Positions 1 through 64,000 of a DNA stretch of 64,000 nt are shown here, piece after piece (positions within the stretch are counted from its first letter, which is position 1; the number at the start of each line of letters is the position of its first letter). Where the stretch lies: the sequence record NZ_CP085281.1. One strand, written 5' to 3'. The position numbers and the translations under genes are program-made. The notes beneath the pieces are model-generated. The model was not told where the DNA came from, searched no databases, and was given only the letters and a program-made list of their open reading frames with translations. Source of the DNA: a plasmid.

Positions 1-35
1 CACCGGCAAAGTGACCGGCCCACTACAAAGGGAGT

Positions 36-236
36 TCACGGCGTGGACTTGGCACTACGAGCCGCGTTGATGTGTCGACGTCCGTCTTCGATGGCCCGTA
101 TCGCCGCCAGCTCCGCCTCTGAACGAGCACCCGGTTGGTAGCGGAGGCTTGCGTGGGGGCCGGTGCATCCGTCGAGCAATTTGAGATGTGCGTCGCGATC
201 CTCGGAGTCCATCGTCATCTGCTGGGGCCCTTTCAT
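36..236 (-). CDS. hypothetical small protein (66 aa)
   Basis: ORF whose ATG immediately follows the stop of the upstream 237..533 gene (TGA then ATG). No recognisable motifs. Confidence 0.3.
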   Translation of the reverse strand: MKGPQQMTMDSEDRDAHLKLLDGCTGPHASLRYQPGARSEAELAAIRAIEDGRRHINAARSAKSTP

Positions 237-533
237 TCAGATGAGGCGGTCTATGCCCTCTATGAGGCCGACGCCAGTTTGCTTACGAGCCGAGCCGGGC
301 GGCAGCGGCTCGGAGGTCTTGGTAACGCTGATCCACGCGGCAGGGCTGTAGCGCCGTTCGCACCGACGTTCTCCTGCTCGCTCACTCACCACGGTCACCA
401 CCGCAAGGACCCCATGAGGTTCGATGACGTAGGACTCGCCAGCGTTGGGGTCTATACCGAACTGGTTCCCGTTGGCAAGCTCCACCACGGTCCCAGTGGT
501 CAACGCCGGCGCCGTAGCATCCAGAAAACTCAT
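237..533 (-). CDS. hypothetical protein (99 aa)
   Basis: ATG at 533 preceded by GGAAGGAAAGGA with an 8-nt spacer. The track ORF 237..611 extends further upstream. Confidence 0.4.
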   Translation of the reverse strand: MSFLDATAPALTTGTVVELANGNQFGIDPNAGESYVIEPHGVLAVVTVVSERAGERRCERRYSPAAWISVTKTSEPLPPGSARKQTGVGLIEGIDRLI

Positions 534-689
534 CCCCCGCGTCCTTTCCTTCCATGCCTGTCTCGATGGTAGGTGCCGAGCAGCCGCAACGGCCTGGCAC
601 CGATGGTCCAATGTCGACCGACATCAGCCTGGCCCCACACCACAAGTGCGCGGCTCCAGTCGCGCACCGTGGATCGAGGGACTGGTGTT

Positions 690-1760
690 TCAACTGGCCT
701 TGAGTTTGAGCTGGGCCACGACGCACTCAGCGGGTTCTACGTCGTCGCGGACGCCCAGGAGGACGGGCTGATACAGCGCGCCGCCGTCCGCGGCGTAGAG
801 GTATCGGATCTCGACGACGTCGCCGATCTGTGGGCGGTCCTGGTTGGCGGGGACGGTCACGTTGCCGACGGCCTTCCAGTCGTCGCCGTCGAGCAGGCTG
901 ACGCCTACGCTGCGCTGCTGGTTGACGGTGGTGACCATCGCCGAGATGGTGGCCACGAACTTGAGCTTGAGCTGGGTGCCGCCGCTGTTGGGGCGGCCCT
1001 GCCGGTAGGGGGCATCCCAACGTTTGAACACGACGCCTTCGGCGTTCCGCTCGCGCAGCCGCTCCAGCTGCTCCGACTTATCGCGGCCGTCGCTCCAGCA
1101 GTCCACGTAGCGGATGGCGGCCGCGGGTCCGGCCCCATCGATTAGGTGGGTCAACGTGCGGTAGCGGTCACCGTAGGCCTGCTCGCGTAGATCGAAGCCG
1201 TCGTAAGAGAGCAGATCGAAAACGTGAAGGGTGTCGTCGATGACTTCTCCGTCCAAGATGAAGTCGCCGGGCAGAGCACGGGCAGCCGCGGCGACGGGCG
1301 CCGCGACACCCGCGATCAGACCCAGCTTGTTGATCCCCTCAACGGCGCCACCGACCTTGCGTAACATCAGGCGCCGGCCGTCGAACTTCTCTTGCATGAC
1401 CCATTGGGGGTCGGCCACGATGCGATCGACCTCGGTGTCGCTGATGACGTTGAGCAGTTGAGGCAGCACCCCACTGACGCGGCCCGCCTGCTCGCTGTGA
1501 AGGTAGGGCGTACCGCTAGCGCCGACCGTGTAGCCCTTGGATCGCTTCTCGGACACCAGCTTGTCGAAGATTCGGACGGCAGTGGCGTGGTCGACCGGGG
1601 CCTTGGTTTTGGTGCCGGTGGACAGCGTTCCCATGCGTCGGCCGTAGGCGACGTTCACCAGATACCCGCCGCCGTCGACTGCGTCGATTCGTGCGTGATA
1701 GACCTTGTCGCTGGAGCCGGACTTGTAGTAGAGGCTCACAGATTGCGTGCTATTTTCCAT
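690..1760 (-). CDS. ATP-dependent DNA ligase with N-terminal WGR domain
   Basis: Ligase motifs: KFDGRR (motif I, KxDG), FILDGEVI (motif III), EGVVFK (motif IV), LKLKF (motif V). N-terminal WGR-like segment 'SVSLYYKSGSSDKVYHARI'. ATG at 1760 with AAGGGA RBS; the track ORF extends to 1844. Confidence 0.8.
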   Translation of the reverse strand: MENSTQSVSLYYKSGSSDKVYHARIDAVDGGGYLVNVAYGRRMGTLSTGTKTKAPVDHATAVRIFDKLVSEKRSKGYTVGASGTPYLHSEQAGRVSGVLPQLLNVISDTEVDRIVADPQWVMQEKFDGRRLMLRKVGGAVEGINKLGLIAGVAAPVAAAARALPGDFILDGEVIDDTLHVFDLLSYDGFDLREQAYGDRYRTLTHLIDGAGPAAAIRYVDCWSDGRDKSEQLERLRERNAEGVVFKRWDAPYRQGRPNSGGTQLKLKFVATISAMVTTVNQQRSVGVSLLDGDDWKAVGNVTVPANQDRPQIGDVVEIRYLYAADGGALYQPVLLGVRDDVEPAECVVAQLKLKAS

Positions 1761-1886
1761 GCTGCTATTCCCTTTGTTGGTGAGCAGACGCGCACGCCTG
1801 CCCGGATGATCTTTCTGCTCGATTCTATAGTGCGGGACCGACATTCAGGTCCGCGCAGCCCGACCCGTGGCTGCGCGGACCGGGCG

Positions 1887-2159
1887 TCAATCTGCCGTCC
1901 ACACCACGTGCGCAGCCGTGCACTGTTCGACGTAGTGCATGCTGAGGTCTGCACTGCTGATGAACCGCAGCGGGCAGGTGTCAGCCCATACCTCCGGCAG
2001 CGTTTCGATCGGATGGATATCCGCGTCGGTGAAGCCGCAGTCGAGCATGATGTCCCGATCGCCTCCCCAGACGATCAGGTAGACCTTGTGGCAGCCGTCG
2101 TAGGCGAATTCGGTGGCTTCGACGACCGCTCCGTTGATGGTGAGCACCCCGTTGCTCAC
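1887..2159 (-). CDS. hypothetical protein (~90 aa)
   Basis: GTG start overlaps the upstream stop as GTGA at 2156-2159. No known motifs. Confidence 0.35.
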   Translation of the reverse strand: MSNGVLTINGAVVEATEFAYDGCHKVYLIVWGGDRDIMLDCGFTDADIHPIETLPEVWADTCPLRFISSADLSMHYVEQCTAAHVVWTAD

Positions 2160-2539
2160 TTTGCGTCCTCCAGCGTGCGGAGGTGGTTGAGGGTCAGGTA
2201 CGGGTTGTAGGAACCCGGCCAGGGCGAGTCGTCGTTGAGGAAGGCCCCCGAGGGCAGCCACCCGATGGCGTAGTCCAGCTCCGGGTCGTCTAGTTCCTCG
2301 CCACCCCACGCGGTGCCGAGATGTCTTGCGTAGGAGGGGAGGTGGTTCTCATCATCGACGTAAACACGTGCCTCGGGGTCGATTTTGAGAGCCACCATGC
2401 GTTCGATAGCGTTGGCGATCGCCTCGCGTTCCTGACCGGTCATGCGATCGGATGCACCGGCACCCTTATGCATCGACTTCTGGTTGGGGTCGCCGTCCTG
2501 GGCGTGGTTGTGATCAGTCTTTGTCGTTGAATCCAGCAT
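2156..2539 (-). CDS. hypothetical protein (127 aa)
   Basis: Clean ORF, translationally coupled to the downstream gene. Confidence 0.45.
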   Translation of the reverse strand: MLDSTTKTDHNHAQDGDPNQKSMHKGAGASDRMTGQEREAIANAIERMVALKIDPEARVYVDDENHLPSYARHLGTAWGGEELDDPELDYAIGWLPSGAFLNDDSPWPGSYNPYLTLNHLRTLEDAK

Positions 2540-2774
2540 CTGCTTCCCTTCGAGGGCTCAGTGACCAAATGCGCACATCTGGCCGGTTGTATGTCGTTGT
2601 CCGACAGCACCCATTCTACGGCTGCCCACTGACATCCCGACCGATTGGCGTCGGCCGTGGAGTGGCCCGGGTGATTCCCATCCGCCGATAGTGGGTCGTC
2701 ACGCCGCCTCCGTGACAACCACTTTCGCGCGAGCGCCCGGCGGCAGCGCAACACCACAGAGCGCTCTCGGGCGA

Positions 2775-3761
2775 TTAGGTGCTCGTCCAGGCGTCCTGAA
2801 GGGCACGTGTTCCCGCGATCGCATCCTTGAGCGTTGGCGCGGTCTGGAGTTGGTCGAGTAGGACCCAGAGCCGAGATGACGGGTAGATTCCGGCGCCGTT
2901 GGGGATCGGTTCGAGCGGGGGGATTCTGGGCCCGAGGTCGTACACGGCGTGTGGCCGGTCGCTGGCGTCCCCTTCTGGGAGGTATGGGTACCGGTCGCGG
3001 ATGGTGGGGACGACGTCGGCCCGCATGACGCGGTGGATACGCTGCACGGCCCCGCCCCACCGGAACGCCATGAAGTTTGGTGGGTCGGTGGGCCATCCAC
3101 CCATACCGTAGGGGTGGAAATAGCTGAGCTGCTCGGTGACGAACTCCCGAAACGTTGGGGTGTCTTCACCACCCGGGCGGTCCTCGCTGAGGACCACGCT
3201 ATAAACCAAACTGTCGGCCACTGTGCGCACGCGTATCACTTCCATCAGGTAGGTGTGAAGCTCTTCAAGCCAGATGCGTTCGCGCCCACGGGATATCGTG
3301 CGGGCTTCTGTGATGTCAGCGAGGACGTCGCGCCACGGCAGGTGCACCACGGGGACACCTTGGATCTCCTTCGGCAGTTGCGTCTCGGCGAGCGCGGCAG
3401 AGGCTTGGGATAGTGACACCAATGCGCCCGACCCGTATCGGTGGATTCGTGTGACGTACTGGGCCAGCTGCGTTGGCGTGGGGAGCAGCCAGTCACGCTT
3501 GGCTTCGAAGATCACCAGCGCCGAGCTGGCGGGCAGTCTCACCTCAAGATCGGTCCGTCCGACTTCGGCACGAACTTCCAATGCGAAGCTGACGTCTTCA
3601 TCACCACCCAGGTGCGGCCAGACGCGGCTGAGCACGGCGCCGCTGAGCGCGGTGCAGCGCGCCATGGTGAACCCGAGTGCTGCTGTCAGATCGTTTTCGT
3701 TCTGGCCGAGCAGGCTGAACGCTGATCCCACCTCGGATCCGTATCGCGTCAACGACGCCAC
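2775..3761 (-). CDS. hypothetical protein (328 aa), possible PD-(D/E)xK-like motif
   Basis: GTG start at 3761. Contains '...ALVIFEAKRD...' resembling a nuclease E-x-K motif. Otherwise unknown. Confidence 0.5.
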   Translation of the reverse strand: MASLTRYGSEVGSAFSLLGQNENDLTAALGFTMARCTALSGAVLSRVWPHLGGDEDVSFALEVRAEVGRTDLEVRLPASSALVIFEAKRDWLLPTPTQLAQYVTRIHRYGSGALVSLSQASAALAETQLPKEIQGVPVVHLPWRDVLADITEARTISRGRERIWLEELHTYLMEVIRVRTVADSLVYSVVLSEDRPGGEDTPTFREFVTEQLSYFHPYGMGGWPTDPPNFMAFRWGGAVQRIHRVMRADVVPTIRDRYPYLPEGDASDRPHAVYDLGPRIPPLEPIPNGAGIYPSSRLWVLLDQLQTAPTLKDAIAGTRALQDAWTST

Positions 3762-4082
3762 GCCGTCTCCTCACTGGGTCCTGGGCCGAAGCCTCGGCGT
3801 GCCGGGCCGGGCGGCGGCACAACCGGGGGGACCTGTCATCATGCCTGGTCGGGGCCTCAGGTGTCCTGCACCTCGCCCTGCTGCTGATCCGGAAATTGCC
3901 CGGCCAGGTTCGCTGCGCTGACCCTGCCTGCGGGTCGAAGACGGCCTCGCGAGCGTTGCGAGGAGATGTTCTGTCGAACAGCGTGAACGTGGCGGCACTG
4001 GCTCAGCACCAAAGTCGGTAATACTTGCATTTCGCAACATCAGGGATGGACCCGTCGATCGAGGAGAGCTGCAGATCAAGCC

Positions 4083-6182
4083 ATGGCTTTGAGCGTGGGA
4101 ACGGTGGTAGCTGGCTACACGATCGAAGCGGTCCTCGGTGCCGGCGGTATGGGGACCGTCTACCGTGCTGCCCATCCGAGCCTCCCGCGCAGTGACGCGC
4201 TCAAGATCTTGTCCGAGGAGTTGTCCCGTGACGAGGAGATCCGTAGTCGATTTCAGCGCGAGGCCGACCTGGCCGCCACGCTGAGCCATCCCAACATCGT
4301 CACCGTCTACAACCGGGGTGAGACAGACGACGGGCGGCTCTGGATCGCGATGCAGTACGTCCCAGGCACCGACGCTGAACGGCAACTCCGGGACGGGCAC
4401 ATGACACCCGTACAGGCTGTGCGCATCATCGGCGACGTCGCCACCGCCCTGGACTACGCCCACCGGCGCCTGATCCTGCACCGTGACATCAAGCCCGCCA
4501 ACTTCCTCCTCGACGCCGACGAAGGCCGCGTCTTCCTTGCTGACTTCGGCATCGCCCGGGCGCTCGACGATGCCGCTGGGCTGACACGAACGGGAACCGT
4601 GATGGCCAGCATCTCCTACACGGCTCCCGAGAGCCTCAAGGCCCTTCCCGCCGACCACCGTGCCGACATCTACTCCCTTGGCTGCGCGCTCTACCAGCTG
4701 CTCACCGGCAGGACGCCGTTCTTCCAGGCGCAGGCCGGAGGAATGGCCGCCGTCGTCTCAGCTCACCTCTTCGAGGCACCCCCGAAGGCCACCGACTTAG
4801 CGCCGGCGCTACCCGCGGCCGTTGACGCGGTGATCGCCAAGGCAATGGCCAAGGACCCCTCCGAGCGCTACCAGAGTGCGCGGGAACTCGCCGCTGACGC
4901 TGCGGCAGCCATCGCGGCCCCGACCGGGGTCCCGTCACACACCCAGCCGTGGCGCACTGCCGACACCTCGCCTGGCCCCGGGCCGGCGGGGCCGGTCACC
5001 TCGGCAAGCACCCCGCTTGCGCCCTCGACTCCGCCGCCGCCTCCTGATCCCGCACCGCTGCCGGCGGAGCCCGAGCTGGCGCCCCCATCACCCTTCGAGT
5101 CGGACCACCCCAGCCCTGTCCGTCCCCGTCCTGCCATCGGCCCCCCACTGCCCGCTCCACCTTCGCCATACGAATCGGCGCCACCACCGCGCCCGCCTGC
5201 CAGCGCACCTCCGGCACCCTCGCGAAGACCGCGCCGCCGCCGCTGGGTCATCGCCTCGGCCGCGACGCTGGTCGTGGCGCTGGTCGCTGCGGTTGGCGGC
5301 TACTTTCTGCTCAGCCAGCCCCAGCAGAACCTCTACACGCCGCAGACGTTTCGCCACGCACACGGCGAAACCAAGATCACGACCGCACCGACCGCCGTCG
5401 CCGCGCTGGGTCCTGGTGACGCGGACGCCGTGCTGTCCCTCGGAGTGCAGCCAGTGGCGGTGACCGCCCCCGCCGCGACCCTGCCCGACTTCGAGCGCTC
5501 CGCCGTCACGGCCAACCCTGCCGTCCTGGGCTCGATCGACACCGCCGCCGTCTCCAAGGTTCGCCCCGACCTGATCATTGCCACCGGTGACATCGACGAC
5601 GCCACCTTCCGCAAGCTCGCCGAGATCGCGCCGACGATCACCCGGCCCGCAGACAAGACCAGTGACAACTGGGACTGGCAAAGTCAGCTGACCTGGATCG
5701 GCCGCATCCTGGGACAGCCCGACAAGGCCCGTGAACTGATCGATGCGACGCTGTCGCGACAGAACGACTTGGCCAACCAGAACCCGGCGTTCAAGGGAAA
5801 ATCAATCGAGGTGCTTGACGTCACCGACACCGGCATCGCCCGTGTTCTCGCACCCTCATTCGTCTCTGATTACCTGCAATCACTCGGTTTTCGCTACAGC
5901 GAGGATGCCAATCGCAACCCTGTCGACGTGGGCGCCACGCGCCCCATCCAGGACCTCAATCAGCTCTACACCATCGAACCGGACTACCTCGTCCTCGTCC
6001 GCACCGACGCCGCGGCTGGCAAGGGCGGGCTCAGCGGGCTACCGCGCGAACTGTCGGCCTACTCGGGCCGCATCATGGCTGTCGATGACTCCACCACCAT
6101 CGCGGCCCTGGCCGACCCTGGCGGTTACCTCGCGGTCAAGTACCTCGATGACCACCTCGTCGGAGCCCTCGCCAAAGCATGA
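4083..6182 (+). CDS. Hanks-type Ser/Thr protein kinase with C-terminal FecB-like periplasmic substrate-binding domain
   Basis: Kinase motifs: GAGGMGTVY (Gly loop), [12 protein letters not shown] (catalytic loop), DFGIA, APE. Pro-rich linker, one TM helix ([20 protein letters not shown]), then a ~290-aa domain resembling ABC siderophore-binding proteins ('LGVQPVAV', 'DLIIATGD'). Confidence 0.9.
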
Positions 6183-6324
6183 GCGCGCCGAAAAGGTGGG
6201 GAACGGGATAACACCTTGGCCCCAACGGTCGGGTTGTGAACCGAACTCGTTCGCCCTGTCGGCACAGCTACGTAAGGTCGATCATCGCTCCCCGTTACTA
6301 GCTCGTCGAGTGGATTGAGAGCCA

Positions 6325-7008
6325 ATGTCCACAACCGTGCCGTCGCTCCTGGCCGCCGCACTGACCGAACCACCGCGTCCGCAACACGCCTTCGTGTGGG
6401 ATCCGGCCGGGTGGCACGCCGAGATGCATGATCTTCCTGAAGTCCGGGAGATGCTGGATGACCTACCGGGGAGGGTCGATCGTGAGCTGATCCGCCAGAA
6501 GGTGCTGAACGAACTTGACGAGGGTCACGTCATCTCAGCGTTTGTCAGTGCGATGGTGTGGGGTTACGGCGATCGCGGATACGGCCCGGTGCGCGTGCGG
6601 TGGGTGCTCACCGGTGTGAAGCAGGGCGCCCATGCGGCGTCGGTACGCGGCGATGTCCCCGGGCTTTTGAGCGACGCTGTCGAGGTGGTGCGCGCCGACG
6701 GTGCCGTCGAAGGTTTCCGTTTCATGGCCAATGCCGGCCGCCTTAAGTACCTTGCGAGTGCCTTCTTCACGAAATGGCTCTATTTCGCCTCTGCGTTGGA
6801 CAGCCCAGATGACCCCCGCGCGGCTCCGATCCTGGACAAGCAGGTGCACGATTGGCTCGATGAGCACGCCGGCGTGACTCTCGACATCGGTCGTACCCAT
6901 GAATATCGGCGCTATCTCGGCGTGCTGACTGAGTGGGGCGATCAGTTCGGACGGACCCCGGTCCAGGTCGAGCAAGTGATCTTCAGCCTGGCCACCGGGC
7001 GAGGTTGA
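6325..7008 (+). CDS. hypothetical protein (227 aa)
   Basis: Clean ORF with protein-like composition. No diagnostic motif recognised. Confidence 0.5.
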   Translation: MSTTVPSLLAAALTEPPRPQHAFVWDPAGWHAEMHDLPEVREMLDDLPGRVDRELIRQKVLNELDEGHVISAFVSAMVWGYGDRGYGPVRVRWVLTGVKQGAHAASVRGDVPGLLSDAVEVVRADGAVEGFRFMANAGRLKYLASAFFTKWLYFASALDSPDDPRAAPILDKQVHDWLDEHAGVTLDIGRTHEYRRYLGVLTEWGDQFGRTPVQVEQVIFSLATGRG

Positions 7009-7144
7009 AGCAAAAGTAGGTGAGCGGGCAAAGTGACACGAATTTGAGAATTACCCTGTGTCACAACGCAAGCGAAGGCTGCAATCGCTGCATGTCAGTC
7101 CACTGATGAGACATCCCTACAAGAACTCACTGGCGCACGCCAGG

Positions 7145-7492
7145 TCACGCCGGGGTGTCCAGGAGGTTGAGCAGCGTGAACCGCGCGTCGATATCGGAGG
7201 GGTCGTCGTGCAGTTCGTCGCAGGCAATCTTGATGCGGCGAGCACGCAGCCGGGCCTCGCGAAGGCCCGGGGTCGAGCGCAACAGGAGGTCCCGCATTTT
7301 CTCCTGGGCCTCGCGATCCAACGGGGTGCAGTACAGGTCGTCGCACACGACCTGGAGGTGCCGCAGCGCCGTCGAACCACCACCGTCGCCGGCATCGACA
7401 TCCACATCGACCGCATCGTCGACTAGGTCGTCGATGCCGATGCGCGGGCTCATCATCGGGACAGAGGGGTGACGGTGCTGCATGTCGGCCAT
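7145..7492 (-). CDS. hypothetical acidic protein (115 aa)
   Basis: ATG at 7492 with a weak RBS. Aspartate-rich N-terminal region. The track ORF extends to 7627. Confidence 0.4.
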   Translation of the reverse strand: MADMQHRHPSVPMMSPRIGIDDLVDDAVDVDVDAGDGGGSTALRHLQVVCDDLYCTPLDREAQEKMRDLLLRSTPGLREARLRARRIKIACDELHDDPSDIDARFTLLNLLDTPA

Positions 7493-7732
7493 CACGATCC
7501 CTTTCGTTCGTGGCATCCGCCTCACGATCGGCGACGCTTTCACTTTGCGACTGTAAACGATAGCGTTGCGAATGCCAAGTGATAGCGGCGCGGTGTATCG
7601 GCAATCAGCGGAGATCGCCACCCTCACGTGTTCGACCTGGGCAAACAGCTGTCCAACGTGCGACGTTGGACGCCAGGCCCCCGGGGTCGCGCACTGTCGA
7701 GTTCAAACACCGAGTGAGCGCGCAGTGCTAGC

Positions 7733-8887
7733 ATGCATTTAGCGGCGCATCTTGCGCAGGCAACACCACGACCAACGGAGGCGGAACGCGTGATCGACTC
7801 GCCCGCGTCACCTCCCGACCTGACCATCGACTGCGCGGGCTCCGCCCCCCTCACGGTGCAGGCCCAAGACGCGCCCATCACGATCGGGCGCGAGCTACCC
7901 GCACACATCCGGATCCCCGACCCACGGGTATCGCGGACGCACCTGCACATCGAGGTCACCGAGGCCGGCTGGACGGTCACGGATGCGCGCAGCAGAAACG
8001 GCACCTACCGCGACGGCCATCCCATCGACCGCCTTGCGATCACCGACGGACTCACCGTGTGCATTGGTAACCCCGACGGGATACCAGTCGCGTTCACCCT
8101 GACTCCCACCGCTCGACCAAAAAGTCACCCCAGGACCGCCGATGTCGACGTGGATGACGACGACTTCACCGACGACACGGCATCCCTTCAAGCTCTCGAC
8201 CCGGGCATCGCGGCCGCCGGCGCAGAGGTAGTCAAGCGCCGTGAAGAATTGGGCTTCTCCCAACGAAAACTCAAGGACGACGGCGTCATTGGCCAAAGCA
8301 ACCTCGTCGCCTTCGAACGCGGCCGGCGTTGGCCACGGGACAGCACCAGAGCCAAACTCGAGAAGGCCCTCGGCTGGGAGCCTGGCCACCTGGCGCGAGT
8401 CCGTTACGCCGCCGGCGACCCCGACGAAACGACCGATGCCATGTCCGACACGGTCCGCGTCACGGTCCTCGTCCAAGCCCTCGAACTGGCCCTCGATGGC
8501 ATCAAGGCACGTATCGGCAAGCTACCTTCCGACGCCGACGCAGCCTTCGCCGACCAAGCCGAACAACTGCTCGGTGAGCTTCGCCGCGTCCAGGACACGG
8601 CCACCGACACCGTGCGCACCACCCGAAGCCCAGGCATGGCCCGACTTCTCGGTGACGTCCGGCGCACCTACAACCAGCTCGTCATGCGCGCCGCCCAGGT
8701 ACCAGGCGCCTCGTTGAGCTATCGGCTCTACGCTGCGCGCCACCGGGCCGAACTGTCCGTGGATGAAACGGCCGCCGCAGCGGGAGTCGATGTCTCTCAC
8801 GTCACCGCCGTCGAAGCCGGTCACCGCGTTCCCGAGGACGTCATCGAGTCCCTGGATGCGCTCGCCAGTCAACTGCTCGACGCCTAG
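7733..8887 (+). CDS. FHA-domain protein with two XRE-type HTH domains
   Basis: FHA signature 'ITIGR...SRTHL...NGTY'. Two HTH_XRE-like segments: 'LGFSQRKLKD...SNLVAFERG' and 'LSVDETAAAAGVDVSHVTAVEAG'. Confidence 0.75.
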   Translation: MHLAAHLAQATPRPTEAERVIDSPASPPDLTIDCAGSAPLTVQAQDAPITIGRELPAHIRIPDPRVSRTHLHIEVTEAGWTVTDARSRNGTYRDGHPIDRLAITDGLTVCIGNPDGIPVAFTLTPTARPKSHPRTADVDVDDDDFTDDTASLQALDPGIAAAGAEVVKRREELGFSQRKLKDDGVIGQSNLVAFERGRRWPRDSTRAKLEKALGWEPGHLARVRYAAGDPDETTDAMSDTVRVTVLVQALELALDGIKARIGKLPSDADAAFADQAEQLLGELRRVQDTATDTVRTTRSPGMARLLGDVRRTYNQLVMRAAQVPGASLSYRLYAARHRAELSVDETAAAAGVDVSHVTAVEAGHRVPEDVIESLDALASQLLDA

Positions 8888-8898
8888 ATCATCCCGCG

Positions 8899-9669
8899 TC
8901 AGTCCGGCGGTAGCTTCACCGCGATGCGGTCGACAACCGTATTGGCCATGCCCGCCGAATCACCGTTGCCACACACGATCGCTTCGACGGTGACGTTGGA
9001 CCGCGCCAACGCCGCGTGATAGCAACCCCGCACGGGCGCTTCCTGCCGGTCCGCTCCAGCGCCAGCGCGTACAGCGCTCATGCCTGCCCGGTCCACGCCG
9101 TCGCTGCTCACCGCAGTAGGCATCCAGTGCTGTGTCACGCGACCATCCGTCGTCGTAAATGGCTGCCCCGCCGGGCAATACCCGAACATCTTGACGAAGT
9201 CGGCAACCACCACTCCCGGCTGGTGCTTGTCCACGAACACGGTGATGAGTTGAGCCACGATCTGGCCGCGTGCGCCCTTGATCCTGTTGCCACTGACCGC
9301 TTGATACTTCGCCGCCGCGATCGCCTGATTGAGCAGAAGTCGCGGTGCGCAGCTCCCCGGTTCGACACCGGTCGACAGCTCCCACGGGTGGGTGAACTCG
9401 GCGAGGGGACGCATGTCGGTGTCCCCGACGATCTGCGCCAGGTCGGCAGTCTTCAGCAGCGCTGCTTGAGCGGCCGGCGCGGTGACGAACGCGGGTAGGG
9501 CGGGCGTCTCACTGGGAGTCGACGTCGCCGGCGACTCCACCGCGGCCGTCGAACGCTCGGTGGCCCCATTGGTCGCGGAGGGGCTGCTGCCGCACCCGAC
9601 GAGCACCATCGTCAGGACTGTCACACCGATGAGGGCCGGCGTTCGGCGCCCTCGCAGCGCGGTGCTCAC
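8899..9669 (-). CDS. lipoprotein with PknH-like extracellular sensor domain
   Basis: Signal peptide plus lipobox 'LVGCGSS'. Paired Cys residues and a fold-like pattern typical of PknH-like sensor-domain lipoproteins. Convergent with the FHA gene. Confidence 0.65.
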   Translation of the reverse strand: MSTALRGRRTPALIGVTVLTMVLVGCGSSPSATNGATERSTAAVESPATSTPSETPALPAFVTAPAAQAALLKTADLAQIVGDTDMRPLAEFTHPWELSTGVEPGSCAPRLLLNQAIAAAKYQAVSGNRIKGARGQIVAQLITVFVDKHQPGVVVADFVKMFGYCPAGQPFTTTDGRVTQHWMPTAVSSDGVDRAGMSAVRAGAGADRQEAPVRGCYHAALARSNVTVEAIVCGNGDSAGMANTVVDRIAVKLPPD

Positions 9670-9882
9670 CAGTCCTGCCGGCAGAGCCGCCCGGCGTCGT
9701 CACGAGTACTTGCCGTGATGGCGACGGGGCGGCTATCAGTCATCACGCGGAGAATAGTCGAAGGCCACCGATGCCAAGGAGATCGCGCGGAGGTGCCGGG
9801 CACGGGCGAAAGAGCATCGATCAGCCGCTTCACACATTGCCTTCGCTTGTGGTGGTGCGGGATGAATGCGGAAGGTGGCGCT

Positions 9883-10875
9883 TCAGCCCAGCCGCCGCGT
9901 GAGGTGGTCAGCGGAGCGGTCCGACGCGGCAGCCGATGTTGCCGAGGTATCTGCGATCCCTGCCTTGGCCGCTGCGCGATCCGCAGTGGAGATAAGCCGC
10001 CGCAGACGTCCGGCGAGCGCATCCTTGCTCATGGGTGGCACGGCGATTTGAGCCAGCTCTTCGAGCGAGGCGCTCGGGTTGTCGATCCTCAACCGGCCCG
10101 CGTGAGCGAGATGCTCAGGCGCGCATGCACCAAGGATCTCCAGGGCCCTGGACACTCTGGCCGCCGTAGCCGCTCCGGCGACCAGTGAGCGTCGCCGGTT
10201 GGCGTCGTCAAGATTCGACGCCTGCTCCGCCGGTAGGTGGTTGACGGGCTTCTTGCGGCGCTGTGTCCATGCCTGCGCGGTGTCGGTCGCCCCCATGCAG
10301 TGCAGCACTGTGCTCACGCCGACGGGGTCGCGCACGACGACGCGATCGGCGCCGCGGAGGTCACGCATCCTGGCCGTCACGCCGAGCCGCCGCGCTGCCC
10401 CGACGAGCGCCAGGGCCGCCTCCGGGCCGGGGCAGTTCACCTCGATCCCTCCCGTGCGCCCGTTGTCGACCAATGCTCCCCGCGCCAGGAACGCACCGCG
10501 CCAGGCCGCGCCCAGGTCGCTGGACTGCCCGGCTACGACGTGCGCCGGCATCCCGCGCACAGGCTGGCCGCGCTGGTTGAGAAGGCCGGTCTGCCTGGCG
10601 AGCGATTCGGCGTTCCCGACCACCTGGACCCGGTAAACCTGGCCACGTCCGGCGGCCGCCGAGACCGCCCGCAGCGCGGGAGTGTGCCCGAAGAGGCCCT
10701 GGATGTCTCTGCACAAACGGCGTGCCGCGCCCAGGTGATCAAGCTCGGCGTCGACGACCAGCCGACCGTTAGCGATGTGCAGTCCACCGCCGAACCGGAG
10801 CACGGCCGACACCTCCGCTCTGCGCTCCGGCGGGGAGTGCACGACTACCTGGCTCAACTCGGACTTCACGTCCAT
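9883..10875 (-). CDS. whiA: WhiA-family DNA-binding protein (orphan paralog)
   Basis: Strong full-length similarity to mycobacterial WhiA: 'EVSAVLRFGGGLHI', 'GRLVVDAELD', 'RVVVRDP', C-terminal 'LEELAQIAVPPMSKDALAGRLRRL'. ATG at 10875; the track ORF extends to 10977. Confidence 0.85.
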   Translation of the reverse strand: MDVKSELSQVVVHSPPERRAEVSAVLRFGGGLHIANGRLVVDAELDHLGAARRLCRDIQGLFGHTPALRAVSAAAGRGQVYRVQVVGNAESLARQTGLLNQRGQPVRGMPAHVVAGQSSDLGAAWRGAFLARGALVDNGRTGGIEVNCPGPEAALALVGAARRLGVTARMRDLRGADRVVVRDPVGVSTVLHCMGATDTAQAWTQRRKKPVNHLPAEQASNLDDANRRRSLVAGAATAARVSRALEILGACAPEHLAHAGRLRIDNPSASLEELAQIAVPPMSKDALAGRLRRLISTADRAAAKAGIADTSATSAAASDRSADHLTRRLG

Positions 10876-11224
10876 GGTCGCCGTCACGCGAACCTCCTCC
10901 TCGACACGTGCGTCCTGAACTTCGGCGGCGCCCACACCGCTACTGGCCCACGGCCGGGCGTTGGCGCGTCCGCCCATGATGCATCAACTTCGGAGCCCGA
11001 TGCGGCTCTCGCGGCCGACCAAAAAACCCCCGCAGGCGATAGCCACCCCTTTACCGGTTGCGCGAATCCAACCACTCGGGCTGAGAGTTTGACGTGGGAG
11101 AGCGCAGGTGGGTCACCAGTCGTGGGAATATTGGAGCAACCGGCAGAAGGGAGCATGCGGTGGCTGAGATGGTGGGTAGCGTCCATCACGCTGGCCTGCA
11201 GCCCGGACTCAACCATCCCGCCGG

Positions 11225-12361
11225 ATGGCCGTCGGCATGGCCTCACACCGATCGCTGGGAAGCAGCGGTCTGATGAGCACCGGCGACGACGTCACCCAGA
11301 TCCTCGACCAGATGCGTGGGCTCCTGGGCGAGGGCACTCCCGTCACCGCGCCCTTGCCGTCGCAGGTGCCGACCCAAATTCAGCAGCGTCTCGACGCCCT
11401 GCCCAGCGGGCTGGGTGCCTTCATCGACAAACTGATCGCCGACCGCAAGAGCCAGGCTGAGATCAGCGCGGCATTGGCTGAAATCGACCCCTCGTTGGTT
11501 CCGGTGGTCGACGAATCCGCGGCGAACGTCAACGCCGCCCGGGACCAGCTCAACGACACCCAGAACACCTACTCCGACCGCCGTAACCAGCTGGCGCCCG
11601 TGGAAGGCACCCCCATGGGACAGCTGGGCGTCCTGCAAGCCAAAGTCGATGCCGTGGGCAACGGGGCCAACACTGTTCGTGGTCAACTTCCACCGGCCGA
11701 CCTTCGCCGGGTGCTGGTCGACCGTCTCGCCCAGCGCTACTACGAACAAGCCAAAGCAGCCATGCAGGGCGCCGGCGGTGGGATGCCAGGCGGAGGCATG
11801 GGCGGAGGAATGCCCGGCGGCGGTATGGGCGGCGGACCGTCCGGAGGCGGCGGCGGATCGCCACTGAGCGCTCTGTCCTCCCCTGCCGCCAGCCTCGCAT
11901 CGGCTTTCTCCCCATCCGCAGCGCGCGAGGGGTCAAGCGGCGATCAACAACAGGCCGCAGGACTCCCAGCTGGACGTGGGGGCACCGAGGCAGGGCGCCG
12001 GATGGCCGAAAAAGCATTGTCCGCCAAGGGCACTCCCTACGTGTGGGGCGGCGGCAACGCCAACGGACCCACCGGGGGTGGCTTCGACTGTTCCGGACTC
12101 GTCCAGTGGGCAACGGCGCAAACCTCCGGCCAGGTGCTCCCCCGCGTCACCTATGACCTCATCAACCTCGGGACCAGAATCAACCCCGCGGACGCACAGC
12201 CCGGCGACCTCGTCTTCTCCGAATTCAGCAGCCGCGGGCCAGAACACGTCCAAATCGCGCTCGGGGGCGGCCAGGTCGTCCACGCTCCACAGACCGGAGA
12301 CGTCGTCCGCGTCGCCGCTATGCCACGCAACGTCGTCGTCAAACGCATCTTCGACAGCTAA
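11225..12361 (+). CDS. NlpC/P60 family peptidase with N-terminal coiled-coil and Gly-rich linker
   Basis: C-terminal 'GTPYVWGGGNANGPTGGGFDCSGLVQWA'. Gly-rich repeat (GGGMPGGGMGGG). Likely start is the ATG at 11273. Confidence 0.8.
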   Translation: MAVGMASHRSLGSSGLMSTGDDVTQILDQMRGLLGEGTPVTAPLPSQVPTQIQQRLDALPSGLGAFIDKLIADRKSQAEISAALAEIDPSLVPVVDESAANVNAARDQLNDTQNTYSDRRNQLAPVEGTPMGQLGVLQAKVDAVGNGANTVRGQLPPADLRRVLVDRLAQRYYEQAKAAMQGAGGGMPGGGMGGGMPGGGMGGGPSGGGGGSPLSALSSPAASLASAFSPSAAREGSSGDQQQAAGLPAGRGGTEAGRRMAEKALSAKGTPYVWGGGNANGPTGGGFDCSGLVQWATAQTSGQVLPRVTYDLINLGTRINPADAQPGDLVFSEFSSRGPEHVQIALGGGQVVHAPQTGDVVRVAAMPRNVVVKRIFDS

Positions 12362-12381
12362 CCGGAGAAGACCACACCCCA

Positions 12382-12936
12382 ATGCGCGCACTGGTGATCG
12401 CCGATGTCACACCACAACTAGGCATGCCGCTGCCCGACTTCGTCCGCACTCACCGCCTCGACGCCGTCATCACCGCCGGTGACCTGAGCCCCTACAAGCT
12501 CACCGGAATCGACCGTATCGACGTGCCGACGATGGGCGTTTACGGAAACCACTGCAGGCGCGGCTATTTGAGACGTCTCGGCATGCATAACCTTCATTTG
12601 TCCACGATGAGCGTCGGGCCGATCACCTTCACCGGCCTTGAGGGGTGCGTCCGCTACAAGCGCGATCCGGACGCGGCGCTCTACACCCAGCAGGAATACC
12701 AAGAACTCGTGGCCGCCCTACCGCCGGCCGACGTCCTGGTGACCCACTGTCCGCCGCGAGGCATCAATGATCATGACGACCCCGCCCACGTCGGCATCGA
12801 AGCGCTCAACGACTGGCTGCACCGCATTCGCCCCGCAGTGATGATCCATGGGCACACCTACCCCGCCCAGCCGGTCCGGCAGACTGGCTCGACCAGAGTC
12901 GAGTACGTTCACGGCGGCCGCATCGTCACGATCTGA
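12382..12936 (+). CDS. metallophosphoesterase (calcineurin-like)
   Basis: Motifs 'ITAGDL', 'GNHC', 'THCPP' and 'IHGHTY'. Confidence 0.7.
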   Translation: MRALVIADVTPQLGMPLPDFVRTHRLDAVITAGDLSPYKLTGIDRIDVPTMGVYGNHCRRGYLRRLGMHNLHLSTMSVGPITFTGLEGCVRYKRDPDAALYTQQEYQELVAALPPADVLVTHCPPRGINDHDDPAHVGIEALNDWLHRIRPAVMIHGHTYPAQPVRQTGSTRVEYVHGGRIVTI

Positions 12937-12961
12937 ACCGCCGCCGACTACCGTGCGCTGC

Positions 12962-13498
12962 ATGGCCTCCGCGACGTTGAGCCCCGACCTCCTTGCCTGG
13001 GCCCAAGCCGCCGGCTACAACCACACCCGCCACGACGACCGCACACTCGAGTTGCACCCGGTCACCGGCGCCAACACGCGCTACACCCTCGACCTCGACC
13101 CAGCAGGGCGACGCCTACGGCTGTCCCGCAACGATCCCGAGGAATCCGACGCCGACACGGTTCTGCTCATCGCCTCACCCAAAGTCGTTGAGCACCACCT
13201 GTATTGCCTCTTCGGTGACGACATCCGCGAGGACCTCGCGCTGCCCGATCTCCCCCTTCCCTGGCAGCCCAGTGACCTCGCGCGCGGCTACACCCTGACC
13301 ACTGACGCGGCCGGATCTCATGTCCTCGTCCATCACAGCCGCGGCCCGGTAGCCGCCGCACCCGACGCCACGCTCGGGCTGCTGACGCTGGTACCGCTGT
13401 CGCACCTGCTGGGTTTCAGCGCGGCCGATCTGCGCCGCGCTTTCCTGGCCGAGGACGGGGCCCCGCTGATGGCCGCGGGGTACTACGCGTCGCGCTGA
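12962..13498 (+). CDS. hypothetical protein (178 aa)
   Basis: ATG at 12962; the track ORF starts at 12848. No motifs. Confidence 0.45.
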   Translation: MASATLSPDLLAWAQAAGYNHTRHDDRTLELHPVTGANTRYTLDLDPAGRRLRLSRNDPEESDADTVLLIASPKVVEHHLYCLFGDDIREDLALPDLPLPWQPSDLARGYTLTTDAAGSHVLVHHSRGPVAAAPDATLGLLTLVPLSHLLGFSAADLRRAFLAEDGAPLMAAGYYASR

Positions 13499-13740
13499 CC
13501 GCTCTGCGGCGCGGCCGCGCCGCCGGCCGCGGCTCGCCGTTGCTCGGCAAAGCGCTCCGCGAGGGCGACCGCCTCCTGTAGCTGAGCCGCGGTGTACATC
13601 CATCCGACGCTCGTCCACGTACGAGGGACCAGCTGGGCGATCACCGGCTGCGGGAGTCCACTGGCATCGGCGACGTCTTTGACGGTCAACGTCGCGTCGC
13701 CATCGCCGGCGCGCTCGGGGAACCTCAGGACCTCTCCCAT
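13483..13740 (-). CDS. excisionase/MerR-like HTH DNA-binding protein (~85 aa)
   Basis: 'TLTVKDVADASGLPQPVIAQLV' resembles the HTH_17 excisionase family. Divergent from the 13875 gene. Confidence 0.5.
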   Translation of the reverse strand: MGEVLRFPERAGDGDATLTVKDVADASGLPQPVIAQLVPRTWTSVGWMYTAAQLQEAVALAERFAEQRRAAAGGAAAPQSGQRDA

Positions 13741-13874
13741 GCCGTTCGACGTTACCGCCGCCGACCGTAGGACAACGACACCAGTTTGACGCTGACCAAC
13801 CCGAGGAAACGCAGGACAAATACCCCCAGCGGCGGCGGGCATTCTGCCCCATATCCGCCGGTAGGTTCACTGTC

Positions 13875-14834
13875 GTGTCCCGTTTCGTCATACAGTCCGC
13901 GCAGTCCGGCCCGCCCGGGCTGCCGAGCCAATTGCCGATCGCCGGCCAGACGGTGAACGTACTGACCGGCCGCCTGGGCGCACCGGCCTTCCACGCACGC
14001 CTGGATGCCCCGCTGCGCTTCTACCTCGACCCGACCTTCGACGGCCGCGGCATCGCCGCCGAACGACTCGGGCGTGACGAGCGGGGACCGTTCCTGTGGG
14101 TCAGCGAGATCGTCATGTCTGCTCACCGCGCCGACGAGCAGCCCTACCCCGGCATGACGAACTTCGCCATGGACGTGCACGCCGTGCTCGCACCTGTTGA
14201 CACCGACCCCGACGCCAACGAAATCCTCACGACGCCAATGGCACTCGTCGCCGTCGATGATGCGCCCGAAGCACCCGAGGCGGTACCGGGAGAGGCCGCC
14301 GGCCCACCGCCGGCCGACGCCGAACAGCGCGCTGCGCGCCCCACCGCGGCCAGAACCGCAGCCCCACCCGCCCCGGCACCTTCGGCAGGTGGCCCCGCCA
14401 CCGAGGCTGACGTGCAGCGCAGCCTGACCCAGATCCGCGGACAGATCGCCACCCTGCTCGGCTGGCCGCTCACCGGAATCCCGGAGCCCAAGTGCGTCAA
14501 GGCCGGCCAGGAGAAAAAGCAGGGCGGCCCCGCCTACAGCGTCAGCCGCGGCACGATGCGCTATTTCACCAATGACCTCTGGGACGGGTACGTCCTGCGG
14601 CAGACCACCGACGTCGACGAGCTGCTCTATTGGATCGCCGACGACGTCACCCGCAGCGCAGCCTGGGAGTGGACCACGCGAACGCCGACGTTCGACACCG
14701 TCGACCGCAACGACGCGCGTCGCGTCATCGCGATTCCGATGTGGCACACCCTGATGCACGCCTTGCGCTACGACTGGGGTCGGCGCACCCGGACCAACGC
14801 CGAGGGCACAAATCGCCGCCCTGCACGCGGCTGA
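13875..14834 (+). CDS. hypothetical protein, paralog of the 38920..40590 gene (shared ~100-aa N-terminal domain, Pro/Ala-rich linker)
   Basis: 'GPFLWVSEIVMSAH...PYPGMTNFAMDVHAVL' aligns with 'GPFLWVSDIVMRAS...PHHGMQRFPVDLAYIL' of the other gene. Confidence 0.6.
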   Translation: MSRFVIQSAQSGPPGLPSQLPIAGQTVNVLTGRLGAPAFHARLDAPLRFYLDPTFDGRGIAAERLGRDERGPFLWVSEIVMSAHRADEQPYPGMTNFAMDVHAVLAPVDTDPDANEILTTPMALVAVDDAPEAPEAVPGEAAGPPPADAEQRAARPTAARTAAPPAPAPSAGGPATEADVQRSLTQIRGQIATLLGWPLTGIPEPKCVKAGQEKKQGGPAYSVSRGTMRYFTNDLWDGYVLRQTTDVDELLYWIADDVTRSAAWEWTTRTPTFDTVDRNDARRVIAIPMWHTLMHALRYDWGRRTRTNAEGTNRRPARG

Positions 14835-15031
14835 GCACCCCACAACACGGTCATCTACCGACCGCTATGCCTGAGGGGTTCGCAGCGGTTATAGTCGATG
14901 TCAGAGCCGCATCGCATGGCTGACCCCGCGTCGTTCAGGTGCCCGCATCACCGACGGCAGTAAGGGCTAGGTCCCCTGGATCTGCGATACACCGATCACT
15001 GTTGGTAGGCGTTGGATGCGGGGCTTCGCCG

Positions 15032-15774
15032 ATGACGTCAGTGAACGGAAAGATCGCGATGACGAAGAATTCCGCCCAGAAGAAGGCCGCCCGCGCCCTG
15101 CAGCGCACCACTCCGGGCATCAATTTCAACGCAGCCATGGCTGCCTGCGACGACAGACGCTCCCCTTCGCCCAAACGGGCGTGGACTCACGGGCAACAGC
15201 CATGGGTTCGCACCACCCCCGAGGGCGCTCCGACTCGCTGCTATCTGTGCGGCAGAACCAGCAGCATCGTCTCCTTCGGGGATCTGCCGGTCGACCACGG
15301 CCGGGTGCAGATGTACTGCGAGCACCATCAGTGCGACGCCCGCGAAACCGAGGTCATCGTCGTCGATGACGGTTCGCCGGCGACCGTGCAGCGCTCCGAT
15401 GTGCGCATCCTGGCGCACTTCCCGCCGGTCACCGATCGGCCGCAGTGGTGGGAGCCCGACCCGCGCCGCACGTGGGCGGCCGGTACACCCCCGCATGTCC
15501 GCTCCTCCGGTCAGCGGATGCCGTGCCTGTTCTGCGGTGACGTCAGCTGCACGGTGGCCCCGGCGACGTCGCCGGCGATACCAACCGTATCCGCCTGCGC
15601 TGCGGCAACCCCGCGTGCGCTGTCGTCGAGGTGGAGGTTCTGCCGATGCGCGACGGCAGCGTGCACACCAGTGAGCGGCCTGACGTGGCGGCGCTGTATG
15701 CGCTCAGGCCGCCTCGCCGGCGCCGCGGCGAGGTCGACGGACCGATCGACATCGTTCCCCTGGTAGATCCTTAA
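15032..15774 (+). pseudogene. tandem zinc-ribbon protein gene with apparent 1-nt frameshift near 15556-15562
   Basis: Two CxxC-(22)-CxxxxC units: 'CYLCGR...YCEHHQC' and 'CLFCGD...LRCGNPAC'. The second unit is intact only if one base is added in the GGCCCCGGC run. A protein-like C-terminus then continues in the +2 frame to the TAA at 15772-15774. Confidence 0.45.
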
Positions 15775-15894
15775 CCGCCGTCGGCGCAGACCATCCTGCA
15801 ACGGCGCTTGTCGGGGCCTGTCCCGTGGGAGTGAGCTGCCGCTGACCGACGGGCCCGGGGAGAGCTGCCGCAGCAACTCCTCCCCGGCGCCTGG

Positions 15895-16404
15895 TCATCG
15901 CTGGCGGGCCGCGGCGGCGATGACGCGCCGCCGGAACGCGTCGAGCCGCTCCGGACGTCCGGCGAGGGCCTCTGCTCGGGCGCGAAGGTCTGCGAGCTGC
16001 ACGGGGTCGAGGCCGGCGGTGTGTTCGCCGCGGCGGCCGGTGAAGAGGGCCACGCCGAAGTAGGGCTGATAGATCGTCCGGTACTCGGCCAGCAGCAGCG
16101 TCGCCAGCGGGTTGAGCGTCTCGGCGATCAGCTCGCTGTCGCTCGGGTCGGGGGCGCCCTCGTCGTCGGTCCACATGTCGATGTGCGTCGTGGCGTCTGT
16201 GACGGTGTAGAGCCGGCATCCGATTGCCTTGCGGATGGTGACTCCGAAGGTGCCGGTATCGGAGGGGGTCAGGTCGATGGCGTCGATGCTGGCGTCGATG
16301 CCGATGCGCAGCGCCTGGCCGACCCCGACGGCGACGCCTGGCCCGTGGTCGGCGTTGATGTCATCGGAGCGCAGGACGGCTGCGGGGTGCGTGTTGGTCA
16401 TCAT
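15895..16404 (-). CDS. hypothetical protein (169 aa)
   Basis: ATG preceded by AAGGAGG. Last gene of a long minus-strand operon. Confidence 0.55.
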   Translation of the reverse strand: MMTNTHPAAVLRSDDINADHGPGVAVGVGQALRIGIDASIDAIDLTPSDTGTFGVTIRKAIGCRLYTVTDATTHIDMWTDDEGAPDPSDSELIAETLNPLATLLLAEYRTIYQPYFGVALFTGRRGEHTAGLDPVQLADLRARAEALAGRPERLDAFRRRVIAAAARQR

Positions 16405-16520
16405 CGTTGGGCCTCCTTGGCCGGTGTGGACCGGGCGCTCACGCCTCGGCCGGTGGGTGGTTCGTCTTCGACTCTATCGGGGCCCACCGACAAATCTCGG
16501 TGCTTGCCGGGTTCCGCTGG

Positions 16521-16949
16521 TCAGTATGCGGCCCAATCGATCTCGCTGACAGGTACGTCGAATGCCTCGGCAGCACGCTGGTAGATGTCGTTGAGGTCGA
16601 GGCGCACCTGGTTACCGTTGGCGTGCACGGCGATGCTGTAGGCGCTGAGGTAATTGAGCTTCTCGGATCCGGCGTGCACGAACACGGCGACCTGACCGTC
16701 CTGCAGATGTTCGGCGATCATGTCGGGAACGAAGAGTTCGGTGGGTTCGGCATCGTCGTCGTCGGTGTGAACAGGTTGGCCCCAGCAGCCGGTGACGTCG
16801 TTGTCGGAGACCTGAATGAGTACGGCATCCGCTCCTCGGTCGGGCCGGGCTTCGACGGTGAATTCCGCTCCCGCGAGAGCGGCCTTCAGCGCATCGATGT
16901 CCTTGACTTTGAAGATGTTGGTGCGGCCCTTGCCGGAGTAGTCCGCCAT
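16521..16949 (-). CDS. hypothetical acidic protein (142 aa)
   Basis: RBS AGGGAGA upstream of the ATG. Confidence 0.55.
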   Translation of the reverse strand: MADYSGKGRTNIFKVKDIDALKAALAGAEFTVEARPDRGADAVLIQVSDNDVTGCWGQPVHTDDDDAEPTELFVPDMIAEHLQDGQVAVFVHAGSEKLNYLSAYSIAVHANGNQVRLDLNDIYQRAAEAFDVPVSEIDWAAY

Positions 16950-17140
16950 GAATTTCTCCCTGCTTCTGCAATTGGGTGACCGGGTGCTCGCGCCCGGCCG
17001 TGTCGGTCAGTCCTGTCGGGTGACTCCGCGATTGTATTGCGCGGCTGTGACGCTCTGCCCTGTCCCGCGCATCGAGACCAGAGAGGTGCCGACTGGCGCG
17101 GGCCTGCACCGTCCGGGCACGCCCACGCCAGCCAGTCAGC

Positions 17141-17632
17141 TCACTCGATGCCGCGACGCAGCGCGGTACTCATCAATCCATCGATGCGGCAATGGGATTC
17201 GGTGAGCGCGCCGAGTGTGGGTGTCCTGTCATCGTGTCGCCGGATGGGCGCCCGATGCACCGCCGTGAAGTCCGCGCCGACGTGGACCAGGATCAGGATC
17301 TCGCGCCGCCTTGGGTCTTGCGAAGGCCTGATGGCCGAGAGGTCAGCGTCGGTCGCATCCGGGATGACTTGCCATGCCGAGGACAGCCACAGGGCTTCCA
17401 CGGCGTGGGCGCGCTGTAGTAGCGCGGTGACGGCTTGTGCGGTCTCTTCCTTCCGTTGGCGGGTGTGCGGCGTGCCGACGATGTGCTGCCGTCCCTCATG
17501 GGTCGTGAAGAGCAGCATGGGCGCCCAGTCGTCGGACGGGGACCGGAAGCCGGTCTGGACGGCTTTGGCGCCCTGGTAGGCCAGTGTCACGAGGTCAGTG
17601 GCCGGTGTTCGGGGGTGTGCGGGGGCGTTCAC
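17141..17632 (-). CDS. hypothetical protein (163 aa)
   Basis: GTG start with GGGAGG RBS. GTGA overlap with the upstream stop. Confidence 0.5.
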   Translation of the reverse strand: MNAPAHPRTPATDLVTLAYQGAKAVQTGFRSPSDDWAPMLLFTTHEGRQHIVGTPHTRQRKEETAQAVTALLQRAHAVEALWLSSAWQVIPDATDADLSAIRPSQDPRRREILILVHVGADFTAVHRAPIRRHDDRTPTLGALTESHCRIDGLMSTALRRGIE

Positions 17633-18024
17633 TGCACCTCCCAGGAGTCGAGCGAGGCGATCGGGCTGGGGTTGCGATCGCTGTGGGTCCGGCCGAGGTG
17701 GGCATTGAGGTCAGCCAAGACGACGGTGTAGCCGCTGGGGGCAGTCTGCTCCCAGCGGATCACCTCGCGTGGGAGGTTGCCGATCGCGTCGTTGAGTCCG
17801 TCGAACGCGAAGCCGTGGTGTCGCGCTTCGGCGCGTTCGTCCAGCAGCTCGCGGCGGTCGTCGGTGACGGCCAGGCTGCGGCTCTCCTCGTCGATGCACA
17901 GGTGCGCTCGGCTGGTTTTGATCAGCCAGGCGCGGACGATCTCGACCGCGCGCAGTCCGATGGCGCGGTCGAGGTGCTCGCGGTGGCGCACCAGCGCCGA
18001 AAGGTGGGGATCTGAAACACTCAT
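17629..18024 (-). CDS. hypothetical protein (131 aa)
   Basis: GAGGAG RBS upstream of the ATG. Confidence 0.55.
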   Translation of the reverse strand: MSVSDPHLSALVRHREHLDRAIGLRAVEIVRAWLIKTSRAHLCIDEESRSLAVTDDRRELLDERAEARHHGFAFDGLNDAIGNLPREVIRWEQTAPSGYTVVLADLNAHLGRTHSDRNPSPIASLDSWEVQ

Positions 18025-18168
18025 GGGGTTCTCCTCAGTGGTGGACCGGGCTCGCGTGCCTGGCCGTTGGATGAGCCGACTTCTGTTGTGCGGCTGCCTT
18101 TATGGTAGCTGCCGGGTATGACAAGGCAGCGCCGCACAGACGTCACTCCGTGCGGCGCTGCTGCGCAT

Positions 18169-18717
18169 TTAGTCGGTCACCCAGACCCGCCCGATGGGGT
18201 GGCCGTCCTGGCTGGTTACTGCGGTGAAGGGAAGTTCACGTAGCTCGCCGCGGGCCAGCTGCTCCTCCACACGGGCGATCACGGATTTCAGTGCGGAGGC
18301 AGTTCCTCGCCAGCCGTGCTCGGCGCTGGCGTCGATCTCCACGTGCAGGGTTCCATGGAGCCGCCACTGGCGGTGAGCGGCGGCCTTGAACGCCGCGATG
18401 AACTCGTCGATCGACGCGCTCGGGTGCTCGTCGAGTTCACCGTCCCAGCCCAGCCGGTCGGTCGCCTCGATGGTCATCTCGCTGAGGTTCATGTCGAACC
18501 AGGCATCGTCGAGGCGGTTCATCTCCAGGCCGACCAACTCCAGGATGGCGGGCCGGTACTCAGTGCCTCGCAGGAGGTATCCGTCGAGTTCGGTGCGCTG
18601 CGCATCGGTCATCTCGCCATCGAGGACGATGGTGCCGTAGGTCTTGTCGGAGTATTCGTCACGGAACATGACCGGGATGTGGGTGTAGCGGGTCGGGTGG
18701 CTGTCAGGTGTGCTCAT
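18169..18717 (-). CDS. hypothetical acidic protein (182 aa)
   Basis: ATGA overlap with the upstream gene at 18714-18717. Confidence 0.55.
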   Translation of the reverse strand: MSTPDSHPTRYTHIPVMFRDEYSDKTYGTIVLDGEMTDAQRTELDGYLLRGTEYRPAILELVGLEMNRLDDAWFDMNLSEMTIEATDRLGWDGELDEHPSASIDEFIAAFKAAAHRQWRLHGTLHVEIDASAEHGWRGTASALKSVIARVEEQLARGELRELPFTAVTSQDGHPIGRVWVTD

Positions 18718-19250
18718 CGGGTTCTCCTGGTGGTTGACTGGGCCCGCAGGCCCCGCCGGATGGGTGTGCAGCGATCTGCTGCTGCCTCATATCGTATTGC
18801 AGCACTCCGACACTCGGATTCCGCTGATATCGCGGGTTTCTCGCCTTGTGCCGGGCTCGTCCCAGAGGTCGTGCCCGGGCGGTGGTGATGGTCTTCTCGG
18901 CAGACCCAGCCGTCGCGGATGCGTCGGGCGGGCTCGCCGCAACACCACGGCATCGCCGCGAGCGGGCTGCTTGCCGTGGCGACCGGCGCCGGGCGGTGCC
19001 AGTGCTGCCAGGGCAGAATCCCGGCGCCGAGGCTGACTTGGGCAAGAAACGATGAGTACCGGCCGATGTCGTTGACGCGCAACCAGTCCAGGTAACCCTC
19101 GATGCTCTCTATCCCCTCGGGGCCGCCGCTTCCGGCCCGATTGCGGCCGGTCTCGTCGCGCCAGGTGTAGTCCATACCGTTGGGGGTCCAGTGCCGGATG
19201 AGCGTGGCGCCGCATACGGTGCACGTGGTGATGTCTCGCGGGTCAGCCAT
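18714..19250 (-). CDS. hypothetical protein (~178 aa)
   Basis: ATG at 19250 overlaps the upstream stop. The track ORF extends to 19331. Confidence 0.45.
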   Translation of the reverse strand: MADPRDITTCTVCGATLIRHWTPNGMDYTWRDETGRNRAGSGGPEGIESIEGYLDWLRVNDIGRYSSFLAQVSLGAGILPWQHWHRPAPVATASSPLAAMPWCCGEPARRIRDGWVCREDHHHRPGTTSGTSPAQGEKPAISAESECRSAAIRYEAAADRCTPIRRGLRAQSTTRRTR

Positions 19251-19588
19251 CAGCAGACCTGCGTGGGCTGCACGGCGGTCCAGTCGCGGCGCGCGTCGGC
19301 GATCGCCGCCCGCACGGGCGCTGGTGTGCACCGTCCACCGTTGATCTGGGCATGGATGTGTTTCGGCGTGACCAGGTGCGGCCGGTCGGTGCTCAGGTAG
19401 AGCACGGCCAGGTCGTAGGCATCCCAGCGCACCTGGCAGGCGCCGCGCGTATGCGCGGTCCGGTAACGCAAGGACAGGACCCGCCGGCGGTGGTCGTCAA
19501 CCGACTCACCGGGGGCGGCTGGGGTGGACGGATGGGGTGGCATGCGGCAATCCCTTCGTGCGTTGAGGGCAATGGGCTTCGGGGTCAT
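19250..19588 (-). CDS. hypothetical protein (~112 aa)
   Basis: ATG at 19588 overlaps the upstream stop at 19585-19587. Confidence 0.4.
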   Translation of the reverse strand: MTPKPIALNARRDCRMPPHPSTPAAPGESVDDHRRRVLSLRYRTAHTRGACQVRWDAYDLAVLYLSTDRPHLVTPKHIHAQINGGRCTPAPVRAAIADARRDWTAVQPTQVC

Positions 19589-20115
19589 CGGTCCAGCGCT
19601 GCGTTCGTCCACTCGGCCATGAACCAGTCCCAGTGCGGGCGAATTCTCCGACCGTCCTGCGCCTTCCACAGGCGCAGGGTCTCGACGCGCACGGTGTCGA
19701 CGCGGGCACCGTTGCGCAGCTCGACTGGGCGACCCAGGGTGATCCACTGCCCTCGCGCGGCGAGCGCGTCGCGGCGTTTCTGTTGGTAGTGGGCCGCTTC
19801 GGCCCTCCACTGACGGGCGTACTCACCTTGGGGCGCGGCCAGAACGCTGGCGCCGACACCGATCGCGATGGGCCCCATGGTTTCGTCCATCATCTTGATC
19901 ACGACATCGCCGCGGTATTGGGCGAACAGGGTGATCGATGCCCAGACCTGACCGCTGGCCTCTCGGTGCGCGGCAAAGTACCTGCCTGTCCACTCGCATC
20001 CGTCGCCCGGTGCGCTGTTGGAGGCGATGACCTCGGCGCGGGTTCCGCGTACGTGTTGGGCGACTTCCGCGCGGGCTGAGCTGCCATACGGAATGGCGTA
20101 ACTGATTGATCCCAT
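19585..20115 (-). CDS. hypothetical protein (~176 aa)
   Basis: ATG at 20115 with GAGGGGAG RBS. The track ORF extends to 20247. Confidence 0.45.
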   Translation of the reverse strand: MGSISYAIPYGSSARAEVAQHVRGTRAEVIASNSAPGDGCEWTGRYFAAHREASGQVWASITLFAQYRGDVVIKMMDETMGPIAIGVGASVLAAPQGEYARQWRAEAAHYQQKRRDALAARGQWITLGRPVELRNGARVDTVRVETLRLWKAQDGRRIRPHWDWFMAEWTNAALDR

Positions 20116-20231
20116 GGTGTTGACTCCCCTCTTTGGGTGCTGGTGACCGAGTGCGCACACTGGGCCGTTTACGTTGATGCTCTGTGTTGCAACTGTTTGC
20201 GCGTGTTCCGCCGGTCCGGCGATCCCGGCAC

Positions 20232-20804
20232 TCAGGCCGGGTTCCACTCCTGGGCGGTGTCATCGGTGCCGACGAATTGGTACTGGCACGTGTAGCAGCG
20301 GGCGGTGCGCAGTGCTCTGTTGATCCAGTAGCCGAAGTGGCGGTGCGAGCTGTCAGGGGTCGGTTCGGCGACGCCGATGGTGCGCAGTACGGCGTTGGCC
20401 ACGCCACAGACTTCATCGAGGTGTTCGCGTGCGCCACGGCGGGCGTCTGTGTCGTCGCCGACGCGCGCAACTTCGGTCCATCCACTGGTGAGCCCGATGA
20501 GGCGTTGATCGCCGACGGCGTTCCTGAGTACGGCGTAGAAGCCGCTGACTTCGGCATCGTCGTCGCCGTTGACCTGGAGGTCGAAGTTGGCGTCGCCTTG
20601 GATGACGCGGGCTTGTTGCGCGTCGTGCACAAGGTCCGACAGTGCTGTGCCGGCGCACGGATCGGTCCACTTGGGTACCTCGCACTGCAACTGGTCGCCT
20701 TTGGCCACACACCATCGGTCGAAGGCGTCCTCGTCGAGGCTGAACAGGGTGATCTGGTCGGCGTTGAGGGTGACGGTGAAGGCGGGTGCTGCGCCAGTGT
20801 TCAT
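20232..20804 (-). CDS. hypothetical protein (190 aa)
   Basis: AGGAGA RBS. First gene of the co-directional array. Confidence 0.55.
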   Translation of the reverse strand: MNTGAAPAFTVTLNADQITLFSLDEDAFDRWCVAKGDQLQCEVPKWTDPCAGTALSDLVHDAQQARVIQGDANFDLQVNGDDDAEVSGFYAVLRNAVGDQRLIGLTSGWTEVARVGDDTDARRGAREHLDEVCGVANAVLRTIGVAEPTPDSSHRHFGYWINRALRTARCYTCQYQFVGTDDTAQEWNPA

Positions 20805-21088
20805 GGTGTCTCCTGCGGTGGTGTGGGACCGGGCACTCGTGTCCGGCCGGAGGTGTGTCGGTGTGCTTGCTCGACGATCTCAGTTTAGTCGAGAGCACTG
20901 ACAGGAGCGGGTGTGCGAGCACACGTCTCTGCCCCGGACCCGCGTAGTGGGCCGGTTCCGCCACGGCGGTGGTGGCCACCTTCCTGGTGCGGTTCTCCGC
21001 CGTTCCGGCCCGATCGAGTCGGTTGGCTTGCTTCTCGGCAGACCAACTCGAGAGTGGTAGCTCTCTGGTCCGGCGCTTGCCGTACGTC

Positions 21089-21430
21089 TCAGCTTGCGCC
21101 GGGCATTTCGTCGGTGTATCCGGGTTCGTCGCTGGGGTCTCGTGCGAGGTTGTAGAAGTGGCCGTAGGCGTGCTCGCGGGTGTAGTCGGGATGCTTGGCG
21201 AGCTGCGCGGCGTACCACTGGTCGAAGTCCGGTGCGTTCGGCGGGGTGAACGGTGGCGGCCCGATGTGCGGCCCCCATGACAGCACTGCCGGCGGCGACT
21301 GCTCGGCGATACGTGTTTGCAGTGTGCGCTGCTGCGCCTCCAGGGCAGCCACCTCAGCGCCGGATCGGGCTGCCTTGGCCCTGCAGTCACCGCTGCACCG
21401 TTGTGGGCGGTCACGTCCCGTGGAGTGGTG
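21089..21430 (-). CDS. hypothetical protein, 5' end possibly truncated by IS256-family insertion
   Basis: The track ORF 21089..21472 begins with GTG inside the inferred IS terminus, directly abutting the transposase stop. Confidence 0.3.
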   Translation of the reverse strand, partial: HHSTGRDRPQRCSGDCRAKAARSGAEVAALEAQQRTLQTRIAEQSPPAVLSWGPHIGPPPFTPPNAPDFDQWYAAQLAKHPDYTREHAYGHFYNLARDPSDEPGYTDEMPGAS

Positions 21431-22771
21431 TAAGAGCGGTCGCGTGTCCGCGTGTGGCTCTGTGGTAGCCACTATGCCGTGAGAGCGGCTGTGGGGGCAA
21501 TGGTTTCGGCACTTTGGTCACTGACGTCGAGCAGAGCGAGGCTGGTCTCGGAGAGGTAGCGCTTGTCGGCGACCTGCCATTCGTCGTGGGCCTCAACGAG
21601 TACCGAGCCGGCCAGCCGTAACAGCGCGGCGGGGTTGGGGAACACGCCGACGACGTCGGTGCGGCGTTTGATTTCCTTGTTCAATCGCTCCAGTGGGTTG
21701 GTTGACCAGATCTTTTTCCAGTGGGCCACCGGGAAGTCGGCGAAGGCGGTGATGTCGGCGGCGGCCTCGCGCAACATGGTTTCGACCTTGGGGAACTGGC
21801 GGCCGAGCATGCCGGCGATGGTGTCGAGTTGTTCGCGCACGTGCTCGGCGTCTGGCTGGGCGAAGACGGTGCGGATCGCGGCGGCGACCATCTCTGCGGA
21901 GCCCTTGGGCACTTGGGCGAGCACGTTGCGCAGGAAGTGCACTCGACACCGCTGCCAGGCGGCCCCGATCAGCACGGCGTCAATGGCACTGCGCAGTCCG
22001 GCATGGGCATCGGAGATGACCAGTTGGACTCCGGCCAGACCGCGGGATTTCAACGACCGCAAAAACGCGGTCCAGAACGCCCCGTCCTCGGAGTCTCCGA
22101 CCTCAAAGCCCAGTACCTCGCGGCGCCCGTCAGCGGCCACCCCGGTGGCGATGACCACCGCCTGCGACACCACCCGATGATTCACCCGGGCCTTGCAGTA
22201 GGTGGCGTCGAGGAAGACATACGGAAAGCGCTGATCACCCAACGGCCGGTCCCGGAAGGCCGCGACCTCGGTGTCGAGGTCTTTGCAGATCCGGCTGACC
22301 TCGCTTTTGGAGATCCCGGTATCGGTACCCAGTGCCTTGACCAGATCGTCGACCTTGCGGGTGGAGGTGCCGTGCAGGTAGGCCTCCATCACCACCGCGA
22401 ACAAGCACTGATCGACCCGGCGACGCCGCTCCAACAACGCCGGGAAAAATGACCCGGTGCGCAGCTTGGGAATCCGCAGTTCCAGGTCCCCTGCGACCGT
22501 GGACAGCGTGCGCGGACGCGAGCCGTTGCGCTGATTGGAGCGGGTCTCGGTGCGCTCATGGGGAGAAGCCCCGATGAACGCGGTCAACTCCGCGTCGATC
22601 AAGGCTTGGTAGATCGTTTCGGCGGCTTGAGTGATCCGCTCACCGGCATCGGCGGTGCGCAGTGCGTCGAGCACCTCCAGCAAGGCAGACTGGTCCAGGG
22701 CCATCGCGATGTTCCTCTCGGTAGTGATTCTTGGTCGTTTCACCACAGAGACTCACGCGATGGCCCTCTTA
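21430..22771 (-). mobile_element. IS256-family insertion sequence (IS1081-like)
   Basis: Single Mutator-type transposase. Imperfect terminal inverted repeats ('gtaagagcggtcgcgtgtccgcgtgtggctctgtggta' at the left end versus rc of 'taccacagag.c.cacgcg...ctcttac' at the right end). Exact ends are approximate. Confidence 0.7.
21472..22746 (-). CDS. IS256-family (Mutator-type) transposase
   Basis: Near full-length similarity to IS1081 transposase: 'SNQRNG.R.R', 'DAHAGL', 'WQRCRVHF', 'NPLERLNKEIKRRTDVVGVFPN'. Confidence 0.9.
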   Translation of the reverse strand: MVKRPRITTERNIAMALDQSALLEVLDALRTADAGERITQAAETIYQALIDAELTAFIGASPHERTETRSNQRNGSRPRTLSTVAGDLELRIPKLRTGSFFPALLERRRRVDQCLFAVVMEAYLHGTSTRKVDDLVKALGTDTGISKSEVSRICKDLDTEVAAFRDRPLGDQRFPYVFLDATYCKARVNHRVVSQAVVIATGVAADGRREVLGFEVGDSEDGAFWTAFLRSLKSRGLAGVQLVISDAHAGLRSAIDAVLIGAAWQRCRVHFLRNVLAQVPKGSAEMVAAAIRTVFAQPDAEHVREQLDTIAGMLGRQFPKVETMLREAAADITAFADFPVAHWKKIWSTNPLERLNKEIKRRTDVVGVFPNPAALLRLAGSVLVEAHDEWQVADKRYLSETSLALLDVSDQSAETIAPTAALTA

Positions 22772-22968
22772 CGTCAGGGACCGACACGCCGCCATCACTT
22801 ACACCACTCCCCGGGACGCTCCCTTGTGGGCCACCGGGATCATGGCTTGCCTTGCACATGGTTCCTCCAATTGGGTGTTTGGACGTCTCGTAGTTGAAGT
22901 ACCGGCATGGGGCGGCGTTTCCGTCACCCGTGGGCGTCTCGATTTTCTGGTGACAGTGGTTCCCCGGA

Positions 22969-23340
22969 TCAAGGCGCCGGGGTGTCTGGGGTGGTATCCG
23001 GCTGCCAGAGGGCTCTGCTACGCACGGTGATACGTCGCCGGCCCCGGCAGGTGGTGCATGGCCCGGGGATTCCACGCCTGGTGCTGAACAGGCGGCCTCG
23101 ACAGTCTGGGCAGACCACTGTCAGGGTGATGGCGCCGGGATGGTGTTGGGTGGCCCTGGTCCAGCCGTTCCAGGCGCGGCGCCAAGTGCCGAATTCCTCG
23201 GGCTGGTGCGCCGTCCATCGGGCGAATTCGCGTCGCACATCGTTCACTTCGGCGGTCATTGGCCGCAGGTCGGGCAGGGCCAAGGCGAGGAGGTGGTGGG
23301 GAAGCCGATGGATTTCGTGGGCAATCGCCTGGTTGGGCAT
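22969..23340 (-). CDS. hypothetical small CxxC protein (123 aa)
   Basis: ORF between the IS256 and IS21 elements with CPDC...CTTC motifs. Weak support. Confidence 0.25.
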   Translation of the reverse strand: MPNQAIAHEIHRLPHHLLALALPDLRPMTAEVNDVRREFARWTAHQPEEFGTWRRAWNGWTRATQHHPGAITLTVVCPDCRGRLFSTRRGIPGPCTTCRGRRRITVRSRALWQPDTTPDTPAP

Positions 23341-23759
23341 GGTTGCCTTTCGCGTTGGGTGACCAGGCACTCATGCCAGGCCGAATTGTGCAGTGATGTT
23401 GCGGCTTTGAGTGTAGTCGGGCGCTCCGACATGTCGGCTGGCCGGGCGCGCGGCGGCCGGCGACTGCGGGGCCGTGGATGCGGCAGTTGCGGTTGTCCTG
23501 CGGCCGCGTCAGGAGTGGGTGCCCCACCAGGTGTAGAGCTGGTCGAGTGTGGGGCCTTGCGGTCCTGCTTCGGTGACGTTGAGTAGGGACTGAGCGTCGG
23601 TGGTCCAGACCACGGCGGCCTGTCCTGCTCGGGTGCCGCAGAACAGCGTTCCGGCCACCGTGTTTGGTGCGGCGTTGCGCCGCCACGCACCGGGTGTTCA
23701 CTCACCCTTTCGACAGTTGTCGACAAACCTGGTTGGACGTGGTGCAATTGCCTCCATTT

Positions 23760-23885
23760 GCTCCCCGCGGGGTGAGCCTGTCGGCGGACATGAAAAACTG
23801 CCCACTGGCGGACATGAAAGTGCCCGTTCGCGGCCAATAAGAACTGCCCACCGGCGGATACGAAAGTGCCCGCAGGCGGCCATGA
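23760..23885 (+). repeat. IS21 left-end multiple subterminal direct repeats
   Basis: Three to four copies of approximately 'ggc.gacatgaaa..tgccc...', mirrored at the right end. Confidence 0.6.
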
Positions 23886-24015
23886 ATCTGCCCAGACCTA
23901 CTTGATGTCGTTCGGCGCGTCTGCGCTGGGGCGGCCTCTCCTGCGGTTTCGATGTCGATGCCTAGTCGACCCGACAACCCCAGGAGAGACCTACTTGAAG
24001 TCTGACGGAGAACTC

Positions 24016-25512
24016 ATGGAAATACTCAATGCCTACGACCTGACCGGGTCCTACCGCGCCGCGGCCGAGCTGTGTGGGTGCTCGCACCACACCGTGAAGA
24101 AAGCGGTCGAGGATCGCAACGCTGGGCTGCCCCCGGCCACGCGGCGGGCCCGGATGATCGATGATTGGCGCGACCTGCTGGAAACCTGGGTCGCTGATTC
24201 GAAGGGCAAGATCCGCGGCGACAAAGCCCACGACAAGCTGGTGGCGTTGGGCTACACCGGCACCGACCGCACCACCCGCCGTTCGTTGGCGGAGATCAAA
24301 GCGCAATGGCGCCTTGGCAATACACGCGTGCACCGGCCCTGGATCACCGAGCCAGGACTGTGGCTACAGTACGACTTCGCCGACGGCCCCCTTGTCGCCG
24401 GCCGCAAGATCGTGCTGCTCGTGGCGTGGCTGGCGTGGAGCCGCTACCGCGTCGTGGTGGCTTTGCGGGACCGCACCGCACCCAGTGTCTTCGCCGGCCT
24501 GGACCGCATCTTTCGCATCGTCGGTGGTGCTCCGACCTACCTGCTCACCGACAACGAGAAGACCGTCACCACTGGACACATCGCCGGAGTTCCGGTCCGC
24601 AACCGGGCCGCGGTCACCTTCGGCCGCTACTACGGCCTTTCGGTGCTGACGTGTGAACCCGCCGACCCAGCCACCAAGGGTGGGGTGGAGAACGCGGTGA
24701 AGCTCGCCAAAGCCGACATCGTGCCTACTGAGACCAACCTCCTGCCGCAGTACGACTCGTTCGCCGACGTCGAAGCCGCATGCGCCGGTTTCACCACCGA
24801 GATCAACGCCCGCGTGCACCGGATCACGGGACGCCGGCCGGCCGAGATGCTCATTCAGGAACGCCCGGCCCTGCACGCGGTTCCTGACCTGCCCCACACC
24901 GCCGCGTTGGGGGTGACCCGCCGGGTTCCCGACAACACCCCGATGGTCACCTTCGACCACTGCCAATACTCGCTGCCCGCAACTCTTCTGGGCCAGACAG
25001 TGTGGATCCGTGACCACGACGGCACCGATGAGGTGGTGATCTGCGCTCTTGATGGCGGCGGCCCGGTGGAGGTGGCGCGGCATCGCCGCGCCGCCCCCGG
25101 TAGTCCCGCCATCAACGATGACCACTTCCCTGAGCATCGGGACAAGGTGCCCGGTGATTACCGGGTGCGGGCCCGCACTGTCAGTGAGCAGACCTTCCTG
25201 GCGCTGGGGCCGGGTGCGGCGGTGTGGCTCAAAGAAGCCGCCGCCGTCGGCACCGAACGGATCCTGCAGAAGATGGCCCACGCGGTGGAACTGTCGGCGT
25301 TAACCGGCCGCGCCGATGTCGACTGGGCGCTCGGGCATGCTGGCGTGCACGGTCGCTTCGCCACCGGTGACCTTGATTCCATCCTCGCCAGCAAGGGCAT
25401 GGACACCACTCGCCGCGGCGCCGACGAAGACACCTCCCTGGCGCAAGGAACCAGTGGGTGGAACTTATTCGGCCGCAACGTTATCGACGCTGACGAGGCA
25501 GGCATCGCGTGA
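24016..25512 (+). CDS. istA: IS21-family transposase IstA
   Basis: N-terminal HTH ('LCGCSHHTVKKAV') followed by a DDE integrase core ('YDFADGP', 'LLTDNEKTV', 'GGVENAVKLAK'). Confidence 0.9.
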   Translation: MEILNAYDLTGSYRAAAELCGCSHHTVKKAVEDRNAGLPPATRRARMIDDWRDLLETWVADSKGKIRGDKAHDKLVALGYTGTDRTTRRSLAEIKAQWRLGNTRVHRPWITEPGLWLQYDFADGPLVAGRKIVLLVAWLAWSRYRVVVALRDRTAPSVFAGLDRIFRIVGGAPTYLLTDNEKTVTTGHIAGVPVRNRAAVTFGRYYGLSVLTCEPADPATKGGVENAVKLAKADIVPTETNLLPQYDSFADVEAACAGFTTEINARVHRITGRRPAEMLIQERPALHAVPDLPHTAALGVTRRVPDNTPMVTFDHCQYSLPATLLGQTVWIRDHDGTDEVVICALDGGGPVEVARHRRAAPGSPAINDDHFPEHRDKVPGDYRVRARTVSEQTFLALGPGAAVWLKEAAAVGTERILQKMAHAVELSALTGRADVDWALGHAGVHGRFATGDLDSILASKGMDTTRRGADEDTSLAQGTSGWNLFGRNVIDADEAGIA

Positions 25513-26285
25513 CTACCACCACGACCACCGCGTCGCTACCCGCCGACGTCGAAGCGCTGATGCGTGGGCTGCGGTTGCCGCACGCCCGCGCGATCGCCGC
25601 CGACGTGCTGGCCACTGCCCGAGCTCAACGCTGGGACCCCACCGAGGTGATCAAAGCGCTGCTGACCGAGGAGTCCGCCGGCCGGGCCCGGTCCATGCTG
25701 GCCGCCCGCCGCAAAGCCGCCGGCTTCCCGACCGGGAAGACATTCGACGTGTGGGACCCCAATGCGTCGTCGATCCCGTTACCGACCCAGCAGGCGCTAC
25801 AGACCCTGGAGTGGGTGGGTCGTCGGGAGAACCTGGTGGTCTGCGGGCCCGCTGGCACCGGCAAGACGTTCTTCCTCGAAGCGTTGGGGCAGAAGGTCAT
25901 CGAAGCCGGGATGCCGGTGGCGTGGTTCACCCTCGAGCAGATCGGGGTCCTGGTTCGGGCGCACCGCGCTGACGATTCGTTGGGCAAGGCCGTGGCCAAG
26001 ATCGTGCGTGCCGAGCTCGTGGTGATTGACGACGTTGGACTGTTGCCCGTCGGTGCCGATGCCGCTGAAGGGCTCTACCGCATCGTCGAGGCCGCCTATG
26101 AACGGCGCTCGGTGGCGATCTCATCGAACCTGCACCCCAGTGGTTTCGATGAGCTGATGCCCAAGACGTTGGCGACTGCCACCGTGGACCGGCTGCTGCA
26201 TCACGCGCACCTGTGCCAGACCAGCGGAGACTCCGTGCGGCTGGCCCAAGCCCTGCACGGGAAGGGAGTCAAACCCTTGAGCTGA
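25509..26285 (+). CDS. istB: IS21-family ATP-binding helper IstB
   Basis: Walker A 'GPAGTGKT', Walker B 'LVVIDDVG' and the IstB signature 'TVDRLLHHAHL'. Confidence 0.9.
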   Translation: MTTTTTTASLPADVEALMRGLRLPHARAIAADVLATARAQRWDPTEVIKALLTEESAGRARSMLAARRKAAGFPTGKTFDVWDPNASSIPLPTQQALQTLEWVGRRENLVVCGPAGTGKTFFLEALGQKVIEAGMPVAWFTLEQIGVLVRAHRADDSLGKAVAKIVRAELVVIDDVGLLPVGADAAEGLYRIVEAAYERRSVAISSNLHPSGFDELMPKTLATATVDRLLHHAHLCQTSGDSVRLAQALHGKGVKPLS

Positions 26286-26329
26286 CAACGGCCTCAACCA
26301 CCGGTGGCGGACACACCCTAATGGGCAGA

Positions 26330-26416
26330 TTCGTGTCCGCCACTGGGCAGTTCTTATTGGCCACCTACGGGCAGTTCTCATGTCCGCCCACGGGCAGTTT
26401 CAGCTGTCCATTGACA
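26330..26416 (+). repeat. IS21 right-end subterminal repeats
   Basis: 'gggcagttcttattggcc' and 'gggcagtt..' repeats are the reverse complement of the left-end repeats. Confidence 0.6.
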
Positions 26417-26599
26417 TGAGCCGCGGTCGGCAACTTTCTGACATCCTCACCGACGCGCTTCCCGCACCCGCTCCGACGGGAGCACCGCGGCTGCAGCGGC
26501 GACGATGCGATCGACCTCGTCACGATCGCGCACGTGGCCGGCCAGTCGGTCACCACCGGGCGAGCGGGATAGCGTGCTCGCCAATCAGACTGCGCCCTC

Positions 26600-27129
26600 T
26601 GCGATTCCGTGGGATCGTCCACCACGGGCGCGCCATCGATGAGATGTTGCGGTCGGATCTGGATGTCCCGAAAGAGCAACGCCCCACCGCGCGAAAGGTT
26701 TTGGCACGTCTGGTCGATGAGCATGACGCGGACGGCTTGTCGTATTCGACGGTGTGCGACCACGTTCGGAAACGTCGCCCGCAGATCGCGGCGGAGGCGG
26801 GTCGGCCGTTGGAAGCAAGGGTTTGTGCCCCAGACGTATCGGCCCGGTACTGAGGCCGAGGTCGATTTCCATGATCTGTGGGTGGTGCTGGCCGGGGTGA
26901 AGACCACGACCGCGCTGTTCACCATGCGGCTGTCGTTCTCCGGGTGGGCAGCGCACCGACCCAAGGCCAGGAGGCGTTCTTGGAAGGCCACGTCTACGGG
27001 TTCGCCCGCCTGGGCAGGGTACCGGTCGACAAGATCCGCTACGACAACCTCAACAGCGCGGTCAAGCAGGTGCTGTTCGGGCGGTCTGCTGGGCGGATTA
27101 TGCACCCGCAACCGTTTCGCGGGATGTGA
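26600..27129 (+). pseudogene. IS21-family IstA remnant (5'-truncated, at least 2 frameshifts)
   Basis: IstA-like pieces sit in three frames: '...SYSTVCDHVRKRRPQ', 'YRPGTEAEVDFHDLWVV...FTMRLSFSG' and 'EAFLEGHVYGFARLGRVPVDKIRYDNLNSAVKQV'. Distinct from the intact istA and lacks the N-terminal HTH. Confidence 0.6.
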
Positions 27130-27329
27130 GCTTTGCGCTTCCCGCCCACCACCCGGCTCGGACTTCCCCGCAGGCGGTCGCTGACTGAGCACATCCGCCG
27201 ATACTGCGATAGGCTTATTCCACGTCGTGCACGCTCGGTTAAGCGGACAGCCCGAGAACGCGGCGGACGGTCGGCGCGGCCCGCCTCACTCGTGGTAAAC
27301 ACCATGTCGTCTAACTGATCGGTCCTCTA

Positions 27330-27782
27330 ATGAGCGTTGCAGCCAGTGCTGACCCGTCTCCTATCGGCTATGTCATCGAATGCCGCGGCGCATGGGTGCG
27401 GGCCCAGATCCGCAGTGTCGCCTCGGTCATCTCTGTCACGGGAGGTCTTGATGGGGCCAACGTCGAGGCCGTGCTGGGCCACCTCAGTCGATTCACCACC
27501 CTGGGCAGCCCGTTGATCGTCGATGTCGACAGCGCCGACATCGGTGACAGCGCGGCCTTCGAGCATCTGCTGGCGACCTTCGGCGCCCAGTGCCGCCGCC
27601 ACAGCATCGAGTGGGTGCTGGTCGCCAAGGCTGACCGTTGCCACCTGTCACCGACCGATGAGCAGCACGTCCTGCACGCCGATTCGGTAGCTGAGGGCTT
27701 GCAGCACTTCGTCTGGGCCAGCCACGCACGCCGAAACATTCCCCAGGCCCGAAAAACGAGGGGCTCGGGTCGGGGTCGCTGA
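27330..27782 (+). CDS. STAS-domain protein (anti-sigma-factor antagonist-like)
   Basis: 'VISVTGGLDGANVEAVLGHLSRF...LIVDVDSADIGDSAAFEHLL' is STAS-like. Confidence 0.45.
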   Translation: MSVAASADPSPIGYVIECRGAWVRAQIRSVASVISVTGGLDGANVEAVLGHLSRFTTLGSPLIVDVDSADIGDSAAFEHLLATFGAQCRRHSIEWVLVAKADRCHLSPTDEQHVLHADSVAEGLQHFVWASHARRNIPQARKTRGSGRGR

Positions 27783-27989
27783 TGCTGCGGGTGCGGAGCC
27801 ACTGCCTCGGGCCACGGATCCGACGATTGCCTGCAGCGTTAGACGGCGCCTCTCTGTGTCAAGAGCCTGGTATCGGGGTCGGTTGTAGGGTGGCTGCTGG
27901 TAGGCCCGGGAAGTGACTTGTCCGAAGCGTGAGTGTGCGGGGTTTGAGCTGGCCGCGCTGGATGTTGGAGTTGCCCCCGAGTGTCCTCC

Positions 27990-28157
27990 CGGGCCTGCCC
28001 CAAGTCTGGCTGCGTCGCGGATGAGCTGTCGGTAGACGACGTCGGAGAGGCGTCGTTTGAGGCAGCGCAACGCTTCTCGGTGGCACTTTCCGGCAGCGCG
28101 TTTTCTTCGGTAGTAGGCCCGCCCCGGGGTCTCACGGGCGATCTGAGTGATGGCCAT
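27990..28157 (-). pseudogene. IS110-family transposase C-terminal fragment
   Basis: 'YYRRKRAAGKCHREALRCLKRRLSDVVYRQL' matches the conserved C-terminus of IS110/IS116/IS902 transposases. No upstream body. Confidence 0.5.
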
Positions 28158-28277
28158 CGTGTGCAGGCAGCAGTTGTTCTCGACGCGCTATAACGGGGAA
28201 TCAGTTGGGGCGGTGCTGTATTGGTCGACGGCCCCTATCGTTGATGGGTATGTTTGCCGCGGAGGCGAAGGCGCGGT

Positions 28278-28985
28278 CTACGGGCGGTGTCGCTGGGTAC
28301 CGATATGAAGGATTGCGGTCCCGAGGACGTCTGCGGCTTTGAAAGCCACGCTGGCTCCCGCGAGAACCGGCGCGGCGGCTTGAAATCCTGGAACTAGGGC
28401 TGCCCCGTAGGCTGCGAGTGAGGCACCACCGGAGGCCACCTCGAGTAACCCGCTGACGGGATGGCCGTGAGACGCCGAATTCACTCCTGTCTGGAGGTTG
28501 GTAATCGCCCCCGTCGGGGTGGCCGCGCCACTTAGCTGGACCAATTGCCTGCCGACGGATACCACTTCGCTGATGGCAGCGCTGACAGACGGCACTGCGG
28601 CGGTGCTGACAGACCGTCGTGCGCCCGACATAGTGGCAAGCGCGGGTGAGGTAGACGGCGAGCTTACCGTGTTCGCGCTCAGGACAGTACGGATCGTGGT
28701 GAGTCCTCCGGGCGCCTTATGGGCAGCAGCAGTGAGTGAGTCAATGTGGACAGCAGTGGGTGTGGCATTTGATGATTTGCTGGCAGCGGCTGGGTTGCTG
28801 GTGTTGCTGCTTGACGACGGTTCGGAGTTGGGAGCACCGACTTTCACCGATGTGATGTGAGAGCTGCTTGATTGTTTACTAGGTGACGAGTTGCCGGGCG
28901 CGGCGTCCGCGTGCGCTACCCCCGACCCGCTGGCCAGCGTGGCGGCACCCACACCCAGCGTGACTGCGCCTGCTCCCAGCCACAC
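28278..28985 (-). CDS. secreted Ser/Ala-rich low-complexity protein
   Basis: Signal peptide 'MWLGAGAVTLGVGAATLASGSGVAHA'. Ser/Ala/Thr-rich body. The start abuts the IS3 left end. Confidence 0.45.
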   Translation of the reverse strand: MWLGAGAVTLGVGAATLASGSGVAHADAAPGNSSPSKQSSSSHITSVKVGAPNSEPSSSSNTSNPAAASKSSNATPTAVHIDSLTAAAHKAPGGLTTIRTVLSANTVSSPSTSPALATMSGARRSVSTAAVPSVSAAISEVVSVGRQLVQLSGAATPTGAITNLQTGVNSASHGHPVSGLLEVASGGASLAAYGAALVPGFQAAAPVLAGASVAFKAADVLGTAILHIGTQRHRP

Positions 28986-29021
28986 GTACCCTGGGCTTGA
29001 CCCCGTTTAGTGGACACAGGG

Positions 29022-29900
29022 TCAGGCGGCTTTTGCCGTCTGAGTGAGTCGGTCTTCGAAGTCGACCGGGGCCATCATATCGAGGGCTGAATGGCGTCGG
29101 CGTCGGTTATAGACACGTTCGATCCAATCGCCCACTGCGAGCTTGGCGGCTGCCTTCGTCGGCCATATGTAGCGGTCGTAGAACTCGACTTTTAATGTGG
29201 CCCAGAAAGACTCAGCTGCAGCGTTATCCCAACACACTCCGGTGCGGCCTGAGGAGCGGACCAGGTTGTGCTCGCGGGCGAACCGCGCCAGCTGTGCCGA
29301 GGTGTATTGGCAGCCGCGGTCAGCGTGCAAGATCACCTGATCGCCGAGCTCGCCGCGCATCGTCACGGCCATCTGCACGGCAGCCTGGACCAGATCGGTG
29401 TGCAGGTACTCGTCGATGGCCCAGCCGATCACCCGCCGTGAGCAGCCATCGCGCACCGCGCACAAATAGAGCCAGCCCTCACCCGTGCGCAGGTAGGTGA
29501 TGTCGCTCGTCCACACCCGGTTGAGCGCCCCGATGTCGAAATTGCGCTTCACCAGGTCGTTGGGTACCGGCGCATCCAGGTCGACGACCGTGGTGGCCGG
29601 CGCGAATCGACGCGGGCAGATCCCGGCCAGGCCCTGGCGACGCAGCGAGGCCGCCACCGTTTTGCGTGACACCCGCTCACCGGCGGCGCGCAGGTCGGCG
29701 CAGATGCGCGGGGCGCCGTACACGCCGTCAGAAGCCGTGTGGAACTCGGCGACCTTGGCGTCCAGCTCGCTGCGGCGCTGCTGGGCCGGGCTGGGCCCAC
29801 GGTTGCGGGATTTGCGCCATTGGTAATACCCCGAGCGGGATACCTCCAGCAGTTCGCACATCCGCTTGATCGGGTAGGTGGCCTTCTCCGCCTCGATCAC
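29022..29900 (-). CDS. IS3-family transposase OrfB (integrase core)
   Basis: rve-domain motifs 'WTSDITYLRTGEGWLYLCAVRD..SRRVIGW', 'HADRGCQYTS' and 'ESFWATLKVE'. Confidence 0.85.
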   Translation of the reverse strand: MIEAEKATYPIKRMCELLEVSRSGYYQWRKSRNRGPSPAQQRRSELDAKVAEFHTASDGVYGAPRICADLRAAGERVSRKTVAASLRRQGLAGICPRRFAPATTVVDLDAPVPNDLVKRNFDIGALNRVWTSDITYLRTGEGWLYLCAVRDGCSRRVIGWAIDEYLHTDLVQAAVQMAVTMRGELGDQVILHADRGCQYTSAQLARFAREHNLVRSSGRTGVCWDNAAAESFWATLKVEFYDRYIWPTKAAAKLAVGDWIERVYNRRRRHSALDMMAPVDFEDRLTQTAKAA

Positions 29901-29911
29901 CCGGTAGGCTT

Positions 29912-30211
29912 CTACCGGTTGTGTTCGGAGACGAAGAAGGCCGCGGCTTTTTTCAAAAACTCCCGGTCCAACCGTAATTCAGCGTTTTCGCGGCGCAGCC
30001 GTTCCAACTCTGCGCGTTCATCAGCATCAAGCACCGCGCTAGTATCGCCAGCCGTGACCGCTTCACGTTGGAGGCGCACCCAACGTCCCAACAGTTGTTC
30101 ACCAACACCGATCTCAGCGGCCACATGAGCCACCGGACGGCCAGTCTCAATCACCAGGCGAGCAGCCTGCTCCCGAAACTCCGGGGTGTACTTGCGACGC
30201 TTGCCCGACAT
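29912..30211 (-). CDS. IS3-family transposase OrfA (HTH)
   Basis: 'RRKYTPEFREQAARLV' and the leucine-zipper-like 'ELERLRRENAELRLDREFLKKAAAFF'. Slippery heptamer 'GAAAAAAG' near 29945-29955. Confidence 0.85.
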   Translation of the reverse strand: MSGKRRKYTPEFREQAARLVIETGRPVAHVAAEIGVGEQLLGRWVRLQREAVTAGDTSAVLDADERAELERLRRENAELRLDREFLKKAAAFFVSEHNR

Positions 30212-30450
30212 ACGGACATCCTTCCCGCGGGACCAACGGTCCCACCAGTCGGGTGTCCACCATCAGGGGTCAACCCCATACCCCTGGGTGCGGGCGCGAT
30301 GCTCGTTCATTGCCCGGTGTCGACCCGTCATCTCTCAATTCCCGTCTCACGTCTTCACGTCACCAATCTGACCTTGACCCTATCGAAGACCCTATCGAAT
30401 TAATACCCCAGGAAGGGACGCGGCGGCCAGCTGACACTGAACCATCCCGC

Positions 30451-30483
30451 GTTTGATGCACGTTTGATGCACGTTTGATGAAC
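30451..30483 (+). repeat. three tandem 11-bp direct repeats (gtttgatgcac x3, last copy degenerate)
   Basis: 'cgtttgatgcacgtttgatgcacgtttgatgaac' lies directly upstream of a small ORF and the oxygenase gene. Iteron- or operator-like. Confidence 0.6.
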
Positions 30484-30510
30484 ACTTCTTTTCGTAGGAA
30501 GGTGCATTTC

Positions 30511-30594
30511 ATGACGAGCAAGTACGATGTCGCTTGCCAGGATGAGATCCCCCCTCCCGAGACCGTGGAGGCACGATCTCGGGGCGCCGCTTAG
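30511..30594 (+). CDS. putative 27-aa small ORF (MTSKYDVACQDEIPPPETVEARSRGAA)
   Basis: ATG preceded by GGAAGG. Sits between the iteron and the oxygenase gene. Speculative. Confidence 0.2.
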   Translation: MTSKYDVACQDEIPPPETVEARSRGAA

Positions 30595-31132
30595 TCTTAC
30601 TTAGCACTGCGCCGATGCCGGTCGCCGCCGCCAACCCCGTCCACCACGGGCAGGTGGCGGTGCAACAGCAGCACCTCGACCAGCTCACGGGTTCCCCGGG
30701 CCATCACCGTGAGCACGTCGCGCCGCGGCCCAGAACGCCTCATGGGCGGCGGTGAACACACTCGCGCCGTGTGGCTCACGATGCCATTTCTCGCAGAGAA
30801 AACGGCTTGCAATCATGTTTTACTGTCAGTAAATGCGATGTAGCTGAAACCTCGGCATGCGCGACTGTCCTTGCCTGGTGTCAGGAGGAGGGTTGATGAA
30901 ATGAGTTGCTAGGCAGCAACAAATCTAAACAGCGCGACGAATCGTTGACTGGAATGCTGCTGCTGTTGCGCAGTTCACATTGTTGCTAAAGCCGTGCTGA
31001 AGTCACTCTGGCGGGCAGGAATTTGACCGCGGGAGTGCAGAGGACGCCATGGCCGCCGCTTGACCGTCCTGCCCACGCCGGGCCGCACCCACGTGGGCAG
31101 CCCGCTTCCTTCGATACCGACGGAGGTCACAC

Positions 31133-32474
31133 CATGACCGTGGACATCACCACCGACCCGCCCGCTCAATTGACCGCTCCACGCGCGACCACCGGCACGT
31201 TGGGAGAACTGGACGTCGACATGGTGGCGGCGCTCTGCCGGGCGAGTACTCGGCGGGGATTCAATCCGTTCATCGACATCGACTGGGACGCACCCGAGAA
31301 CCTGTTGGATGCGAACGATCCGCGCTGGCAGCTCGATCCCGCCGTCGCTCCGCTCGCGACGACGTCTTGGTATGCGCAGCAACCACTTCAGCGGCGCATC
31401 GAGATGAGTCGCTGGATCACCGCGAACATCCTCAAGGTCACCCTCCAGTTCGAAATGATGTTGATCCGTGGCGTGATTCACTACGCCGGGACCTTGCCGA
31501 ACGGCTCTGTGGTGTTTCGGTATCTGCTGCACGAGCTGACCGATGAATGCCATCACATCCAAATGTTCCAGGAATTTGTCAACCGCTCGGGCGACGACGT
31601 TCCCGGGATGCGGCGAGGCTCACGGATCTTCGGGCCAATCCTGGGCTTTATTGGCGGCTACGCCAACATCTTTCTGTTCATCGGAGTTCTGTGCGGGGAG
31701 CAGCCTCTGCACTTCCAGCAGACGCTGCAACATCGTGGCTCGACTGCGGTGCCCCCGCTGCTGAACAAGATCACCTCCATTCACCTGGCGGAGGAAGCCC
31801 GGCACATCTCGTTCGCCAACCAGTATCTGGCGCAGCGCGTTGCCGCGGCGGGACGGTGCCGGCGGATGTTGTACGCCTTGGCATTCCCTGTCTACCTTCG
31901 GTGGTTGATCGGCGAAATGATCGCACCACCACGCGCGTTCGCCCGGCAGTTCGGCATTCCCCGGCGCGTGTTCAAGGCCGCCTATTGGCGTAGCGCCCGA
32001 TCGCGGCAGATGTTGGCTGAATCGGCCGCTGACGTGCGGCGCGTCGCCGAAGACCTTGGGCTACGCACGGTCTGGTCACGGTGGCTGTGGTCGCTGCTGG
32101 GTATCGACGGGCGGTTACCGCGGTACCGCGGTGAACCCGATCGGAGTCAACCGTTCATCCGTATGGCAGGGCTGCCAGCAGTGATGTGGCGGCGTGTAGC
32201 GGCCGCGGCGATGATGGCGGGCGTTGCTCTTGCGGCGACACCGGTCGGGTTGCGGATCATCGCGGTGGCCGCGGCCGCAGCAGCAGTGTGGGCGTCCTAC
32301 CATCTGCTGCGGGCCCGTCGCGGTGGTGTGGTGGGCAACCAGCCTTTTGAGTGGCCCAGGCTGGTTGTCTGGGTGGTGGTCTGCGTGGCCATGGTTCCCG
32401 CCGGTGGGTTGATCGGACTGGCGTTGGTGGTGTTCATGATCCTTGCACTCGCCGAATTCATGCCGACGTTATGA
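31133..32474 (+). CDS. AurF-like diiron oxygenase with C-terminal transmembrane segments
   Basis: Paired ExxH motifs 'ELTDECHHIQMF' and 'HLAEEARHISFA'. GGAGG RBS. Hydrophobic C-terminal ~100 aa. The track ORF starts at 31023. Confidence 0.7.
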
Positions 32475-32599
32475 CCGAATTGCCATCCTTACTATGCACG
32501 CGCCGGTCGGCTGACATCGGTTAGCCTAGCTGGCGGTCGCCGGTGCGGGAAAGACGATGGCGGGTGACATCGCCGGAGGAGGCTGCGATGGGCGCGGCG

Positions 32600-33050
32600 C
32601 CGGTGTAGGTGGCGAACGCGTCGGCTGAGCGGAAGCGGGTGAACGGTGCCGACTCGGGCCACGATTTTGGCGGCGTTGAGGACCCCGATTCCGGTGAGCT
32701 CGGTCAGGGTGGTTCCGGATGCTTCGACGGCAGCTGCGATGTCGCCGGCGGCTTTGGCGATGCGACGGTCGAGTGCGCGGATCTCGGCGACGAGGTCAGC
32801 GGCCAGGCTGCGCAGCGTTTGAGGGCGACTTCGCGGGACCGGATCTGGCGCAGGATGTCGGCGGCGCGGTCAGCAGTCAGGCCACGCGCAGCGCCTGACG
32901 GTGTGAGGTGGGTCAGCAGGACGTGCAACCGGTTGAATGGTTTGAGTGCGCGTCTTGACCAGGTCCCCGCGGTGTTCCACCACGGCGCGCAGGGCGGTGA
33001 TGGCCGTGTCGACCGAAGCAGCGTGAAGCCGAGTGGCAGTCCCCCTACCT
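32600..33050 (-). pseudogene. IS110-family transposase internal fragment (frameshifted)
   Basis: Two frames carry 'VEHRGDLVKTRTQTI' and 'NRLHVLLTHLTPSGAARGLTADRAADILRQIR', matching the linker after the DEDD domain of IS110 transposases. Confidence 0.45.
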
Positions 33051-33461
33051 TCAGCGGTTCCGCCCCGCGTGTTTTCGTGGCATCGGAACAACGACGTTGG
33101 TTCCGTAGGTTTCGTGCGTGAGTTCGGTGATCACCGCGGAAAGCGTTCTGATCTTGCTTCTCAGCTGAGCGTTTTCGGCAGCCAATTCCTGGTGGTGATG
33201 ACGGGCCTGTGCAAGTTGTCGTTGCAGTGCCTCGGCATTCGGAGCGACGGGTCCGCACCCGACCGATGCCTTGAACTCGTTCAGCAGGTCGCTGTGATGT
33301 TCGTAGAGTCTCTGCCGTGATATTCCGGATTCGTCAGCCAAGGCCACAATAGTGTGCGCTCCGTTGCTGCGCTCGGCTTGGTTTTCTCGGAGGCGGATCA
33401 TGGCGGCCTGGACCAGCAGTCGTTCCTCATCGTTACGGGTGGCTTTGCGCACGAGAGTCAT
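33051..33461 (-). CDS. small HTH plus coiled-coil protein (TnpC-like accessory protein of recombinase module 1)
   Basis: 'IVALADESGISRQRLYEHH' HTH, then coiled coil 'ELAAENAQLRSKIRTL'. ATGA overlap with upstream recombinase C at 33458-33461. Homologous to 52580..53200. Confidence 0.6.
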   Translation of the reverse strand: MTLVRKATRNDEERLLVQAAMIRLRENQAERSNGAHTIVALADESGISRQRLYEHHSDLLNEFKASVGCGPVAPNAEALQRQLAQARHHHQELAAENAQLRSKIRTLSAVITELTHETYGTNVVVPMPRKHAGRNR

Positions 33462-35596
33462 TCGTTCTCTCCGCCCTGTTGTGGCGTCGGCGGTCGGCTG
33501 GATTCGTGTTCTGCGAGTGCCTTTCGGTGCTCGGTCAGGCGAGTCTGAATTCGTTGCCGCAGCGGTTCGGGGAGTGCGGGGGTAGCCAGGTCTTGTTGGA
33601 GTGCGTTGACATGCTGGCGAAGGTTGGCCGCGTCGCGGTCGGTACGGGCAGCATTGACGCAGCCAAGACGGCACCGACCCCAGGAGGGTTCAGCGGAGCT
33701 GTCAGTAGGGTCAAGACACGCCGCAGTGGCGCGCCGGAACACGCACGTCACGACCGCGCCGTGGTGGATCTGCAAGTCGGGGTTTGATAGTGCGGTGTTG
33801 ATCTGACTCTTGGTGGTGATTGTCAAACCCGCAAATTTCCTTGCTCTGGTGACGCGGGCCCGGTACTCATCGGCAGCCGGACCGGAGACGTGCTCGCCGC
33901 GCTCGAGCCTTTGGGAATCGTCGTGGATGGTCTCAGCGCGGTGGAGAAACTGTTCGAACGTGATCTCGTCGAGAAATCCCGAGTCTGCTCCGCCGGCGTA
34001 ACCTTGAATCAGTTGTGTGTGCAGGTGGCCGTATTGCGTTGCGCCGGCGATCGTTCCGCCAGGCCGCCGCACGATGTGCCAGGCCAGTGTGCGCCGCAGG
34101 CGCGGCACTTGGATCTTGCCCTGCGGATCGGCAGCGATCAGCGGATGGCTGATTGCTGGACAGAGCTCGCGGTTGAACCATTCAATGAATCGTGTGATGT
34201 CGGTGTTAATGGACCCTGGCGTCCTGGTACGGGTGGAGCCGTAGAGGAATCGCTCCTGGGAGCACAAATTGAAGGCTGGGAAGAGGAGGTCGCTGACTGT
34301 GATCTGCCCAAGGACGCTGACGGCATGAGCGGTTTCGTCGGTCACGACCCACGGGACCGTGGCAGGGGATCGGTCCCGGCGCCGGTCATCGGCCTTCAAC
34401 TGGTGGCCGGACATGAATGTCAACGCCAGCTTCGAGTCTCGGGTTATGCAGCCGCGCCGCAGGTTGAGCGCCTCGCCGGTGCGAACACCCGAGAGGTAGG
34501 CGATCACGATGAAACAGGCTGCTGTGACGTGGCGAAGCAGTTCAACGAGTTCCATCGCATCGACGGGGTCTTCACGCCAGGGGCGCGTGCCGATGGCGCT
34601 GAATGTGTTGACGCGCAACATGTCAACTTCGATCGGCAATCCATACTCGGTCAACATGACCGAAGTTTCTTTCATACGTTTCAGTTCGCCGTGGTTCAGC
34701 CATCCGCCCACGGCCAAACCCATCAGATCGACACTGGTAGTTTCGCCCGTCCGGACACCCGGAAGTGAGGCGTCGTTGCGGTCAAGCGCGGCAAGCACGC
34801 AATCGAGTTGCTGCTTGGCGGTCTCGAATACCGACACCGTACGAGCAGGAGCACGGCGGATGTCGGGTGCGATCTGATGGGCTAAGTGACGCATCGCGAG
34901 AAGGTTGCGCGCTGCGGGAAGCAGATCGGCAGCGACCGAATTGGTAACCACCAACGCCGCCGAGAGCAGCGGTTCCATGACGTCGGGATGAATACGAGGG
35001 GTCGTGTTCGGCTTGCCCCAGGATGACTCATAGTTGGCAAGCCCTCGCGCACTCGCACCACCCCACAACGCGCCCGCGGGAAGCCGGCAATGCGCAGGCA
35101 GGACCTCCCGGTACAAGTGCAGACGCTTGATCGCCTGTAGCGCCGAGCGTTTGGATCCGGCGCTGACACCTCTCATTTCGGTGACATGGCGCAGATAGCC
35201 GTTGAGGTGTTCGGTGCTGACCTGCCCGAAGGATGTCACCCCCATCTCCACCAGCCACATCGTGAACCTTCGCAACGGCACCAGCTCACCCCAGATTGTC
35301 TTGATATGCGGATAGAGTGACCGGGCGCCGTCAAGCCGGGGTGCATCGTCAACCACGTTGAGCAAGGCGAACAGGTAGAGCTTGCAGGCGTGGCGAAAAG
35401 GCGTCGGGAACCCATCCCAGTGCACGGCTTGTCCGGCACTGTGCCGGTCCTCGATCGCCGCGGACAGGTCCCACACCGGGTCGCCAAATCGGCACCGGCT
35501 CCCATCGACGTGAAGGGTGCGGTTCAACAAGACCTCGGTGTCGGGGGCGACGTCGACACCGGCCACCAGGTCGAGTGCTACAACTGTTTGCGTCAT
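33458..35596 (-). CDS. large tyrosine recombinase (module 1, gene C, ~712 aa)
   Basis: Catalytic motifs 'YLSGVRTGEALNL', 'RLRRTLAWHI' and 'QYGHLHTQLIQGY' (R..H-R..Y). C-terminal Cys cluster. ATG at 35596 overlaps the stop of B (ATGA). Confidence 0.7.
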   Translation of the reverse strand: MTQTVVALDLVAGVDVAPDTEVLLNRTLHVDGSRCRFGDPVWDLSAAIEDRHSAGQAVHWDGFPTPFRHACKLYLFALLNVVDDAPRLDGARSLYPHIKTIWGELVPLRRFTMWLVEMGVTSFGQVSTEHLNGYLRHVTEMRGVSAGSKRSALQAIKRLHLYREVLPAHCRLPAGALWGGASARGLANYESSWGKPNTTPRIHPDVMEPLLSAALVVTNSVAADLLPAARNLLAMRHLAHQIAPDIRRAPARTVSVFETAKQQLDCVLAALDRNDASLPGVRTGETTSVDLMGLAVGGWLNHGELKRMKETSVMLTEYGLPIEVDMLRVNTFSAIGTRPWREDPVDAMELVELLRHVTAACFIVIAYLSGVRTGEALNLRRGCITRDSKLALTFMSGHQLKADDRRRDRSPATVPWVVTDETAHAVSVLGQITVSDLLFPAFNLCSQERFLYGSTRTRTPGSINTDITRFIEWFNRELCPAISHPLIAADPQGKIQVPRLRRTLAWHIVRRPGGTIAGATQYGHLHTQLIQGYAGGADSGFLDEITFEQFLHRAETIHDDSQRLERGEHVSGPAADEYRARVTRARKFAGLTITTKSQINTALSNPDLQIHHGAVVTCVFRRATAACLDPTDSSAEPSWGRCRLGCVNAARTDRDAANLRQHVNALQQDLATPALPEPLRQRIQTRLTEHRKALAEHESSRPPTPQQGGENE

Positions 35597-37377
35597 GACG
35601 CTTCCAGGTTTCCCGACAGCAAGAGATTGACTGTGCGGTGATCGCTGTCGGTGATCTCGGCTCGCGCGGCGGTCAGCTGGGCCTGCTCGTACTCGGCGAA
35701 AATGTCGTCCAGTTGCGCGAGGGGACCCGCGTGATCGGTGATCCACTGCCCGATGGGCATCTCCTTGCGCAAGTCACGGAGCCGGTCAGCAACGACCAAT
35801 TGAACGGGCAAGTGGCGCGGGAAGGCGCGGGCGTTGCTGCAGTCAAGGCATGCCATAAACGACTGGCGACACCGTTTACCGTCGATCGGCGAGTGCTCAA
35901 AATCGGCGCAATTGCCCAGCACAGCGTCCTGGGCGGATCCGTTGTCGTGGTTGTCCGGATGCACCGTCATCGAGCGCCGGGCCAGCGCTTGTGCTACCTG
36001 CTCATCGAGCGCCTCGGCCACGATCTGGAACCCCTCGTTCCTCACCGACTCCATTCGGCCCAGATAACGAGCCAACGTGGCCGGCGTGTGGGCCGTGGGC
36101 TTTCGGACCTGCTCCAGGTAGGTTTTGCGCAGCCGATCCATACTGATCCCGAGGAGCAAGTCGTCATGCCCGGGATCGCCGGTGAGCCACGGTGCCATCC
36201 AACGCCGTCGAGCGCTGACGCCGGACGCAGTTCTGCTGATGCCGTATCCGAAGGGTTTCTGTTCGACATTGTCTGGCTGGGCACTGTAGTAGACGAAGGC
36301 GTGCTGGCACCCGGTCAGCGTGCGGGCCGGTTCGGTCAGTTCCAGCAGCAGCATGAAGACCCCGTAAGCGGTAGTCAGCGACGTGTTGGCCACGGCGGCG
36401 CGCCGATTGTCGCCACCGTGCGGCATTGGTTCAGGGCGCAGCGCGGTCACTGGCACCGTCATGGCCGACCGGTTCCCACGGCGGGGCTTGTCGGCGTTGA
36501 CGAACACGATGCCGGGCTCGTCTGGGCTGCTGGCTTGTCGGTGTGGGGCGGGCAGCGATTCGAGCGTTGACAGGTTCAGGCCGGTCAGTCCGGATAGGAG
36601 AACAGCGAACGCCCATGCTTCTCCCGGGCTCAAGTGCAGCAACGATTGAAGTCGGCATCCGCCAGCTGCGGTCACCGCGCGCCGCGTCACGAAAGCCCTT
36701 GCACCTGAGGCAGTGCGGGGGAAGTCGCCCTCACGGGCGCAGTGATCAAGCACTTCGGCCAGACTGCGCCCGGGGTGGGCACGGGGTTGATGATCGAACT
36801 GTCCCGCACGATAGTCAGCGACCATCCCCCAATGAGTCCGCAATCGTGCGCGCGCCCGCCGAACTATTCCCCGTGCCACCACGTTGATTCGGCGCATCTC
36901 GTCGGCGGAGTACGGTTGTCGCGCCTTCGCGTTCTTCTGGTGACGCACGCGCGCGAACGCCTGACGTGCCTCATCGGAGACGACAGGACTGCAGCGCAGC
37001 AGCGTCTTGAGGCTCGGTGCGGGGCCAGGGCCGCTGGGTACCCGACACGATAGGGCGAGCAGCCGGGCATCCGAGGCTGACAAATCTGCCAGTCCCCCTA
37101 TTCCTGGACGGTTTTCGGCGAGCCAGCAGCAGGCATGCCGGGCAGCCTGCCACAGCGCCCCAGCCCCCCGCAATCGCTTGGATACGCCCAGCACACCGGT
37201 GGCATCCTCGAACGCGATCGCGAAATCGTGGCGGATTCCGCTGTTGCCCGGCAGGGAACCGAAGTCGAAATCCTTCGACTGAGCACCATCCTCGCTGACG
37301 AACGTCACGATGAGCCCGCGTCGCCGCAATACCGGTCGCCACGCCGGATCCGGCTGCGCCGCGCGGCGACCCGTCAT
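35593..37377 (-). CDS. tyrosine-recombinase-like protein (module 1, gene B; catalytic motifs degenerate)
   Basis: Sits between two bona fide recombinases and is ATGA-coupled at both ends. Has 'LLSGLTGLNLSTL' (box-I-like, lacking R/E), '...RLRKTYLEQ' and a C-terminal Cys cluster 'CADFEH...CRQSFMACLDC'. Confidence 0.55.
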   Translation of the reverse strand: MTGRRAAQPDPAWRPVLRRRGLIVTFVSEDGAQSKDFDFGSLPGNSGIRHDFAIAFEDATGVLGVSKRLRGAGALWQAARHACCWLAENRPGIGGLADLSASDARLLALSCRVPSGPGPAPSLKTLLRCSPVVSDEARQAFARVRHQKNAKARQPYSADEMRRINVVARGIVRRARARLRTHWGMVADYRAGQFDHQPRAHPGRSLAEVLDHCAREGDFPRTASGARAFVTRRAVTAAGGCRLQSLLHLSPGEAWAFAVLLSGLTGLNLSTLESLPAPHRQASSPDEPGIVFVNADKPRRGNRSAMTVPVTALRPEPMPHGGDNRRAAVANTSLTTAYGVFMLLLELTEPARTLTGCQHAFVYYSAQPDNVEQKPFGYGISRTASGVSARRRWMAPWLTGDPGHDDLLLGISMDRLRKTYLEQVRKPTAHTPATLARYLGRMESVRNEGFQIVAEALDEQVAQALARRSMTVHPDNHDNGSAQDAVLGNCADFEHSPIDGKRCRQSFMACLDCSNARAFPRHLPVQLVVADRLRDLRKEMPIGQWITDHAGPLAQLDDIFAEYEQAQLTAARAEITDSDHRTVNLLLSGNLEAS

Positions 37378-38882
37378 ATTCCGACCGTCAACACACGAGA
37401 CTCACCGACGCCAGCTGCTTCGACGAGACGCTCAAGGGATTGCCGATCGTCAGCATCCATCAGCGCGATCAGCTCCTCAACCTGCAACGCCTGAAACGGC
37501 TCAAGATAAACGCTGCGTGTCACCTCAGCACTACGATGTCCAAGAAGTGTTGCCATGAGAAACCAGACATCACCAAGCTGATTGCGGAAGTCCCGCTGCT
37601 CCTGCTTCGTCAACATATCGGTACGGCGCCACGCCACGAAAGTGGCAATGCAATACCACCGCAGCGCAAAGGAATGCCTCAGCATGTGGGGACGGCACCA
37701 CAACGGCGTACCTCCCACTTGCACAATCGCTTTCGCGACCCTGGCGTTCGCGCGGTCGAATGTCTTGTACCAGGAGTGTTTAGGGCGAGGTATCCCGTCG
37801 TGATTCAGCCACATCCACATCGGCTCCAGGCCATCGGGTCCCCTGCGGAACAACTTCATTCGTGTCGACGGCCCGAGTGCGTCCAGGAGGACCGTACGAC
37901 GCGATCCCGTCGCATCAACAACCTCCAGTTGCCCATCCCGCCGAACGCGCTGAACAATCCAATGATCCGCAATGTGCTCATACCGACCAGCACCTTGCGC
38001 GCGGGCGATCGCAGCAGTGCGACTGCCTTCCTGCAGATAGAAGTGAACTTGTTGGGCGACGCGGCGCCGCATCCAGAACGGTCGCCCGCTACCACCCTTC
38101 GCGCAACAAGGCGCCACGCGCGAACGCACAAGCCCCTCAGACCCCGGCTTGGGCACCTCGATGGTTAACATGCTGGCCCACTCGCCGATTCGCAAACCCG
38201 TCCCGAACAACCCCTCAACGAACGCGACATCGCGGTCCTCAGTCACTCCGAGCCAATCCGGACGCGGCACGCCCTCCACCGTGAAACCACGCAACCCCAG
38301 GTTCCGCCACAACCGAAATGCCTGCGGGGTAAGCCACTTCACGTCGGCCCTGCGTATCCCGGAGGGAGTGCTCTCCAACACGACTTTGCCCCCAACCACC
38401 CGCGATGTGGCAATCACACGGGCTCGGACCGGGTTGTCGATTCCGTGCTGCTCGGCGGCCCACAAGTAAAAGCTGCGGATCGCGGCACGATCGACACAGA
38501 AACTATTGGCACTCACATGCTGAGGGTTTTCCTCAGCCGACAACCGCCACTCCTTGAACGCAGCCAGTTCCGATCGCGACGCCTGACCCCATCGAACGCC
38601 CATCGCGTGCAGAAAATCCAGCCACACCTTCAACGACAAGGCATAACGACGCAAAGTCCCCGTTGCTCGTCCCCTCACCAGCGGATCCCGCCAGTAGGCG
38701 TTCACCAACGCATCCGCACGCCCCCACGGATCAACAAAGAACGGAGTGCCATCACGCGCACCGTTTCGCCTCGCCCAGGTCTCGACATCACCCAAACCCG
38801 GAACCACTTCGTCCACCGATACGAACGGCTGGCGGAAATCGTAGAAATGAAGAGTCCAACCATCAGCCGAAGCACCAGCCAT
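37374..38882 (-). CDS. tyrosine recombinase (module 1, gene A, TnpA-like, 502 aa)
   Basis: 'TLRRYALSLKVWLDFL' core-binding region. 'GTGLRIGEW', 'HMLRHSFAL', 'LLGHRS' and 'TRSVYLEP' are R-H-R-Y catalytic motifs. Confidence 0.75.
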   Translation of the reverse strand: MAGASADGWTLHFYDFRQPFVSVDEVVPGLGDVETWARRNGARDGTPFFVDPWGRADALVNAYWRDPLVRGRATGTLRRYALSLKVWLDFLHAMGVRWGQASRSELAAFKEWRLSAEENPQHVSANSFCVDRAAIRSFYLWAAEQHGIDNPVRARVIATSRVVGGKVVLESTPSGIRRADVKWLTPQAFRLWRNLGLRGFTVEGVPRPDWLGVTEDRDVAFVEGLFGTGLRIGEWASMLTIEVPKPGSEGLVRSRVAPCCAKGGSGRPFWMRRRVAQQVHFYLQEGSRTAAIARAQGAGRYEHIADHWIVQRVRRDGQLEVVDATGSRRTVLLDALGPSTRMKLFRRGPDGLEPMWMWLNHDGIPRPKHSWYKTFDRANARVAKAIVQVGGTPLWCRPHMLRHSFALRWYCIATFVAWRRTDMLTKQEQRDFRNQLGDVWFLMATLLGHRSAEVTRSVYLEPFQALQVEELIALMDADDRQSLERLVEAAGVGESRVLTVGI

Positions 38883-38919
38883 CCCCGGCCCCCTCGCCTC
38901 ACGAACATTGCCCCCATCA

Positions 38920-40590
38920 TCACCGACATACTTCCCCGAACGTCTTCGACACGCCTGTCGGGCAGAGAACAGGGGACTGGATGTTTCCAGGGCAGGTCAC
39001 TCGATCGAACCCGGCGATGGTGGTGGCGAAGGCCTGAGTGAGTGCCTGTTGGTCGGCGTAGAGGGTGTAGGTAGCGGTCTGCGGTCCGCCGGGGTCGGAG
39101 TTGGGCCCGCACTTCACTGAGGCCTGCGCTGAGTCGTCGCGTGCGGTGCAGCTGGTATCTGAATACCCCTTGGGCACAGCGTTTTTGACTCGCTGAATGT
39201 CTGCGTCGGATGGGTGGACTGGGGTGGGTGCGGCCGCCTGGCCGCTGCCAGAGTCCGAACCGGCGACGTTATATATGGCGATCGCGGTGAGGATGACGCC
39301 GATGAGGATGACGGCCGATATCGCGATGGCCTTCGTCGAGGGTGTCCGCCGGCTCCGTGTCGTGGGAATGATTTGCGGCCACGCGGTGTGCTGCGGGGGC
39401 ATGTGAGGTGCAGGAGCGGGACGTGCGGGTCTGGCGGCCGGGGGCCAGGACGACGGGTAGGTGGGCGCCTCGCTGTGGCGCGTCGGGGACGGTGCCGGCG
39501 TCCTGGTGGCGGCGGCGACGGAGTGATCGTGTCCTGGCGGGCCCTGGGGAGGCGTCGGTAGACGCGCTGGCCCGCTTGCGATGTCCGCGCCGACGTCGGT
39601 GGGTGCGGGGGGACGTGCTGTCGTCGCTGTTGGGATGGGGCCGGTGATCTCGCTGGCGTCGGGGGTGCCCGTGGTTGGTGGCTCGCTGGCCACGGTCGGG
39701 CTGCTCGGCGCGGGGGTGGCGGGCAGGGTTTCCGCGCGTGTGGTCGTGTCGACGTCGCCGGTGTTGGGCTCCGCTGCTGTCGCCGTGCGAGCCGGGGTTA
39801 TCACCAACTCGGGGGCCCCGGTTAGGTCTGCCGCGATGGGCGCCGGACTGGACACGAGTGCGGGTGCGGGTGTCGGCGCGGCGGGATCCGGGTCTGATTC
39901 GCCTTCTTCGTCGGCTGCGATGTGTTGCTCGCCAGGGCGGTCATCGCCGACCGGCGGCACACCCGCGGGCAGGGCCACGCCGTCCGGCTCGCCGGCCGGG
40001 TCCTGTGCGACGAGCGGATCGTGGGGGGGTGCGGATGGTGCCGCGACCGCTGTGCTGGCGGTGGTCTGCCCGGAGTTCGCTGGTAGGTCGTCGCGTCCGG
40101 GCTCGGGGATGCTGTCGTCAGGGAGGTCTTCGATAGTGGCGAGTGCAGGACTGCGCCCCTGGTCTGCGACGGCTTCTTCCGCGGTGGCGTCCTGGGGAAG
40201 GTCGTCGATATCGACGGCGGCGACGGGATGGAGCTTGGCGTAGTCGACGGTCTGGTCGTCCCAGTAGCTGAGGTCGAGGATGTAGGCCAGATCGACCGGG
40301 AAGCGCTGCATGCCGTGATGGGGAGCCTCACCGGGGGTGCTCGCGCGCATCACGATGTCGCTCACCCACAGGAACGGTCCCGAGTCGTCGAAGTCCAGGC
40401 GCTCGGTTGGGAACGTGGACGTATCGGTGCTCGCCTCGATGTGGTGCTTGAGCTGTCGGTCGAGTCGTGCCGAAAAGTACGTCTGCCCGTCCGGGCCCTG
40501 CCGAATGTCGACAGTCTCCCCGCCGAGGGGAAGCTGTCGGCGCAGGTCATCAGGGCCTACCCGGAGGTGGCTGATCGAGAACCGTGACAC
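38920..40590 (-). CDS. membrane protein: conserved N-domain (paralog of 13875..14834), long Pro-rich linker, TM helix, extracellular Cys-containing C-terminal domain
   Basis: GTG start at 40590 ('VSRFSIS...'), which aligns with 'MSRFVIQS' of the paralog. TM 'AIAISAVILIGVILTAIAIYNV'. The track ORF starts at 40731. Its stop lies 38 bp upstream of the recombinase A start. Confidence 0.6.
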   Translation of the reverse strand: MSRFSISHLRVGPDDLRRQLPLGGETVDIRQGPDGQTYFSARLDRQLKHHIEASTDTSTFPTERLDFDDSGPFLWVSDIVMRASTPGEAPHHGMQRFPVDLAYILDLSYWDDQTVDYAKLHPVAAVDIDDLPQDATAEEAVADQGRSPALATIEDLPDDSIPEPGRDDLPANSGQTTASTAVAAPSAPPHDPLVAQDPAGEPDGVALPAGVPPVGDDRPGEQHIAADEEGESDPDPAAPTPAPALVSSPAPIAADLTGAPELVITPARTATAAEPNTGDVDTTTRAETLPATPAPSSPTVASEPPTTGTPDASEITGPIPTATTARPPAPTDVGADIASGPARLPTPPQGPPGHDHSVAAATRTPAPSPTRHSEAPTYPSSWPPAARPARPAPAPHMPPQHTAWPQIIPTTRSRRTPSTKAIAISAVILIGVILTAIAIYNVAGSDSGSGQAAAPTPVHPSDADIQRVKNAVPKGYSDTSCTARDDSAQASVKCGPNSDPGGPQTATYTLYADQQALTQAFATTIAGFDRVTCPGNIQSPVLCPTGVSKTFGEVCR

Positions 40591-41166
40591 AGCGCAACCT
40601 ACCGCCGTGGCGACCGAGTCGGCGCGACCGTCGAGCGATCCGAGGCGATGTCGCCGTAACCGTGGAGAACGAGGCGGCGCTGATCTTCCAGCAGCACGTC
40701 GACCCACCCGATGCCCAGGCGTTCGGTGCAAATCTCGACACCGCGCACCGTGCTGCCGTAGTCGGGGAGGTAATCGCCTTCTTGCAGGTCATGCACGACG
40801 ATGACCTGAGTCGTCTCCGTATGCGGTGCACTCGCCGTGGGACGCTCTCCGAGAACGGTCATGGTGTCGGTCTCCTCTTCGAGCGCCGGCCGCAGTCAGG
40901 CCGATGGTTGGCGGCGTTGCATCCAGGCTATCGGCGCGTTTGGCTCACACAGCGTCTCGACCACCTTCGATTTCGACAGCGGTGGCGGCCAGGTTCACGG
41001 CGTTCTGAAACAGAATCCCCGGGGCCGCGATCCAGGTAGCCAGGAAATCCCTCGCGTGCCAACATCTGCAGCCGCCGCCCCGTGACATGGTCGACCATCG
41101 AATGGTAGTGAATGTTAATTCGCGGCATGTCTGTTAGCAGATGGGTGTACATGTTATTTATGGTGC

Positions 41167-42471
41167 ATGGAGAACACGCCAGCGTTCGGAAAGGCCGTCC
41201 GCGAGCAGCGCGGCGACCGCACGCAAACGGAGATCGCCAACCTTGGGGGTCCATACCGCCAGCTTCAAGGACGCATCGAAAAGGGCGACCACATCGAGGT
41301 CCCCGATAAAGCCTTGCGTCAGTTCGACGTCGCTTTCGGATGGGCTCCGGGCACCGCCGCGACCATCCTGCGCGGTTCACAGAAAGGCCTTGTCGCAGCA
41401 CCGCCGCCGCGCATCGCAGTTGGAGCGCTGGGCTACGACGCCGAGACCGGCCAAGCGGTTGAGTTCCCAGCCCGTCTGCGAACAACGCTTGCACCCGGTG
41501 ACCTCGTAGACGCAATCTGCTCCTGGCCGGGGATCGTCGTCGCCGATACTCAGGTTTTCGACAGTCCCGACCGCTCTGCTCTAAGAGGATTGCCGGGGCG
41601 TCTCCCCGAGTGGGTTCTGAAAAGCGAAATAGGCCCTACAGGACAGCGTTTAGCGTCCCAGTGGGGAGCTGGAGCCGACGATCGCGTCGCGCTTACGGTC
41701 GGTGTCCAGTGCGCCGGCATCGACAGCGTTGCCATCGACCCGATCCCGGGAATGACCAACAGCGAGCAAGCCTCGCGGTTGATCGCTGCCGTCCGAGACA
41801 TTCGCCCGGACAGTACGAGCGTGGCCGGACGGGAGTTGGAAATCAGTCATACGCTCCTGCAACTGGCATGCCAGCGCCCTCATCCGGAGCGTCATAGGCG
41901 TGCCCTGCTGACCGTGGAACGCCCATTCTTGCGAACCGATGACGTTCTCTACGAGCCACTTTCCCCCTCGTGGAAGGAATTCCTCGACCAGGCGGAAACA
42001 ACGCTGCCGATGGAATACGCGGCGCCGTCTGTTGCTGCCCTGCTCTCCGGTCTAACAACAGCCCGGGATAACTCGATCGACATCATCCTCGACAAGTCGA
42101 CAACGCCGGCGAGAATAGCCAAACGCGAAGTCCCGACAGTCATTTTCCCGCAGGATCTTTCGGCCGGAACGCTCCTGCTTCATGACGCCGAGGTCAGTCC
42201 CGAGCTTCCCGCTGTCGTCACATGGGCCACTGACCATCCCGTGTTGGTGATCGCGCAAAAGCCAGCCCCCACATTCTCGAAACGGCTTTCTCAACCGAAC
42301 GTCGTTGAATTCCTACTCCCGTACAGCTACGGGCTTGCCGACACACGCCTGGCGCCTGGCTGGGCCCTGCTTTCCCGCGCTACCGACATCAAGAACCCTC
42401 TGTTGACGTTCAGCGACGGCGACGGCCGCCGCTCCGCCAACGTGGTCCTGGCCTACACAGAGGCCGCATAG
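41167..42471 (+). CDS. XRE-family HTH protein with large C-terminal domain of unknown function (434 aa)
   Basis: N-terminal 'FGKAVREQRGDRTQTEIANLGG' HTH_XRE. Divergent from the 38920 gene. Confidence 0.6.
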   Translation: MENTPAFGKAVREQRGDRTQTEIANLGGPYRQLQGRIEKGDHIEVPDKALRQFDVAFGWAPGTAATILRGSQKGLVAAPPPRIAVGALGYDAETGQAVEFPARLRTTLAPGDLVDAICSWPGIVVADTQVFDSPDRSALRGLPGRLPEWVLKSEIGPTGQRLASQWGAGADDRVALTVGVQCAGIDSVAIDPIPGMTNSEQASRLIAAVRDIRPDSTSVAGRELEISHTLLQLACQRPHPERHRRALLTVERPFLRTDDVLYEPLSPSWKEFLDQAETTLPMEYAAPSVAALLSGLTTARDNSIDIILDKSTTPARIAKREVPTVIFPQDLSAGTLLLHDAEVSPELPAVVTWATDHPVLVIAQKPAPTFSKRLSQPNVVEFLLPYSYGLADTRLAPGWALLSRATDIKNPLLTFSDGDGRRSANVVLAYTEAA

Positions 42472-42531
42472 CGGCCCCTCACTCGCCTGAACGGGATGCC
42501 AGCGCAGCCGTAGCCGCGATGGCTTCGGTTC

Positions 42532-42720
42532 TCACCGTCGTTGACGCCGCACCACCTGGGTGTCCCAGATGCCTGTTCCGGGCACCCGCAGCGTTCGCCG
42601 TACGGTGCCGTCGGCGGAGCGGCTGAATCGTACGGGTCCAGCGCCGACGCTGACGGAGATCCCCCGCTGGGTGAGCGTGAAGCGGAAGGGGCCCAGTGTC
42701 GTGGTTTTGCGGAACTGCAT
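42532..42720 (-). CDS. DUF4236-like small protein (62 aa)
   Basis: 'GPFRFTLTQRGISVSVGAGPVRFS...GTVRRTLRVPGTG' is a DUF4236-type repeat pattern. Confidence 0.45.
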   Translation of the reverse strand: MQFRKTTTLGPFRFTLTQRGISVSVGAGPVRFSRSADGTVRRTLRVPGTGIWDTQVVRRQRR

Positions 42721-42824
42721 GGCGGTGCTCCTCTGGTGTCGGTGTCATAGATGAAGTACCGGCCTGGTGCCGTCTTTCCGTCACCTACGCCGCAAACTGG
42801 TCCACCGGACTGCGCTCGCATTCG

Positions 42825-43610
42825 ATGTGTGAGCATGTGGTCTGGCAGTTGCTGAGCCGGACACCATCTCGGGAAATTCGAGGCATCGCAGCGCGCTTTC
42901 TGGGCTGTCTCGGGTGGGAGACTGACCGGATGAGCCACCTAGTGCACGCCGCCGGTTTGCCGGTCCTACCGCCGGCTCGGGACTTCATCCTCTCCCCTGG
43001 CTTCGCAGGTGCGACAGCGCTGCTCGCCGCGCTCATCATCATGGGCGCCGTGGTGTACGGATCACGCCGCACCGGTAAGCGGCACCGCGCCGAACAGGAT
43101 CAAAACGAGCGGCATCACGCAGAGCGGCGCGCCGATGAACAGCACGCGGCCGCGGTCGCGCGCTGCTGGGATCGATGGTGGCAGGTATTGCAGACCGCTG
43201 CGCTCGAACCGGCAGCCAGCGAGGGGGCCACCTTAGGACTCGGTCCAGAGGTGACGCTGCAGGTGTTGAAAGGTCTTCTGCGAGACGCCGAGCAGCTCGG
43301 CGACGACACCCTCACCCAAGCGATCACCGTCTACCAGGAGCAATTCCTTCTCGTGCTGGCCCAGCAGAGCGGTCCGCTATCGCGGCTTGCCACTGAATCG
43401 ACAGCATCTCCCGCCGGCGCACGCTCCACCGCCCCGCTCCCGAGGGAAGCGGCTGCGCTCCCTATTGATGGCGCTGCACCACAGCGCAATTCAAGCTCCC
43501 CGCCCACGCGGCCAACGGCTATACCTTCTGCTTCCGGTGAGCCGGACGGCGCCGAGACCGCTGCCCCGGCCGCAGTGGACCAGACGACGGGAAGACGGCG
43601 CCGGCGATGA
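42825..43610 (+). CDS. hypothetical membrane protein
   Basis: Hydrophobic segment 'FAGATALLAALIIMGAVVYG'. Stop overlaps the next gene start (ATGA at 43607-43610). Start is uncertain; the track ORF begins at 42696. Confidence 0.4.
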   Translation: MCEHVVWQLLSRTPSREIRGIAARFLGCLGWETDRMSHLVHAAGLPVLPPARDFILSPGFAGATALLAALIIMGAVVYGSRRTGKRHRAEQDQNERHHAERRADEQHAAAVARCWDRWWQVLQTAALEPAASEGATLGLGPEVTLQVLKGLLRDAEQLGDDTLTQAITVYQEQFLLVLAQQSGPLSRLATESTASPAGARSTAPLPREAAALPIDGAAPQRNSSSPPTRPTAIPSASGEPDGAETAAPAAVDQTTGRRRRR

Positions 43611-45145
43611 CGACCACCCGGCAGCACATCGCCGACCTCGATCCCGCAACGTGGGCCAGGGTGACCCTGCGCGCGGCACAGGAGTCGGTCGAGGCGTCGA
43701 CGCGGGCGGGCTTGCGGCCACGGCCGGAGACGATCGCACTCGCCGCGATGACCGAGGCCGAACTCGTTGAACACCGCCAGCAAAACGGCCCGGCCAAGGC
43801 ACGCCTGTCCCCGGTGATGCAACTCGTCGAAGCCGATCAACGAAGCCGTGAGGCGCACAGTCGTGAGCGCGAAGCCCATCAGGATCGGCTGGACGCGCTA
43901 GCGGCCGCGGCGATGGCCCGAGCCGACGCCGACGAGTCCGCCCGCATCGCCACCCAGGCGCGGGAGCGTGTGCGCGAGGTGCAGGCCGAGGCTGACGAAA
44001 AGGACCGGCGACGAGCGCAGGAGCATGCGGCCGACCAGCAGGCGTTGCAGGCCATTCGTGCCGAGATCGAACAGATCCGTGCGGCCACTGCCGCCGAGGT
44101 CGAGCAGGTCCGCGCCGACGCCGCCGCCGAGGTCGCCGCGGCACATGAACGGGCCCGTGCGGCCGAGGAACGCGCAGAGCAGCGCGCCGCCGAACGCACC
44201 GCTGAGCGCGCCGCAGCCGAAGCGCTGGTGCAGGAGCTTCGCGATCAGCTCGAACGGCTCCGCGCCGACAGCGCCGCTGAGGTCACTGCCGCCCGGGAAC
44301 GTGCTGCAGCCGCCGACGCGCGGGCCGAGCAACGCTTGAACGAACGCGTGCAGGAGCGTGCCGCCGCTGAGGCAGCCGCAGGGCGGCTGCGCGCCGAAGT
44401 CGACCAGATCCGCGCCGATGCGGCCGCTGAGGTGGCAGCAGCCCGCGATGCGGCGAAGGGTGAAGTGGCCGCAGTGCGCGAACATGCCGCGGCTGAAATC
44501 CTGGAGGCGCAGCTCGGCGCCCAAGTCGAGGTCGACGCCGCCCAGGCTCAAATCACCGACGCCCAGCTCGCAGCGCAAGCTGAGATCGCAGAGGCTCGTC
44601 GCGCCGCGCAAGCCGACATCGATCGCGCCAACGCATACGCCGAAGACGTGGTGCGCCAAGCGCAGGAAGAAGTCGCACGGGTGACGTCCGCGGTCCGCGC
44701 GTCGGAGCCGCTGATGATTCCCATCGCCTCGGTGACGGTCCGCCCGCAGATCGGGTCGCTGGAGTCGGTGTTGGATGCCCTCTACCGGATCGATTATCTG
44801 TTGGAGAACTCGATGGCCACGTCGAGCCCGCCGCTCGACGTCGAGTACGTGCGTGGCCTCACCCGCACGGTTCAGGAGCGGGCCCAGGTTCTGTCGACGG
44901 AGTTGGCCGAGCTGCCATCGCGGTTCATCGAGCACTCCGACGTGGAGGCGTCCGCGTCCTACGCCAACGCCGCCGGCGCCGCCTATAGCGGTCTGCTGCA
45001 GCGCATCGAGGACGCCGCCTGGCAGCTCATGGGCCGCAACGAACATTCCGACGAGGCCGTGGTGGCCGCCGTCTCGACGATGGTCCGTGACCCGTGGGTG
45101 CACGGCCTTCGGGTCACGACGCAGGCACCCCCGGACGACGTTTAG
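43607..45145 (+). CDS. Ala/Glu/Arg-rich coiled-coil repeat protein (512 aa)
   Basis: Internal degenerate repeats of about 33 aa: 'QIRADAAAEVAAA.ERA.AAE.RAEQR..ER..ERAAAEA'. C-terminal globular ~130 aa. Confidence 0.6.
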   Translation: MTTTRQHIADLDPATWARVTLRAAQESVEASTRAGLRPRPETIALAAMTEAELVEHRQQNGPAKARLSPVMQLVEADQRSREAHSREREAHQDRLDALAAAAMARADADESARIATQARERVREVQAEADEKDRRRAQEHAADQQALQAIRAEIEQIRAATAAEVEQVRADAAAEVAAAHERARAAEERAEQRAAERTAERAAAEALVQELRDQLERLRADSAAEVTAARERAAAADARAEQRLNERVQERAAAEAAAGRLRAEVDQIRADAAAEVAAARDAAKGEVAAVREHAAAEILEAQLGAQVEVDAAQAQITDAQLAAQAEIAEARRAAQADIDRANAYAEDVVRQAQEEVARVTSAVRASEPLMIPIASVTVRPQIGSLESVLDALYRIDYLLENSMATSSPPLDVEYVRGLTRTVQERAQVLSTELAELPSRFIEHSDVEASASYANAAGAAYSGLLQRIEDAAWQLMGRNEHSDEAVVAAVSTMVRDPWVHGLRVTTQAPPDDV

Positions 45146-45246
45146 TGCGTTGCGAAACAGCGTATTTCATCACCAGCGCGCGTCGCTGAGTCCGGCGATG
45201 CCGCCCCTGGCACGTGAGTCTGGCGTCAGATTCGTTCCCCCGCCGA

Positions 45247-46545
45247 CTATTTGAGGTTTCCGTTAGTGTCGGCGGAGACCAACCCTGGGTTTATGCGCAG
45301 TTCGCCACGACCGTAAGCGAGGTCGAGGGAACGCAACCGCGAGACGGCGTTGCGGAACCCACCTCCGGCGGGGCTGTACCCGGTCGCGTCGGCGATCTCG
45401 GCAATGGGTACGTCGCGATCCGGATTGTCCGCCAGATGACTCAGGATCATGCGCGGCGCCTTGTCGAGCTGCTCGGACCACCAGGTGATGAGCCCCGGGC
45501 CAGGTGCCGGCAGCCGTTCCCAGCTGCCCAGCGCGGCCCGTCCGGCGTCGGTGATGCTGATGTCACCGCGGCCCTCGATGAGGCCGGCGCTGCGCAGCGC
45601 CGATAGCGCGTTGCGGAACCCGCCGCCTTTATGGCTGCGCCCCGTCAACAGGGCCACCTGGTTGGTGCTCCGCTGCCCGTGCTGAGCCAGGACGGTGAGG
45701 ATTTGACGTTCGGCCAACCGGAGCCGGCCGTCACCGGTTCCCTCGCCGGCAGGCGCGGGCGTCACCGGCTCCTGTGCCGGCGGTTCGAGCCGCGCCGGCG
45801 GTGGGGACGTGTCGTGTTCCCTGGTCACGGCGGGTGGCGCGGCAGCCAAGGCGCGTTCGACGTTCGCCGCGGCCGCGCAGATCTGTTCACCGATCGCATG
45901 CAGCTGCGCGAGGGCGTCGGTGAGGGCCGCGAGGTCCTCTGGCGAGAGCACTGGCACTTCGACGCGCTGCACCTGGGCGGCGCGCGCTTGTTCGGCGGCC
46001 AGTTGTCGTCGTAGGTCTTCAATCTCGGCCTGGACGTGGTCCCCAGCCCCCGCTGGGGACGCGGGCTGCGCATCCTGGCCGTCGCCGGCGTCGAGCTGGC
46101 GGCGTAACCCGTCGACATCGACCGGTGCCAAGGTGGTGGCAGTGTGCCGGCGTGCTCCCGCCTTCGGTGTGGCGCTGGAGTCGAAAGTACGGCGCCGGCG
46201 GACGGTGATGTGCTGGGTGACGCCGAGCCACTCCGGCGACCACACCCAGGCTTGCCCGACCGGTAGCGACGGCAGGGATTGCCGGACTTCGCGGGCGCGT
46301 CCTTCCTCGGCGTGCTGGGCAACCCAGTCGCTGATGGTGTTGACGTCTTGGGGTGCGGTCACGCCAAGGGCGATCAGCGAGTCGATCTGGCTGAGTACCG
46401 TCTTGTGCAGTGCAGCCGCTCTTTGGCTGCAGAGCGTCACTCCGAGCCCTTTGACGCGGCCACGGCGCACGATGTCCTCTGTGGCCCCGAGGAGGCGCTC
46501 AATGCCTGCTGGTGCGCGCTGCGGCGCGAACTCGTCGGCCTCCTC
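45247..46545 (-). pseudogene. 3' portion of a disrupted HerA/DUF87-like ATPase gene with C-terminal tandem winged-helix domains
   Basis: Begins with Walker-B-like 'EEADEFAPQ'. Then 'RRGRVKGLGVTLCSQR' (sensor/Arg finger), 'LPVGQAWVWSP' and 'VRRRRTFD'. Two wHTH repeats each carry 'GGGFRNA(L/V)S.LRS'. The track ORF (to 46905) reads upstream across an inverted-repeat boundary into unrelated sequence. Confidence 0.55.
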
Positions 46546-47095
46546 AACTTTTCCGACCGGCTGCGCCATCAGAACCTTCTGTGACCAGGGCGGTAGTCGT
46601 CCCGAACATGTACGTATCGTCTTGTGCGGACCCGAGGCTGGCGCTCCACCAAATCTAAAGTCGGGACGGGTGTGACGGGCAGAAGTCGCGACCCTCAGAG
46701 TCCGAGACCCAGCCGCGAGCAGCGGCTCATCACGGGCCGGGTCGGCTGCTACCAGATCCACGTCCGTGGTGGCATTGCAGTCCAGTGAATCGCACTCGAT
46801 GAGTAGCCACTCATCCGACACGGGGTGGTCAGAAAGTTCCTCGCAGGATTCGTCGGCGCGATCTCCAAGCAAGGCGCGCTTGCGTTTTACGATCTCGTCT
46901 TCCACCTGCTCAGCGAGTTGAGCGAGTGTGGCTTCCGAAAGGTCGATAGGGGGCAGGTGCCGCAGGCCCTCAAATGCGCTCAGCCCTCTGTGGTCGGCGA
47001 CGACGAGTGCATGATCGGCTGCGTCGCAGTTTTATCGGTCATCTTCGAGATCTCCTTGTTCCGTAGGGTGCCCCAGGACCACCTGGCACGGGGCG

Positions 47096-47881
47096 TTAGG
47101 CATCGGCTATCAGCCTCATCCGGTATTCGTGGTCTGGATCGCATTCATTCTCGTGCCACCAGCAGTCGGTGATTCTCGTTGCGACTTCCGCGGTTTCGTA
47201 CCGGGATAGCGCCGCCCAGAGTCCATCACTCGTGTCGAGACTGCCGGAGCGGAACTGCAGCCCGTCACGCTGCCAGATCTGCATCGTCACCGCGCCCTCA
47301 CCGGCCGGTTGCAGGCGCGTTAGCCAGCGGCCACAGAGTGGCAGTTCGGTGCCTTGTACCGCGGTCACATCCGGGGTGCTGAGCGCGTCGGCCGCAGACG
47401 CGTCTATGCGGATCTTGAACAGCGAGCTCGCCGGAAGTTCGTTGACCTCGCAGGGGCATGCCCAGCACCCGTAGGGCTGGCCGTCGAAGTCGACGCCCCC
47501 GCCGTGGCTGAGCAGGTCATGTTCACAGCCTGGGTTGGGGCACAGCTCGTCGTCGTGGGCGTCGAGGCCATCCATATGCTTGGTCATGTCGTGCGGTAGG
47601 CCGCCCGTCGTGAATCCTGGACACAGGCATCCGTCGTCGGCGGCGGCGATGTGAGCTGCTCCCGGCCTTTCGCCGTCAAATGCTCCGGGCAATGTCAACG
47701 GCGCCGGCCCGGCGGCAATACAGCCCGCACCATCGACGGTGCTGAAGTGGGCATGTACGGAGTGCTTGCAGATCCAGCACCGCACCGTCTGCGCAGAGAC
47801 TCGGCCTTCTCCCATCTCAGAACACAGCCGGCCATAAAGCGCTCGTGCTTGTTCGGCGGTGCGAGGAACCTCATCCGTCAT
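47096..47881 (-). CDS. Cys/His-rich hypothetical protein
   Basis: ATG at 47881 with GAAGGGGA RBS. Several CxxC / HxH / CPC motifs (CWIC, CLCPGF, CPNPGCEH, CWACPC). The track ORF extends to 47932. Confidence 0.5.
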   Translation of the reverse strand: MTDEVPRTAEQARALYGRLCSEMGEGRVSAQTVRCWICKHSVHAHFSTVDGAGCIAAGPAPLTLPGAFDGERPGAAHIAAADDGCLCPGFTTGGLPHDMTKHMDGLDAHDDELCPNPGCEHDLLSHGGGVDFDGQPYGCWACPCEVNELPASSLFKIRIDASAADALSTPDVTAVQGTELPLCGRWLTRLQPAGEGAVTMQIWQRDGLQFRSGSLDTSDGLWAALSRYETAEVATRITDCWWHENECDPDHEYRMRLIADA

Positions 47882-47994
47882 GGTTGTCCCCTTCGCTGCG
47901 CGCGCTCGACGCTCGACCGGCTGTGTCGGCACCGGCCGGACGGTCCAACATCAGGCCTATGCCCTCGACGTCGTCGTCAGCTCGGACGTCACGC

Positions 47995-48327
47995 TCAGAG
48001 TGCTGTTTGAGGGTCCGTTTGCCATGCCGGGCCTCTCGTCAGCTCCTTGCATGAGATGTGTCGTGGCAGCACAGGATGTCCGCGAAATGCGTTGTAATCG
48101 GCGCGATCGAAGGCATCCGTATAGCTGTGCCCCGATGCGTAGAAGACTCCCAGGAACACTGCGTCGTCCTCTGCATCAGGCGATTGGTGTTCGTACGCCT
48201 CGCACCTGACGGTGACCATGGGATCTGCCCCCGCCGACGCGGCAAGCGCCAATGCTGCCGATAGCGCAGAAATCCCCACCACGCATCGCTGCGACAACAC
48301 CCGTCGGCGCACATGCTGTGTAGCCAT
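47995..48327 (-). CDS. small secreted protein
   Basis: Signal peptide 'VVGISALSAALALAASAGA'. Two Cys residues. Confidence 0.45.
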   Translation of the reverse strand: MATQHVRRRVLSQRCVVGISALSAALALAASAGADPMVTVRCEAYEHQSPDAEDDAVFLGVFYASGHSYTDAFDRADYNAFRGHPVLPRHISCKELTRGPAWQTDPQTAL

Positions 48328-48374
48328 CGTCAGACTCCGTTTCTCGTTACCCATTCCGGGACATCTCGATCGTG

Positions 48375-49148
48375 TCACGAGCTGGCTTCGACCGGCTTGT
48401 ACCTGATGTCGGCCAGAGGCAGGTCATCAGGATGCAGCAGCTCGCCGCGGTGCGCCTCGAACTCCCAACGCAGCGCGTCATAGGACTGCTGTCCGAAATG
48501 CCGCCCGATGTGTGGGCGCAAAGCCAACGCCACATACGGGTCCGTGGTGCCCATGCACTCCAGCCGGTCGAGTAACCAGCCGAATCCCCCAACACGCTGC
48601 AGGAGCTCGCAGGCCTTCTCAATCACGCCGTTGCGCCGGTCATCGAACAACTCCGGGCCATACTTGCCGAACAGGTTCGGGTCATACGTCTCGGAGCCGT
48701 ACAGACAGGCCACCTCGCGCAACCGCGAATACTCACGACGGGCTGGATCGATCAACCAATCCCGCAACAGACGATCCTCCACGGCGACATAGCGGCTCAT
48801 ATCTCCGTCCAATTCCCCGGTCTCGACCACTCGAATCGCACGGAACCCCGTCGGATTTCCCTGCCATACCTCCCATATATCGATATCGCACCACGGATAC
48901 TCATCAGGGTTGTCGTACAGTTCGAAAGGCTCCGGATCTGGCTCCCTCAACTTTTCGTTGGGCACCCAAACAACTCCCGGCGGGGCCGTCGCGATTTTCA
49001 GCAGTGCCTCCCGATACTTCTGCCCATCTGGGTCAATCACGAGCCACCTCGACGCATCCTGCCCCGACCCATCGACCACCAAATCCGAATGCGGACAACC
49101 CAATGCCTCCGCTACCGCTGCACCACCACCATGTTCCTGCATCGCCAT
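48375..49148 (-). CDS. hypothetical protein (~257 aa)
   Basis: ATG at 49148 with AAGGACG RBS. The track ORF extends to 49394. Confidence 0.5.
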   Translation of the reverse strand: MAMQEHGGGAAVAEALGCPHSDLVVDGSGQDASRWLVIDPDGQKYREALLKIATAPPGVVWVPNEKLREPDPEPFELYDNPDEYPWCDIDIWEVWQGNPTGFRAIRVVETGELDGDMSRYVAVEDRLLRDWLIDPARREYSRLREVACLYGSETYDPNLFGKYGPELFDDRRNGVIEKACELLQRVGGFGWLLDRLECMGTTDPYVALALRPHIGRHFGQQSYDALRWEFEAHRGELLHPDDLPLADIRYKPVEASS

Positions 49149-49179
49149 ATCGTCCTTTGGTTTTCGTACGGTCTGTGGA

Positions 49180-49722
49180 CTACGCGGCCATGTGGCCGAT
49201 GATCGTGGTGTCGTCTGCGCCGAACTGCCGGGCGCGAGCCTGGGCGAGGCGGAGCTTGCGCTGGACTGCCGGCAAGTCGGCGGGTGAGAGCCCGGGGTCG
49301 GTGAGCCGGCCGCTGAACACCGCGACATCGCGAAGGGCATGGTTGACGCTGTCACCGTGGATGTACGGACCGCAGCTCGAAATGCCGTTCTCACCCTCGT
49401 AGATACGAGCCCAGTCCCGCAGCTCGTCGACGTCCAGGCCGGAAGCTGCGTGGACTACGGCATCAACTGCTGTCTGGACGTGGCGCAGCTCGTCGATCGC
49501 TGGCTGACGAGCCGCGACCGCCCACACCGGGGTCGGGGTGGCGACGAGTCGCTTCGCCTCACGGGTCGAGACCCCCAACGCATCTGCGATCGTCTTGTCA
49601 TCGGCACCGTCGATCCGCAGTTTCTTCGCCATCGCTGTCGCGAGAAACTCGCCGCGGCGCTCAGCCCAGCGGGCCGCGGCCCGGGCGGCGCGCATCGCCT
49701 CGGAGTAGCTGCTGTACTCCAA
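49180..49722 (-). CDS. hypothetical protein (180 aa)
   Basis: Clean ORF, protein-like. Confidence 0.45.
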   Translation of the reverse strand: MEYSSYSEAMRAARAAARWAERRGEFLATAMAKKLRIDGADDKTIADALGVSTREAKRLVATPTPVWAVAARQPAIDELRHVQTAVDAVVHAASGLDVDELRDWARIYEGENGISSCGPYIHGDSVNHALRDVAVFSGRLTDPGLSPADLPAVQRKLRLAQARARQFGADDTTIIGHMAA

Positions 49723-49744
49723 CTCGGTCTCCTCTGCCTCGTAC

Positions 49745-50038
49745 CTATTCCGGACTGTCTTGTTGCTGAGATCCTGGTTCGTCCTCTATGGACGAACCAG
49801 AGGTACCGCATTCGACGTGTGCAGCGATCGCAGCATTCAAGACGTCGATACGTGCCATGTGGTGCTTGAAGTCGGCACCGTTCTCCTGGAAGCGCATCGC
49901 TAGCTCCGAAGCAGCCGTCGCGTGATGAGCGATGAGAGTCAGGATCTCCGAGAACAGCAAGCCTGGTGCCTCGTCGTTCTGAGCAGTCATGTCAAATCCT
50001 CTGCTGCGCTTTACGTTTTGTGAAATACGGCTCGCCAA
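49745..50038 (-). CDS. hypothetical protein (97 aa)
   Basis: Small ORF in the operon. Confidence 0.35.
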   Translation of the reverse strand: MASRISQNVKRSRGFDMTAQNDEAPGLLFSEILTLIAHHATAASELAMRFQENGADFKHHMARIDVLNAAIAAHVECGTSGSSIEDEPGSQQQDSPE

Positions 50039-50056
50039 CTAGGGCGCGCAGTCGCT

Positions 50057-50437
50057 CTACTTCATCCGCCAGACGATGAGCATGACCCGGCGCCGGAGGA
50101 TGACATCAGCATCTCCTACCGATCGCGGATCGTGTTCGCCCATACCGAAGCGCATTGCCATCGTGGTCGTCTTCGAGTACGCGACTCTGACGAGCCGATA
50201 TGTGAGCCAGACGAATCCCACAAGGGCGCCTAGAGCCATCACGGCCAGAACACGGCCAGCGGCGTTATCTAGCTGCGCGGCAACGCCAACCAACCAGGTC
50301 GATAGGCCAATACCGGCCCACAACGTGACCATTCCGGCACATAGTGCAGCGACAACGCCCAGCGCCAGCGCCCACGCGGCAACGTAGGGCAGTCGCGGAC
50401 TCCGCAGCCACCAGTCACGAGAACCGGAATCGCTCAT
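50057..50437 (-). CDS. hypothetical membrane protein (126 aa)
   Basis: Two or three predicted TM helices. Confidence 0.4.
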   Translation of the reverse strand: MSDSGSRDWWLRSPRLPYVAAWALALGVVAALCAGMVTLWAGIGLSTWLVGVAAQLDNAAGRVLAVMALGALVGFVWLTYRLVRVAYSKTTTMAMRFGMGEHDPRSVGDADVILRRRVMLIVWRMK

Positions 50438-50475
50438 ACACCCTCACCCAAGCCTTTCGCTATGCCGATACTCAG

Positions 50476-51333
50476 TCATCCGCGTGCCTGGCCACCCCAC
50501 CACCAGAGGGCGTTACCGACATGGTGTGGTCCGGGGTGCCCGTCAAAAAGCATGCACGGGGAGGTCGGCGATAAGTCGTCCCTGGACAGCGGGAGCTCCA
50601 ATGGGCAGTCGGGTTCTCGCCGGAACTCACGCAACGAATGAGTGTCGTCCCACACCAGCCATGTTTCATGACCGTCCCCAACGTTCTGGACCGGGTCATA
50701 GTGGGGTCCAGCGTGGCCAGCGGCAAGATTGCACCGCCCCCACAGTCGCGCGGGGTACTCGCCGCCTGGTGTGCTGTCGATAGAGCGCCGTTCCTGAGCG
50801 GTAATCTCCACTGTCTCTGCACACGTCTTCACCGCTGGCCACTCAGAGTCTGGATCATCTGGCTGCCTGCTGCGCGCACGCTCACGGTGCCCAATCGAAT
50901 CCTCTCCCAGGACTTCCAAGGTCTGTTCGACCGGGTCGAGGACTCGGCCCAGTAACTCGTGAGGTGTCGCACGCTGATCTTCAGGCAAGTCATTGATGTA
51001 GACCTGGAAATCGCCCAGCGCCCGCACCGCGCGAATGAGATGCGAACTGACGTGGTTCAGGGTCAGCACCCGCCCCAACTCGCTGGCACCCTCGTTGACA
51101 AAGACTCCTCGACCATGTTGAGCACTGACGAGTCCCTCCGACCGCAACTGCTGAATCGCCTGCCTCACAGTCATGCGCGCGACACCGAAATGCTTCATCA
51201 GCTCGACCTCAGACGGAATCCGCTCACCAGGCTGACACTCGCCCCCACCAATCGCGTCTCGCAACTGGTCGGCGATCTGCCGGTACGGGGGACGATCACT
51301 TATACGGTCGATAGCACCGAGAGCGATCCTCAT
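50476..51333 (-). CDS. GntR-family transcriptional regulator
   Basis: N-terminal GntR wHTH 'PPYRQIADQLRDAI..G....GERIPSEVELMKHFGVARMTVRQAIQQLRSEGLV'. Confidence 0.65.
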   Translation of the reverse strand: MRIALGAIDRISDRPPYRQIADQLRDAIGGGECQPGERIPSEVELMKHFGVARMTVRQAIQQLRSEGLVSAQHGRGVFVNEGASELGRVLTLNHVSSHLIRAVRALGDFQVYINDLPEDQRATPHELLGRVLDPVEQTLEVLGEDSIGHRERARSRQPDDPDSEWPAVKTCAETVEITAQERRSIDSTPGGEYPARLWGRCNLAAGHAGPHYDPVQNVGDGHETWLVWDDTHSLREFRREPDCPLELPLSRDDLSPTSPCMLFDGHPGPHHVGNALWWWGGQARG

Positions 51334-51408
51334 CCGAACTCCTTTGCACTAGTGGCTAATTCGGCACCGATCGGGGATCGCCACCGACTTCGCCGCGCAG
51401 CATCGTGG

Positions 51409-51615
51409 TCATTTCTGAATCACTCTGCCCGGAACGTAGATTCCGCGCCCGGTCATCGACTCCACGGCTTCCCCCACCGCGTCATCGATCGAGTCGTACG
51501 CGAGCGTGTTTCCTAAGCCAATCGTTTCGAATTCCCCATCGTGTATCTGCCGTTCGAGCTGATAGGAAATCCGGTACACCTCTTTCGGCGACTCCTGCTG
51601 CGCCATCACAACCAC
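51409..51615 (-). CDS. hypothetical small protein (68 aa)
   Basis: Small ORF upstream of the GntR gene. Confidence 0.3.
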   Translation of the reverse strand: MVVMAQQESPKEVYRISYQLERQIHDGEFETIGLGNTLAYDSIDDAVGEAVESMTGRGIYVPGRVIQK

Positions 51616-51710
51616 CCTTCTCTCTTGGTTCTGTGCGCAGAGTAATCCGGTGCACCGACAACCTCCCGCGCTCTCGACATCAGGAATCGTATCACTAATC
51701 GCTACGTTAT

Positions 51711-52223
51711 GTGTCAGTTTCCGCTACGCTACGCAGTATGGGTAGGTACGCCACATCCACCGACGTCGCACCCGACCGGTCGCGCAGCGAGATTGAACGC
51801 ACGCTGCAGCGTTACGGAGCGCGCCAGTTCGCCTATGGGTGGGATGAGAACCGTGCGATGCTCGCGTTCGTCGCCAACGGTCGCCAGGTCCGGTTCGTGC
51901 TGCCACTGCCGGATCGCGACGCGCCGGAGTTCACCAAGACGCCAACGGGCAGGGACCGCTCGGCGAGCGCGGCCAACGAGGCATATGAGCAGGCGGTGCG
52001 GCAGCGTTGGCGTGCACTCGCGTTGGTGATCAAAGCCAAGCTCGAGGCTGTCGACACGGGGATTGTGGACTTCACCAGCGAGTTCCTTGCCCACCTAGTG
52101 TTGCCCGGCGGTGGCGGCGAGACGGTCGGCGAGGCCGTGGTGCCGCGTATCGACGAGGCGTACCGAACAGGCGAACCTCCGGATCTGTTGCCGGCGTTCG
52201 CGCCGCGGGCGCTTCCTCAATGA
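51711..52223 (+). CDS. hypothetical protein (170 aa)
   Basis: Clean ORF. Stop overlaps the start of the next gene. Confidence 0.45.
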   Translation: MSVSATLRSMGRYATSTDVAPDRSRSEIERTLQRYGARQFAYGWDENRAMLAFVANGRQVRFVLPLPDRDAPEFTKTPTGRDRSASAANEAYEQAVRQRWRALALVIKAKLEAVDTGIVDFTSEFLAHLVLPGGGGETVGEAVVPRIDEAYRTGEPPDLLPAFAPRALPQ

Positions 52224-52534
52224 GCCCACGGCGTCGGGGCACGGTTCCCGAGCCGCAGCGGACGCAGCTTCACGATGCTCACCGCACCGCCCAGACAGCC
52301 AGTGCCGAGCTGCGCCGAGCGGTCTGGGCTGCCTATCAGGCCGGTGCGTCGATTCGCGAGATCGCAGGTGAGCTTGGCATGTCCACCAACACGATCCAGC
52401 AGTGGATGAAGCTGGCGCGGGCGCACGACGCAGAATCGGCCGCGACGAGGATGGGCGTCGGCCCCGATGACCAGCATGGAGCTTCAGGCGTTCACGGTGC
52501 CGGATCTGACAAATGCTCGCCGCGCGACTCGTGA
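52220..52534 (+). CDS. small HTH DNA-binding protein (~105 aa)
   Basis: 'ASIREIAGELGMSTNTIQQWMK' helix-turn-helix. Confidence 0.45.
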   Translation: MSPRRRGTVPEPQRTQLHDAHRTAQTASAELRRAVWAAYQAGASIREIAGELGMSTNTIQQWMKLARAHDAESAATRMGVGPDDQHGASGVHGAGSDKCSPRDS

Positions 52535-52579
52535 TCGACGCTGAGAACGGTCCGCTGAGGTCCACACCGGTCTGGGCGC

Positions 52580-53200
52580 TCAGCGGATGTCTGGGGCCGT
52601 CCCATGGGTGTTCGTTGCCGGGTCGAGCAGTTGTGTTTCGAGGTCGGCGATGCGTCGGTCGAGGAAGCGGTTGTTGGAGCGGGCAGCTGCGAGTCGTTCG
52701 GTGAGGGTGGCGTGGTCCTCGGTGAGCTGTCGTATCCGTTGGCGCAGTGCGGTGTTCTCACTGACGAGGTGTTGCTGGCTCTCTGGTGACCAGGTTTGTT
52801 CGAGATCGCGAATCTGGCCCATCAGCTCGCCGATGCGTTGCCGCTGCCGCTGAATTTCAGCGTTGGTGGTAATGAGCGCTGCTTCGGCGTTGAGCGCGCG
52901 TTCGCGCCATCCCGAATCTGTGGTCCCCGTCGTCGCTTCGGGCGTACCACCGCCCGGGGCGGCGGTTTCGTTGGTGCGGTCGCCGGTGGCGGCGCGGACC
53001 AGTGCACGGGCCCGCGGATTTTCGTAGAGAAAGGTTCGGGACACATTGGCCTGATCAGCGATCGCCCGAGCGGTGATTGGTAGCTTGCGGCGGCGCATTC
53101 GCCGGATTGTGTCGTCGACGCGGGCGACAAGCTGGTCGGCGCGCGCCCGTCTGGCCTTGACTGCCGCGTCGGTACGGGCAGATCCGGTGGTGGCGGTCAC
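52580..53200 (-). CDS. small HTH plus coiled-coil protein (TnpC-like, module 2)
   Basis: 'ITARAIADQANVSRTFLYEN' HTH. Coiled coil 'ENTALRQRIRQLTEDHATLTERL'. GTGA overlap with B'. Homolog of 33051..33461. Confidence 0.6.
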   Translation of the reverse strand: MTATTGSARTDAAVKARRARADQLVARVDDTIRRMRRRKLPITARAIADQANVSRTFLYENPRARALVRAATGDRTNETAAPGGGTPEATTGTTDSGWRERALNAEAALITTNAEIQRQRQRIGELMGQIRDLEQTWSPESQQHLVSENTALRQRIRQLTEDHATLTERLAAARSNNRFLDRRIADLETQLLDPATNTHGTAPDIR

Positions 53201-55806
53201 GCGAGCTCCTCGGTCGGCACGGTGTCGTCGGCGTCATCGAGCTGGGCGAGTTCCTGTGCGCGGAACGCGGTGGCCCACATGCGGTTGAGATAGTCCTGGG
53301 GTCGGCGCATGTCGAGGGCGAGGGCTTCGTCGAGCAGTCCGACTGCGGAGAGCGCTTTTTCGAGTCCGTCGATGGCTTTGTTGGTCGGTTCGAACACCTG
53401 GTGCAGGTAGTCGGCGGTGGCGTCATCAGGTGCTCGTTCGGCGATCGAGCGCCACTGTTCGCGTTTGCGGCGCCAGTACAGCAGGTCTGCTCCGGACAGG
53501 ACGAACTTGTCGCAGTTGTGGCAGTCGAGGTTCCACGGGCACGCGTGGCCGTGGACGACCGGTTGGAAGGTGCAGAAGCCGCCTTCGGCGGGTGTGGAGC
53601 GTCGCGATAGGTCTAGAGCAAGAGCTTGGGCGTCAGTGCGGGTGAGGGTGGTGGTGCCGGCGGAGAGCACCTCACCAGGATGGGGCGCGGCGGGACCGGC
53701 GACCCAGACGTGCTGCAAGATGTCCTCGATGTCGCTGAGCGAGGCCTTCGCGTACCGCTCAGCCATGCGGGGTGAGATCTGGCCGAGGTAGCGCTGGATG
53801 TGGTGCAGCGGCGCGCCGTGGCGCAACAGTTTGGTGGCCAATGTGTGCCGGGCCTGGTGGGTGACGTAGTTGCCACCGAGATCAAGGCTGTCGACCCAGA
53901 GCCGAAACGACCGGGAGTACCACGGGTAGCCCATCGAGGCGGTGCCGTCGGAGTTGCGGAAGTTCGACGGGAACAGTGCCATCTTGTGCCGGTCGCGCGG
54001 TGCGGGTTCGTGACCGTGGTGTTGGACGTACTTCGCGATGGATTTGCGGCGGCGTGTTTCGATCAGCTCGTACACCGATTCGGGAATGCGGATAGCGGTG
54101 TCGTAGTTGCCCACCTTGGTTTGGTCGTGCCAGAGCAGCGGCAGGTCGTTGTGGCGGCCAGTGCAATCGAGGCGCAGTTTGAGCACCTCGTTGGCACGCC
54201 GGCCGGTGGCGATGATGATCGTCCACGCGTCGCGGATGCCGACGTCGTTGGGATCGTAGGCAGCAAGCGCCTGTAGGTTCTGCTCGTCGGCGAGCTGCTG
54301 AGCGACATGGTCGGGGAACGGCCGACGCGCTGGCGACGGCTGGGTGCCGCCGTAGGGTGCGGCGACGATAAATGATCGTGGGATGGCCAGGGTATCCGCG
54401 GCGCCGGTGTCGAGCGCCCACCGCAGAATACGGCGCACACTGTTGAGCGCTTGGCTGCTAGTCACGGTGGTGACGGTGCTGGGTTGTCCGTCGCCGCGGT
54501 GAATGCCCAGCGAGGGCAGACCGTGCTTGACCCGGTGGCGCTGGTCGGCGACGAACCGCTGCATGTCGACTTCGCCCAGCTGAGTCGGGTCGTGACCTCC
54601 ACCGACGGCGTCGGTTTCGAGGAAGGCGCTGAGTTCGACGACGCCGCGGCGCAGCCCATCGATCGGGCCTGCGGTAGCGGGCGGGCTGGGCGCTTGCAAA
54701 AGATCGGCAAGATAGTCCCACAACAGGTTTCGTAGCCAGGGCTGGCTGGCGCCGCGGAGATTGAAGTGGCTACCGCGGTTGGTGTAGCGGATGCCGAAGT
54801 GCTCGGTCTCCAGGAAGCCGGCCTCACGCGTGTCGGCGCGGGTGAAGTACACCAGCCGCAGCTCACCAAGCATCTCGCGGGCGACATGCTTGCGGGGGCT
54901 TCTCTTGCCAGCGTCGAGAACGTCGAGGTCCAGGTCGACCAGCGAAACAAGGTCATGCTCGCGACAAGCATTGGCCAGTGCCTGCACGTATTGCAGATCC
55001 CAGCGGGCCCGGCGCCCTTCGGTGTGCCGATACATACCCCACCGGATCTCGGCCGCGACCAAGGGCCGGAGGCCTAGCAGGTTCACCTGACCGCGCACAG
55101 GATGCGGTTCGACGGTGGCGCACCAGTGGTCGAACGCCGCGCGGTCCTCGCAGCGCAGCGGTGCGCGCTTTCCCTTGGCTTCGTAGCCCATCAGCCACCG
55201 GCCCGGCAGATGCGCGCCGCCGGGCCGGCCGACACGTTTGTAGATGGCGCCGTGCCACCGGCACAAACCGAGCGGGGACTGCGCCAGCTCGGGGCAGCAG
55301 ACGACTCGGCATTCCCCATAGCCGGGAAGCGCGTGCTGCGTGGGCAACCAGTCATCGAGGGTCAGTTCGGGATGGCGCTGCAACGCAAACCGGAACCGTT
55401 CGGAGTGCTGCAGGCACAGCCCGTTCTCCGATCGACGCGCGGGGCGTTCGGGGCAGATCCGACACATCCGTTCATCGGGTGGCAACGCGACCTTGATTGG
55501 TGTTGCGGCAGCGACGAATTCGGGGCGGTTGCCGCCCCGGTCGCGATGGCGCAGCCATTGCTTGTTGTGTTGGTTGCAGAGTTCGTTGCCGTTGGCGCGG
55601 GCAGCTTCGCACTCGGTGACTACGCATCGCCAGCCGAACACCGGATGCAGTGGCGGGAAGCGCAAGACGTCATCCCGAAACACGGGATCGACGCTGGGGC
55701 CCGACAACAGTGTCGTCAGCAGTTCGTGGCGATCGCGGACCTGCCGGCCGGGCTGGTCGATGCGCAGCGGCCACATGCTGTCACCCCATTGGGCGGGCTT
55801 GCTCAT
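53197..55806 (-). CDS. large tyrosine recombinase with N-terminal triple zinc-finger region (TnpB-like, module 2, ~869 aa)
   Basis: Three CxxC...CxxH units N-terminally. Catalytic motifs 'ATGRRANEVLKLRL', 'HQARHTLATKLLRHG' and 'HHIQRYLGQ'. C-terminal 'CPWNLDCHNC'. ATG at 55806 overlaps the A' stop (ATGA). Confidence 0.75.
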   Translation of the reverse strand: MSKPAQWGDSMWPLRIDQPGRQVRDRHELLTTLLSGPSVDPVFRDDVLRFPPLHPVFGWRCVVTECEAARANGNELCNQHNKQWLRHRDRGGNRPEFVAAATPIKVALPPDERMCRICPERPARRSENGLCLQHSERFRFALQRHPELTLDDWLPTQHALPGYGECRVVCCPELAQSPLGLCRWHGAIYKRVGRPGGAHLPGRWLMGYEAKGKRAPLRCEDRAAFDHWCATVEPHPVRGQVNLLGLRPLVAAEIRWGMYRHTEGRRARWDLQYVQALANACREHDLVSLVDLDLDVLDAGKRSPRKHVAREMLGELRLVYFTRADTREAGFLETEHFGIRYTNRGSHFNLRGASQPWLRNLLWDYLADLLQAPSPPATAGPIDGLRRGVVELSAFLETDAVGGGHDPTQLGEVDMQRFVADQRHRVKHGLPSLGIHRGDGQPSTVTTVTSSQALNSVRRILRWALDTGAADTLAIPRSFIVAAPYGGTQPSPARRPFPDHVAQQLADEQNLQALAAYDPNDVGIRDAWTIIIATGRRANEVLKLRLDCTGRHNDLPLLWHDQTKVGNYDTAIRIPESVYELIETRRRKSIAKYVQHHGHEPAPRDRHKMALFPSNFRNSDGTASMGYPWYSRSFRLWVDSLDLGGNYVTHQARHTLATKLLRHGAPLHHIQRYLGQISPRMAERYAKASLSDIEDILQHVWVAGPAAPHPGEVLSAGTTTLTRTDAQALALDLSRRSTPAEGGFCTFQPVVHGHACPWNLDCHNCDKFVLSGADLLYWRRKREQWRSIAERAPDDATADYLHQVFEPTNKAIDGLEKALSAVGLLDEALALDMRRPQDYLNRMWATAFRAQELAQLDDADDTVPTEELA

Positions 55807-56978
55807 GTCAGCCCCCACGTCTTGCGCAACGCCGCGTCGAAAACCGGATCGTGCAGATCGGCGTGTGCGTACACCTCGTCGACTGTGGTCGTCGAGGACC
55901 AGCCTCCGGCGTCGCGGGTGACCACCAGGTTGCCACCGGACGCATCAAGGACGGCGGTGGCGAAAGAGTGCCGGAACATGTGCGGCCGGATCCGGCCCAG
56001 ACCCGCGCGGGCACCGGCGCGGCGCAGGACCGCCCGGGCGGCGTCGGGCGCCCATGCAGCGCCGATGTCGTCGCCGTCGAGCTGGACGAGCAGCATGCCG
56101 TGCTCATCGACGACCGCACGGGCGCGTTCACCGGTGACGTAGTCGAAGTAGGTGTGGATCATCGCAGGGCTGACCCGTTTAATCAGGCCGCCGGTGACCG
56201 TGCCGTCCTCGATCGTCCATGGCAGCTTCGTCTTCGCCCGTGCGCCGTTCGGATTGGCCGGGCGGTCGCAAACGTGTACGTGTGGCGATCGGCAGCCGCC
56301 GCACTCCGCACCGTCGCGCAAGTGCAGGTCCATCAGGTGCAGTCCGCACAACTCGCCGATACGGAACCCTCCGTCACATAGCCAGGCCACTACAAGCCGG
56401 TCCCGCGCGGTCCGCACCACCTGTTCCAATTTCGGGCGCGCCCCGTCGGGCAGCATCTTGGGATGGCGCCGACGAATCGACTTCGGCGCCAAGGGATTCG
56501 CGCGCACGCTGGTGGTCACGTGGCCGAGCATCGATCGTTCCCGGTCCGCTCGCGTCGGTAACCGCGTTTGGTCGAGTTCACGGCCCAGCTGCGGGCAGGA
56601 TCCGAGCACTGCGTGGTGCAGGTAGTAGCCCTTGAGGCACGCTGCAGTTGTCTGCAATGCACTGTTGCCGTAGGGACGCTCCCGCCAAGCGAGGCCGTGC
56701 GGGCCGGAGATCTTTGCGCCGACAGCCCCCATGTACCGGCGCAGGTCGCGCACGCTGATCGATTCCAGGTTCAAGCCTTCACGTGCGCACCAGCGCAGAT
56801 GATCGACCAGGTGGTACGCGTACGTGCGTTGCGTGGTGGAGCCGTCGAACTGTCGCAAAAACCCATCCGCGGGCTCGTGCACAGTGCCGTCCGGCCACAC
56901 GATCGTGAACGATCGCCACCCACCCCCGCGGTGCAAGGGCTGAACGCGTAGATCATCGACAATCGCGCGACGAGCCAT
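55803..56978 (-). CDS. tyrosine recombinase (TnpA-like, module 2)
   Basis: 'RIGELCGLHLMDL', 'HMFRHSFATAVL' and 'VDEVYAHAD' catalytic motifs. 'RTYAYHLVDHLRWC' core-binding region. Start is uncertain (ATGs at 56978, 57020 and 57056; the track ORF extends to 57398). Confidence 0.7.
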   Translation of the reverse strand: MARRAIVDDLRVQPLHRGGGWRSFTIVWPDGTVHEPADGFLRQFDGSTTQRTYAYHLVDHLRWCAREGLNLESISVRDLRRYMGAVGAKISGPHGLAWRERPYGNSALQTTAACLKGYYLHHAVLGSCPQLGRELDQTRLPTRADRERSMLGHVTTSVRANPLAPKSIRRRHPKMLPDGARPKLEQVVRTARDRLVVAWLCDGGFRIGELCGLHLMDLHLRDGAECGGCRSPHVHVCDRPANPNGARAKTKLPWTIEDGTVTGGLIKRVSPAMIHTYFDYVTGERARAVVDEHGMLLVQLDGDDIGAAWAPDAARAVLRRAGARAGLGRIRPHMFRHSFATAVLDASGGNLVVTRDAGGWSSTTTVDEVYAHADLHDPVFDAALRKTWGLT

Positions 56979-57182
56979 CTCCGTCCTCCCCGGGTTAGCA
57001 ACCGTGTCGACGGGCAGCATTGCACCGGGCACCGACAACACGCGAAAAGCGCACATAGCTCCGATCGCGAATGCGAGCGTCGTTTGATCGCGAAATTCAG
57101 CGTCCGTCGTCAACTCGAATTGGCTCCAGTTGGGCGGTGCGAAGTGGCCCCACCTGGAGCCGGGTAGGGGGATGCTGGAGGG

Positions 57183-57545
57183 GTGGACGACGACGCGCTG
57201 CGTGAGGCGTTGATCGCGAAAGCGGCAAGCGATCTCGCGCAGTTGTTGACGTGGACCCGCGCCGAGCGGGCGCTGCGCGGTGATGACGATAAGCACGCCG
57301 CCTGGCTCGATGAGTTGCTCATCGGCCTGGAGCCGTTGGCCGAAGGTGTCGATGATGTGCAGACATCCATGGTGATGCGCCGGGTAGTGCAGCAGCATGG
57401 CGGGGAAGGCCCGTGGTCGATCGAGGATATGGCCGCGATGACCGGCCGCGATGCAAAGTCAATCGAGCGGGTGGTGGCTGGCCTGACCGAAGCCGGCGTG
57501 GCCTGCCCCGTCACGCCACCAGACGGTGATGATGAGTCGTCATGA
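57183..57545 (+). CDS. hypothetical protein (120 aa)
   Basis: ORF divergent from A', overlapping its long N-terminal extension. Uncertain. Confidence 0.3.
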   Translation: MDDDALREALIAKAASDLAQLLTWTRAERALRGDDDKHAAWLDELLIGLEPLAEGVDDVQTSMVMRRVVQQHGGEGPWSIEDMAAMTGRDAKSIERVVAGLTEAGVACPVTPPDGDDESS

Positions 57546-58087
57546 TGGCCGGAGAGCACCACTCGCGGACGAAACTGCGGAATTTATACCAGATTTCATA
57601 CCAGCCAGCGGCGCCACGCTCCGACGGTCCAGCCCGGAAGGCACGTCATTGACCAGGCAGTGTTCCGGTTTCTGCACAAAATGCTGAGGGGTCGGCACCA
57701 CATCTGCTCGACTCCCGGGCCATTCCATTCCGGCGTCGCTCCCTCCCCTAAGCTCAGGCGCGCAGTGCGCTCGGGGCAGACGCGCCACCCACGAGCTCGT
57801 CGAGTGCTTGTGAGACGCGCGGGCAAAGGCCGCGGTGGTGGTGTGCTTGCCGGCGGATATACATGACGATGTCTGCTTCGTCGCCAGCGAGCGCCAGGCG
57901 GGCGAGGTGGACTAATACCTCCCCGTCAACTGATTCGCTCTTCCACTCGCCCGCCGCACTACCTGTTGACATGCCCTTTTCCGTTCATTCCGAGTGGACT
58001 ACTTCGCCGCCAGATTCATGCGAGTCGCCCAGTCCTGTGTCTCATCGTCCTGCCGCTGCTGCGGACACGCCGATGTCGAGCACGGTC

Positions 58088-58264
58088 CTATGTCAGGTTG
58101 CGGTCGAGTGCGGCCCGGATCAGTCGTGCATGGTCGCCGTCGCCCCAGGGCTGGATCAACTCCCGAATCTCACGCACCGCACGCTCTAGTTTCTGCTCGC
58201 GAGTGAGCGGCACCGCCGCACCCCGTTGACCGCCGAAATACTTGTTCATATCGTAAAACTCCAT
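58088..58264 (-). CDS. small protein (58 aa) with strong RBS
   Basis: 'GGAAGGAG' lies 7 nt upstream of the ATG at 58264. The track ORF extends further upstream in the same frame. Confidence 0.5.
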   Translation of the reverse strand: MEFYDMNKYFGGQRGAAVPLTREQKLERAVREIRELIQPWGDGDHARLIRAALDRNLT

Positions 58265-58433
58265 TTCACAACTCCTTCCATCGAGTGCTGGTGGCTTCCA
58301 ACAGAGCGGGATCGAGTCCAGTCGACGGCTCCCAAGGTCGCACGTGGCGAACACGGTCGGTTAAGGAGTCCGCCGGACGGTTGAGAAGGACCGCGACGAA
58401 CGTGGCGAACACCGTTCAGCGCGGTCGGTAAAG

Positions 58434-58822
58434 TCGATGATCAGGTGCAGGGGTTCGCGGTTGCGCCAGTACAACGTCTCCAGGAAGTCTGCGGCGAAGG
58501 ATCTACGTTCGGCCTTCCGCATCAGCGATAAGTCGAGTACGACCGGGAATCGCTGTTGGGCAACCAGTTCGGCGACGACTGCACCTTGGTTGGGACGCAG
58601 GGCGATGTCGGCGTGGTCGCCACCGAGGATGATGACGGGGAATCCCGCTTCGCGTCCGTCGGCGGAGGAACGCAGTCCGTGCCAGACGCCGGTGGGGTCG
58701 ATGACGCAGATTAGGCAGCCGGCGTTCATCAGTTCTTCGGCCAGTACCGAGGCGGTGTGGGTCTTACCCCGGCCTTTCTTGCCCAGGATGGCGAAGGTGG
58801 CGGTCACACTGTCCACGGGCAT
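58434..58822 (-). pseudogene. 5' portion of the disrupted HerA/DUF87-like ATPase gene (Walker A)
   Basis: 'ILGKKGRGKTHTASVLAEELMNAGCLICVIDPTGVW', 'ILGGDHADIALRPNQ' and 'VVLDLS...FAADFLETLY' are DUF87/HerA-like. Ends at '...EPLHLIID', after which the reading frame enters the inverted repeat and terminates. Confidence 0.55.
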
Positions 58823-59088
58823 GGTGAAGTCGTCGGCCAGCGCAATTCGCGGCGCTAGCTCGTTCCCGCGTCCGGTGTCTGTCATATCTGTGCCTGTATC
58901 GGTTGACCTGCTCTGATCGGGCTTGCCGTCTTCGAGTATGCCCGGCATTGGGGTGCCCGAGCGGGTCCGCCGCGGCATGAGTTGTCTCCATCTGGCCGTC
59001 GGCGCCCCGCCGGCGCGGGCGCATCCGTCATGCCTACGGCGCGCGACCGCTGAGCAGGCGTGACGGCATGTCCCGCCAGCCACTTGGG

Positions 59089-59337
59089 TCAGGGGCGCAC
59101 CCGGGCGCGCCGTGACGTCGCGTCGTCGATCGGGACCAGGATTTCGGCGTCGGGGTCGTGCTCAACGGCAGTGACGGCCTGGATCTCGCGTTCCAAGCCC
59201 TGGAAGCCGTCGTCGTCGAGTTCGGCGAGCCGGTTCTCCAGGTCCAGCTCCTCGACGTCGGCGCCGGCGGGGACCTGAACGCGGGCTTTGTGTTGGGAGA
59301 TCTCGGTCCATTCGATGAGCACGGTGCGCATGGTCAC
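59089..59337 (-). CDS. hypothetical acidic small protein
   Basis: GTG at 59337 or ATG at 59331. Acidic. Confidence 0.4.
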   Translation of the reverse strand: MTMRTVLIEWTEISQHKARVQVPAGADVEELDLENRLAELDDDGFQGLEREIQAVTAVEHDPDAEILVPIDDATSRRARVRP

Positions 59338-59442
59338 GGCGTTCCCTTCCAGGGTCGGTGACCGGGCCTACAGGCCCGGCCGTGTGGTGTCGCCCATTCG
59401 CGGGCACATCTCAATTCTACTGTCCAGCACCGACACTCGACA

Positions 59443-59931
59443 CTAGCCGCCGTGCCTTCCGAGGCGTCCCGCGGTGCGCAGCAGTGATGCCGCGACCGCG
59501 CGTTGGTAACCGATCCCCGGTGCGGCCTCGAAGGCATCCAGCACGGCGATGTCGGCTAGGCCTGCCTCGTTGAGCGTGCCGACGGCGTCGGTCAGCACCC
59601 GCAGATAGGCTGCCGGCAGCATGGCGACGATCTCGTTCGGAGGGTCGGCGCGGAGCTGGTCGGCGACGTGCGTGGCGGTGATCGAGCCGGGCTGTCCCAT
59701 CCTGAGGTCGTAGGGCGCGACGACAGTCATGGGGTCGACGAGTCCGTGCAGCGCCGACAGGATCGCGACGTTGGCGCTCCCACCGCAGACGCGTGTCGTC
59801 TCGGTCGCTTCGCAGCGGGCTGCAGCCAACATCAGCGCGAAATGTGCGCTGCGGTAGAGCTTCTCGGCTGGGGCGCGATGGTTCAGTTTGGCGGCTCCGC
59901 AGGCCACCACGATCAGCACCTGGGCGCTCAC
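59443..59931 (-). CDS. hypothetical protein (~162 aa)
   Basis: GTG start overlapping the upstream stop (GTGA). 'LIVVACGAAK' N-terminus. Confidence 0.4.
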   Translation of the reverse strand: MSAQVLIVVACGAAKLNHRAPAEKLYRSAHFALMLAAARCEATETTRVCGGSANVAILSALHGLVDPMTVVAPYDLRMGQPGSITATHVADQLRADPPNEIVAMLPAAYLRVLTDAVGTLNEAGLADIAVLDAFEAAPGIGYQRAVAASLLRTAGRLGRHGG

Positions 59932-60230
59932 CGGAAGTCCTTGGAGGCAATGATGGCCGCGGTCAGCGCACGGCACCGCTCGGGGATCGCGACCACGGCG
60001 AGGTCCCCGCAGCGGATCTTGACTTTGCGGCCAGACTTGTCGAGGACCACCCGCACCCAGCCTCCAGGGACGCCGACGACCATGCCGCTGCGTTCCCCGG
60101 CACTGTGCCACTGCGTACCTGGACGGAGGGCCACACGGTCAGCCAGTTGGAATTGGCCAAGCGACGTCGCCCAAGTCAGCTCGCCATCGGGGTCTTGGAC
60201 GGGGGTGTAGAAGCGGTCGTCGAGCGGCAT
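59928..60230 (-). CDS. hypothetical protein (100 aa)
   Basis: Clean ORF, coupled to the downstream gene. Confidence 0.4.
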   Translation of the reverse strand: MPLDDRFYTPVQDPDGELTWATSLGQFQLADRVALRPGTQWHSAGERSGMVVGVPGGWVRVVLDKSGRKVKIRCGDLAVVAIPERCRALTAAIIASKDFR

Positions 60231-60335
60231 GGTGGGCTCCCCTGGTTCGGGTGTGGTGACCGGGCCCGCGGGCCTGGCCGGCTGGTGTGGTCGACGCGCA
60301 TCGCACTGTCGTTGCGACGTGGCCGCTGCCGCTGG

Positions 60336-60662
60336 TTAGGCGGACAGTGAGGACAGCAGGGCGTAGCTGATGGCGTGGTATTGCCGTTCGGTCATGGGCG
60401 CAGGGGTGCCGCTGGCTGGGTCGACGCCCACGACGATCGCGTCGCCGTAGATCATCGGCACGGTGTGAGGCCCGAGGTCACTCACGCTGGGCAGCAGGGT
60501 CATGGCGGCCATGTTGGGTTCGGCATCGGGGTCGGCCGCGGTGCGGTACCAGAGTTCGATGTTGTGCCGTAGCGCAACGGCGGCGGTCTGCGGACGGCTG
60601 GTCGTGGGGTCGATGTCGACGGTCTGCCACCATCCGCTGGCGGTGATGCGAAGTGCGCGCAT
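60336..60662 (-). CDS. hypothetical protein (108 aa)
   Basis: AGGAGGAG RBS immediately upstream of the ATG at 60662. Confidence 0.55.
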   Translation of the reverse strand: MRALRITASGWWQTVDIDPTTSRPQTAAVALRHNIELWYRTAADPDAEPNMAAMTLLPSVSDLGPHTVPMIYGDAIVVGVDPASGTPAPMTERQYHAISYALLSSLSA

Positions 60663-60686
60663 GCTGTCTTCTCCTCCTGAATTGAG

Positions 60687-61034
60687 CGCGATTCTCGGGG
60701 ACGTGTCGTCGCCGCTGCTCAGCGGCGCAGTGGGGTCGCTCCTTCGGTGAGGTCCCTTCGGGGTGTGCCCCCTGCTGCCCGGGTCCGCAATCGCTTGGTG
60801 GCCCGACCGGGGCGGCGAATCGTCATCGTCGCTCGTCTCGGAGCCGGCGCACGTATCGGGCGACGGGGACGTGTCGTCGCCGCTGCTCAGCGGCGCAGTG
60901 GGGTCGCTCCTTCGGTGAGGTCCCTTCGGGGTGTGCCCCCTGCTGCCCGGGTCCGCAATCGCTTGGTGGCCCGACCGGGGCGGCGAATCGTCATCGTCGC
61001 TCGTCTCGGAGCCGGCGCACGTATCGGGCGATGT
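60687..61034 (+). repeat. 178-bp direct tandem duplication (~1.95 copies)
   Basis: Copy 1 is 60687-60864 and copy 2 is 60865-~61034, near-identical. Each copy contains the perfect palindrome 'gccgctgctcagcggc'. Copy 2 includes the last codons of the 60991..61240 gene. Confidence 0.85.
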
Positions 61035-61240
61035 CGTCGACGCGGTCGGCGATCGCGTCGAGATTCCCTTCGATGACGAGGCCGTCGTTCTCTTCGCCGA
61101 GGAACAGTGCCCAGGGCTGAGTTACGGCTTCCGCCGAGGCAGCGTCGTGCACCGGGGTGCCCAACGCCTCTGGGGCGTGTTCGCGGTCCACCAACAGATA
61201 GTTGAGGTGATCGGCGGGGACCAGCCGTGTGGTGGTCACC
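60991..61240 (-). CDS. hypothetical protein (83 aa)
   Basis: GTG at 61240 with GGAGG RBS. GTGA overlap with the upstream gene. Confidence 0.5.
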
Positions 61241-61457
61241 GTGGGACCTCCTGGTCCGCTGCCGCCGCGTCGGTGTCGTCGAGCCACCACTGGCCTTCCT
61301 CTTCGGCGTACTGGCGGTCGGCGCAGTTGCCGCAGGCTCCGTTCCACCCTTCGCCGTCGTCGAGGGAGGCAGTGCAGCCTTCCTCGTAGGGGTCAGAACA
61401 GATGTCGTTGGCATCCAGGTCGTCGACGGCGTTCTCGGTAGCCGGTGTGGTTGTCAT
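61236..61457 (-). CDS. small acidic Cys-containing protein (73 aa)
   Basis: Asp/Glu-rich, with CxxxxC...CxxC. Confidence 0.45.
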   Translation of the reverse strand: MTTTPATENAVDDLDANDICSDPYEEGCTASLDDGEGWNGACGNCADRQYAEEEGQWWLDDTDAAAADQEVPR

Positions 61458-61585
61458 CAGAGCATCCCGGCGAGGTGGTCGGAGTAGATGTCGGCAGCCT
61501 GTGCACGCAAGGCGCGCAGCACGGTGCGGGCATCGTGCGCAGTCAGCATTTCGAGGGAAACGTCCTCGCCGTCAATGCAATACAT
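61457..61585 (-). CDS. putative very small protein (42 aa)
   Basis: ATG at 61585 with GAAGGGTGA RBS. The track ORF extends further upstream. Confidence 0.3.
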   Translation of the reverse strand: MYCIDGEDVSLEMLTAHDARTVLRALRAQAADIYSDHLAGML

Positions 61586-61900
61586 GCTTGATGTCACCCT
61601 TCGGGGGCTCGGTGACCGGGCCCTCGGGCCTGGCCGGTTGGTGTGGCGTCCTCTGTGTGAGTCGCTGCGTTCAGTGTATCGCGGGGATCCGACAGATCCG
61701 GGTGCCGTGATGCGCTCTCGGTCGATTGGCGTGGTCGCGGGGAATGCGGGCGGTTTGGCGTCCATACCAAAGAAGTACCGTCGCCGGGGCCTGTTTCCGT
61801 CGTGGCCGACGGGTCAGACTTCGGCTAGGCCGGTTTGGGTCATCGCACGGGGTGGGCCCGCCTCGGCGCTGCGGGTGAGCACCGGCAGGGTCTGGCGGCC

Positions 61901-62161
61901 TCATGGCCACGGGTCATCCTCCGCCCACCGTTCACCAGCTGCCAGGGGATCGAAGTCGGCGGGTGCCATTTCGGGGTAGCGAGCGCGGATGGCGGCCATC
62001 TTCGGGGCGGTGCGCTCGTAATAGACCTCCCAGTGGTGGTCGCAGCGGCTGTAGTACTCGCCGCTACCTGACAGCGCGGGCCGGGGGAACACCTCACCGC
62101 GGCAGTCCTGGGGACCATCGAGGCAGTCGTCGGTGTCGTGGGTCGTGCTTGCGTCGGGCAT
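61901..62161 (-). CDS. hypothetical small protein (~86 aa)
   Basis: ATG at 62161 with GGAAGGA RBS. Confidence 0.45.
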   Translation of the reverse strand: MPDASTTHDTDDCLDGPQDCRGEVFPRPALSGSGEYYSRCDHHWEVYYERTAPKMAAIRARYPEMAPADFDPLAAGERWAEDDPWP

Positions 62162-62300
62162 TGCGTGATCCTTCCATCGGTGACCTGCCCCTCGGGGACG
62201 GCCGGTTATGTTGTGCGACTGCGCTTCCGCTTCTATAGACCAACGGTAGCAACGGCCTCCGACACCGCCACTCCGGAAGCGAACCTGTCTGTTGTCTCTG

Positions 62301-62936
62301 TCAGGAGCGTCGGTATGTGGACTCGAGTTCGAGGGGCTCGCCGGTTTGGGCCGCGGTGCGGATCTTGGCCAGGGCCGTGGTGGTGATGCCGGTATCCCGG
62401 TCTGCGGGGTCGACGTCGAGGCAGCCCAGGATGGTGTACAGCTCGTCGTCGGATAGGTCGCCGGCCCGGTGCAAGGTGATCGCACCTATGAGGGCTTCGA
62501 GCATGACGCGCTCTTCGGGCGCGTACTTCGAGAATTCGGCGCCGGCCCACGCCATCGGTTCGTCATTGGCGCGGCTGAGCCGCTTGAGTGCGCCGTCCAC
62601 ATCGCCGCGGAAGCGGCGCACGAAGACCGCATCGTCGTCGCTGAGGTCGGGGTTGGCCAGTTCGGCTTCGGCGTCGGTGAGCCACCGTTCGAGCATGGCG
62701 TAGACACCTTTGCGGTCGGCGAACGCGATTGCCCGCCAGAAGGTCCGGAACGCGCCCATGTAGCGCTTGTCCTTGGGGTGGCGGGGCACCAAGTGGGACC
62801 GAATCACGATGTCGCCGTTCTTGGATTTGGCGACCTTGCCTACCCAGGATGGGGTGAGTCGACCCTCGGGGAACTCCACCGGTGTTGCTGGCGGGAACCA
62901 GGGCTGCTCCGGCGAGTACACGCGGTTATCGGTCAT
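62301..62936 (-). CDS. hypothetical protein (~211 aa)
   Basis: ATG at 62936 preceded by AAAGGAG. Confidence 0.55.
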   Translation of the reverse strand: MTDNRVYSPEQPWFPPATPVEFPEGRLTPSWVGKVAKSKNGDIVIRSHLVPRHPKDKRYMGAFRTFWRAIAFADRKGVYAMLERWLTDAEAELANPDLSDDDAVFVRRFRGDVDGALKRLSRANDEPMAWAGAEFSKYAPEERVMLEALIGAITLHRAGDLSDDELYTILGCLDVDPADRDTGITTTALAKIRTAAQTGEPLELESTYRRS

Positions 62937-63063
62937 GACAGGGGCTCCTTTGGTATGGGCTGGGTGTGCTGCCGGCGGCAGTGCTGCCGTGCAACCACGC
63001 TGGGTGCAGGGCCGACGGCATGTCCCCCGGCGCTGCATAGATGGTGGGCGGCGGGTGTGGTGG

Positions 63064-63540
63064 TCATAGCAGCCCCGCAGGGCTGAGGTGGATGCCGAGC
63101 ACGATGCCGACCAGTAGCGCGAGCACCATCAGGGCGGTGGCCAGCGCGGTCGCTGCGGGGGGCCAGTGGCGGAGGTTCAGGGGCGAGGGCGCGGTACGGA
63201 TCCAGTAGTTCAGCGTGGCGCGCAGCGCGTCGGGGTGGGTGGGTGAGTGCTCCATGGCTGTGCGGACCCACTGCCAGCGCACGCCTTGGTTCAGCATGAC
63301 CGCCGCGACCTGGGCGCGCAGGACGTCGGTGTCGCTGAAGCGCCGCCCTGGGGCGCCGGGTCTGTCGCTGGGGCCGCCAGGCCGTAGGAGTTCGGCGATG
63401 ATCGGCCCGGGGAGGCCGACGCGGATCGCGATTTCTTCTTCTGTCAGATGCATGCGTGGGTTCCCATCCGGGTTGTGGGACTGGGTACGCGTACCCGGCC
63501 GATTGTTGTCGTTGTGTGCCGTGAAGGCTTCGTTGATCAC
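63064..63540 (-). CDS. HTH protein with C-terminal TM segment
   Basis: 'MHLTEEEIAIRVGLPGPIIAEL' MerR/excisionase-like HTH. Hydrophobic C-terminus 'ALATALMVLALLVGIVLGI'. Start may be the ATG at 63453. Confidence 0.45.
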   Translation of the reverse strand: MINEAFTAHNDNNRPGTRTQSHNPDGNPRMHLTEEEIAIRVGLPGPIIAELLRPGGPSDRPGAPGRRFSDTDVLRAQVAAVMLNQGVRWQWVRTAMEHSPTHPDALRATLNYWIRTAPSPLNLRHWPPAATALATALMVLALLVGIVLGIHLSPAGLL

Positions 63541-63565
63541 TGTACTGAGTGGTTTCTCCGGGCCG

Positions 63566-63775
63566 TCAGGTGAGGGTGTCGGCCGGTTTGATCGTTTCGA
63601 GGTGGGCGCAGATCTGATCGAGCGTGGGCAGGCTCAGGTCGGCCCATCGTGCGCTGCCGCCGTCGCCGAAGTCGATCCAGACCGTTCCAGTGGGTTCCGG
63701 TACTCCCGCCGCATCCGCGGAGGGTCCAGGCTTGCTGTCGACGGCGGAGAGATGCGATGTGGAGGTTGTATCCAT
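63566..63775 (-). CDS. hypothetical small protein (69 aa)
   Basis: Small ORF continuing the operon. Confidence 0.3.
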   Translation of the reverse strand: MDTTSTSHLSAVDSKPGPSADAAGVPEPTGTVWIDFGDGGSARWADLSLPTLDQICAHLETIKPADTLT

Positions 63776-64000
63776 TGTGGGGCTTCCTTTTTCGGTGGTG
63801 GGCCGGACTCTCGTGCCTGGCCGTATGGGTGACTCTTGCGCTTGTCGACTGTAGTGGTGGGCACCGACATTTGAGCCGCTGTCTAGTCGAGGATGCTCAA
63901 GGTGATGATGGTGCGCACGGTGAAGACGCGGGTGATGTCACCGTTCCAGTCGACCAAGATCTGCTGCGCAATTTGCTCGCCGAGGATCTCCTTCTGGGTG

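Follow-up and report, generated by a model that had tools for sequence, protein, structure and literature searches.

A four-gene tyrosine recombinase operon on an actinobacterial plasmid is the likely recombination core of an SE-type integrative element

The sequence analyzed here, a 64,000-nucleotide stretch of the plasmid record NZ_CP085281.1 (the window), was initially annotated from its letters as carrying a four-gene tyrosine recombinase module. ORF calls confirmed this observation. At positions 33051-38882 of the minus strand lie genes A, B, C, and D, encoding proteins of 502, 594, 712, and 136 aa, with an ATGA stop-start overlap at all three junctions (ATATGACG, TCATGACG, GAATGACT). The reading frames, their overlaps and the recombinase residues described below bear out the description of an ATGA-coupled mobility module. 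The four genes do not make up the whole element. They are its core, at the left end of a 15.3-kb island that also has cargo, is bounded by inverted repeats, and occupies a defined target site (Table 1).

Table 1. Features of the element and its target gene in the window.
Feature	Position	Strand	Description
Target gene 3' part	23509-23695	minus	(T P) GAWRRN...LDQLYTWWGTHS, then stop codon
Whole integrative element	23696-38970	minus	15,275 bp, inverted repeat to inverted repeat; core at left end (higher coordinates), cargo elsewhere
Right terminus	23696-23723	minus	Palindrome TCGACAACTGTCGA (23723-23710), then inverted repeat GGGTGAGTGAAC (23707-23696)
Cargo region	23724-33050		~9.3 kb, mostly IS debris and a few genes (Pfam)
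IS21-family element repeat arrays	~23795-23895 and 26320-26409		Cargo
IS21-family istA	23818-25512		Cargo
IS21-family istB	25494-26285		Cargo
STAS-domain gene	27315-27782	plus	Cargo
IS3-family orfB	29022-29978	minus	Cargo
AurF-like N-oxygenase gene	31023-32474	plus	Cargo
IS110-type transposase fragment	32567-33041	minus	92% identical to pMYCCH.02
Gene D	33051-33461	minus	136-aa HTH and coiled-coil accessory protein, counterpart of Srap and TnpC
Gene C	33458-35596	minus	712 aa from ATG; large tyrosine recombinase, C-terminal four-Cys cluster, IntB counterpart
Gene B	35593-37377	minus	594-aa recombinase-fold protein, Asn for Arg-I, C-terminal four-Cys cluster, Tfp counterpart
Gene A	37374-38882	minus	502-aa tyrosine recombinase, IntA counterpart
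Left terminus	38947-38970	minus	Inverted repeat GTTCTCTGCCC (38970-38960), then palindrome CGACAGGCGTGTCG (38960-38947)
Target gene 5' part	38971-40731	minus	Pro-rich membrane protein; at the junction, its C-terminal domain ends with ...VTCPGNIQSP

A complete tyrosine recombinase signature had been claimed for both A and C. For A this was correct, as residues R231, K262, H399, R402, H449, and Y459 were invariant in 23 homologues; in Pfam, the protein matched Phage_int_SAM_1 at 1e-8, and its match to Phage_integrase was weak. In C, residues R372, K401, R501, H524, and Y533 were likewise invariant. The His position of the H-x-x-R motif, however, was occupied by Pro, Arg, or Ser and never by His in the family alignment, and the signature of C is therefore not fully complete. 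A Foldseek search with C gave Cre, XerH, and IntI4 as the best matches, none of them with E <0.001, and the SAM-like domain of the protein matched PDB 3nrw at E 0.002.

Protein B had been described as recombinase-like but devoid of the first catalytic arginine (Arg-I), and the alignment of its family agreed with this description: in 138 of 138 members, the Arg-I position within the LTGLN motif is taken by Asn. As K297, R299, R417, and Y438 were also conserved across this family, the further suggestion that B is probably catalytically degenerate holds for Arg-I, while the protein as a whole is degenerate only in part. Four Cys are near-invariant at the C-terminus of B (C490, C503, C510, and C513) and also of C (C618, C627, C642, and C646). 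An 873-aa protein encoded by a second module in the window has a similar cluster (C-x10-C-x5-C-x2-C); a Cys cluster had been noted earlier for all three proteins. No sequence homology was detectable between B and C themselves. As assigned before, the small protein D belongs to the type with an HTH and a coiled coil, and its matches to a TetR-type HTH and to coiled coils were weak; the 137 aa given for it earlier correspond to 137 codons including the stop codon.

Conservation of the block was followed by tblastn with B as the query, which retrieved 40 actinobacterial genome loci, all from Actinomycetota. Every complete locus among them had the gene order A-B-C-(D), and this order was maintained down to ~30% identity for B. 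A small D-like ORF was present 3' of C also at loci where tblastn had missed D. The arrangement common to all complete loci is therefore not due to chance. It was kept in loci of Mycobacterium, Rhodococcus, Nocardia, Amycolatopsis, Frankia, Nocardioides, Nocardiopsis, Streptomyces, and Flexivirga. The initial annotation had proposed such a comparison of other loci; in it the block proved to be conserved as a unit, and its genes did not occur independently of each other. The other outcome that had been named as refuting, a confident alignment of B to a non-recombinase family, was not observed either. Proteins at least 90% identical were encoded on ~180 to 200 contigs, with source names including M. 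avium subsp. hominissuis (plasmid), M. canariasense, and M. adipatum. Among the copies, sequence conservation ended at the stop codon of D.

The island interrupts a target ORF, which is broken at position 38971 and whose tail resumes at 23691, the split following CPGNIQSP. This tail was matched by the tails of intact homologues at E 5e-21 (tblastn), and the sequence ...CPGN(I/L)QSP GPWRR... was present in L043 and L044, two of these intact homologues. The insertion point lies after ...AACATCCAG TCNCCN, coding for ...NIQSP in a mycobacterial plasmid gene family, some members of which are Ser/Thr kinases. The motif was in frame at the left junction in eleven close copies (the window, L001, L005-L010, L012, L014, and L015) and stood at contig ends in L004 and L050; in L011 the same target motif was found with the element inverted.

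The left terminus coincided with the exact start of sequence conservation in 14 copies, and its motif recurred in L016 and L018, relatives at ~50% identity. At the right end, the final 34 nt shared 91% identity with the corresponding end of an element on an M. chimaera plasmid, both adjoining the target tail, and the right-terminus sequence, when inverted, matched the left end of L018. The terminal inverted repeats are imperfect, and each adjoins a CGACA-N2-4-TGTCG palindrome. The repeats flanking the element are non-identical (CCCT/ACCC at attL/attR in the window, CCCT/GCCC in the M. chimaera plasmid, NZ_LT703506), which fits a carried-over spacer; they read as 4 nt with symmetric and as 6 nt with offset repeats, and agree poorly with a clean 6-bp spacer.

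The core of the NZ_LT703506 element was 81.5% identical to that of the window, with the same architecture, ends, and target. Its 27 kb of cargo are made up of unrelated genes, including those for a P450, a ferredoxin, and alcohol and aldehyde dehydrogenases. The cargo of the window copy is largely IS debris, and this copy may therefore be decaying. Copies 81-90% identical lay within flanks that were just 45-55% identical (protein level), and one copy was inverted; together, this points to repeated insertion. A metagenome contig of ~6.1 kb with the whole core (L049) showed no terminal overlap on checking.

A four-gene core, intA-tfp-intB-srap, has been published for SEs (integrative elements whose circularizing is strand-biased), which have a median size of 15.7 kb and have so far been reported from Gammaproteobacteria only (PMC10214605). 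We used the pSC138 core as the SE reference, its coordinates being those given in Additional file 3 of PMC10214605. The genes there have the same order and strand as in the window and are just as tightly coupled, and the proteins fell into similar size classes (IntA 509, Tfp 616, IntB 663, and Srap 146 aa in pSC138). In both systems the second protein, Tfp or B, has a recombinase fold with Asn at the Arg-I position and a C-terminal Cys cluster. The middle gene, which had been regarded as an extra one, is no oddity: tfp is its counterpart in a core whose order, sizes, and coupling are the same. The likeness extends to the element as a whole: the core stands at one end and is followed by cargo, the terminal inverted repeats are short and imperfect, insertion is specific for a target site, and the overall size of 15.3 kb is near the SE median.

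At the level of BLASTP, none of the comparisons of A-D with IntA, Tfp, IntB, and Srap of pSC138 was significant (best E 0.029), and under the sequence-network criterion by which SEs and GInts are told apart the elements would be a third group. The link to SEs depends on profile-profile scores of moderate strength. The B family (138 sequences) matched the Tfp family (87 sequences) with a probability of 87% and E 3.7e-6 over 436 collinear columns, a match that depends on enlarged alignments, as an alignment of 28 sequences gave E 0.025. Invariant in both B and Tfp were TGxN (with Asn at Arg-I), K-x-R, LR(K)T, the Tyr, and C-x-D...C-x-x-F-[LM]-x-C-x-x-C. D is homologous to Srap, the small accessory protein of SEs that has a weak HTH at its N-terminus and a coiled coil at its C-terminus (hhalign of the D family against pSC138 Srap; probability 94%, E 1.7e-7, 111 columns). 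For the C family, SE IntB was the best match but a marginal one (hhalign, E 1.6e-3), and A gave E 0.054 with SE IntA; neither value is significant alone. Off-diagonal control comparisons all had E of at least 0.016. The elements also differ from SEs in their host phylum (Actinomycetota instead of Gammaproteobacteria), in a junction spacer that looks like 4 nt where SEs have a clean 6 bp, and in C, which lacks the His of HxxR while SE IntB has an RHRY motif. Given profile matches to SE proteins that share no BLASTP similarity, our reading is that the elements belong to the SE kind and form a new and deep branch of it in actinobacteria, with a mobility and a mechanism that we infer. The four genes are thus likely to be the recombination core of an SE-type mobile element, in the order intA-tfp-intB-srap.

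The initial annotation had likened the layout to Tn554, which pointed in the right direction. At E 2e-5, the A family matched short recombinases from Tn554-like elements of actinobacteria, and the D family matched a DUF6262 protein encoded 3' of two tyrosine-recombinase genes on a mycobacterial plasmid at E 1.4e-7 (hhalign; both comparisons were made with actinobacterial proteins). A C-terminal Cys cluster in a large protein and site-specific insertion are further common features. Tn554-like elements occur commonly in Actinobacteria (PMC3414803); the second module of the window (52580-57458) is one of this type and is clearly distinct from genes A-D. Its recombinases are recognized by Pfam as Phage_integrase and its small protein as DUF6262. 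The operon could be a Tn554-family transposon (tnpA-tnpB-tnpC) that gained an additional recombinase-fold gene independently, its likeness to SEs being convergent. We consider this unlikely, since B and Tfp are collinear over 436 columns and have the Asn for Arg-I, K-x-R, the Tyr, and the Cys motif in common, a combination that convergence would hardly produce. The match of D to Srap is as good as that to DUF6262, and a core at one end followed by cargo is the layout of SEs and GInts. Elements of the Tn554 type comprise three genes, none of which codes for a Tfp-like protein (Van Houdt et al., 2012, PMC3414803). There are always four genes here, and the SE core is the closer fit.

The module might also be a fixed, immobile remnant or a domesticated recombination system. 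Insertions of IS21, IS3, and IS110 predominate in the cargo of the window, neither a circular form nor an empty site was seen, and even intact SEs and GInts move rarely (PMC5385486, PMC10214605). Nevertheless, none of the four ORFs is broken and the element has both of its termini, and the closely similar proteins on so many contigs as well as the repeated insertion into divergent flanks, once in inverted orientation, make a remnant quite improbable. That the island is a GInt, a genomic island with three integrases (ginABCD), would agree with four coupled genes, three of them for integrase-like proteins and one for a small helix protein, with a tripartite structure in which the cargo begins at the fourth gene's stop codon, and with one protein lacking the first arginine, as has been reported for GinC (Bardaji et al., 2017, PMC5385486). 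However, the degenerate protein is third in GInts and second here, and GInt proteins are of smaller size (401, 437, 543, and 132 aa in the GInt of E. coli Sakai). Moreover, hhalign gave E 0.71 for the B family against GinC and E 0.033 for the D family against GinD, in comparisons whose sensitivity is limited by the use of single GInt sequences; we regard this assignment as very improbable. Three neighboring genes of the tyrosine-recombinase fold in one orientation are also found in RIT (recombinase in trio) elements. There, the catalytic tyrosine is present in all of the recombinases, which measure 315-410 aa, the terminal repeats are 34 bp long, and a small fourth gene is lacking (Table 1 of PMC10214605); the sizes of A, B, and C and the presence of a fourth gene are at odds with this type.

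For an SE-type core, a mechanism can be proposed by analogy with the genetics of SE-6283 and of GInts. In SE-6283, circle formation was abolished by knockouts of intA, intB, and srap, while a tfp knockout was unobtainable (PMC10214605); excision and integration of GInts need all four gin genes (PMC5385486). Recombination of attL with attR in SEs yields a nicked circular copy and no empty donor site, with one specific strand being used, and upon integration the 6-bp spacer of attB passes to attL and the 6-bp footprint of the previous site to attR (PMC10214605). In the actinobacterial elements, coupled translation of the operon would supply the four proteins in fixed proportions. A and C would act as the catalytic recombinases, cutting and rejoining DNA at both ends, while B would be a recombinase-fold subunit without Arg-I, with the role of binding to core DNA and completing the synaptic complex. 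Because Lys, Arg-II, and Tyr are kept, B may itself contribute to catalysis. D would form a coiled-coil dimer, binding probably at the subterminal palindromes and setting assembly or orientation. Recombination of attL with attR would then produce a circular copy, which would integrate into the conserved target motif. By the same analogy, a strand bias may be expected.

Asn, Lys, Arg-II, and Tyr are invariant in the actinobacterial as well as in the gammaproteobacterial family, and B and Tfp are perhaps not inert scaffolds. They might instead represent a conserved class of tyrosine recombinases without Arg-I, possibly cleaving only one strand, a suggestion that we put forward tentatively and hold to be rather doubtful. 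If true, single-strand cleavage by B and Tfp would be an explanation for the strand-biased "copy-out" of SEs.

The best-supported reading of the four minus-strand genes A, B, C and D, together with the island they belong to, is an integrative element of the SE type (strand-biased circularizing integrative element; core intA-tfp-intB-srap) in a mycobacterial plasmid. All four ORFs follow one another in the same direction with an ATGA overlap at every junction, as the initial annotation had claimed for all three of them. The G+C content of the core region is about 61-63%, compared to 65-70% in the surroundings, and in current records B and D are labelled 'hypothetical proteins'. The same gene order was sought in other genomes using conserved B peptides as query and one genome per species. 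All 40 loci obtained were from Actinomycetota (Mycobacterium, Mycolicibacterium, Mycobacteroides, Rhodococcus, Prescottella, Nocardia, Amycolatopsis, Frankia, Nocardioides, Nocardiopsis, Streptomyces and Flexivirga). The block is conserved: the A-B-C order was present in all complete loci among the 40 (tblastn), and a D-like ORF of 122-150 aa was found 3' of C, including loci where tblastn gave no D. The A-B-C-D arrangement is not a product of chance.

Features of the element and its surroundings in the window
Feature	Position	Strand	Description
Element	23696-38970		15,275 bp
A	37374-38882	minus	502 aa ORF
B	35593-37377	minus	594 aa ORF
C	33458-35596	minus	712 aa ORF, counted from ATG
D	33051-33461	minus	136 aa ORF
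Tail of target gene	23691-23512	minus	located by tblastn
IS21-family element	~23790-26410		immediately within the island's right end
istA	23818-25512		IS21-family element
istB	25494-26285		IS21-family element
Repeat arrays	23795-23895 and 26320-26409		~22-nt repeats, the second array inverted
IS1245	~21406-22826		IS256 family
434-aa protein	41167-42471
512-aa protein	43607-45145		Ala/Glu-rich coiled coil
552-aa protein	45247-46905		winged-helix repeats; C-terminal part weakly HerA-like
Second module	52580-57458	minus	Tn554-like three-gene type; 551-aa and 873-aa proteins pass Pfam Phage_integrase; 206-aa DUF6262 protein
D' (small protein of second module)	52580-53200		matches DUF6262

The four-gene module belongs to a larger element, of which it forms one end. 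At the left end, on the core side, conservation 5' of A begins exactly at GTTC(T/A)CTGCCCGACAGGCGTGTCGA, from position 38970 downward (14 copies aligned). Most copies are flanked by a different, though homologous, gene that is interrupted at one and the same codon following ...V(V/T)CPGNIQSP; the flanks are 45-55% identical at the protein level, the elements 81-90% at the DNA level. From this divergence of the flanks, and not from a phylogeny, we infer that the many insertions after CPGNIQSP were probably independent. Intact homologues of the target in other mycobacterial plasmids read ...CPGN(I/L)QSP GPWRR...LDQLY(A/T)WW, and one of them forms the C-terminal domain of a Ser/Thr protein kinase. 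With the tail of a homologue as tblastn query, the lost target tail was located on the far side of the island (E 5e-21). The sequence just before it is ...TGTCGACAACTGTCGAAAGGGTGAGTGAAC, and the right end, when reversed, repeats the left end imperfectly (GTTCACTCACCC...CGACAGTTGTCGA versus GTTCTCTGCCCGACAGGCGTGTCGA). Target tail and imperfect copy therefore delimit the element as listed in the table. A terminal-repeat search of 29000-43000 around the four genes gave chance-level matches only; the actual right end is another 9 kb away.

At about 10-13 nt from the tip, each end carries a subterminal palindrome, CGACA-N2-4-TGTCG, which Rhodococcus and Nocardia relatives of about 50% identity retain. 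These relatives kept the terminal motif TTCACTC.CCC...CGACA..TGTCG (Rhodococcus sp. T7, loci L016/L024, at ~5386; Nocardia araoensis, locus L018, at ~1611) and are inserted after another coding motif, PP(H/Y)W, namely after ...ITAPPHWE and ...VRVPPYWT, suggesting that target specificity varies between subfamilies. In Mycobacterium sp. 050272 (L011, 5220-5420) the target motif is the same and the element is inverted, so that the left repeat adjoins the GPWRR half of the target; for Tn554, orientation is reportedly influenced by TnpC (PMC3414803). A further left junction, CP(P)NIQSP, was found in the metagenome contig L050.

The bases beside the repeats are CCCT at attL and ACCC at attR in the window, and CCCT and GCCC in the element of M. 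intracellulare subsp. chimaera. As the flanking bases differ between attL and attR, they are unlike a DDE-type target duplication; they would fit a tyrosine-recombinase spacer carried over from the previous site. The spacer reads as 4 or 6 nt, with only two right ends recovered, and the joined ends of a circular copy would read GGGTGAGTGAAC-(4-6 nt)-GTTCTCTGCCC. In L049, a metagenome contig of about 6 kb with the whole core, neither terminal overlap nor recognisable termini were found; two other contigs of about 6 kb, L045 and L050, end inside D.

At the 3' side, conservation ends at the stop codon of D, and beyond it each copy enters different DNA, often an insertion sequence. In the window the cargo comprises the IS21-family element, a STAS-domain gene, an IS3-family orfB, an AurF-like gene and an IS110-type fragment. 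The arrays of about 22-nt repeats (GGGCA(C/G)TTTC.TGTCCGCC) at first gave the impression of arm-type sites of the island, but are the multi-repeat ends of the IS21-family element. The core block is 81.5% identical in the M. chimaera plasmid NZ_LT703506 (megablast), where similarity is confined to window positions 33076-38995. In that plasmid, 27 kb separate the left end from the target tail and a right end of 91% identity (record 47410-74727). The cargo in between looks catabolic: it includes TetR, acyl-CoA dehydrogenase, fatty-acid-CoA ligase, aldehyde and alcohol dehydrogenases, a two-component system, and a P450 with an FAD-dependent oxidoreductase (reductase) and a 2Fe-2S ferredoxin, besides a group II intron and IS1380. 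Members of the 90%-identity cluster of B carry the source names M. avium subsp. hominissuis plasmid, M. canariasense and M. adipatum.

Protein A is, judged from its residues, a complete tyrosine recombinase. It passed the Pfam SAM-like integrase N-terminal domain (1e-8) with a weak match to the catalytic domain, and R231, K262, H399, R402, H449 and Y459 were invariant in 23 homologues, which agrees with the signature proposed initially. The same proposal for C held for R372, K401, R501, H524 and Y533, all invariant, and failed at the His of HxxR, which is replaced by Pro, Arg or Ser. All Pfam matches of C were sub-threshold; against PDB its family profile gave a sole match, the SAM-like core-binding domain 3nrw (E 0.002). 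The top Foldseek matches of its AlphaFold model (pLDDT 79) were Cre, XerH and IntI4, none below E 0.001. Four C-terminal Cys of C (618, 627, 642 and 646) are invariant.

Protein B had no match in Pfam, NCBIfam or PDB by sequence, and its family profile found nothing relevant in PDB. The family is large: clustering at 50% identity gives 1,046 clusters with E ≤0.001 and 259 with E ≤1e-30. The earlier description of B as recombinase-like with a replaced box-I Arg was borne out, as position 268 is Asn in 138/138 family members. Lys297 and Arg299 are likewise present in 138/138, Arg417 (LRKT) in 133, Tyr438 in 137, and Cys490, 503, 510 and 513 in at least 135 each. Counted in this way, the active site is only partly missing; B is thus a recombinase-fold protein lacking Arg-I and the HxxR His and keeping the rest of the site. 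Three matches to the B family (P0285, P0305 and P0313) have 1,054-1,121 aa and four matched stretches, and may be fusions or tandem duplications of a Tfp-like protein. Neither pairwise BLASTP among B, C and the 873-aa protein of the second module, which has a C-terminal C-x10-C-x5-C-x2-C cluster, nor hhalign of the B and C families (E 0.16) gave significant similarity. D is a small HTH/coiled-coil protein as anticipated, with weak resolvase-type and TetR-type HTH matches in the N-terminal half and coiled-coil matches in the C-terminal half; in Pfam its family gave coiled-coil noise only and no DUF6262, which D' does match.

We compared A-D with single sequences of IntA, IntB, Srap and GinA-D (the latter from GInt, the island with ginABCD), and with actinobacterial Tn554-like proteins. 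BLASTP against the pSC138 SE proteins gave nothing significant. At the profile level, the D family matched Srap over nearly its full length (probability 94%, E 1.7e-7) and a DUF6262 protein 3' of two recombinases (E 1.4e-7); against GinD it reached E 0.033. The B family (138 sequences) matched the Tfp family (87 sequences) over 436 collinear columns with a probability of 87%, not 99%, and E 3.7e-6, significant only family against family with the enlarged alignments: a 28-sequence B alignment, or the enlarged one against a single Tfp (hhalign), gave non-significant E values of 0.047, 0.025 and 0.019. Against GinC, the B family reached E 0.71. For the C family the top match was IntB (E 1.6e-3); the A family gave E 2e-5 with short recombinases of actinobacterial Tn554-like elements and, in a collinear alignment, E 0.054 with IntA. 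Remaining cross-comparisons gave E values of at least 0.016.

The literature describes gammaproteobacterial Tfp as lacking the RHRY motif. In the Tfp family (P0337-P0431; NC_006856.1, 2529-4379) the Lys, two Arg, four Cys and a Tyr aligned to the Tyr of B are nonetheless present in 87/87. N276, K304, R306, R387, Y419, C488, C517, C523 and C526 are each found in 87/87, and the same residues are invariant in the B family. A catalytic role of Tfp may deserve re-examination.

Among known systems, the SE core encodes a 'tyrosine recombinase fold protein', Tfp, in second place; its termini are imperfect inverted repeats of 13-19 bp with a 6-bp spacer, and its movement is copy-out-like (PMC10214605). 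The sizes of A-D and the place of the degenerate protein match the SE of Salmonella plasmid pSC138 (IntA 509, Tfp 616, IntB 663, Srap 146 aa). That SE lies 3' of umuD and interrupts the apparent start of umuC (MFALADINSFYASCEKVF...; NC_006856.1, 790-1000); its left end, TTCCACTCTC with a GACA...TGTC pair, is reminiscent of the actinobacterial termini. As for the Tn554-like layout suggested initially, A and D have profile matches to Tn554-like and DUF6262 proteins. Actinobacterial Tn554-like elements, with two recombinases and a TnpC-like protein (Van Houdt et al., PMC3414803), have their counterpart in the second module and not in the four-gene element. GInt likewise has three integrase-like proteins in its core, along with a small helix protein; every one of the gin genes is essential, GinC lacks the first Arg, and cargo begins at the ginD stop codon (PMC5385486), but its sizes (E. 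coli Sakai: GinA 401, GinB 437, GinC 543, GinD 132 aa) and the place of the degenerate protein do not match. Protein sizes and the fourth gene led us to reject a RIT element, and a phage or ICE integrase module was rejected because no Xis or conjugation genes were recognised within the element.

SEs were reported in Gammaproteobacteria only, their narrow host range being discussed as a result of the four-protein mechanism, and the authors noted that divergent clades might escape PSI-BLAST (PMC10214605). In the literature searched we found no report of SE-type elements outside this class; the 'atypical replicative element' of Rhodococcus RHA1 (PMC12169178) was not linked to them. Because A-D lack the BLAST-level similarity by which SEs and GInts were told apart and the host phylum is new, we class the SE-type element as a third, SE-proximal group among the multi-recombinase elements of the SE/GInt/Tn554 set. 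If the published genetics can serve as a guide, A and C would be the catalytic recombinases, B a Tfp-like subunit of the synaptic complex, and D a Srap/TnpC-like accessory factor, with the subterminal palindromes as its likely predicted binding sites.

Outside the element, IS1245, 100% identical to M. avium plasmid copies, lies about 700 nt past the target tail. Together with the source names in the B cluster, this makes M. avium, or a near relative, the probable host. Past the target gene on the other side, 40731-47000 holds several large ORFs without recognised function.

A sister clade in Actinomycetota would alter the picture of SEs as confined to Gammaproteobacteria. The elements were found on mycobacterial plasmids, including those of the M. 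avium complex, at least one with P450/ferredoxin/alcohol and aldehyde dehydrogenase cargo, and their boundaries (inverted repeats and the CPGNIQSP target) let such islands be delimited in mycobacterial genomes. As two distant families, B and Tfp provide independent evidence on the residues that matter in Tfp; since both have an invariant Asn at Arg-I, K-x-R, Arg-II, Tyr and four Cys, the role of Tfp becomes directly testable.

Follow-up and report, generated by a model that had tools for sequence, protein, structure and literature searches.

We propose, with a probability of about 0.9, that the 11,890-bp insert interrupting a HerA/DUF87-like ATPase gene in the window (the whole 64,000-nucleotide stretch of the Mycobacterium avium plasmid NZ_CP085281.1 analyzed here) is an active Tn554-family transposon of an actinobacterial subclass, specific in both site and orientation. 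The element is a further member of this known family and not a new class. The ATPase gene lies on the minus strand from 58885 to 45247 and the insertion cuts it between Walker A and Walker B. Its N-terminal fragment (58433..58885, minus strand), which can be aligned with residues 1-151 of the intact homologues P0001 and P0002, starts with the ATG at 58885, contains the Walker A motif GKKGRGKT and ends with ...REPLHLIID, where the last codon, GAC, occupies 58435..58433; in the window this frame reads on through 29 element codons, with its stop at 58361. The C-terminal fragment (45247..46542, minus strand) runs from GAGGCC (46542 downward) and encodes EADEFAPQ... and two repeated wHTH-like units. 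In the deposited annotation it is a 440-aa ORF (protein P0014, with the N-terminus MAQPVGKVEEADEF) and its ATG lies inside the right end of the element (46569..46567). The window matches a plasmid protein of M. avium subsp. hominissuis at 100%.

The claim of the sequence-only reading that one HerA-like gene has been split by a mobile element is borne out by intact homologues and by a colinear empty-site contig. The joined HerA ORF is full length, and intact homologues of 581-589 aa are 93-94% identical to it and read LHLIIDEADEF across the junction. The gene is uninterrupted in four related loci (L001-L004), of which the Mycobacterium contig L001 is colinear with the window from 33732 to 64000 except for 46546..58432. 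The empty-site DNA consists of CTGATCATCGAC followed directly by GAGGCCGACGAGTTC in the uninterrupted homologue, and of CTGATCATCGAC followed by GAGGCC in L001-L004. The uninterrupted sequence thus places the insert at exactly 46543..58432 (minus strand), rather than at 46546..58433 as first read, and it is made up of the 11,884-bp transposon and a 6-bp carried hexamer. The occupied site (ATCGAC, the insert ending in GTTGAG, then GAGGCC) differs from the empty site (ATCGAC, then GAGGCC) with no target duplication. The TC/GA dinucleotide that had been counted once in joining the two halves is neither shared nor duplicated, and the last 6 bp of the insert are instead a hexamer imported from a donor site. 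The ancestral Walker B is LHLIIDEADEF, so that DEADEF replaces the proposed EEADEF, the first E of which is encoded by the last 3 bp of the insert.

Both ends of the element carry short inverted arms. The left arm, TTTACCGACCG (58422..58432, minus strand), is a putative recombinase core-binding site and is part of an extended left-end site (58400..58432) that contains GTTCGCCACGT, while the right arm, CGGTCGGAAAA (46549..46559, minus strand), is its inverted partner. The left arm matches the reverse complement of the right arm at 10/11 positions and, because the ends were set independently by the empty site, a match of this quality has a chance probability of ~1e-5. The imperfect inverted ends noticed earlier are therefore real in their arms, but the leading 'C' given to them belongs to the flank or to the carried hexamer. 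Similar termini were expected at other copies and both arms are indeed found again in >60 related elements, the left arm being conserved as TTT(A/T)CCGACC at the left end of 64 related loci and the right arm as GGTCGG(A/T)AA(A/T) at the relatives' right ends. The 11-bp inverted termini are putative recombinase-binding arms. A subterminal direct repeat of the left-end site, TTAACCGACCGTGTTCGCCACGT (58342..58364, minus strand), lies 68 bp inside the end, and a second left-end copy is present at 66-70-bp spacing in 66 left ends of relatives. Two hexamers adjoin the termini. The native target hexamer ATCGAC (58433..58438, minus strand), comprising the Ile-Asp codons of the Walker B strand, is kept at the left, tnpA-proximal junction. 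The carried ('brought-in') hexamer GTTGAG (46543..46548, minus strand) differs from this site's own left hexamer and is identical to the hexamer in the native left flank of the HerA site of pS2b type.

As had been recognized, the genes of the element include a tnpA/tnpB/tnpC-like set, but only two of the three products are tyrosine recombinases, and the third is a DUF6262 protein. TnpA (55803..56978, minus strand; 391 aa) is a tyrosine recombinase with the R...HxxR...Y residues in GFRIGE, HMFRHS and EVYAH (Pfam Phage_integrase, E=8.5e-15). TnpB (53197..55806, minus strand; 869 aa) is a long tyrosine recombinase, also with a Pfam Phage_integrase match, in which three invariant N-terminal CCCH motifs precede a core-binding domain, a catalytic domain (TGRR, HQARHT, ERYAK) and, at the C-terminus, a C4 cluster; its AF2 model (pLDDT 78.8) has structural matches that are Cre/XerH/IntI-like. 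Neither alignment with Tn558 TnpB nor comparison of the AF2 model identified a counterpart of the N-terminal ~340 residues. TnpC (52580..53200, minus strand; 206 aa) combines a DUF6262 N-terminal HTH-like domain (Pfam DUF6262, E=1.3e-9) with a coiled coil. The three genes are co-oriented and overlap directly, tnpA and tnpB by 4 bp with no gene between them.

As a reference we used Tn558, the fexA transposon on E. faecalis pW208 (locus L089), in which the gene order is the same. TnpA is 23% identical to Tn558 TnpA over the full length (E=8e-22), TnpB is 28% identical over the C-terminal 155 aa only, Cys cluster included (E=9e-13), and TnpC is 29% identical over 69 aa by BLASTP (E=3e-7), both TnpC proteins being DUF6262. 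The catalytic R, HxxR and Y of both recombinases align with those of Tn558. These identities of 23-29% to Firmicute proteins are low and count against the Tn554 placement. The element nevertheless shares with the Tn554 family of Staphylococcus and Enterococcus (Tn554, Tn558, Tn553/Tn552-II, Tn6674) the overlapping tnpA-tnpB-tnpC genes, an ordinary and a large tyrosine recombinase with a DUF6262 TnpC, insertion without target duplication, movement of 6-7 bp of the donor left flank to the right end, and site- and orientation-specific insertion in a conserved gene (the Tn558 copy in L089 sits in a JAB/RadC gene). It differs in its host, a Mycobacterium plasmid as opposed to Bacillota, in its target, the Walker-B codons of HerA-like ATPase genes as opposed to radC, and in a cargo without recognizable resistance genes. 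Compared with Tn558, its TnpB is larger (869 versus 637 aa), with three N-terminal CCCH motifs that cannot be aligned, as is its TnpC (206 versus 121 aa).

Actinobacterial Tn554-related transposons were defined as a class with one abnormally long (>600 aa) and one normal (~350-390 aa) tyrosine recombinase and a TnpC-like third gene, with members both on chromosomes and on plasmids in Mycobacterium (M. avium among them), Rhodococcus and Streptomyces (Van Houdt et al., 2012, Mobile DNA 3:6; PMC3414803). The present element, with proteins of 869, 391 and 206 aa on an actinobacterial replicon, agrees with that description, and it differs from the common minimal form in its length of 11.9 kb, its cargo and 1.3 kb of additional left-end DNA. 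In its treatment of the class, the 2012 paper gives gene families and occurrences without ends, targets or hexamer behavior (PMC3414803); the ends, the target and the hexamer exchange are now defined.

The best of the alternatives, which we nonetheless regard as very unlikely, is that the insert is a strand-biased circularizing integrative element (SE) or a GInt-type island, four-gene tyrosine-recombinase systems whose circle likewise contains a 6-bp copy of left-flank sequence. SEs have 13-19-bp imperfect inverted termini and few preferred targets, and their 6-bp spacer is copied from the left flank and placed at the right end of the new copy (PMC10214605). The window element resembles them in its short imperfect inverted termini, its left-to-right 6-bp footprint and its few preferred targets, as well as in pairing an ordinary with a large recombinase and in encoding a small TnpC/Srap-like protein. 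However, the SE core consists of four genes, with tfp lying between those for the recombinases, and no sequence similarity is reported between SE and GInt genes (PMC10214605). The window element has three core genes; tfp/ginC, a catalytically dead recombinase-like gene without RHRY that lies between the recombinase genes, is absent, and tnpA, tnpB and tnpC overlap directly. Moreover, the window proteins match those of Tn558 directly, and SEs are reported only in Gammaproteobacteria (PMC10214605).

A search for copies in other contexts had been suggested, and three further copies were found. The copy on M. avium plasmid pS2b shows 100% identity to the window element across 11,884 bp and lies inside a different HerA paralogue at the same codon, where the reconstructed target agrees with intact orthologues (RDALHVVIE followed by EADVLIP). 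Compared over 11,890 bp, the window and pS2b inserts have only three differences, all in the terminal hexamer: the window has the left flank ATCGAC and carries GTTGAG, and pS2b has the left flank GTTGAG and carries ATCGAC. The copy in L006 is in an 80%-identical HerA gene with another downstream context and has GTTGAG as its right-end hexamer, while that in L093 is in yet another HerA gene (...RNRDPLHVVID). Four different HerA-like genes are thus occupied at the same Walker-B codon, all in the same orientation. This use of one homologous codon of homologous genes would also fit a single ancient HerA insertion that later reached the paralogues through homologous recombination or gene conversion, without active transposition of the element, but we give that account even less credence than an SE or GInt origin. 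Window and pS2b share the element without a single difference over 11,884 bp, whereas their HerA flanks are too diverged for megablast to extend into them, and recombination through the flanks would need flank identity. Furthermore, the change of right-end hexamer between copies is exactly what the Tn554 'brought-in' model describes, and relatives of the element occupy unrelated gene families.

A new transposon class or composite with terminal inverted repeats, for example of DDE or RIT type with a 2-bp GA target duplication, is barely credible. The 10/11 inverted termini and the 'GA' on both sides of the insert speak for it, and novelty had been proposed on the ground that Tn554-type elements are not known to have terminal inverted repeats. 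In fact, Tn554 and SE elements have short imperfect inverted termini beside a 6-bp spacer or footprint (PMC10214605), so such termini do not indicate a new class; those of this element are common to a large family already tied to Tn554, and all three proteins are homologous to those of Tn558/Tn554. Family searches of the element ORFs gave no match to a transposase family and no DDE transposase. RIT elements, in which all three recombinases are catalytic and 315-410 aa long and the terminal repeats measure 34 bp (PMC10214605), are similar in their adjacent overlapping tyrosine-recombinase genes bounded by inverted repeats, but the window element has two recombinases, a non-recombinase DUF6262 protein and 11-bp arms. 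The 'GA' belongs to two different hexamers, ATCGAC and GTTGAG, which are explained by the donor and target sites, and the new-class reading is refuted by the empty-site DNA and the second copy. An assembly artifact, or two HerA paralogue fragments that were never one gene, is the least credible explanation and is refuted by the full-length joined ORF (94% identical to intact proteins) and by recurrence of the right junction in independent assemblies (P0014 in DRR286178) and of equivalent junctions in a complete plasmid.

For the Tn554-family transposon we put forward the following mechanism. The recombinases would act on the 11-bp inverted arms at both ends, with a second left-end site 68 bp inside. 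End-to-end recombination would give a circle whose junction consists of the right arm, 6 bp copied from the left flank of the donor, and the left arm, and movement might be by copy-out or by cut-out. The circle junction would then recombine with a target in which the hexamer at the center forms the two final codons of a hydrophobic strand plus Asp/Glu, giving insertion without target duplication; in this gene the hexamer is probably the ATC-GAC within the HerA Walker B, with GAGGCCGAC after it. This is in line with the 'att-brought-in' or footprint model, in which the new copy receives, at its right end, 6-7 bp from the donor left flank (PMC12486829, PMC10214605). The window copy would derive from a site with the left hexamer GTTGAG, such as that of the pS2b HerA paralogue, and its arrival is probably recent. 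The reciprocal hexamers fit either copy as the parent, and ATCGAC also ends other HerA genes (L093, L001). No circular junction or tandem copy was found among the related sequences searched, and the right end of the element was not found in JGI metagenomes; we therefore infer mobility from comparative data only.

Between the left-end sites and tnpA lies an extra ~1.3 kb (56979..58341) that is missing from minimal relatives, in which tnpA begins ~130 bp from the element end; it contains a 58-aa ORF (58088..58264, minus strand) with the Shine-Dalgarno sequence GGAAGGAG and a 120-aa ORF (57183..57545, plus strand). The main cargo block (47096..52534) comprises a phage-like pair (51738..52223, plus strand), an HTH gene (52220..52534, plus strand), a GntR regulator (50476..51333, minus strand), a membrane protein (50057..50437, minus strand), a signal-peptide-like ORF (47995..48378, minus strand), a Cys/His-rich ORF (47096..47881, minus strand; 14 C, 11 H) and further minus-strand ORFs of 65, 81, 180 and 257 aa. 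All the cargo named in the sequence-only reading is present: the GntR, Cys/His-rich, signal-peptide-like and small Shine-Dalgarno ORFs among about 12 cargo genes in the whole element. Family searches of the element ORFs found no recognizable resistance genes in the cargo, the only family matches being GntR (E=6e-22), phrog_17260 (E=3e-70) and the HTH family phrog_5497 (E=3e-21).

TnpB homologues at 52-59% identity are abundant, with at least 278 TnpB relatives in species-representative genomes, and the common minimal form of the relatives is ~4.63-4.7 kb. Sixty-four loci with TnpB 52-57% identical have in common the end motifs, the 68-bp internal repeat and the 6-bp right-end hexamer; in 21 of 37 relatives, this hexamer and the native left one are different. 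The relatives are inserted in unrelated gene families, after (NTN)3-GAS codons that correspond to hydrophobic-strand-plus-Asp/Glu motifs, for example in Walker B of TniB, AAA_22 and HerA, an insertion pattern of which we found no earlier description in the literature. We suggest, as a tentative idea whose chances we put somewhat below even, that the whole actinobacterial Tn554-like family homes to this degenerate codon-phased signal (NTN x3, GAS), in a previously unrecognized strategy by which one mobile element targets another. In coding DNA the signal may amount to 'hydrophobic beta-strand plus catalytic Asp/Glu', such that the elements land inside active-site motifs; these may include Walker B of HerA, TniB, AAA_22 and DExH ATPases, the ExK of NucS-like nucleases, the DxD of HAD phosphatases, and ATP-grasp and HD motifs. 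The disrupted genes are very often those of further mobile elements, among them HerA genes on plasmids and tniB/tniA genes carried by transposons. On this idea, the target signal would probably be read by the long TnpB through its invariant CCCH fingers.

The HerA/DUF87-like ATPase gene of this plasmid lies in two pieces on the minus strand (45247..46542 and 58433..58885). The N-terminal fragment runs from an ATG at 58885, contains the Walker A motif GKKGRGKT and reads ...YWRNREPLHLIID up to its last codon, GAC, at 58435..58433, past which the open frame continues into sequence unrelated to HerA. The C-terminal fragment extends from 46542 down to 45247 and begins EADEFAPQRAP..., followed by HerA_C-like sequence and two repeated wHTH-like units. 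Joined, the two parts encode 582 aa with Pfam DUF87 and HerA_C matches, and uninterrupted homologues of similar length (581-589 aa; P0001 and P0002) share 93-94% identity with the joined protein, which bears out the sequence-only reading that one HerA-like gene had been split by an insertion. The C-terminal part is 100% identical to a deposited 440-aa protein (P0014) labelled as an M. avium subsp. hominissuis plasmid protein. Across the junction all intact homologues read LHLIIDEADEFAPQ, and their empty-site DNA is CTGATCATCGAC^GAGGCCGACGAGTTC, where the caret marks the insertion point here and below. The contig encoding P0002, one of the relatives in which the ATPase gene is uninterrupted, is colinear with window 33732 to 64000 at 82-90% nucleotide identity, and its sole break corresponds to 46546..58432, where the alignment blocks abut. 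The empty-site DNA and this colinear contig therefore place the insert at 46543..58432 (11,890 bp) rather than at the 46546..58433 first proposed. A TC/GA dinucleotide had been counted once in joining the halves, but the empty-site DNA contradicts this, as occupied and empty sites differ by zero duplicated bases. The ancestral Walker B is DEADEF; the first E of the EEADEF proposed earlier comes from the terminal GAG of the insert, which is in frame by chance. The empty site is known from Logan/NCBI MAG contigs at ~89% nucleotide identity, and a PLSDB search with the reconstructed empty site found no near-identical empty backbone, the closest intact gene having 81.6% identity. On a related Mycobacterium contig with the gene intact (L001, 1..1975), the distance from the HerA-like gene to a gene for a 1,559-aa methyltransferase/helicase-domain protein is ~8 kb.

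The insertion separates Walker A from Walker B, with the consequence for the plasmid that a conserved HerA-like ATPase is deprived of Walker B and all downstream sequence. The right end of the element (46560..46575) provides an in-frame ATG at 46569..46567, preceded by GAAGG, that shares its frame with the right arm, the carried hexamer (the last six bases of the insert) and the HerA C-terminal fragment. Annotation pipelines therefore predict 440- and 452-aa C-terminal proteins that start MAQPVGKVE (P0014 and P0024); no ATG was found at the matching position in the right ends of the minimal relatives examined. The joined ATPase scores as a generic HerA and, in PADLOC, matches 'mad8' of the MADS defence system over nearly its whole length (E=9.5e-15). 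It may act in DNA translocation, conjugation or defence, and for the locus a defence island is a possible alternative to a transfer or partition function.

Copies of the element were found in three other contexts. On the M. avium plasmid pS2b (NZ_CP076860.1) the same element lies between fragments annotated 'DUF87 domain' and 'ATP-binding protein', and the neighbouring genes differ. The rebuilt pS2b target is a different HerA paralogue, ...RNRDPLHLLVE^EADVLIPQ..., as confirmed by intact orthologues on M. vanbaalenii and M. alvei plasmids (RDALHVVIE^EADVLIP), the M. alvei gene being named a type IV coupling-protein-like ATPase by PGAP. The window copy has the junctions ATCATCGAC^TTTACCGACCG... 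on the left and ...CGGTCGGAAAA-GTTGAG^GAGGCCGAC on the right, and the pS2b copy has CTCCTCGTTGAG^TTTACCGACCG... and ...CGGTCGGAAAA-ATCGAC^GAAGCCGAC. Exactly three of the 11,890 bp distinguish the two copies, all of them within the terminal hexamer. The right end of each copy is thus the left-flank hexamer of the other site type, the same carry-over that has been described for Tn554 and relatives (PMC12486829, PMC10214605). A third copy (L006), in an 80%-identical HerA gene with different downstream genes, carries GTTGAG, and a fourth (L093) occupies another HerA gene with the left flank ...RNRDPLHVVID^. The codon and the orientation are the same in all four occupied genes. An identical element in diverged targets means, on this comparison, recent, repeated, site-specific transposition. 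Spread among the HerA paralogues by recombination was rejected, as the element is 100% identical over 11,884 bp while the flanks are too diverged for megablast, and a 2-bp target duplication of GA was rejected on the empty-site DNA and the hexamer exchange with pS2b. Joined ends, as a circular or tandem junction, were not found in the window or in any related locus collected, and the right-end 23-mer of the element gave 0 matches in a JGI metagenome scan.

On the HerA sense strand, the element starts with the left arm TTTACCGACCG and has a second copy of the left-end site 68 bp inside. Between these sites and tnpA lies ~1.3 kb of extra DNA (56979..58341; only ~130 bp in minimal relatives) with two small ORFs, a minus-strand 58-aa ORF at 58088..58264 with a strong GGAAGGAG Shine-Dalgarno and a 120-aa ORF at 57183..57545 in the opposite orientation. 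Then follow tnpA (391 aa, Phage_integrase), tnpB (869 aa, Phage_integrase within the C-terminal half) and tnpC (206 aa, DUF6262 and a coiled coil). The cargo between tnpC and the right arm comprises a GntR regulator, a small membrane protein, several family-less ORFs, a signal-peptide ORF and a Cys/His-rich ORF. It also includes a pair of overlapping genes on the opposite, plus strand (51738..52534) that match phrog_17260, an unknown-function phage family (full length, E=3e-70), and the HTH DNA-binding family phrog_5497 (E=3e-21); the pair looks like a phage-derived module carried by the transposon. PADLOC, NCBIfam and Pfam identified no defence, resistance or metabolic genes in the cargo, where they assigned only GntR and an HTH; PHROGs added only the unknown-function phage family. 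The element ends with the right arm CGGTCGGAAAA and the six bases GTTGAG.

Both recombinases have their catalytic residues. In an AF2 model of TnpB (pLDDT 78.8) the C-terminal two-thirds adopts a Cre/XerH/IntI-like core-binding and catalytic fold, and Foldseek against the PDB returned only generic Cre/Xer/IntI/Tn1549-Int matches to this part and none to the N-terminal extension (~340 residues, confidently folded in the model). The TnpB N-terminus contains three tandem Cys-Cys-Cys-His motifs, invariant among 57 homologues (55252..55626, codons 65-189 of an 873-aa ORF; C65/C70/C81/H84, C119/C122/C135/H138 and C170/C175/C186/H189). Past the catalytic Tyr a four-Cys cluster (53512..53574, codons 749-769 of the same ORF) aligns with the TnpB of Tn558.

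The tblastn matches of TnpB extend to Staphylococcus and Enterococcus plasmids, and one of them is Tn558 itself (tnpA-tnpB-tnpC-fexA) within a JAB/RadC gene of E. faecalis pW208, with a TnpC annotated DUF6262. TnpA aligns with its Tn558 counterpart at 23% identity over the full length (E=8e-22), TnpB at 28% over the last ~155 residues, including HxxR, Tyr and the conserved Cys cluster (E=9e-13), and TnpC at 29% over 69 residues (E=3e-7). The truncated JAB/RadC gene beside Tn558 (L089, 3063..3520) stops just past the codons of the HNHPSG(D) metal-binding motif and thus, going by the fragment end, the Firmicute relatives too sit inside a stretch coding for a catalytic motif. The terminal inverted repeats noticed earlier are present; the new class or composite proposed from them is not upheld, given the Tn558 homology and the termini of Tn554 itself, which are imperfect inverted repeats (PMC10214605). 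Short inverted termini are also what a tyrosine-recombinase core site looks like after end joining (arm, 6 bp, inverted arm), so the case for a new class falls. Membership among the RIT elements was rejected because there are only two recombinases, and among the SE or GInt elements because the recombinase genes have no tfp-like gene between them. Van Houdt et al. (2012; PMC3414803) describe an actinobacterial Tn554-related class with a TnpC-like partner, found in Mycobacterium, M. avium among them, Rhodococcus and Streptomyces, and the element is a member of that class. In a 2023 table of Tn554-related elements the hosts are only Staphylococcus and Enterococcus (PMC10214605). Apart from Van Houdt et al. 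(2012) the literature searched gave no earlier account of where actinobacterial Tn554-like elements end or insert, nor of DUF6262, although absence from it is not proof. The original observation is confirmed with base-level corrections and its interpretation partly supported, in that a tnpABC element with cargo did insert into one gene but does not represent a new class. By sequence, this is a new member of the actinobacterial Tn554-related transposons that carries cargo and is evidently active.

We now put forward a mechanism that starts from direct observations, namely the ends, the arms, the subterminal repeat, the empty site, the lack of duplication, the hexamer exchange and the specificity for target and orientation. 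Following the Tn554/SE literature, the element would move as a circular double-stranded intermediate bearing the donor's left hexamer, strand exchange would take place at both hexamer edges, and TnpC would act as a helper. The brought-in hexamer is common to Tn554 and to the actinobacterial element. More speculatively, the three invariant CCCH motifs of TnpB may read the target or the second left-end site, and the choice of site may be helped by the CCGAC that occurs both in the left arm TTTACCGACCG and in the right half of the HerA site, GAGGCCGACGA.

A TnpB profile scan of one genome per species gave 278 relatives, of which 80 loci were retained, many being 4.6-4.8-kb repeat contigs made of the element alone. 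The left ends of 64 loci carry TTT(A/T)CCGACC, repeated 66-70 bp further in, and their right ends carry GGTCGG(A/T)AA(A/T) plus six bases; elements with confidently paired ends range from 4,627 bp (tnpABC only) to ~9.8 kb. Among 58 distinct left flanks the codon directly before the element is Asp in 29 and Glu in 19. The native hexamer, that of the target's left flank, has the consensus sTsGAs and is unequal to the carried hexamer in 21/37 elements. T recurs with codon spacing at -11 (36/40 sites), -8 (36/40) and -5 (35/40), with G at -3 in 35/40 and A at -2 in 38/40. All 38 observed sites lie in an open frame behind at least three of four hydrophobic codons, as do only 31.5% of the NTNGAS hexamers present overall in these flanks; many of the sites are homologous and not independent. 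The targets include TniB and AAA_22 ATPases (cut hhhhD^E.H), a DExH-type helicase (VVVD^ELH), NucS-like nucleases (VVVE^YKRG), HAD-like proteins (LLLDVD^GPL), an ATP-grasp protein (WWFLE^CNP), an HD-domain protein (KIAD^NAHN) and, less often and at other hexamers, Mu-type transposases (EWVVAV^WQTRPH). We offer as a lead that the HerA Walker B site is one case of a family-wide targeting habit. The rule appears to be undescribed, no account of it having been found in the literature searched, the coverage of which is incomplete. On a Streptomyces contig (L012) two related tnpABC elements (1828..7424 and 8706..13927) are inserted ~1.3 kb apart. One interrupts a tniA-like gene for a Mu-type transposase, the other the adjacent TniB-like ATPase gene at its Walker B, and these two genes may be parts of one host transposon. 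The closest distinct TnpB relative (P0122, 87% amino acid identity) is encoded at 9420..12519 of an ENA metagenome contig (L007) by a 5'-truncated, frameshifted remnant with neither tnpA nor recognisable ends, from which the target is not readable; it lies between two G6PD_C-domain ORF fragments, adjoined by barstar- and ribonuclease-like genes.

Vaguely annotated integrase, integrase and DUF6262 genes on clinical M. avium plasmids thus become a defined transposon with exact ends, target and orientation and a natural before/after record. The brought-in hexamer behaviour of Tn554 is now extended to Actinobacteria, with unusually clean natural evidence outside Bacillota. The end motifs (TTTACCGACC ... 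GGTCGGWAAW plus six bases) permit automatic delimiting of hundreds of related elements and let the ATPase, tniB and nuclease 'pseudogenes' that these create by splitting genes be restored. The family-wide preference for codon-phased hhhD/E motifs gives a rule, open to test, by which a tyrosine-recombinase transposon would choose conserved sites.

Elsewhere in the window, four large tandem ORFs on the minus strand (33458..40731; 603, 502, 594 and 762 aa) overlap or nearly touch one another, and only the 502-aa protein has a family match (a Phage_int_SAM_1 domain). The block is conserved in L001 and so belongs to the backbone, outside the transposon; it may be another recombinase-based module. 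The backbone also encodes, at 31023..32474 on the plus strand, a homologue of AurF-type p-aminobenzoate N-oxygenases (Pfam AurF, E=5.5e-81).

Follow-up and report, generated by a model that had tools for sequence, protein, structure and literature searches.

What kind of mobile element do the three co-oriented recombination genes at 52580-56978 of this plasmid belong to, and where does that element begin and end? The window is the whole stretch of DNA that was analyzed, 64,000 nucleotides of record NZ_CP085281.1. An earlier note, written from these letters alone, had called the trio Tn554-like and had also read it as a second divergent copy of another recombinase module in the window (module 1, 33051-38882). 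The analysis presented here places the trio inside a larger minus-strand unit, 46549-58432. With a probability of about 85%, judged from sequence comparisons, this unit is a Tn554-family transposon of the actinobacterial Tn554-related class that is intact, was mobile recently and inserts in a site- and orientation-specific manner.

Results

A complete unit of 11,884 bp with two identical copies

The three ORFs proposed earlier (A', B' and D') are real and all lie on the minus strand. tnpA' (A'; 55803-56978) encodes an ordinary-size tyrosine recombinase of 391 aa, tnpB' (B'; 53197-55806) a large tyrosine recombinase of 869 aa, and tnpC' (D'; 52580-53200) a 206-aa protein of the DUF6262 family that combines a helix-turn-helix with a coiled coil. 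Stop and start codons overlap as ATGA between A' and B' and as GTGA between B' and D', a GGAGG precedes the ATG of A', and the RefSeq annotation of the Mycobacterium avium plasmid pS2b makes the identical three gene calls.

The limits of the unit were set by comparison with pS2b, a segment of which (L001, 14550-26433) is identical to the window at 11,884 of 11,884 positions. Outside this segment the two replicons have no DNA match except weak coding-level similarity: the flanking genes in both are HerA-like and ~46% identical as proteins. The boundaries are base-exact and lie inside the gene, at the same codon in both replicons. L087, one of three short read-assembly contigs matched in an exact-protein look-up of A', supplies one more left junction, with yet another HerA-like gene as its flank. 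Three independent HerA-like genes have been entered at one codon boundary and in one orientation. The earlier suggestion of recent activity is therefore upheld because an identical 11,884-bp copy resides in a different replicon; the argument first given for it, from two divergent modules, does not stand.

The first bases common to the window and pS2b form the left, tnpA-proximal terminal repeat, TTTACCGACCG (58422-58432, minus strand). The right, tnpC-distal repeat, TTTTCCGACCG (46549-46559, plus strand), has the opposite orientation to the left one and agrees with it at 10 of 11 positions. At a subterminal position, 68 bp further in, the left repeat recurs in direct orientation as TTAACCGACCG, with GTGTTCGCCACGT after it (58342-58364, minus strand), and a second GTGTTCGCCACGT occurs near the left end at 58400-58412. 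Generic repeat finding over the whole element returned high-GC noise and missed the 11-bp ends. On the minus strand the order is left end, 1.4 kb of small ORFs, tnpA', tnpB', tnpC', 6 kb of cargo and right end. The small ORFs occupy an extra ~1.36 kb (56979-58341, minus strand) between the left-end repeats and tnpA', and they gave no Pfam or PADLOC match; in typical family members, which lack this segment, tnpA starts ~51 bp past the second repeat. The cargo (46560-52579, minus strand) consists of a GntR-family regulator (50476-51333, minus strand; from the pS2b annotation and Pfam) and about seven ORFs without a family match. Apart from GntR, the cargo ORFs yielded nothing in Pfam, and the cargo gave nothing significant in PADLOC.

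A split ATPase gene and a 6-bp footprint

The element interrupts a HerA-like/DUF87 ATPase gene with which it is co-oriented. The 5' part of this gene (58433-58885, minus strand) runs from Walker A (GKKGRGKT) to ...LHLIID, and the 3' part (45247-46542, minus strand) begins EADEFAPQR..., so that the insertion reads LHLIID|EADEF. In both replicons Walker B is cut after its D/E codon and before the E codon that follows. Over the first 280 aa the joined halves are 87.5% identical to an intact HerA-like protein of p1-JPH1, and eight uninterrupted homologues (L002-L004, L090-L094) read straight across the site. Removal of the element together with 6 bp restores the target reading frame.

At the left junction of the window stands ATCGAC (58433-58438, minus strand), which supplies the I-D codons of Walker B and is read as the native target hexamer; the uninterrupted homologues L002-L004 carry ATCGAT, ATCGAC or ATTGAC at this site. 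At the right junction stands GTTGAG (46543-46548, minus strand), which is absent from the empty sites. The two hexamers differ and each empty site holds only one, so the target is not duplicated. GTTGAG, foreign in the window, is the native left hexamer of pS2b, where five uninterrupted orthologues encode [IV]-E at the site, and ATCGAC, foreign in pS2b, is the window-type native hexamer; native hexamers are in all cases deduced from orthologues of 66-88% identity in other replicons. Both copies thus have the native hexamer at the tnpA-side junction and the foreign one at the tnpC-distal junction. The idea that GTTGAG is a single coupling sequence landing on either side, as in Tn916, was considered and dropped, given the native [IV]-E of the pS2b-type orthologues.

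As far as the sequences tell, the junctions follow the footprint rule of Tn554 and the SEs. The rule is proven for the window/pS2b pair and backed by a few pairs of orthologous targets, such as L009 and L013, which agree in the left hexamer and differ in the right one. It is proven for the window/pS2b pair only, because 19 of the 46 family members with both ends have identical hexamers at their two junctions. Such identity can be explained by movement between sites that share a core, and also by a true 6-bp duplication or heteroduplex repair.

The same junctions bear on whether this could be a classical integrative element (lambda-, IME- or Tn916-like) that undergoes full double-strand excision and integration with D' acting like an excisionase. 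Differing hexamers would then be heteroduplex coupling sequences resolved by replication, not the result of left-flank copying. Joined to each other, the ends would indeed make a palindromic core around a 6-bp spacer, the members with identical hexamers would be accommodated, and D' is a small helix-turn-helix protein. However, random resolution of a heteroduplex would leave the foreign hexamer at either junction, whereas it is tnpC-distal in both copies, and the constancy of the left hexamer between L009 and L013 while the right one varies is likewise at odds with it. In addition, D' belongs to the TnpC/DUF6262 family and not to any known Xis family. An integrative element of this kind is therefore considered unlikely.

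Relationship of the trio to Tn558 and to module 1

Tn558 on Enterococcus faecalis pW208 was used as the reference for the Tn554 family, and each protein of the trio is homologous to its Tn558 counterpart. A' aligns with Tn558 TnpA over its full length (E=8e-22, 23% identity over 370 aa), and a tblastn search recovered the Staphylococcus and Enterococcus copies. For B' and Tn558 TnpB, BLASTP gives E=8e-13 and hhalign with the B' family profile gives 95.7% probability (E=9e-9, 244 columns); both proteins have the C-terminal Cys motif GxC..PV..G.CP....C.xC..F. A Gln in B' aligns with the second conserved His of Tn558 TnpB, and relatives have Q or H at this position. D' matches Tn558 TnpC at E=3e-7 by BLASTP and with 89% probability as a family profile. 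Tn558 TnpC scores 60.4 bits (E=2e-16) against DUF6262 and D' scores 38.7 bits (cut-off 29, E=1.3e-9) against the same Pfam family. A' and B' each score above the Pfam cut-off for Phage_integrase, and each matches NCBIfam Xer-like models weakly.

B' consists of three N-terminal CCCH units, a core-binding and catalytic domain and a C-terminal C4 motif. The earlier note had correctly counted three N-terminal units but gave all of them a CxxC spacing. This spacing is seen in the second unit (C115-x2-C118...C131-x2-H134); the first (C61-x4-C66...C77-x2-H80) and third (C166-x4-C171...C182-x2-H185) have Cx4C. The Cys and His residues of all three are invariant in an alignment of 20 homologues of ~55% identity, and the catalytic residues of B' in alignment are R536, K564, H650, R653 and Y685. 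In an AF2 model, with low confidence at catalytic-domain residues 650-692 and 716-767, the C-terminal ~360 aa matched IntI4, XerA and XerH when searched against the PDB with Foldseek, and the zinc modules matched nothing there. Searches of the first 295 aa against Pfam and NCBIfam gave nothing, and a CxC6 match to the N-terminal region was dismissed at E=0.097. Comparison of B' with PDB sequences returned only integrase tails at insignificant values (E>0.2). The N-terminal domain is rare, occurring in 228 of 1.84 billion representative proteins.

The description of the trio as Tn554-like is thus confirmed, as A', B' and D' are far closer to TnpA, TnpB and TnpC/DUF6262 than to any module 1 protein. 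The same cannot be said of the other claim, by which the trio would be a second, divergent representative of the module 1 family (RIT-, GInt- or SE-type) minus its middle gene. Four genes (A to D) make up module 1, in SE/GInt order. Both modules do have minus-strand tyrosine recombinase genes and, after them, a gene for a small protein in which a helix-turn-helix is combined with a coiled coil, and TnpC is regarded as the structural counterpart of Srap/GinD (PMC10214605). The asserted homology of D and D' comes down to a BLASTP alignment at E=2e-4, short, confined to the helix-turn-helix and 40% gaps. In hhalign the profile of the D' family reaches only 14% probability against D, over 27 HTH columns. 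Pairwise alignment of A and A' showed only the ten-residue RPHMxRHSFA box in common. The catalytic cores, which had also been called homologous, gave nothing significant for B' against C or against B, and the B' profile scored 4% in hhalign against C. These values stand against the 89-96% profile probability obtained between the trio and Tn558. Neither TTTACCGACCG ends in module 1 nor module 1 proteins inside the A', B' or D' clades were seen. No specific similarity was found, and no homology between the modules goes beyond generic integrase boxes, which is the outcome that the earlier note itself had set against its reading. Descent of the trio from the module 1 family is accordingly very improbable.

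Actinobacterial relatives and their target sites

All 394 relatives are in Actinomycetota, and 80 of them were taken into the locus analysis. In each of these 80 loci the tnpA' homologue (~65% identity) lies directly upstream of the B' homologue with no gene between them, and a D homologue comes next in 77, which is a further point against loss of a middle gene. In length the related elements span 4.6-9.8 kb. Their termini carry the motifs TTTACCGACCG ... CGGTCGGTAAA in most of the 80 loci (the left motif in most, the inverted right-end motif in about half). The 11-mer TTTACCGACCG lies ~123 bp upstream of tnpA in most related loci, many but not all have the CCGACCG pair at 68-bp spacing, and the right-end consensus across the family is CGGTCGG(T/A)AAA. 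Conservation of the ends and of the target is family-wide.

These data also dispose of the notion that the shared 11.9 kb is plasmid backbone swapped by homologous recombination, with the recombinases serving multimer resolution: the element does sit on large, mosaic mycobacterial plasmids and the matches of A' and B' to Xer-like models would suit such a role, but the junction analysis effectively refutes it, since base-exact boundaries at the same codon are flanked by genes of ~46% protein identity with no homology to drive exchange, and since the ends match family termini in chromosomes of many actinobacterial genera, often as trio-only units of 4.6-4.7 kb.

Across 43 non-redundant sites the target is well defined. 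Every site has A at -2, and 42 of them have G at -3; T occupies -5, -8 and -11 in 40, 40 and 38 sites, and the GA following the insertion point has G at +1 in 30 and A at +2 in 38. The insertion point mostly follows hydrophobic codons and GAS | GA, largely in the Walker B of TniB/AAA_22 ATPases. Reconstructed targets are intact genes co-oriented with tnpABC, among them TniB, AAA_22 and SNF2. The main coded motif is Walker B, hhhhD|E, of P-loop ATPases; others are helicase motif II, HAD motif I and a nuclease-like E|YK. A tblastn search with the HerA-like halves found no HerA-like target in the 80 related loci, and the HerA target is therefore specific to this mycobacterial lineage. The ORF upstream of the TniB-type target gave below-threshold Mu-transposase C-terminal and HTH_32 Pfam matches at L072 and no Pfam match at L009.

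Discussion

Several points are seen directly in the sequences: the base-exact ends, two identical copies, the restored target frame, the hexamer footprint, ends and target sites conserved across the family, and homology to the three Tn558 proteins. As for its movement, the two 11-bp inverted repeats would be joined on a circular or copied-out intermediate as CGGTCGGAAAA-N6-TTTACCGACCG, and such joined ends with a 6-bp spacer would form a canonical tyrosine-recombinase core site. The spacer would be the hexamer that adjoined the element on its tnpA side in the donor. Such an intermediate would then recombine with a target nTS-nTS-nTSGAS|GA by a 6-bp staggered exchange, which would place the target hexamer at the tnpA-proximal junction and the donor hexamer at the tnpC-distal one, without duplication. 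A circular intermediate and a division of labour between TnpA' and TnpB' are inferred, movement may be by cut-out or by copy-out, and the zinc modules and the subterminal repeat may take part in DNA binding.

The target sites raise the possibility, which we offer tentatively, that the family recognizes a DNA signature, (NTS)3-GAS|GA, which encodes the catalytic motif formed by a hydrophobic beta-strand and Asp/Glu. The triple CCCH domain of TnpB, which is lineage-specific, might be involved in recognizing the signature. If so, one family would be both site-specific and able to enter many unrelated genes, with preferential knock-out of the ATPases of rival elements (transposon TniB, plasmid HerA-like). 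A literature search found no description of motif-coding target specificity, nor of the ends and att core.

The two base-identical copies in two replicons, with several empty sites and reciprocal hexamers, amount to a natural before-and-after pair, and this pair shows the left-flank-to-right-junction footprint rule outside Bacillota. Hundreds of actinobacterial relatives define the ends, provide a consensus for the target and allow a palindromic att core to be predicted. In large plasmids of the M. avium complex the element inactivates a conserved HerA-like ATPase gene, and it moves cargo from one such plasmid to another. Many genes of Streptomyces and Mycobacterium that are now annotated as "site-specific integrase" could be relabelled as transposon genes.

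Comparison with known systems

Tn554-family elements (Tn554, Tn558, Tn559, Tn6674 and Tn553, of Staphylococcus and Enterococcus) have the same co-oriented tnpA-tnpB-tnpC order at one end of the element. As in the trio, tnpA encodes a tyrosine recombinase of ~360-390 aa, tnpB a large tyrosine recombinase and tnpC a DUF6262 protein. According to PMC10214605, 6 bp of the donor left flank end up at the new right junction of Tn554; in that account all three gene products are needed for transposition (Bastos and Murphy 1988, as cited there), the mechanism is still unresolved, and the listed hosts of Tn554-related elements are Staphylococcus and Enterococcus only. The window element is similar in that it makes no target duplication, carries the donor left-flank hexamer to its right junction, and inserts site- and orientation-specifically inside a coding stretch for a conserved catalytic motif, as Tn558 does after the HNHPSGD codons of radC. 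The differences are several. TnpB' is ~230 aa longer than Tn558 TnpB, which lacks the three N-terminal CCCH units, and TnpC' has 206 aa compared to 121 aa. The cargo is not an antibiotic-resistance gene set. The host is a Mycobacterium, in Actinomycetota and not Bacillota, and the insertion lies in the Walker B of a HerA-like gene; in this lineage the target is a Walker-B-like hhhh[D/E]|[E/D] in many genes, whereas the Tn554 family uses the single att554 in radC. The att554/radC target is treated here as a trait of the Tn554 subgroup, not of the family mechanism.

GInts, RIT elements and the trio are all multi-recombinase mobile modules. SEs have a fourth core gene, tfp, between two recombinases, and GInts have four genes, ginABCD, with the small fourth protein last; the trio has two recombinases and TnpC. 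No gene for an inactive Tfp/GinC is present, as A' and B' overlap by 4 bp, and none was found in the 80 loci. SEs and the trio have no detectable sequence similarity and their hosts belong to different phyla. The GInt-like four-gene layout is that of module 1. The trio also departs from RIT elements, having two recombinases only, a DUF6262 third gene and ends that are 11-bp imperfect repeats.

Tn554-related transposons of Actinobacteria were defined in silico in 2012 by Van Houdt et al. (PMC3414803). They have an abnormally long and a typical-size tyrosine recombinase gene side by side, their third gene is related to tnpC, and they occur in Mycobacterium, Streptomyces and Rhodococcus, on chromosomes as well as on plasmids; the trio has this gene set, in Actinobacteria. 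Identical copies on different replicons were read there, too, as a sign of mobility. The long recombinases reported have 611-828 aa compared to 869 aa for B', and their N-terminal extension is described as without a recognisable domain, in contrast to the three CCCH units of B'. Ends, target sites and footprints are not given in the available text of PMC3414803. The element class is thus already known from that work, and its ends, 6-bp footprint and target preference are worked out here.

Extent of the transposon and the interrupted gene

The tnpA', tnpB' and tnpC' genes (A', B' and D'; 52580-56978) belong to a complete 11.9-kb transposon that has been mobile very recently. Window 46549-58432 is identical at 11,884 of 11,884 positions to a segment of the M. 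avium plasmid pS2b, and the DNA beyond this segment is unrelated; directly outside both boundaries, the two replicons share a coding-like similarity of about 65%. In both, the element interrupts a gene for a HerA-like/DUF87 ATPase. When the window halves are joined, DUF87 and HerA_C domains are found in the resulting 582-aa protein, the first 280 residues of which are 87.5% identical to the uninterrupted protein of M. avium p1-JPH1. The target gene adjoins an FtsK/SpoIIIE gene in related plasmids (L004 1-2539 and L092), and one related-plasmid record annotates it as a type IV secretory system conjugative DNA transfer family protein; because of this neighborhood and annotation, the insertion may have disabled a plasmid transfer function. 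The right flank (59087-64000) is ~79% identical to a p1-JPH1 region with AAA ATPase, VWA-like and IS607 tnpB genes.

The element lies on the minus strand, begins TTTACCGACCG and finishes CGGTCGGAAAA, its ends forming 11-bp inverted repeats in which 10 of the 11 positions agree. The left (tnpA-proximal) repeat recurs as a direct copy, TTAACCGACCG, 68 bp inward of the left end, and GTGTTCGCCACGT accompanies both left copies. Head-to-tail joining of the ends would produce CGGTCGGAAAA-N6-TTTACCGACCG, arranged as in a tyrosine-recombinase core site. At 11.9 kb the window copy is the largest seen: tnpC' is followed by 6 kb of cargo, and tnpA' is preceded by 1.36 kb of additional DNA. The cargo comprises a GntR regulator and about seven other ORFs, for which no Pfam or PADLOC match was found. 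The extra ~1.36 kb (56979-58341), between the left-end repeats and tnpA', holds co-oriented small ORFs of 58, 72 and 66 aa and a 120-aa ORF on the opposite strand, none with a family match; typical family members have ~51 bp here.

Junction hexamers

Uninterrupted HerA-like homologues were compared with the occupied sites. The empty sites read CTGATC ATCGAT GAAGCC (L002), TTGATC ATCGAC GAGGCT (L003) and GTCGTC ATTGAC GAATCG (L004). The window reads CTGATC ATCGAC, element, GTTGAG GAGGCCGAC, and pS2b reads CTCCTC GTTGAG, element, ATCGAC GAAGCCGAC. In five orthologues of the pS2b-type gene that have no insertion, the site encodes LHVV[IV]E/EADVL (slash, insertion point), the hexamers being ATCGAG, GTCGAG, ATCGAA and GTCGAA; GTTGAG is therefore native in pS2b and ATCGAC native in the window gene. 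Thus the tnpA-proximal junction carries the native hexamer in both copies, and the tnpC-distal junction a foreign one. Neither shows a target duplication, and the foreign hexamer of each is the native hexamer of the other's site. The simplest history is movement from an ATCGAC-type site to pS2b and then to the window's replicon. The same left end occurs in a third, different HerA-like flank, where GTGGTG ATCGAC directly precedes TTTACCGACCG (read-assembly contig L087). Junction hexamers are identical on both sides in 19 of 46 elements. In the orthologous targets of L009 and L013 the right hexamer varies and the left is conserved, which is consistent with the Tn554 footprint rule, by which six bases of the donor's left flank end up at the right junction.

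An actinobacterial family with a target preference

More than 270 B' homologues of ~870 aa are present in the protein collection, all with generic labels, and when one genome per species was scanned, 394 relatives turned up, every one in Actinomycetota. Gene order and ends were counted in 80 kept loci. All 80 have the A-B order, 77 with D as well. TTTACCGACCG stands ~123 bp upstream of tnpA in most, a second CCGACCG 68 bp inward of the left motif in many, and a right end, CGGTCGG(T/A)AAA, was located in about half. Relatives with both ends span 4.59-9.8 kb; trio-only units of 4.6-4.7 kb are common and often assembled as their own contigs. Such stand-alone contigs (L007, L008, L019, L052 and others; 4.6-4.8 kb, ~4.7 kb) terminate at the element termini, and because relatives assemble in this way they suggest multi-copy, IS-like trio-only elements in Pseudonocardia, Streptomyces and Streptosporangiaceae. 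Two family elements that are ~82% identical, at 1828-6345 and 8705-13927, lie on a single contig of Streptomyces sp. SM11 (L010), with a gap of ~2.4 kb and starts ~6.9 kb apart.

A target consensus was derived from 43 non-redundant sites. Position -3 is G in 42 and -2 is A in all 43; T occupies -5 and -8 in 40 each and -11 in 38; +1 is G in 30 and +2 is A in 38. This corresponds to three hydrophobic codons, GAS (Asp or Glu), the insertion point and GA. Once the element and a 6-bp footprint are removed, the flanks join as long in-frame ORFs oriented as tnpABC. Targets include TniB/AAA_22 ATPases, with the Pfam match spanning the junction, as well as an SNF2 helicase (motif II), DUF5655 proteins (VVE/YKRG), malic enzyme and a DnaE-like PHP domain. 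Upstream of one TniB-type target, a gene with below-threshold Mu-transposase C-terminal and HTH_32 matches weakly hints at nesting inside another transposon. Many targets have a right half, A.C.ACCG, that partially resembles the left-end repeat (ACCGACCG); the window half-site GCCGAC shows the same partial resemblance. A dozen Streptomyces and related genomes (L041, L047, L048, L055, L060, L065, L067, L068, L071, L076, L079 and L081) have a family element at one common site, DENGxPV[IV]VE/YKRG, in an orthologous gene that contains DUF5655; the motif resembles that of nucleases (E-x-K) and is not Walker B.

Domains of the trio proteins

All three ORFs are on the minus strand: A' (56978..55803, 391 aa, GGAGG upstream of its ATG), B' (55806..53197, 869 aa) and D' (53200..52580, 206 aa), with overlaps ATGA (A'/B') and GTGA (B'/D'). 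The same genes are annotated in the identical stretch of pS2b (M. avium subsp. hominissuis). A' and B' exceeded the Pfam threshold for Phage_integrase, and D' that for DUF6262.

B' was aligned with 19 homologues (~55% identity). Its N-terminal units C61/C66/C77/H80, C115/C118/C131/H134 and C166/C171/C182/H185, catalytic R536, K564, H650, R653 and Y685, and C-terminal motif C745/C756/C762/C765 are all invariant. Since the three Cys/His units are invariant, the zinc-finger description in the earlier note holds, but its CxxC spacing does not fit units 1 and 3, which are Cx4C. Among 1.84 billion representative proteins, just 228 contain the N-terminal 235 aa, which in every case form the N-terminus of a ~860-aa protein or of a fragment of one. 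In the AF2 model (mean pLDDT 73; residues 20-490 mostly 80-93), each CCCH unit forms a knuckle with a helix after it. IntI4, XerA and XerH were the Foldseek matches, all to the C-terminal ~360 residues; the rest of the model had none. The zinc modules may act in DNA recognition.

Comparison with module 1 and Tn554-related elements

The trio is not a copy of module 1 (33051-38882, minus strand), a four-gene block encoding a recombinase, a 594-aa protein without family match, a ~712-aa recombinase-like protein and a small helix-turn-helix and coiled-coil protein (A-D). The earlier note had read the two as one family; pairwise and profile comparisons found almost nothing specific between them, essentially the outcome that the note had named as refuting its reading. 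D and D' align at E=2e-4 with 40% gaps, and the D' profile reaches D at 14% probability over 27 helix-turn-helix columns. A and A' share a single 10-residue box; B' has no significant pairwise match to C or B, and its profile reaches C at 4%. Module 1 has the gene order of SE/GInt elements, reported only from Gamma- and Betaproteobacteria (PMC10214605). M. intracellulare/chimaera plasmids NZ_LT703506.1 and NZ_CP084587.1 carry a block 81.7% identical to it, and a transposase gene on M. chubuense plasmid NC_018023.1 matches the 475 bp at 32567-33041 with 92% identity.

The label "Tn554-like", in contrast, is right. A tblastn search of plasmids with A' reached Staphylococcus and Enterococcus records, including E. 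faecalis pW208, which has an intact Tn558 (tnpA, tnpB, tnpC, orf, fexA) within radC. A' matches Tn558 TnpA (E=8e-22, 23% identity across 370 aa), B' matches TnpB (E=8e-13) and D' matches TnpC (E=3e-7), itself a DUF6262 protein. Family profiles gave 95.7% probability for TnpB (E=9e-9, 244 columns), from the catalytic domain through the shared C-terminal Cys motif, and 89% for TnpC. Tn558 TnpB lacks the three CCCH units. Tn558 lies directly after the HNHPSGD codons of radC, the JAMM/JAB catalytic motif (L006 7780-7960 and 14380-14580); as in the actinobacterial family, the insertion interrupts a stretch of codons for a catalytic motif.

A 2023 survey names only Staphylococcus and Enterococcus as Tn554 hosts and terms the mechanism unresolved (PMC10214605). 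For actinobacterial elements, the literature searched describes no ends, no targets and no function of DUF6262. Van Houdt et al. (PMC3414803) describe elements with a long and a short recombinase and a TnpC-like gene, including some on Mycobacterium plasmids, remark on identical copies on different replicons and could recognise no domain in the N-terminal extension. The trio is thus a further member of a class already known, the actinobacterial Tn554-related transposons, to which the defined ends, footprint evidence, CCCH domain and Walker-B-type target preference appear, within the searchable literature, to add new details.
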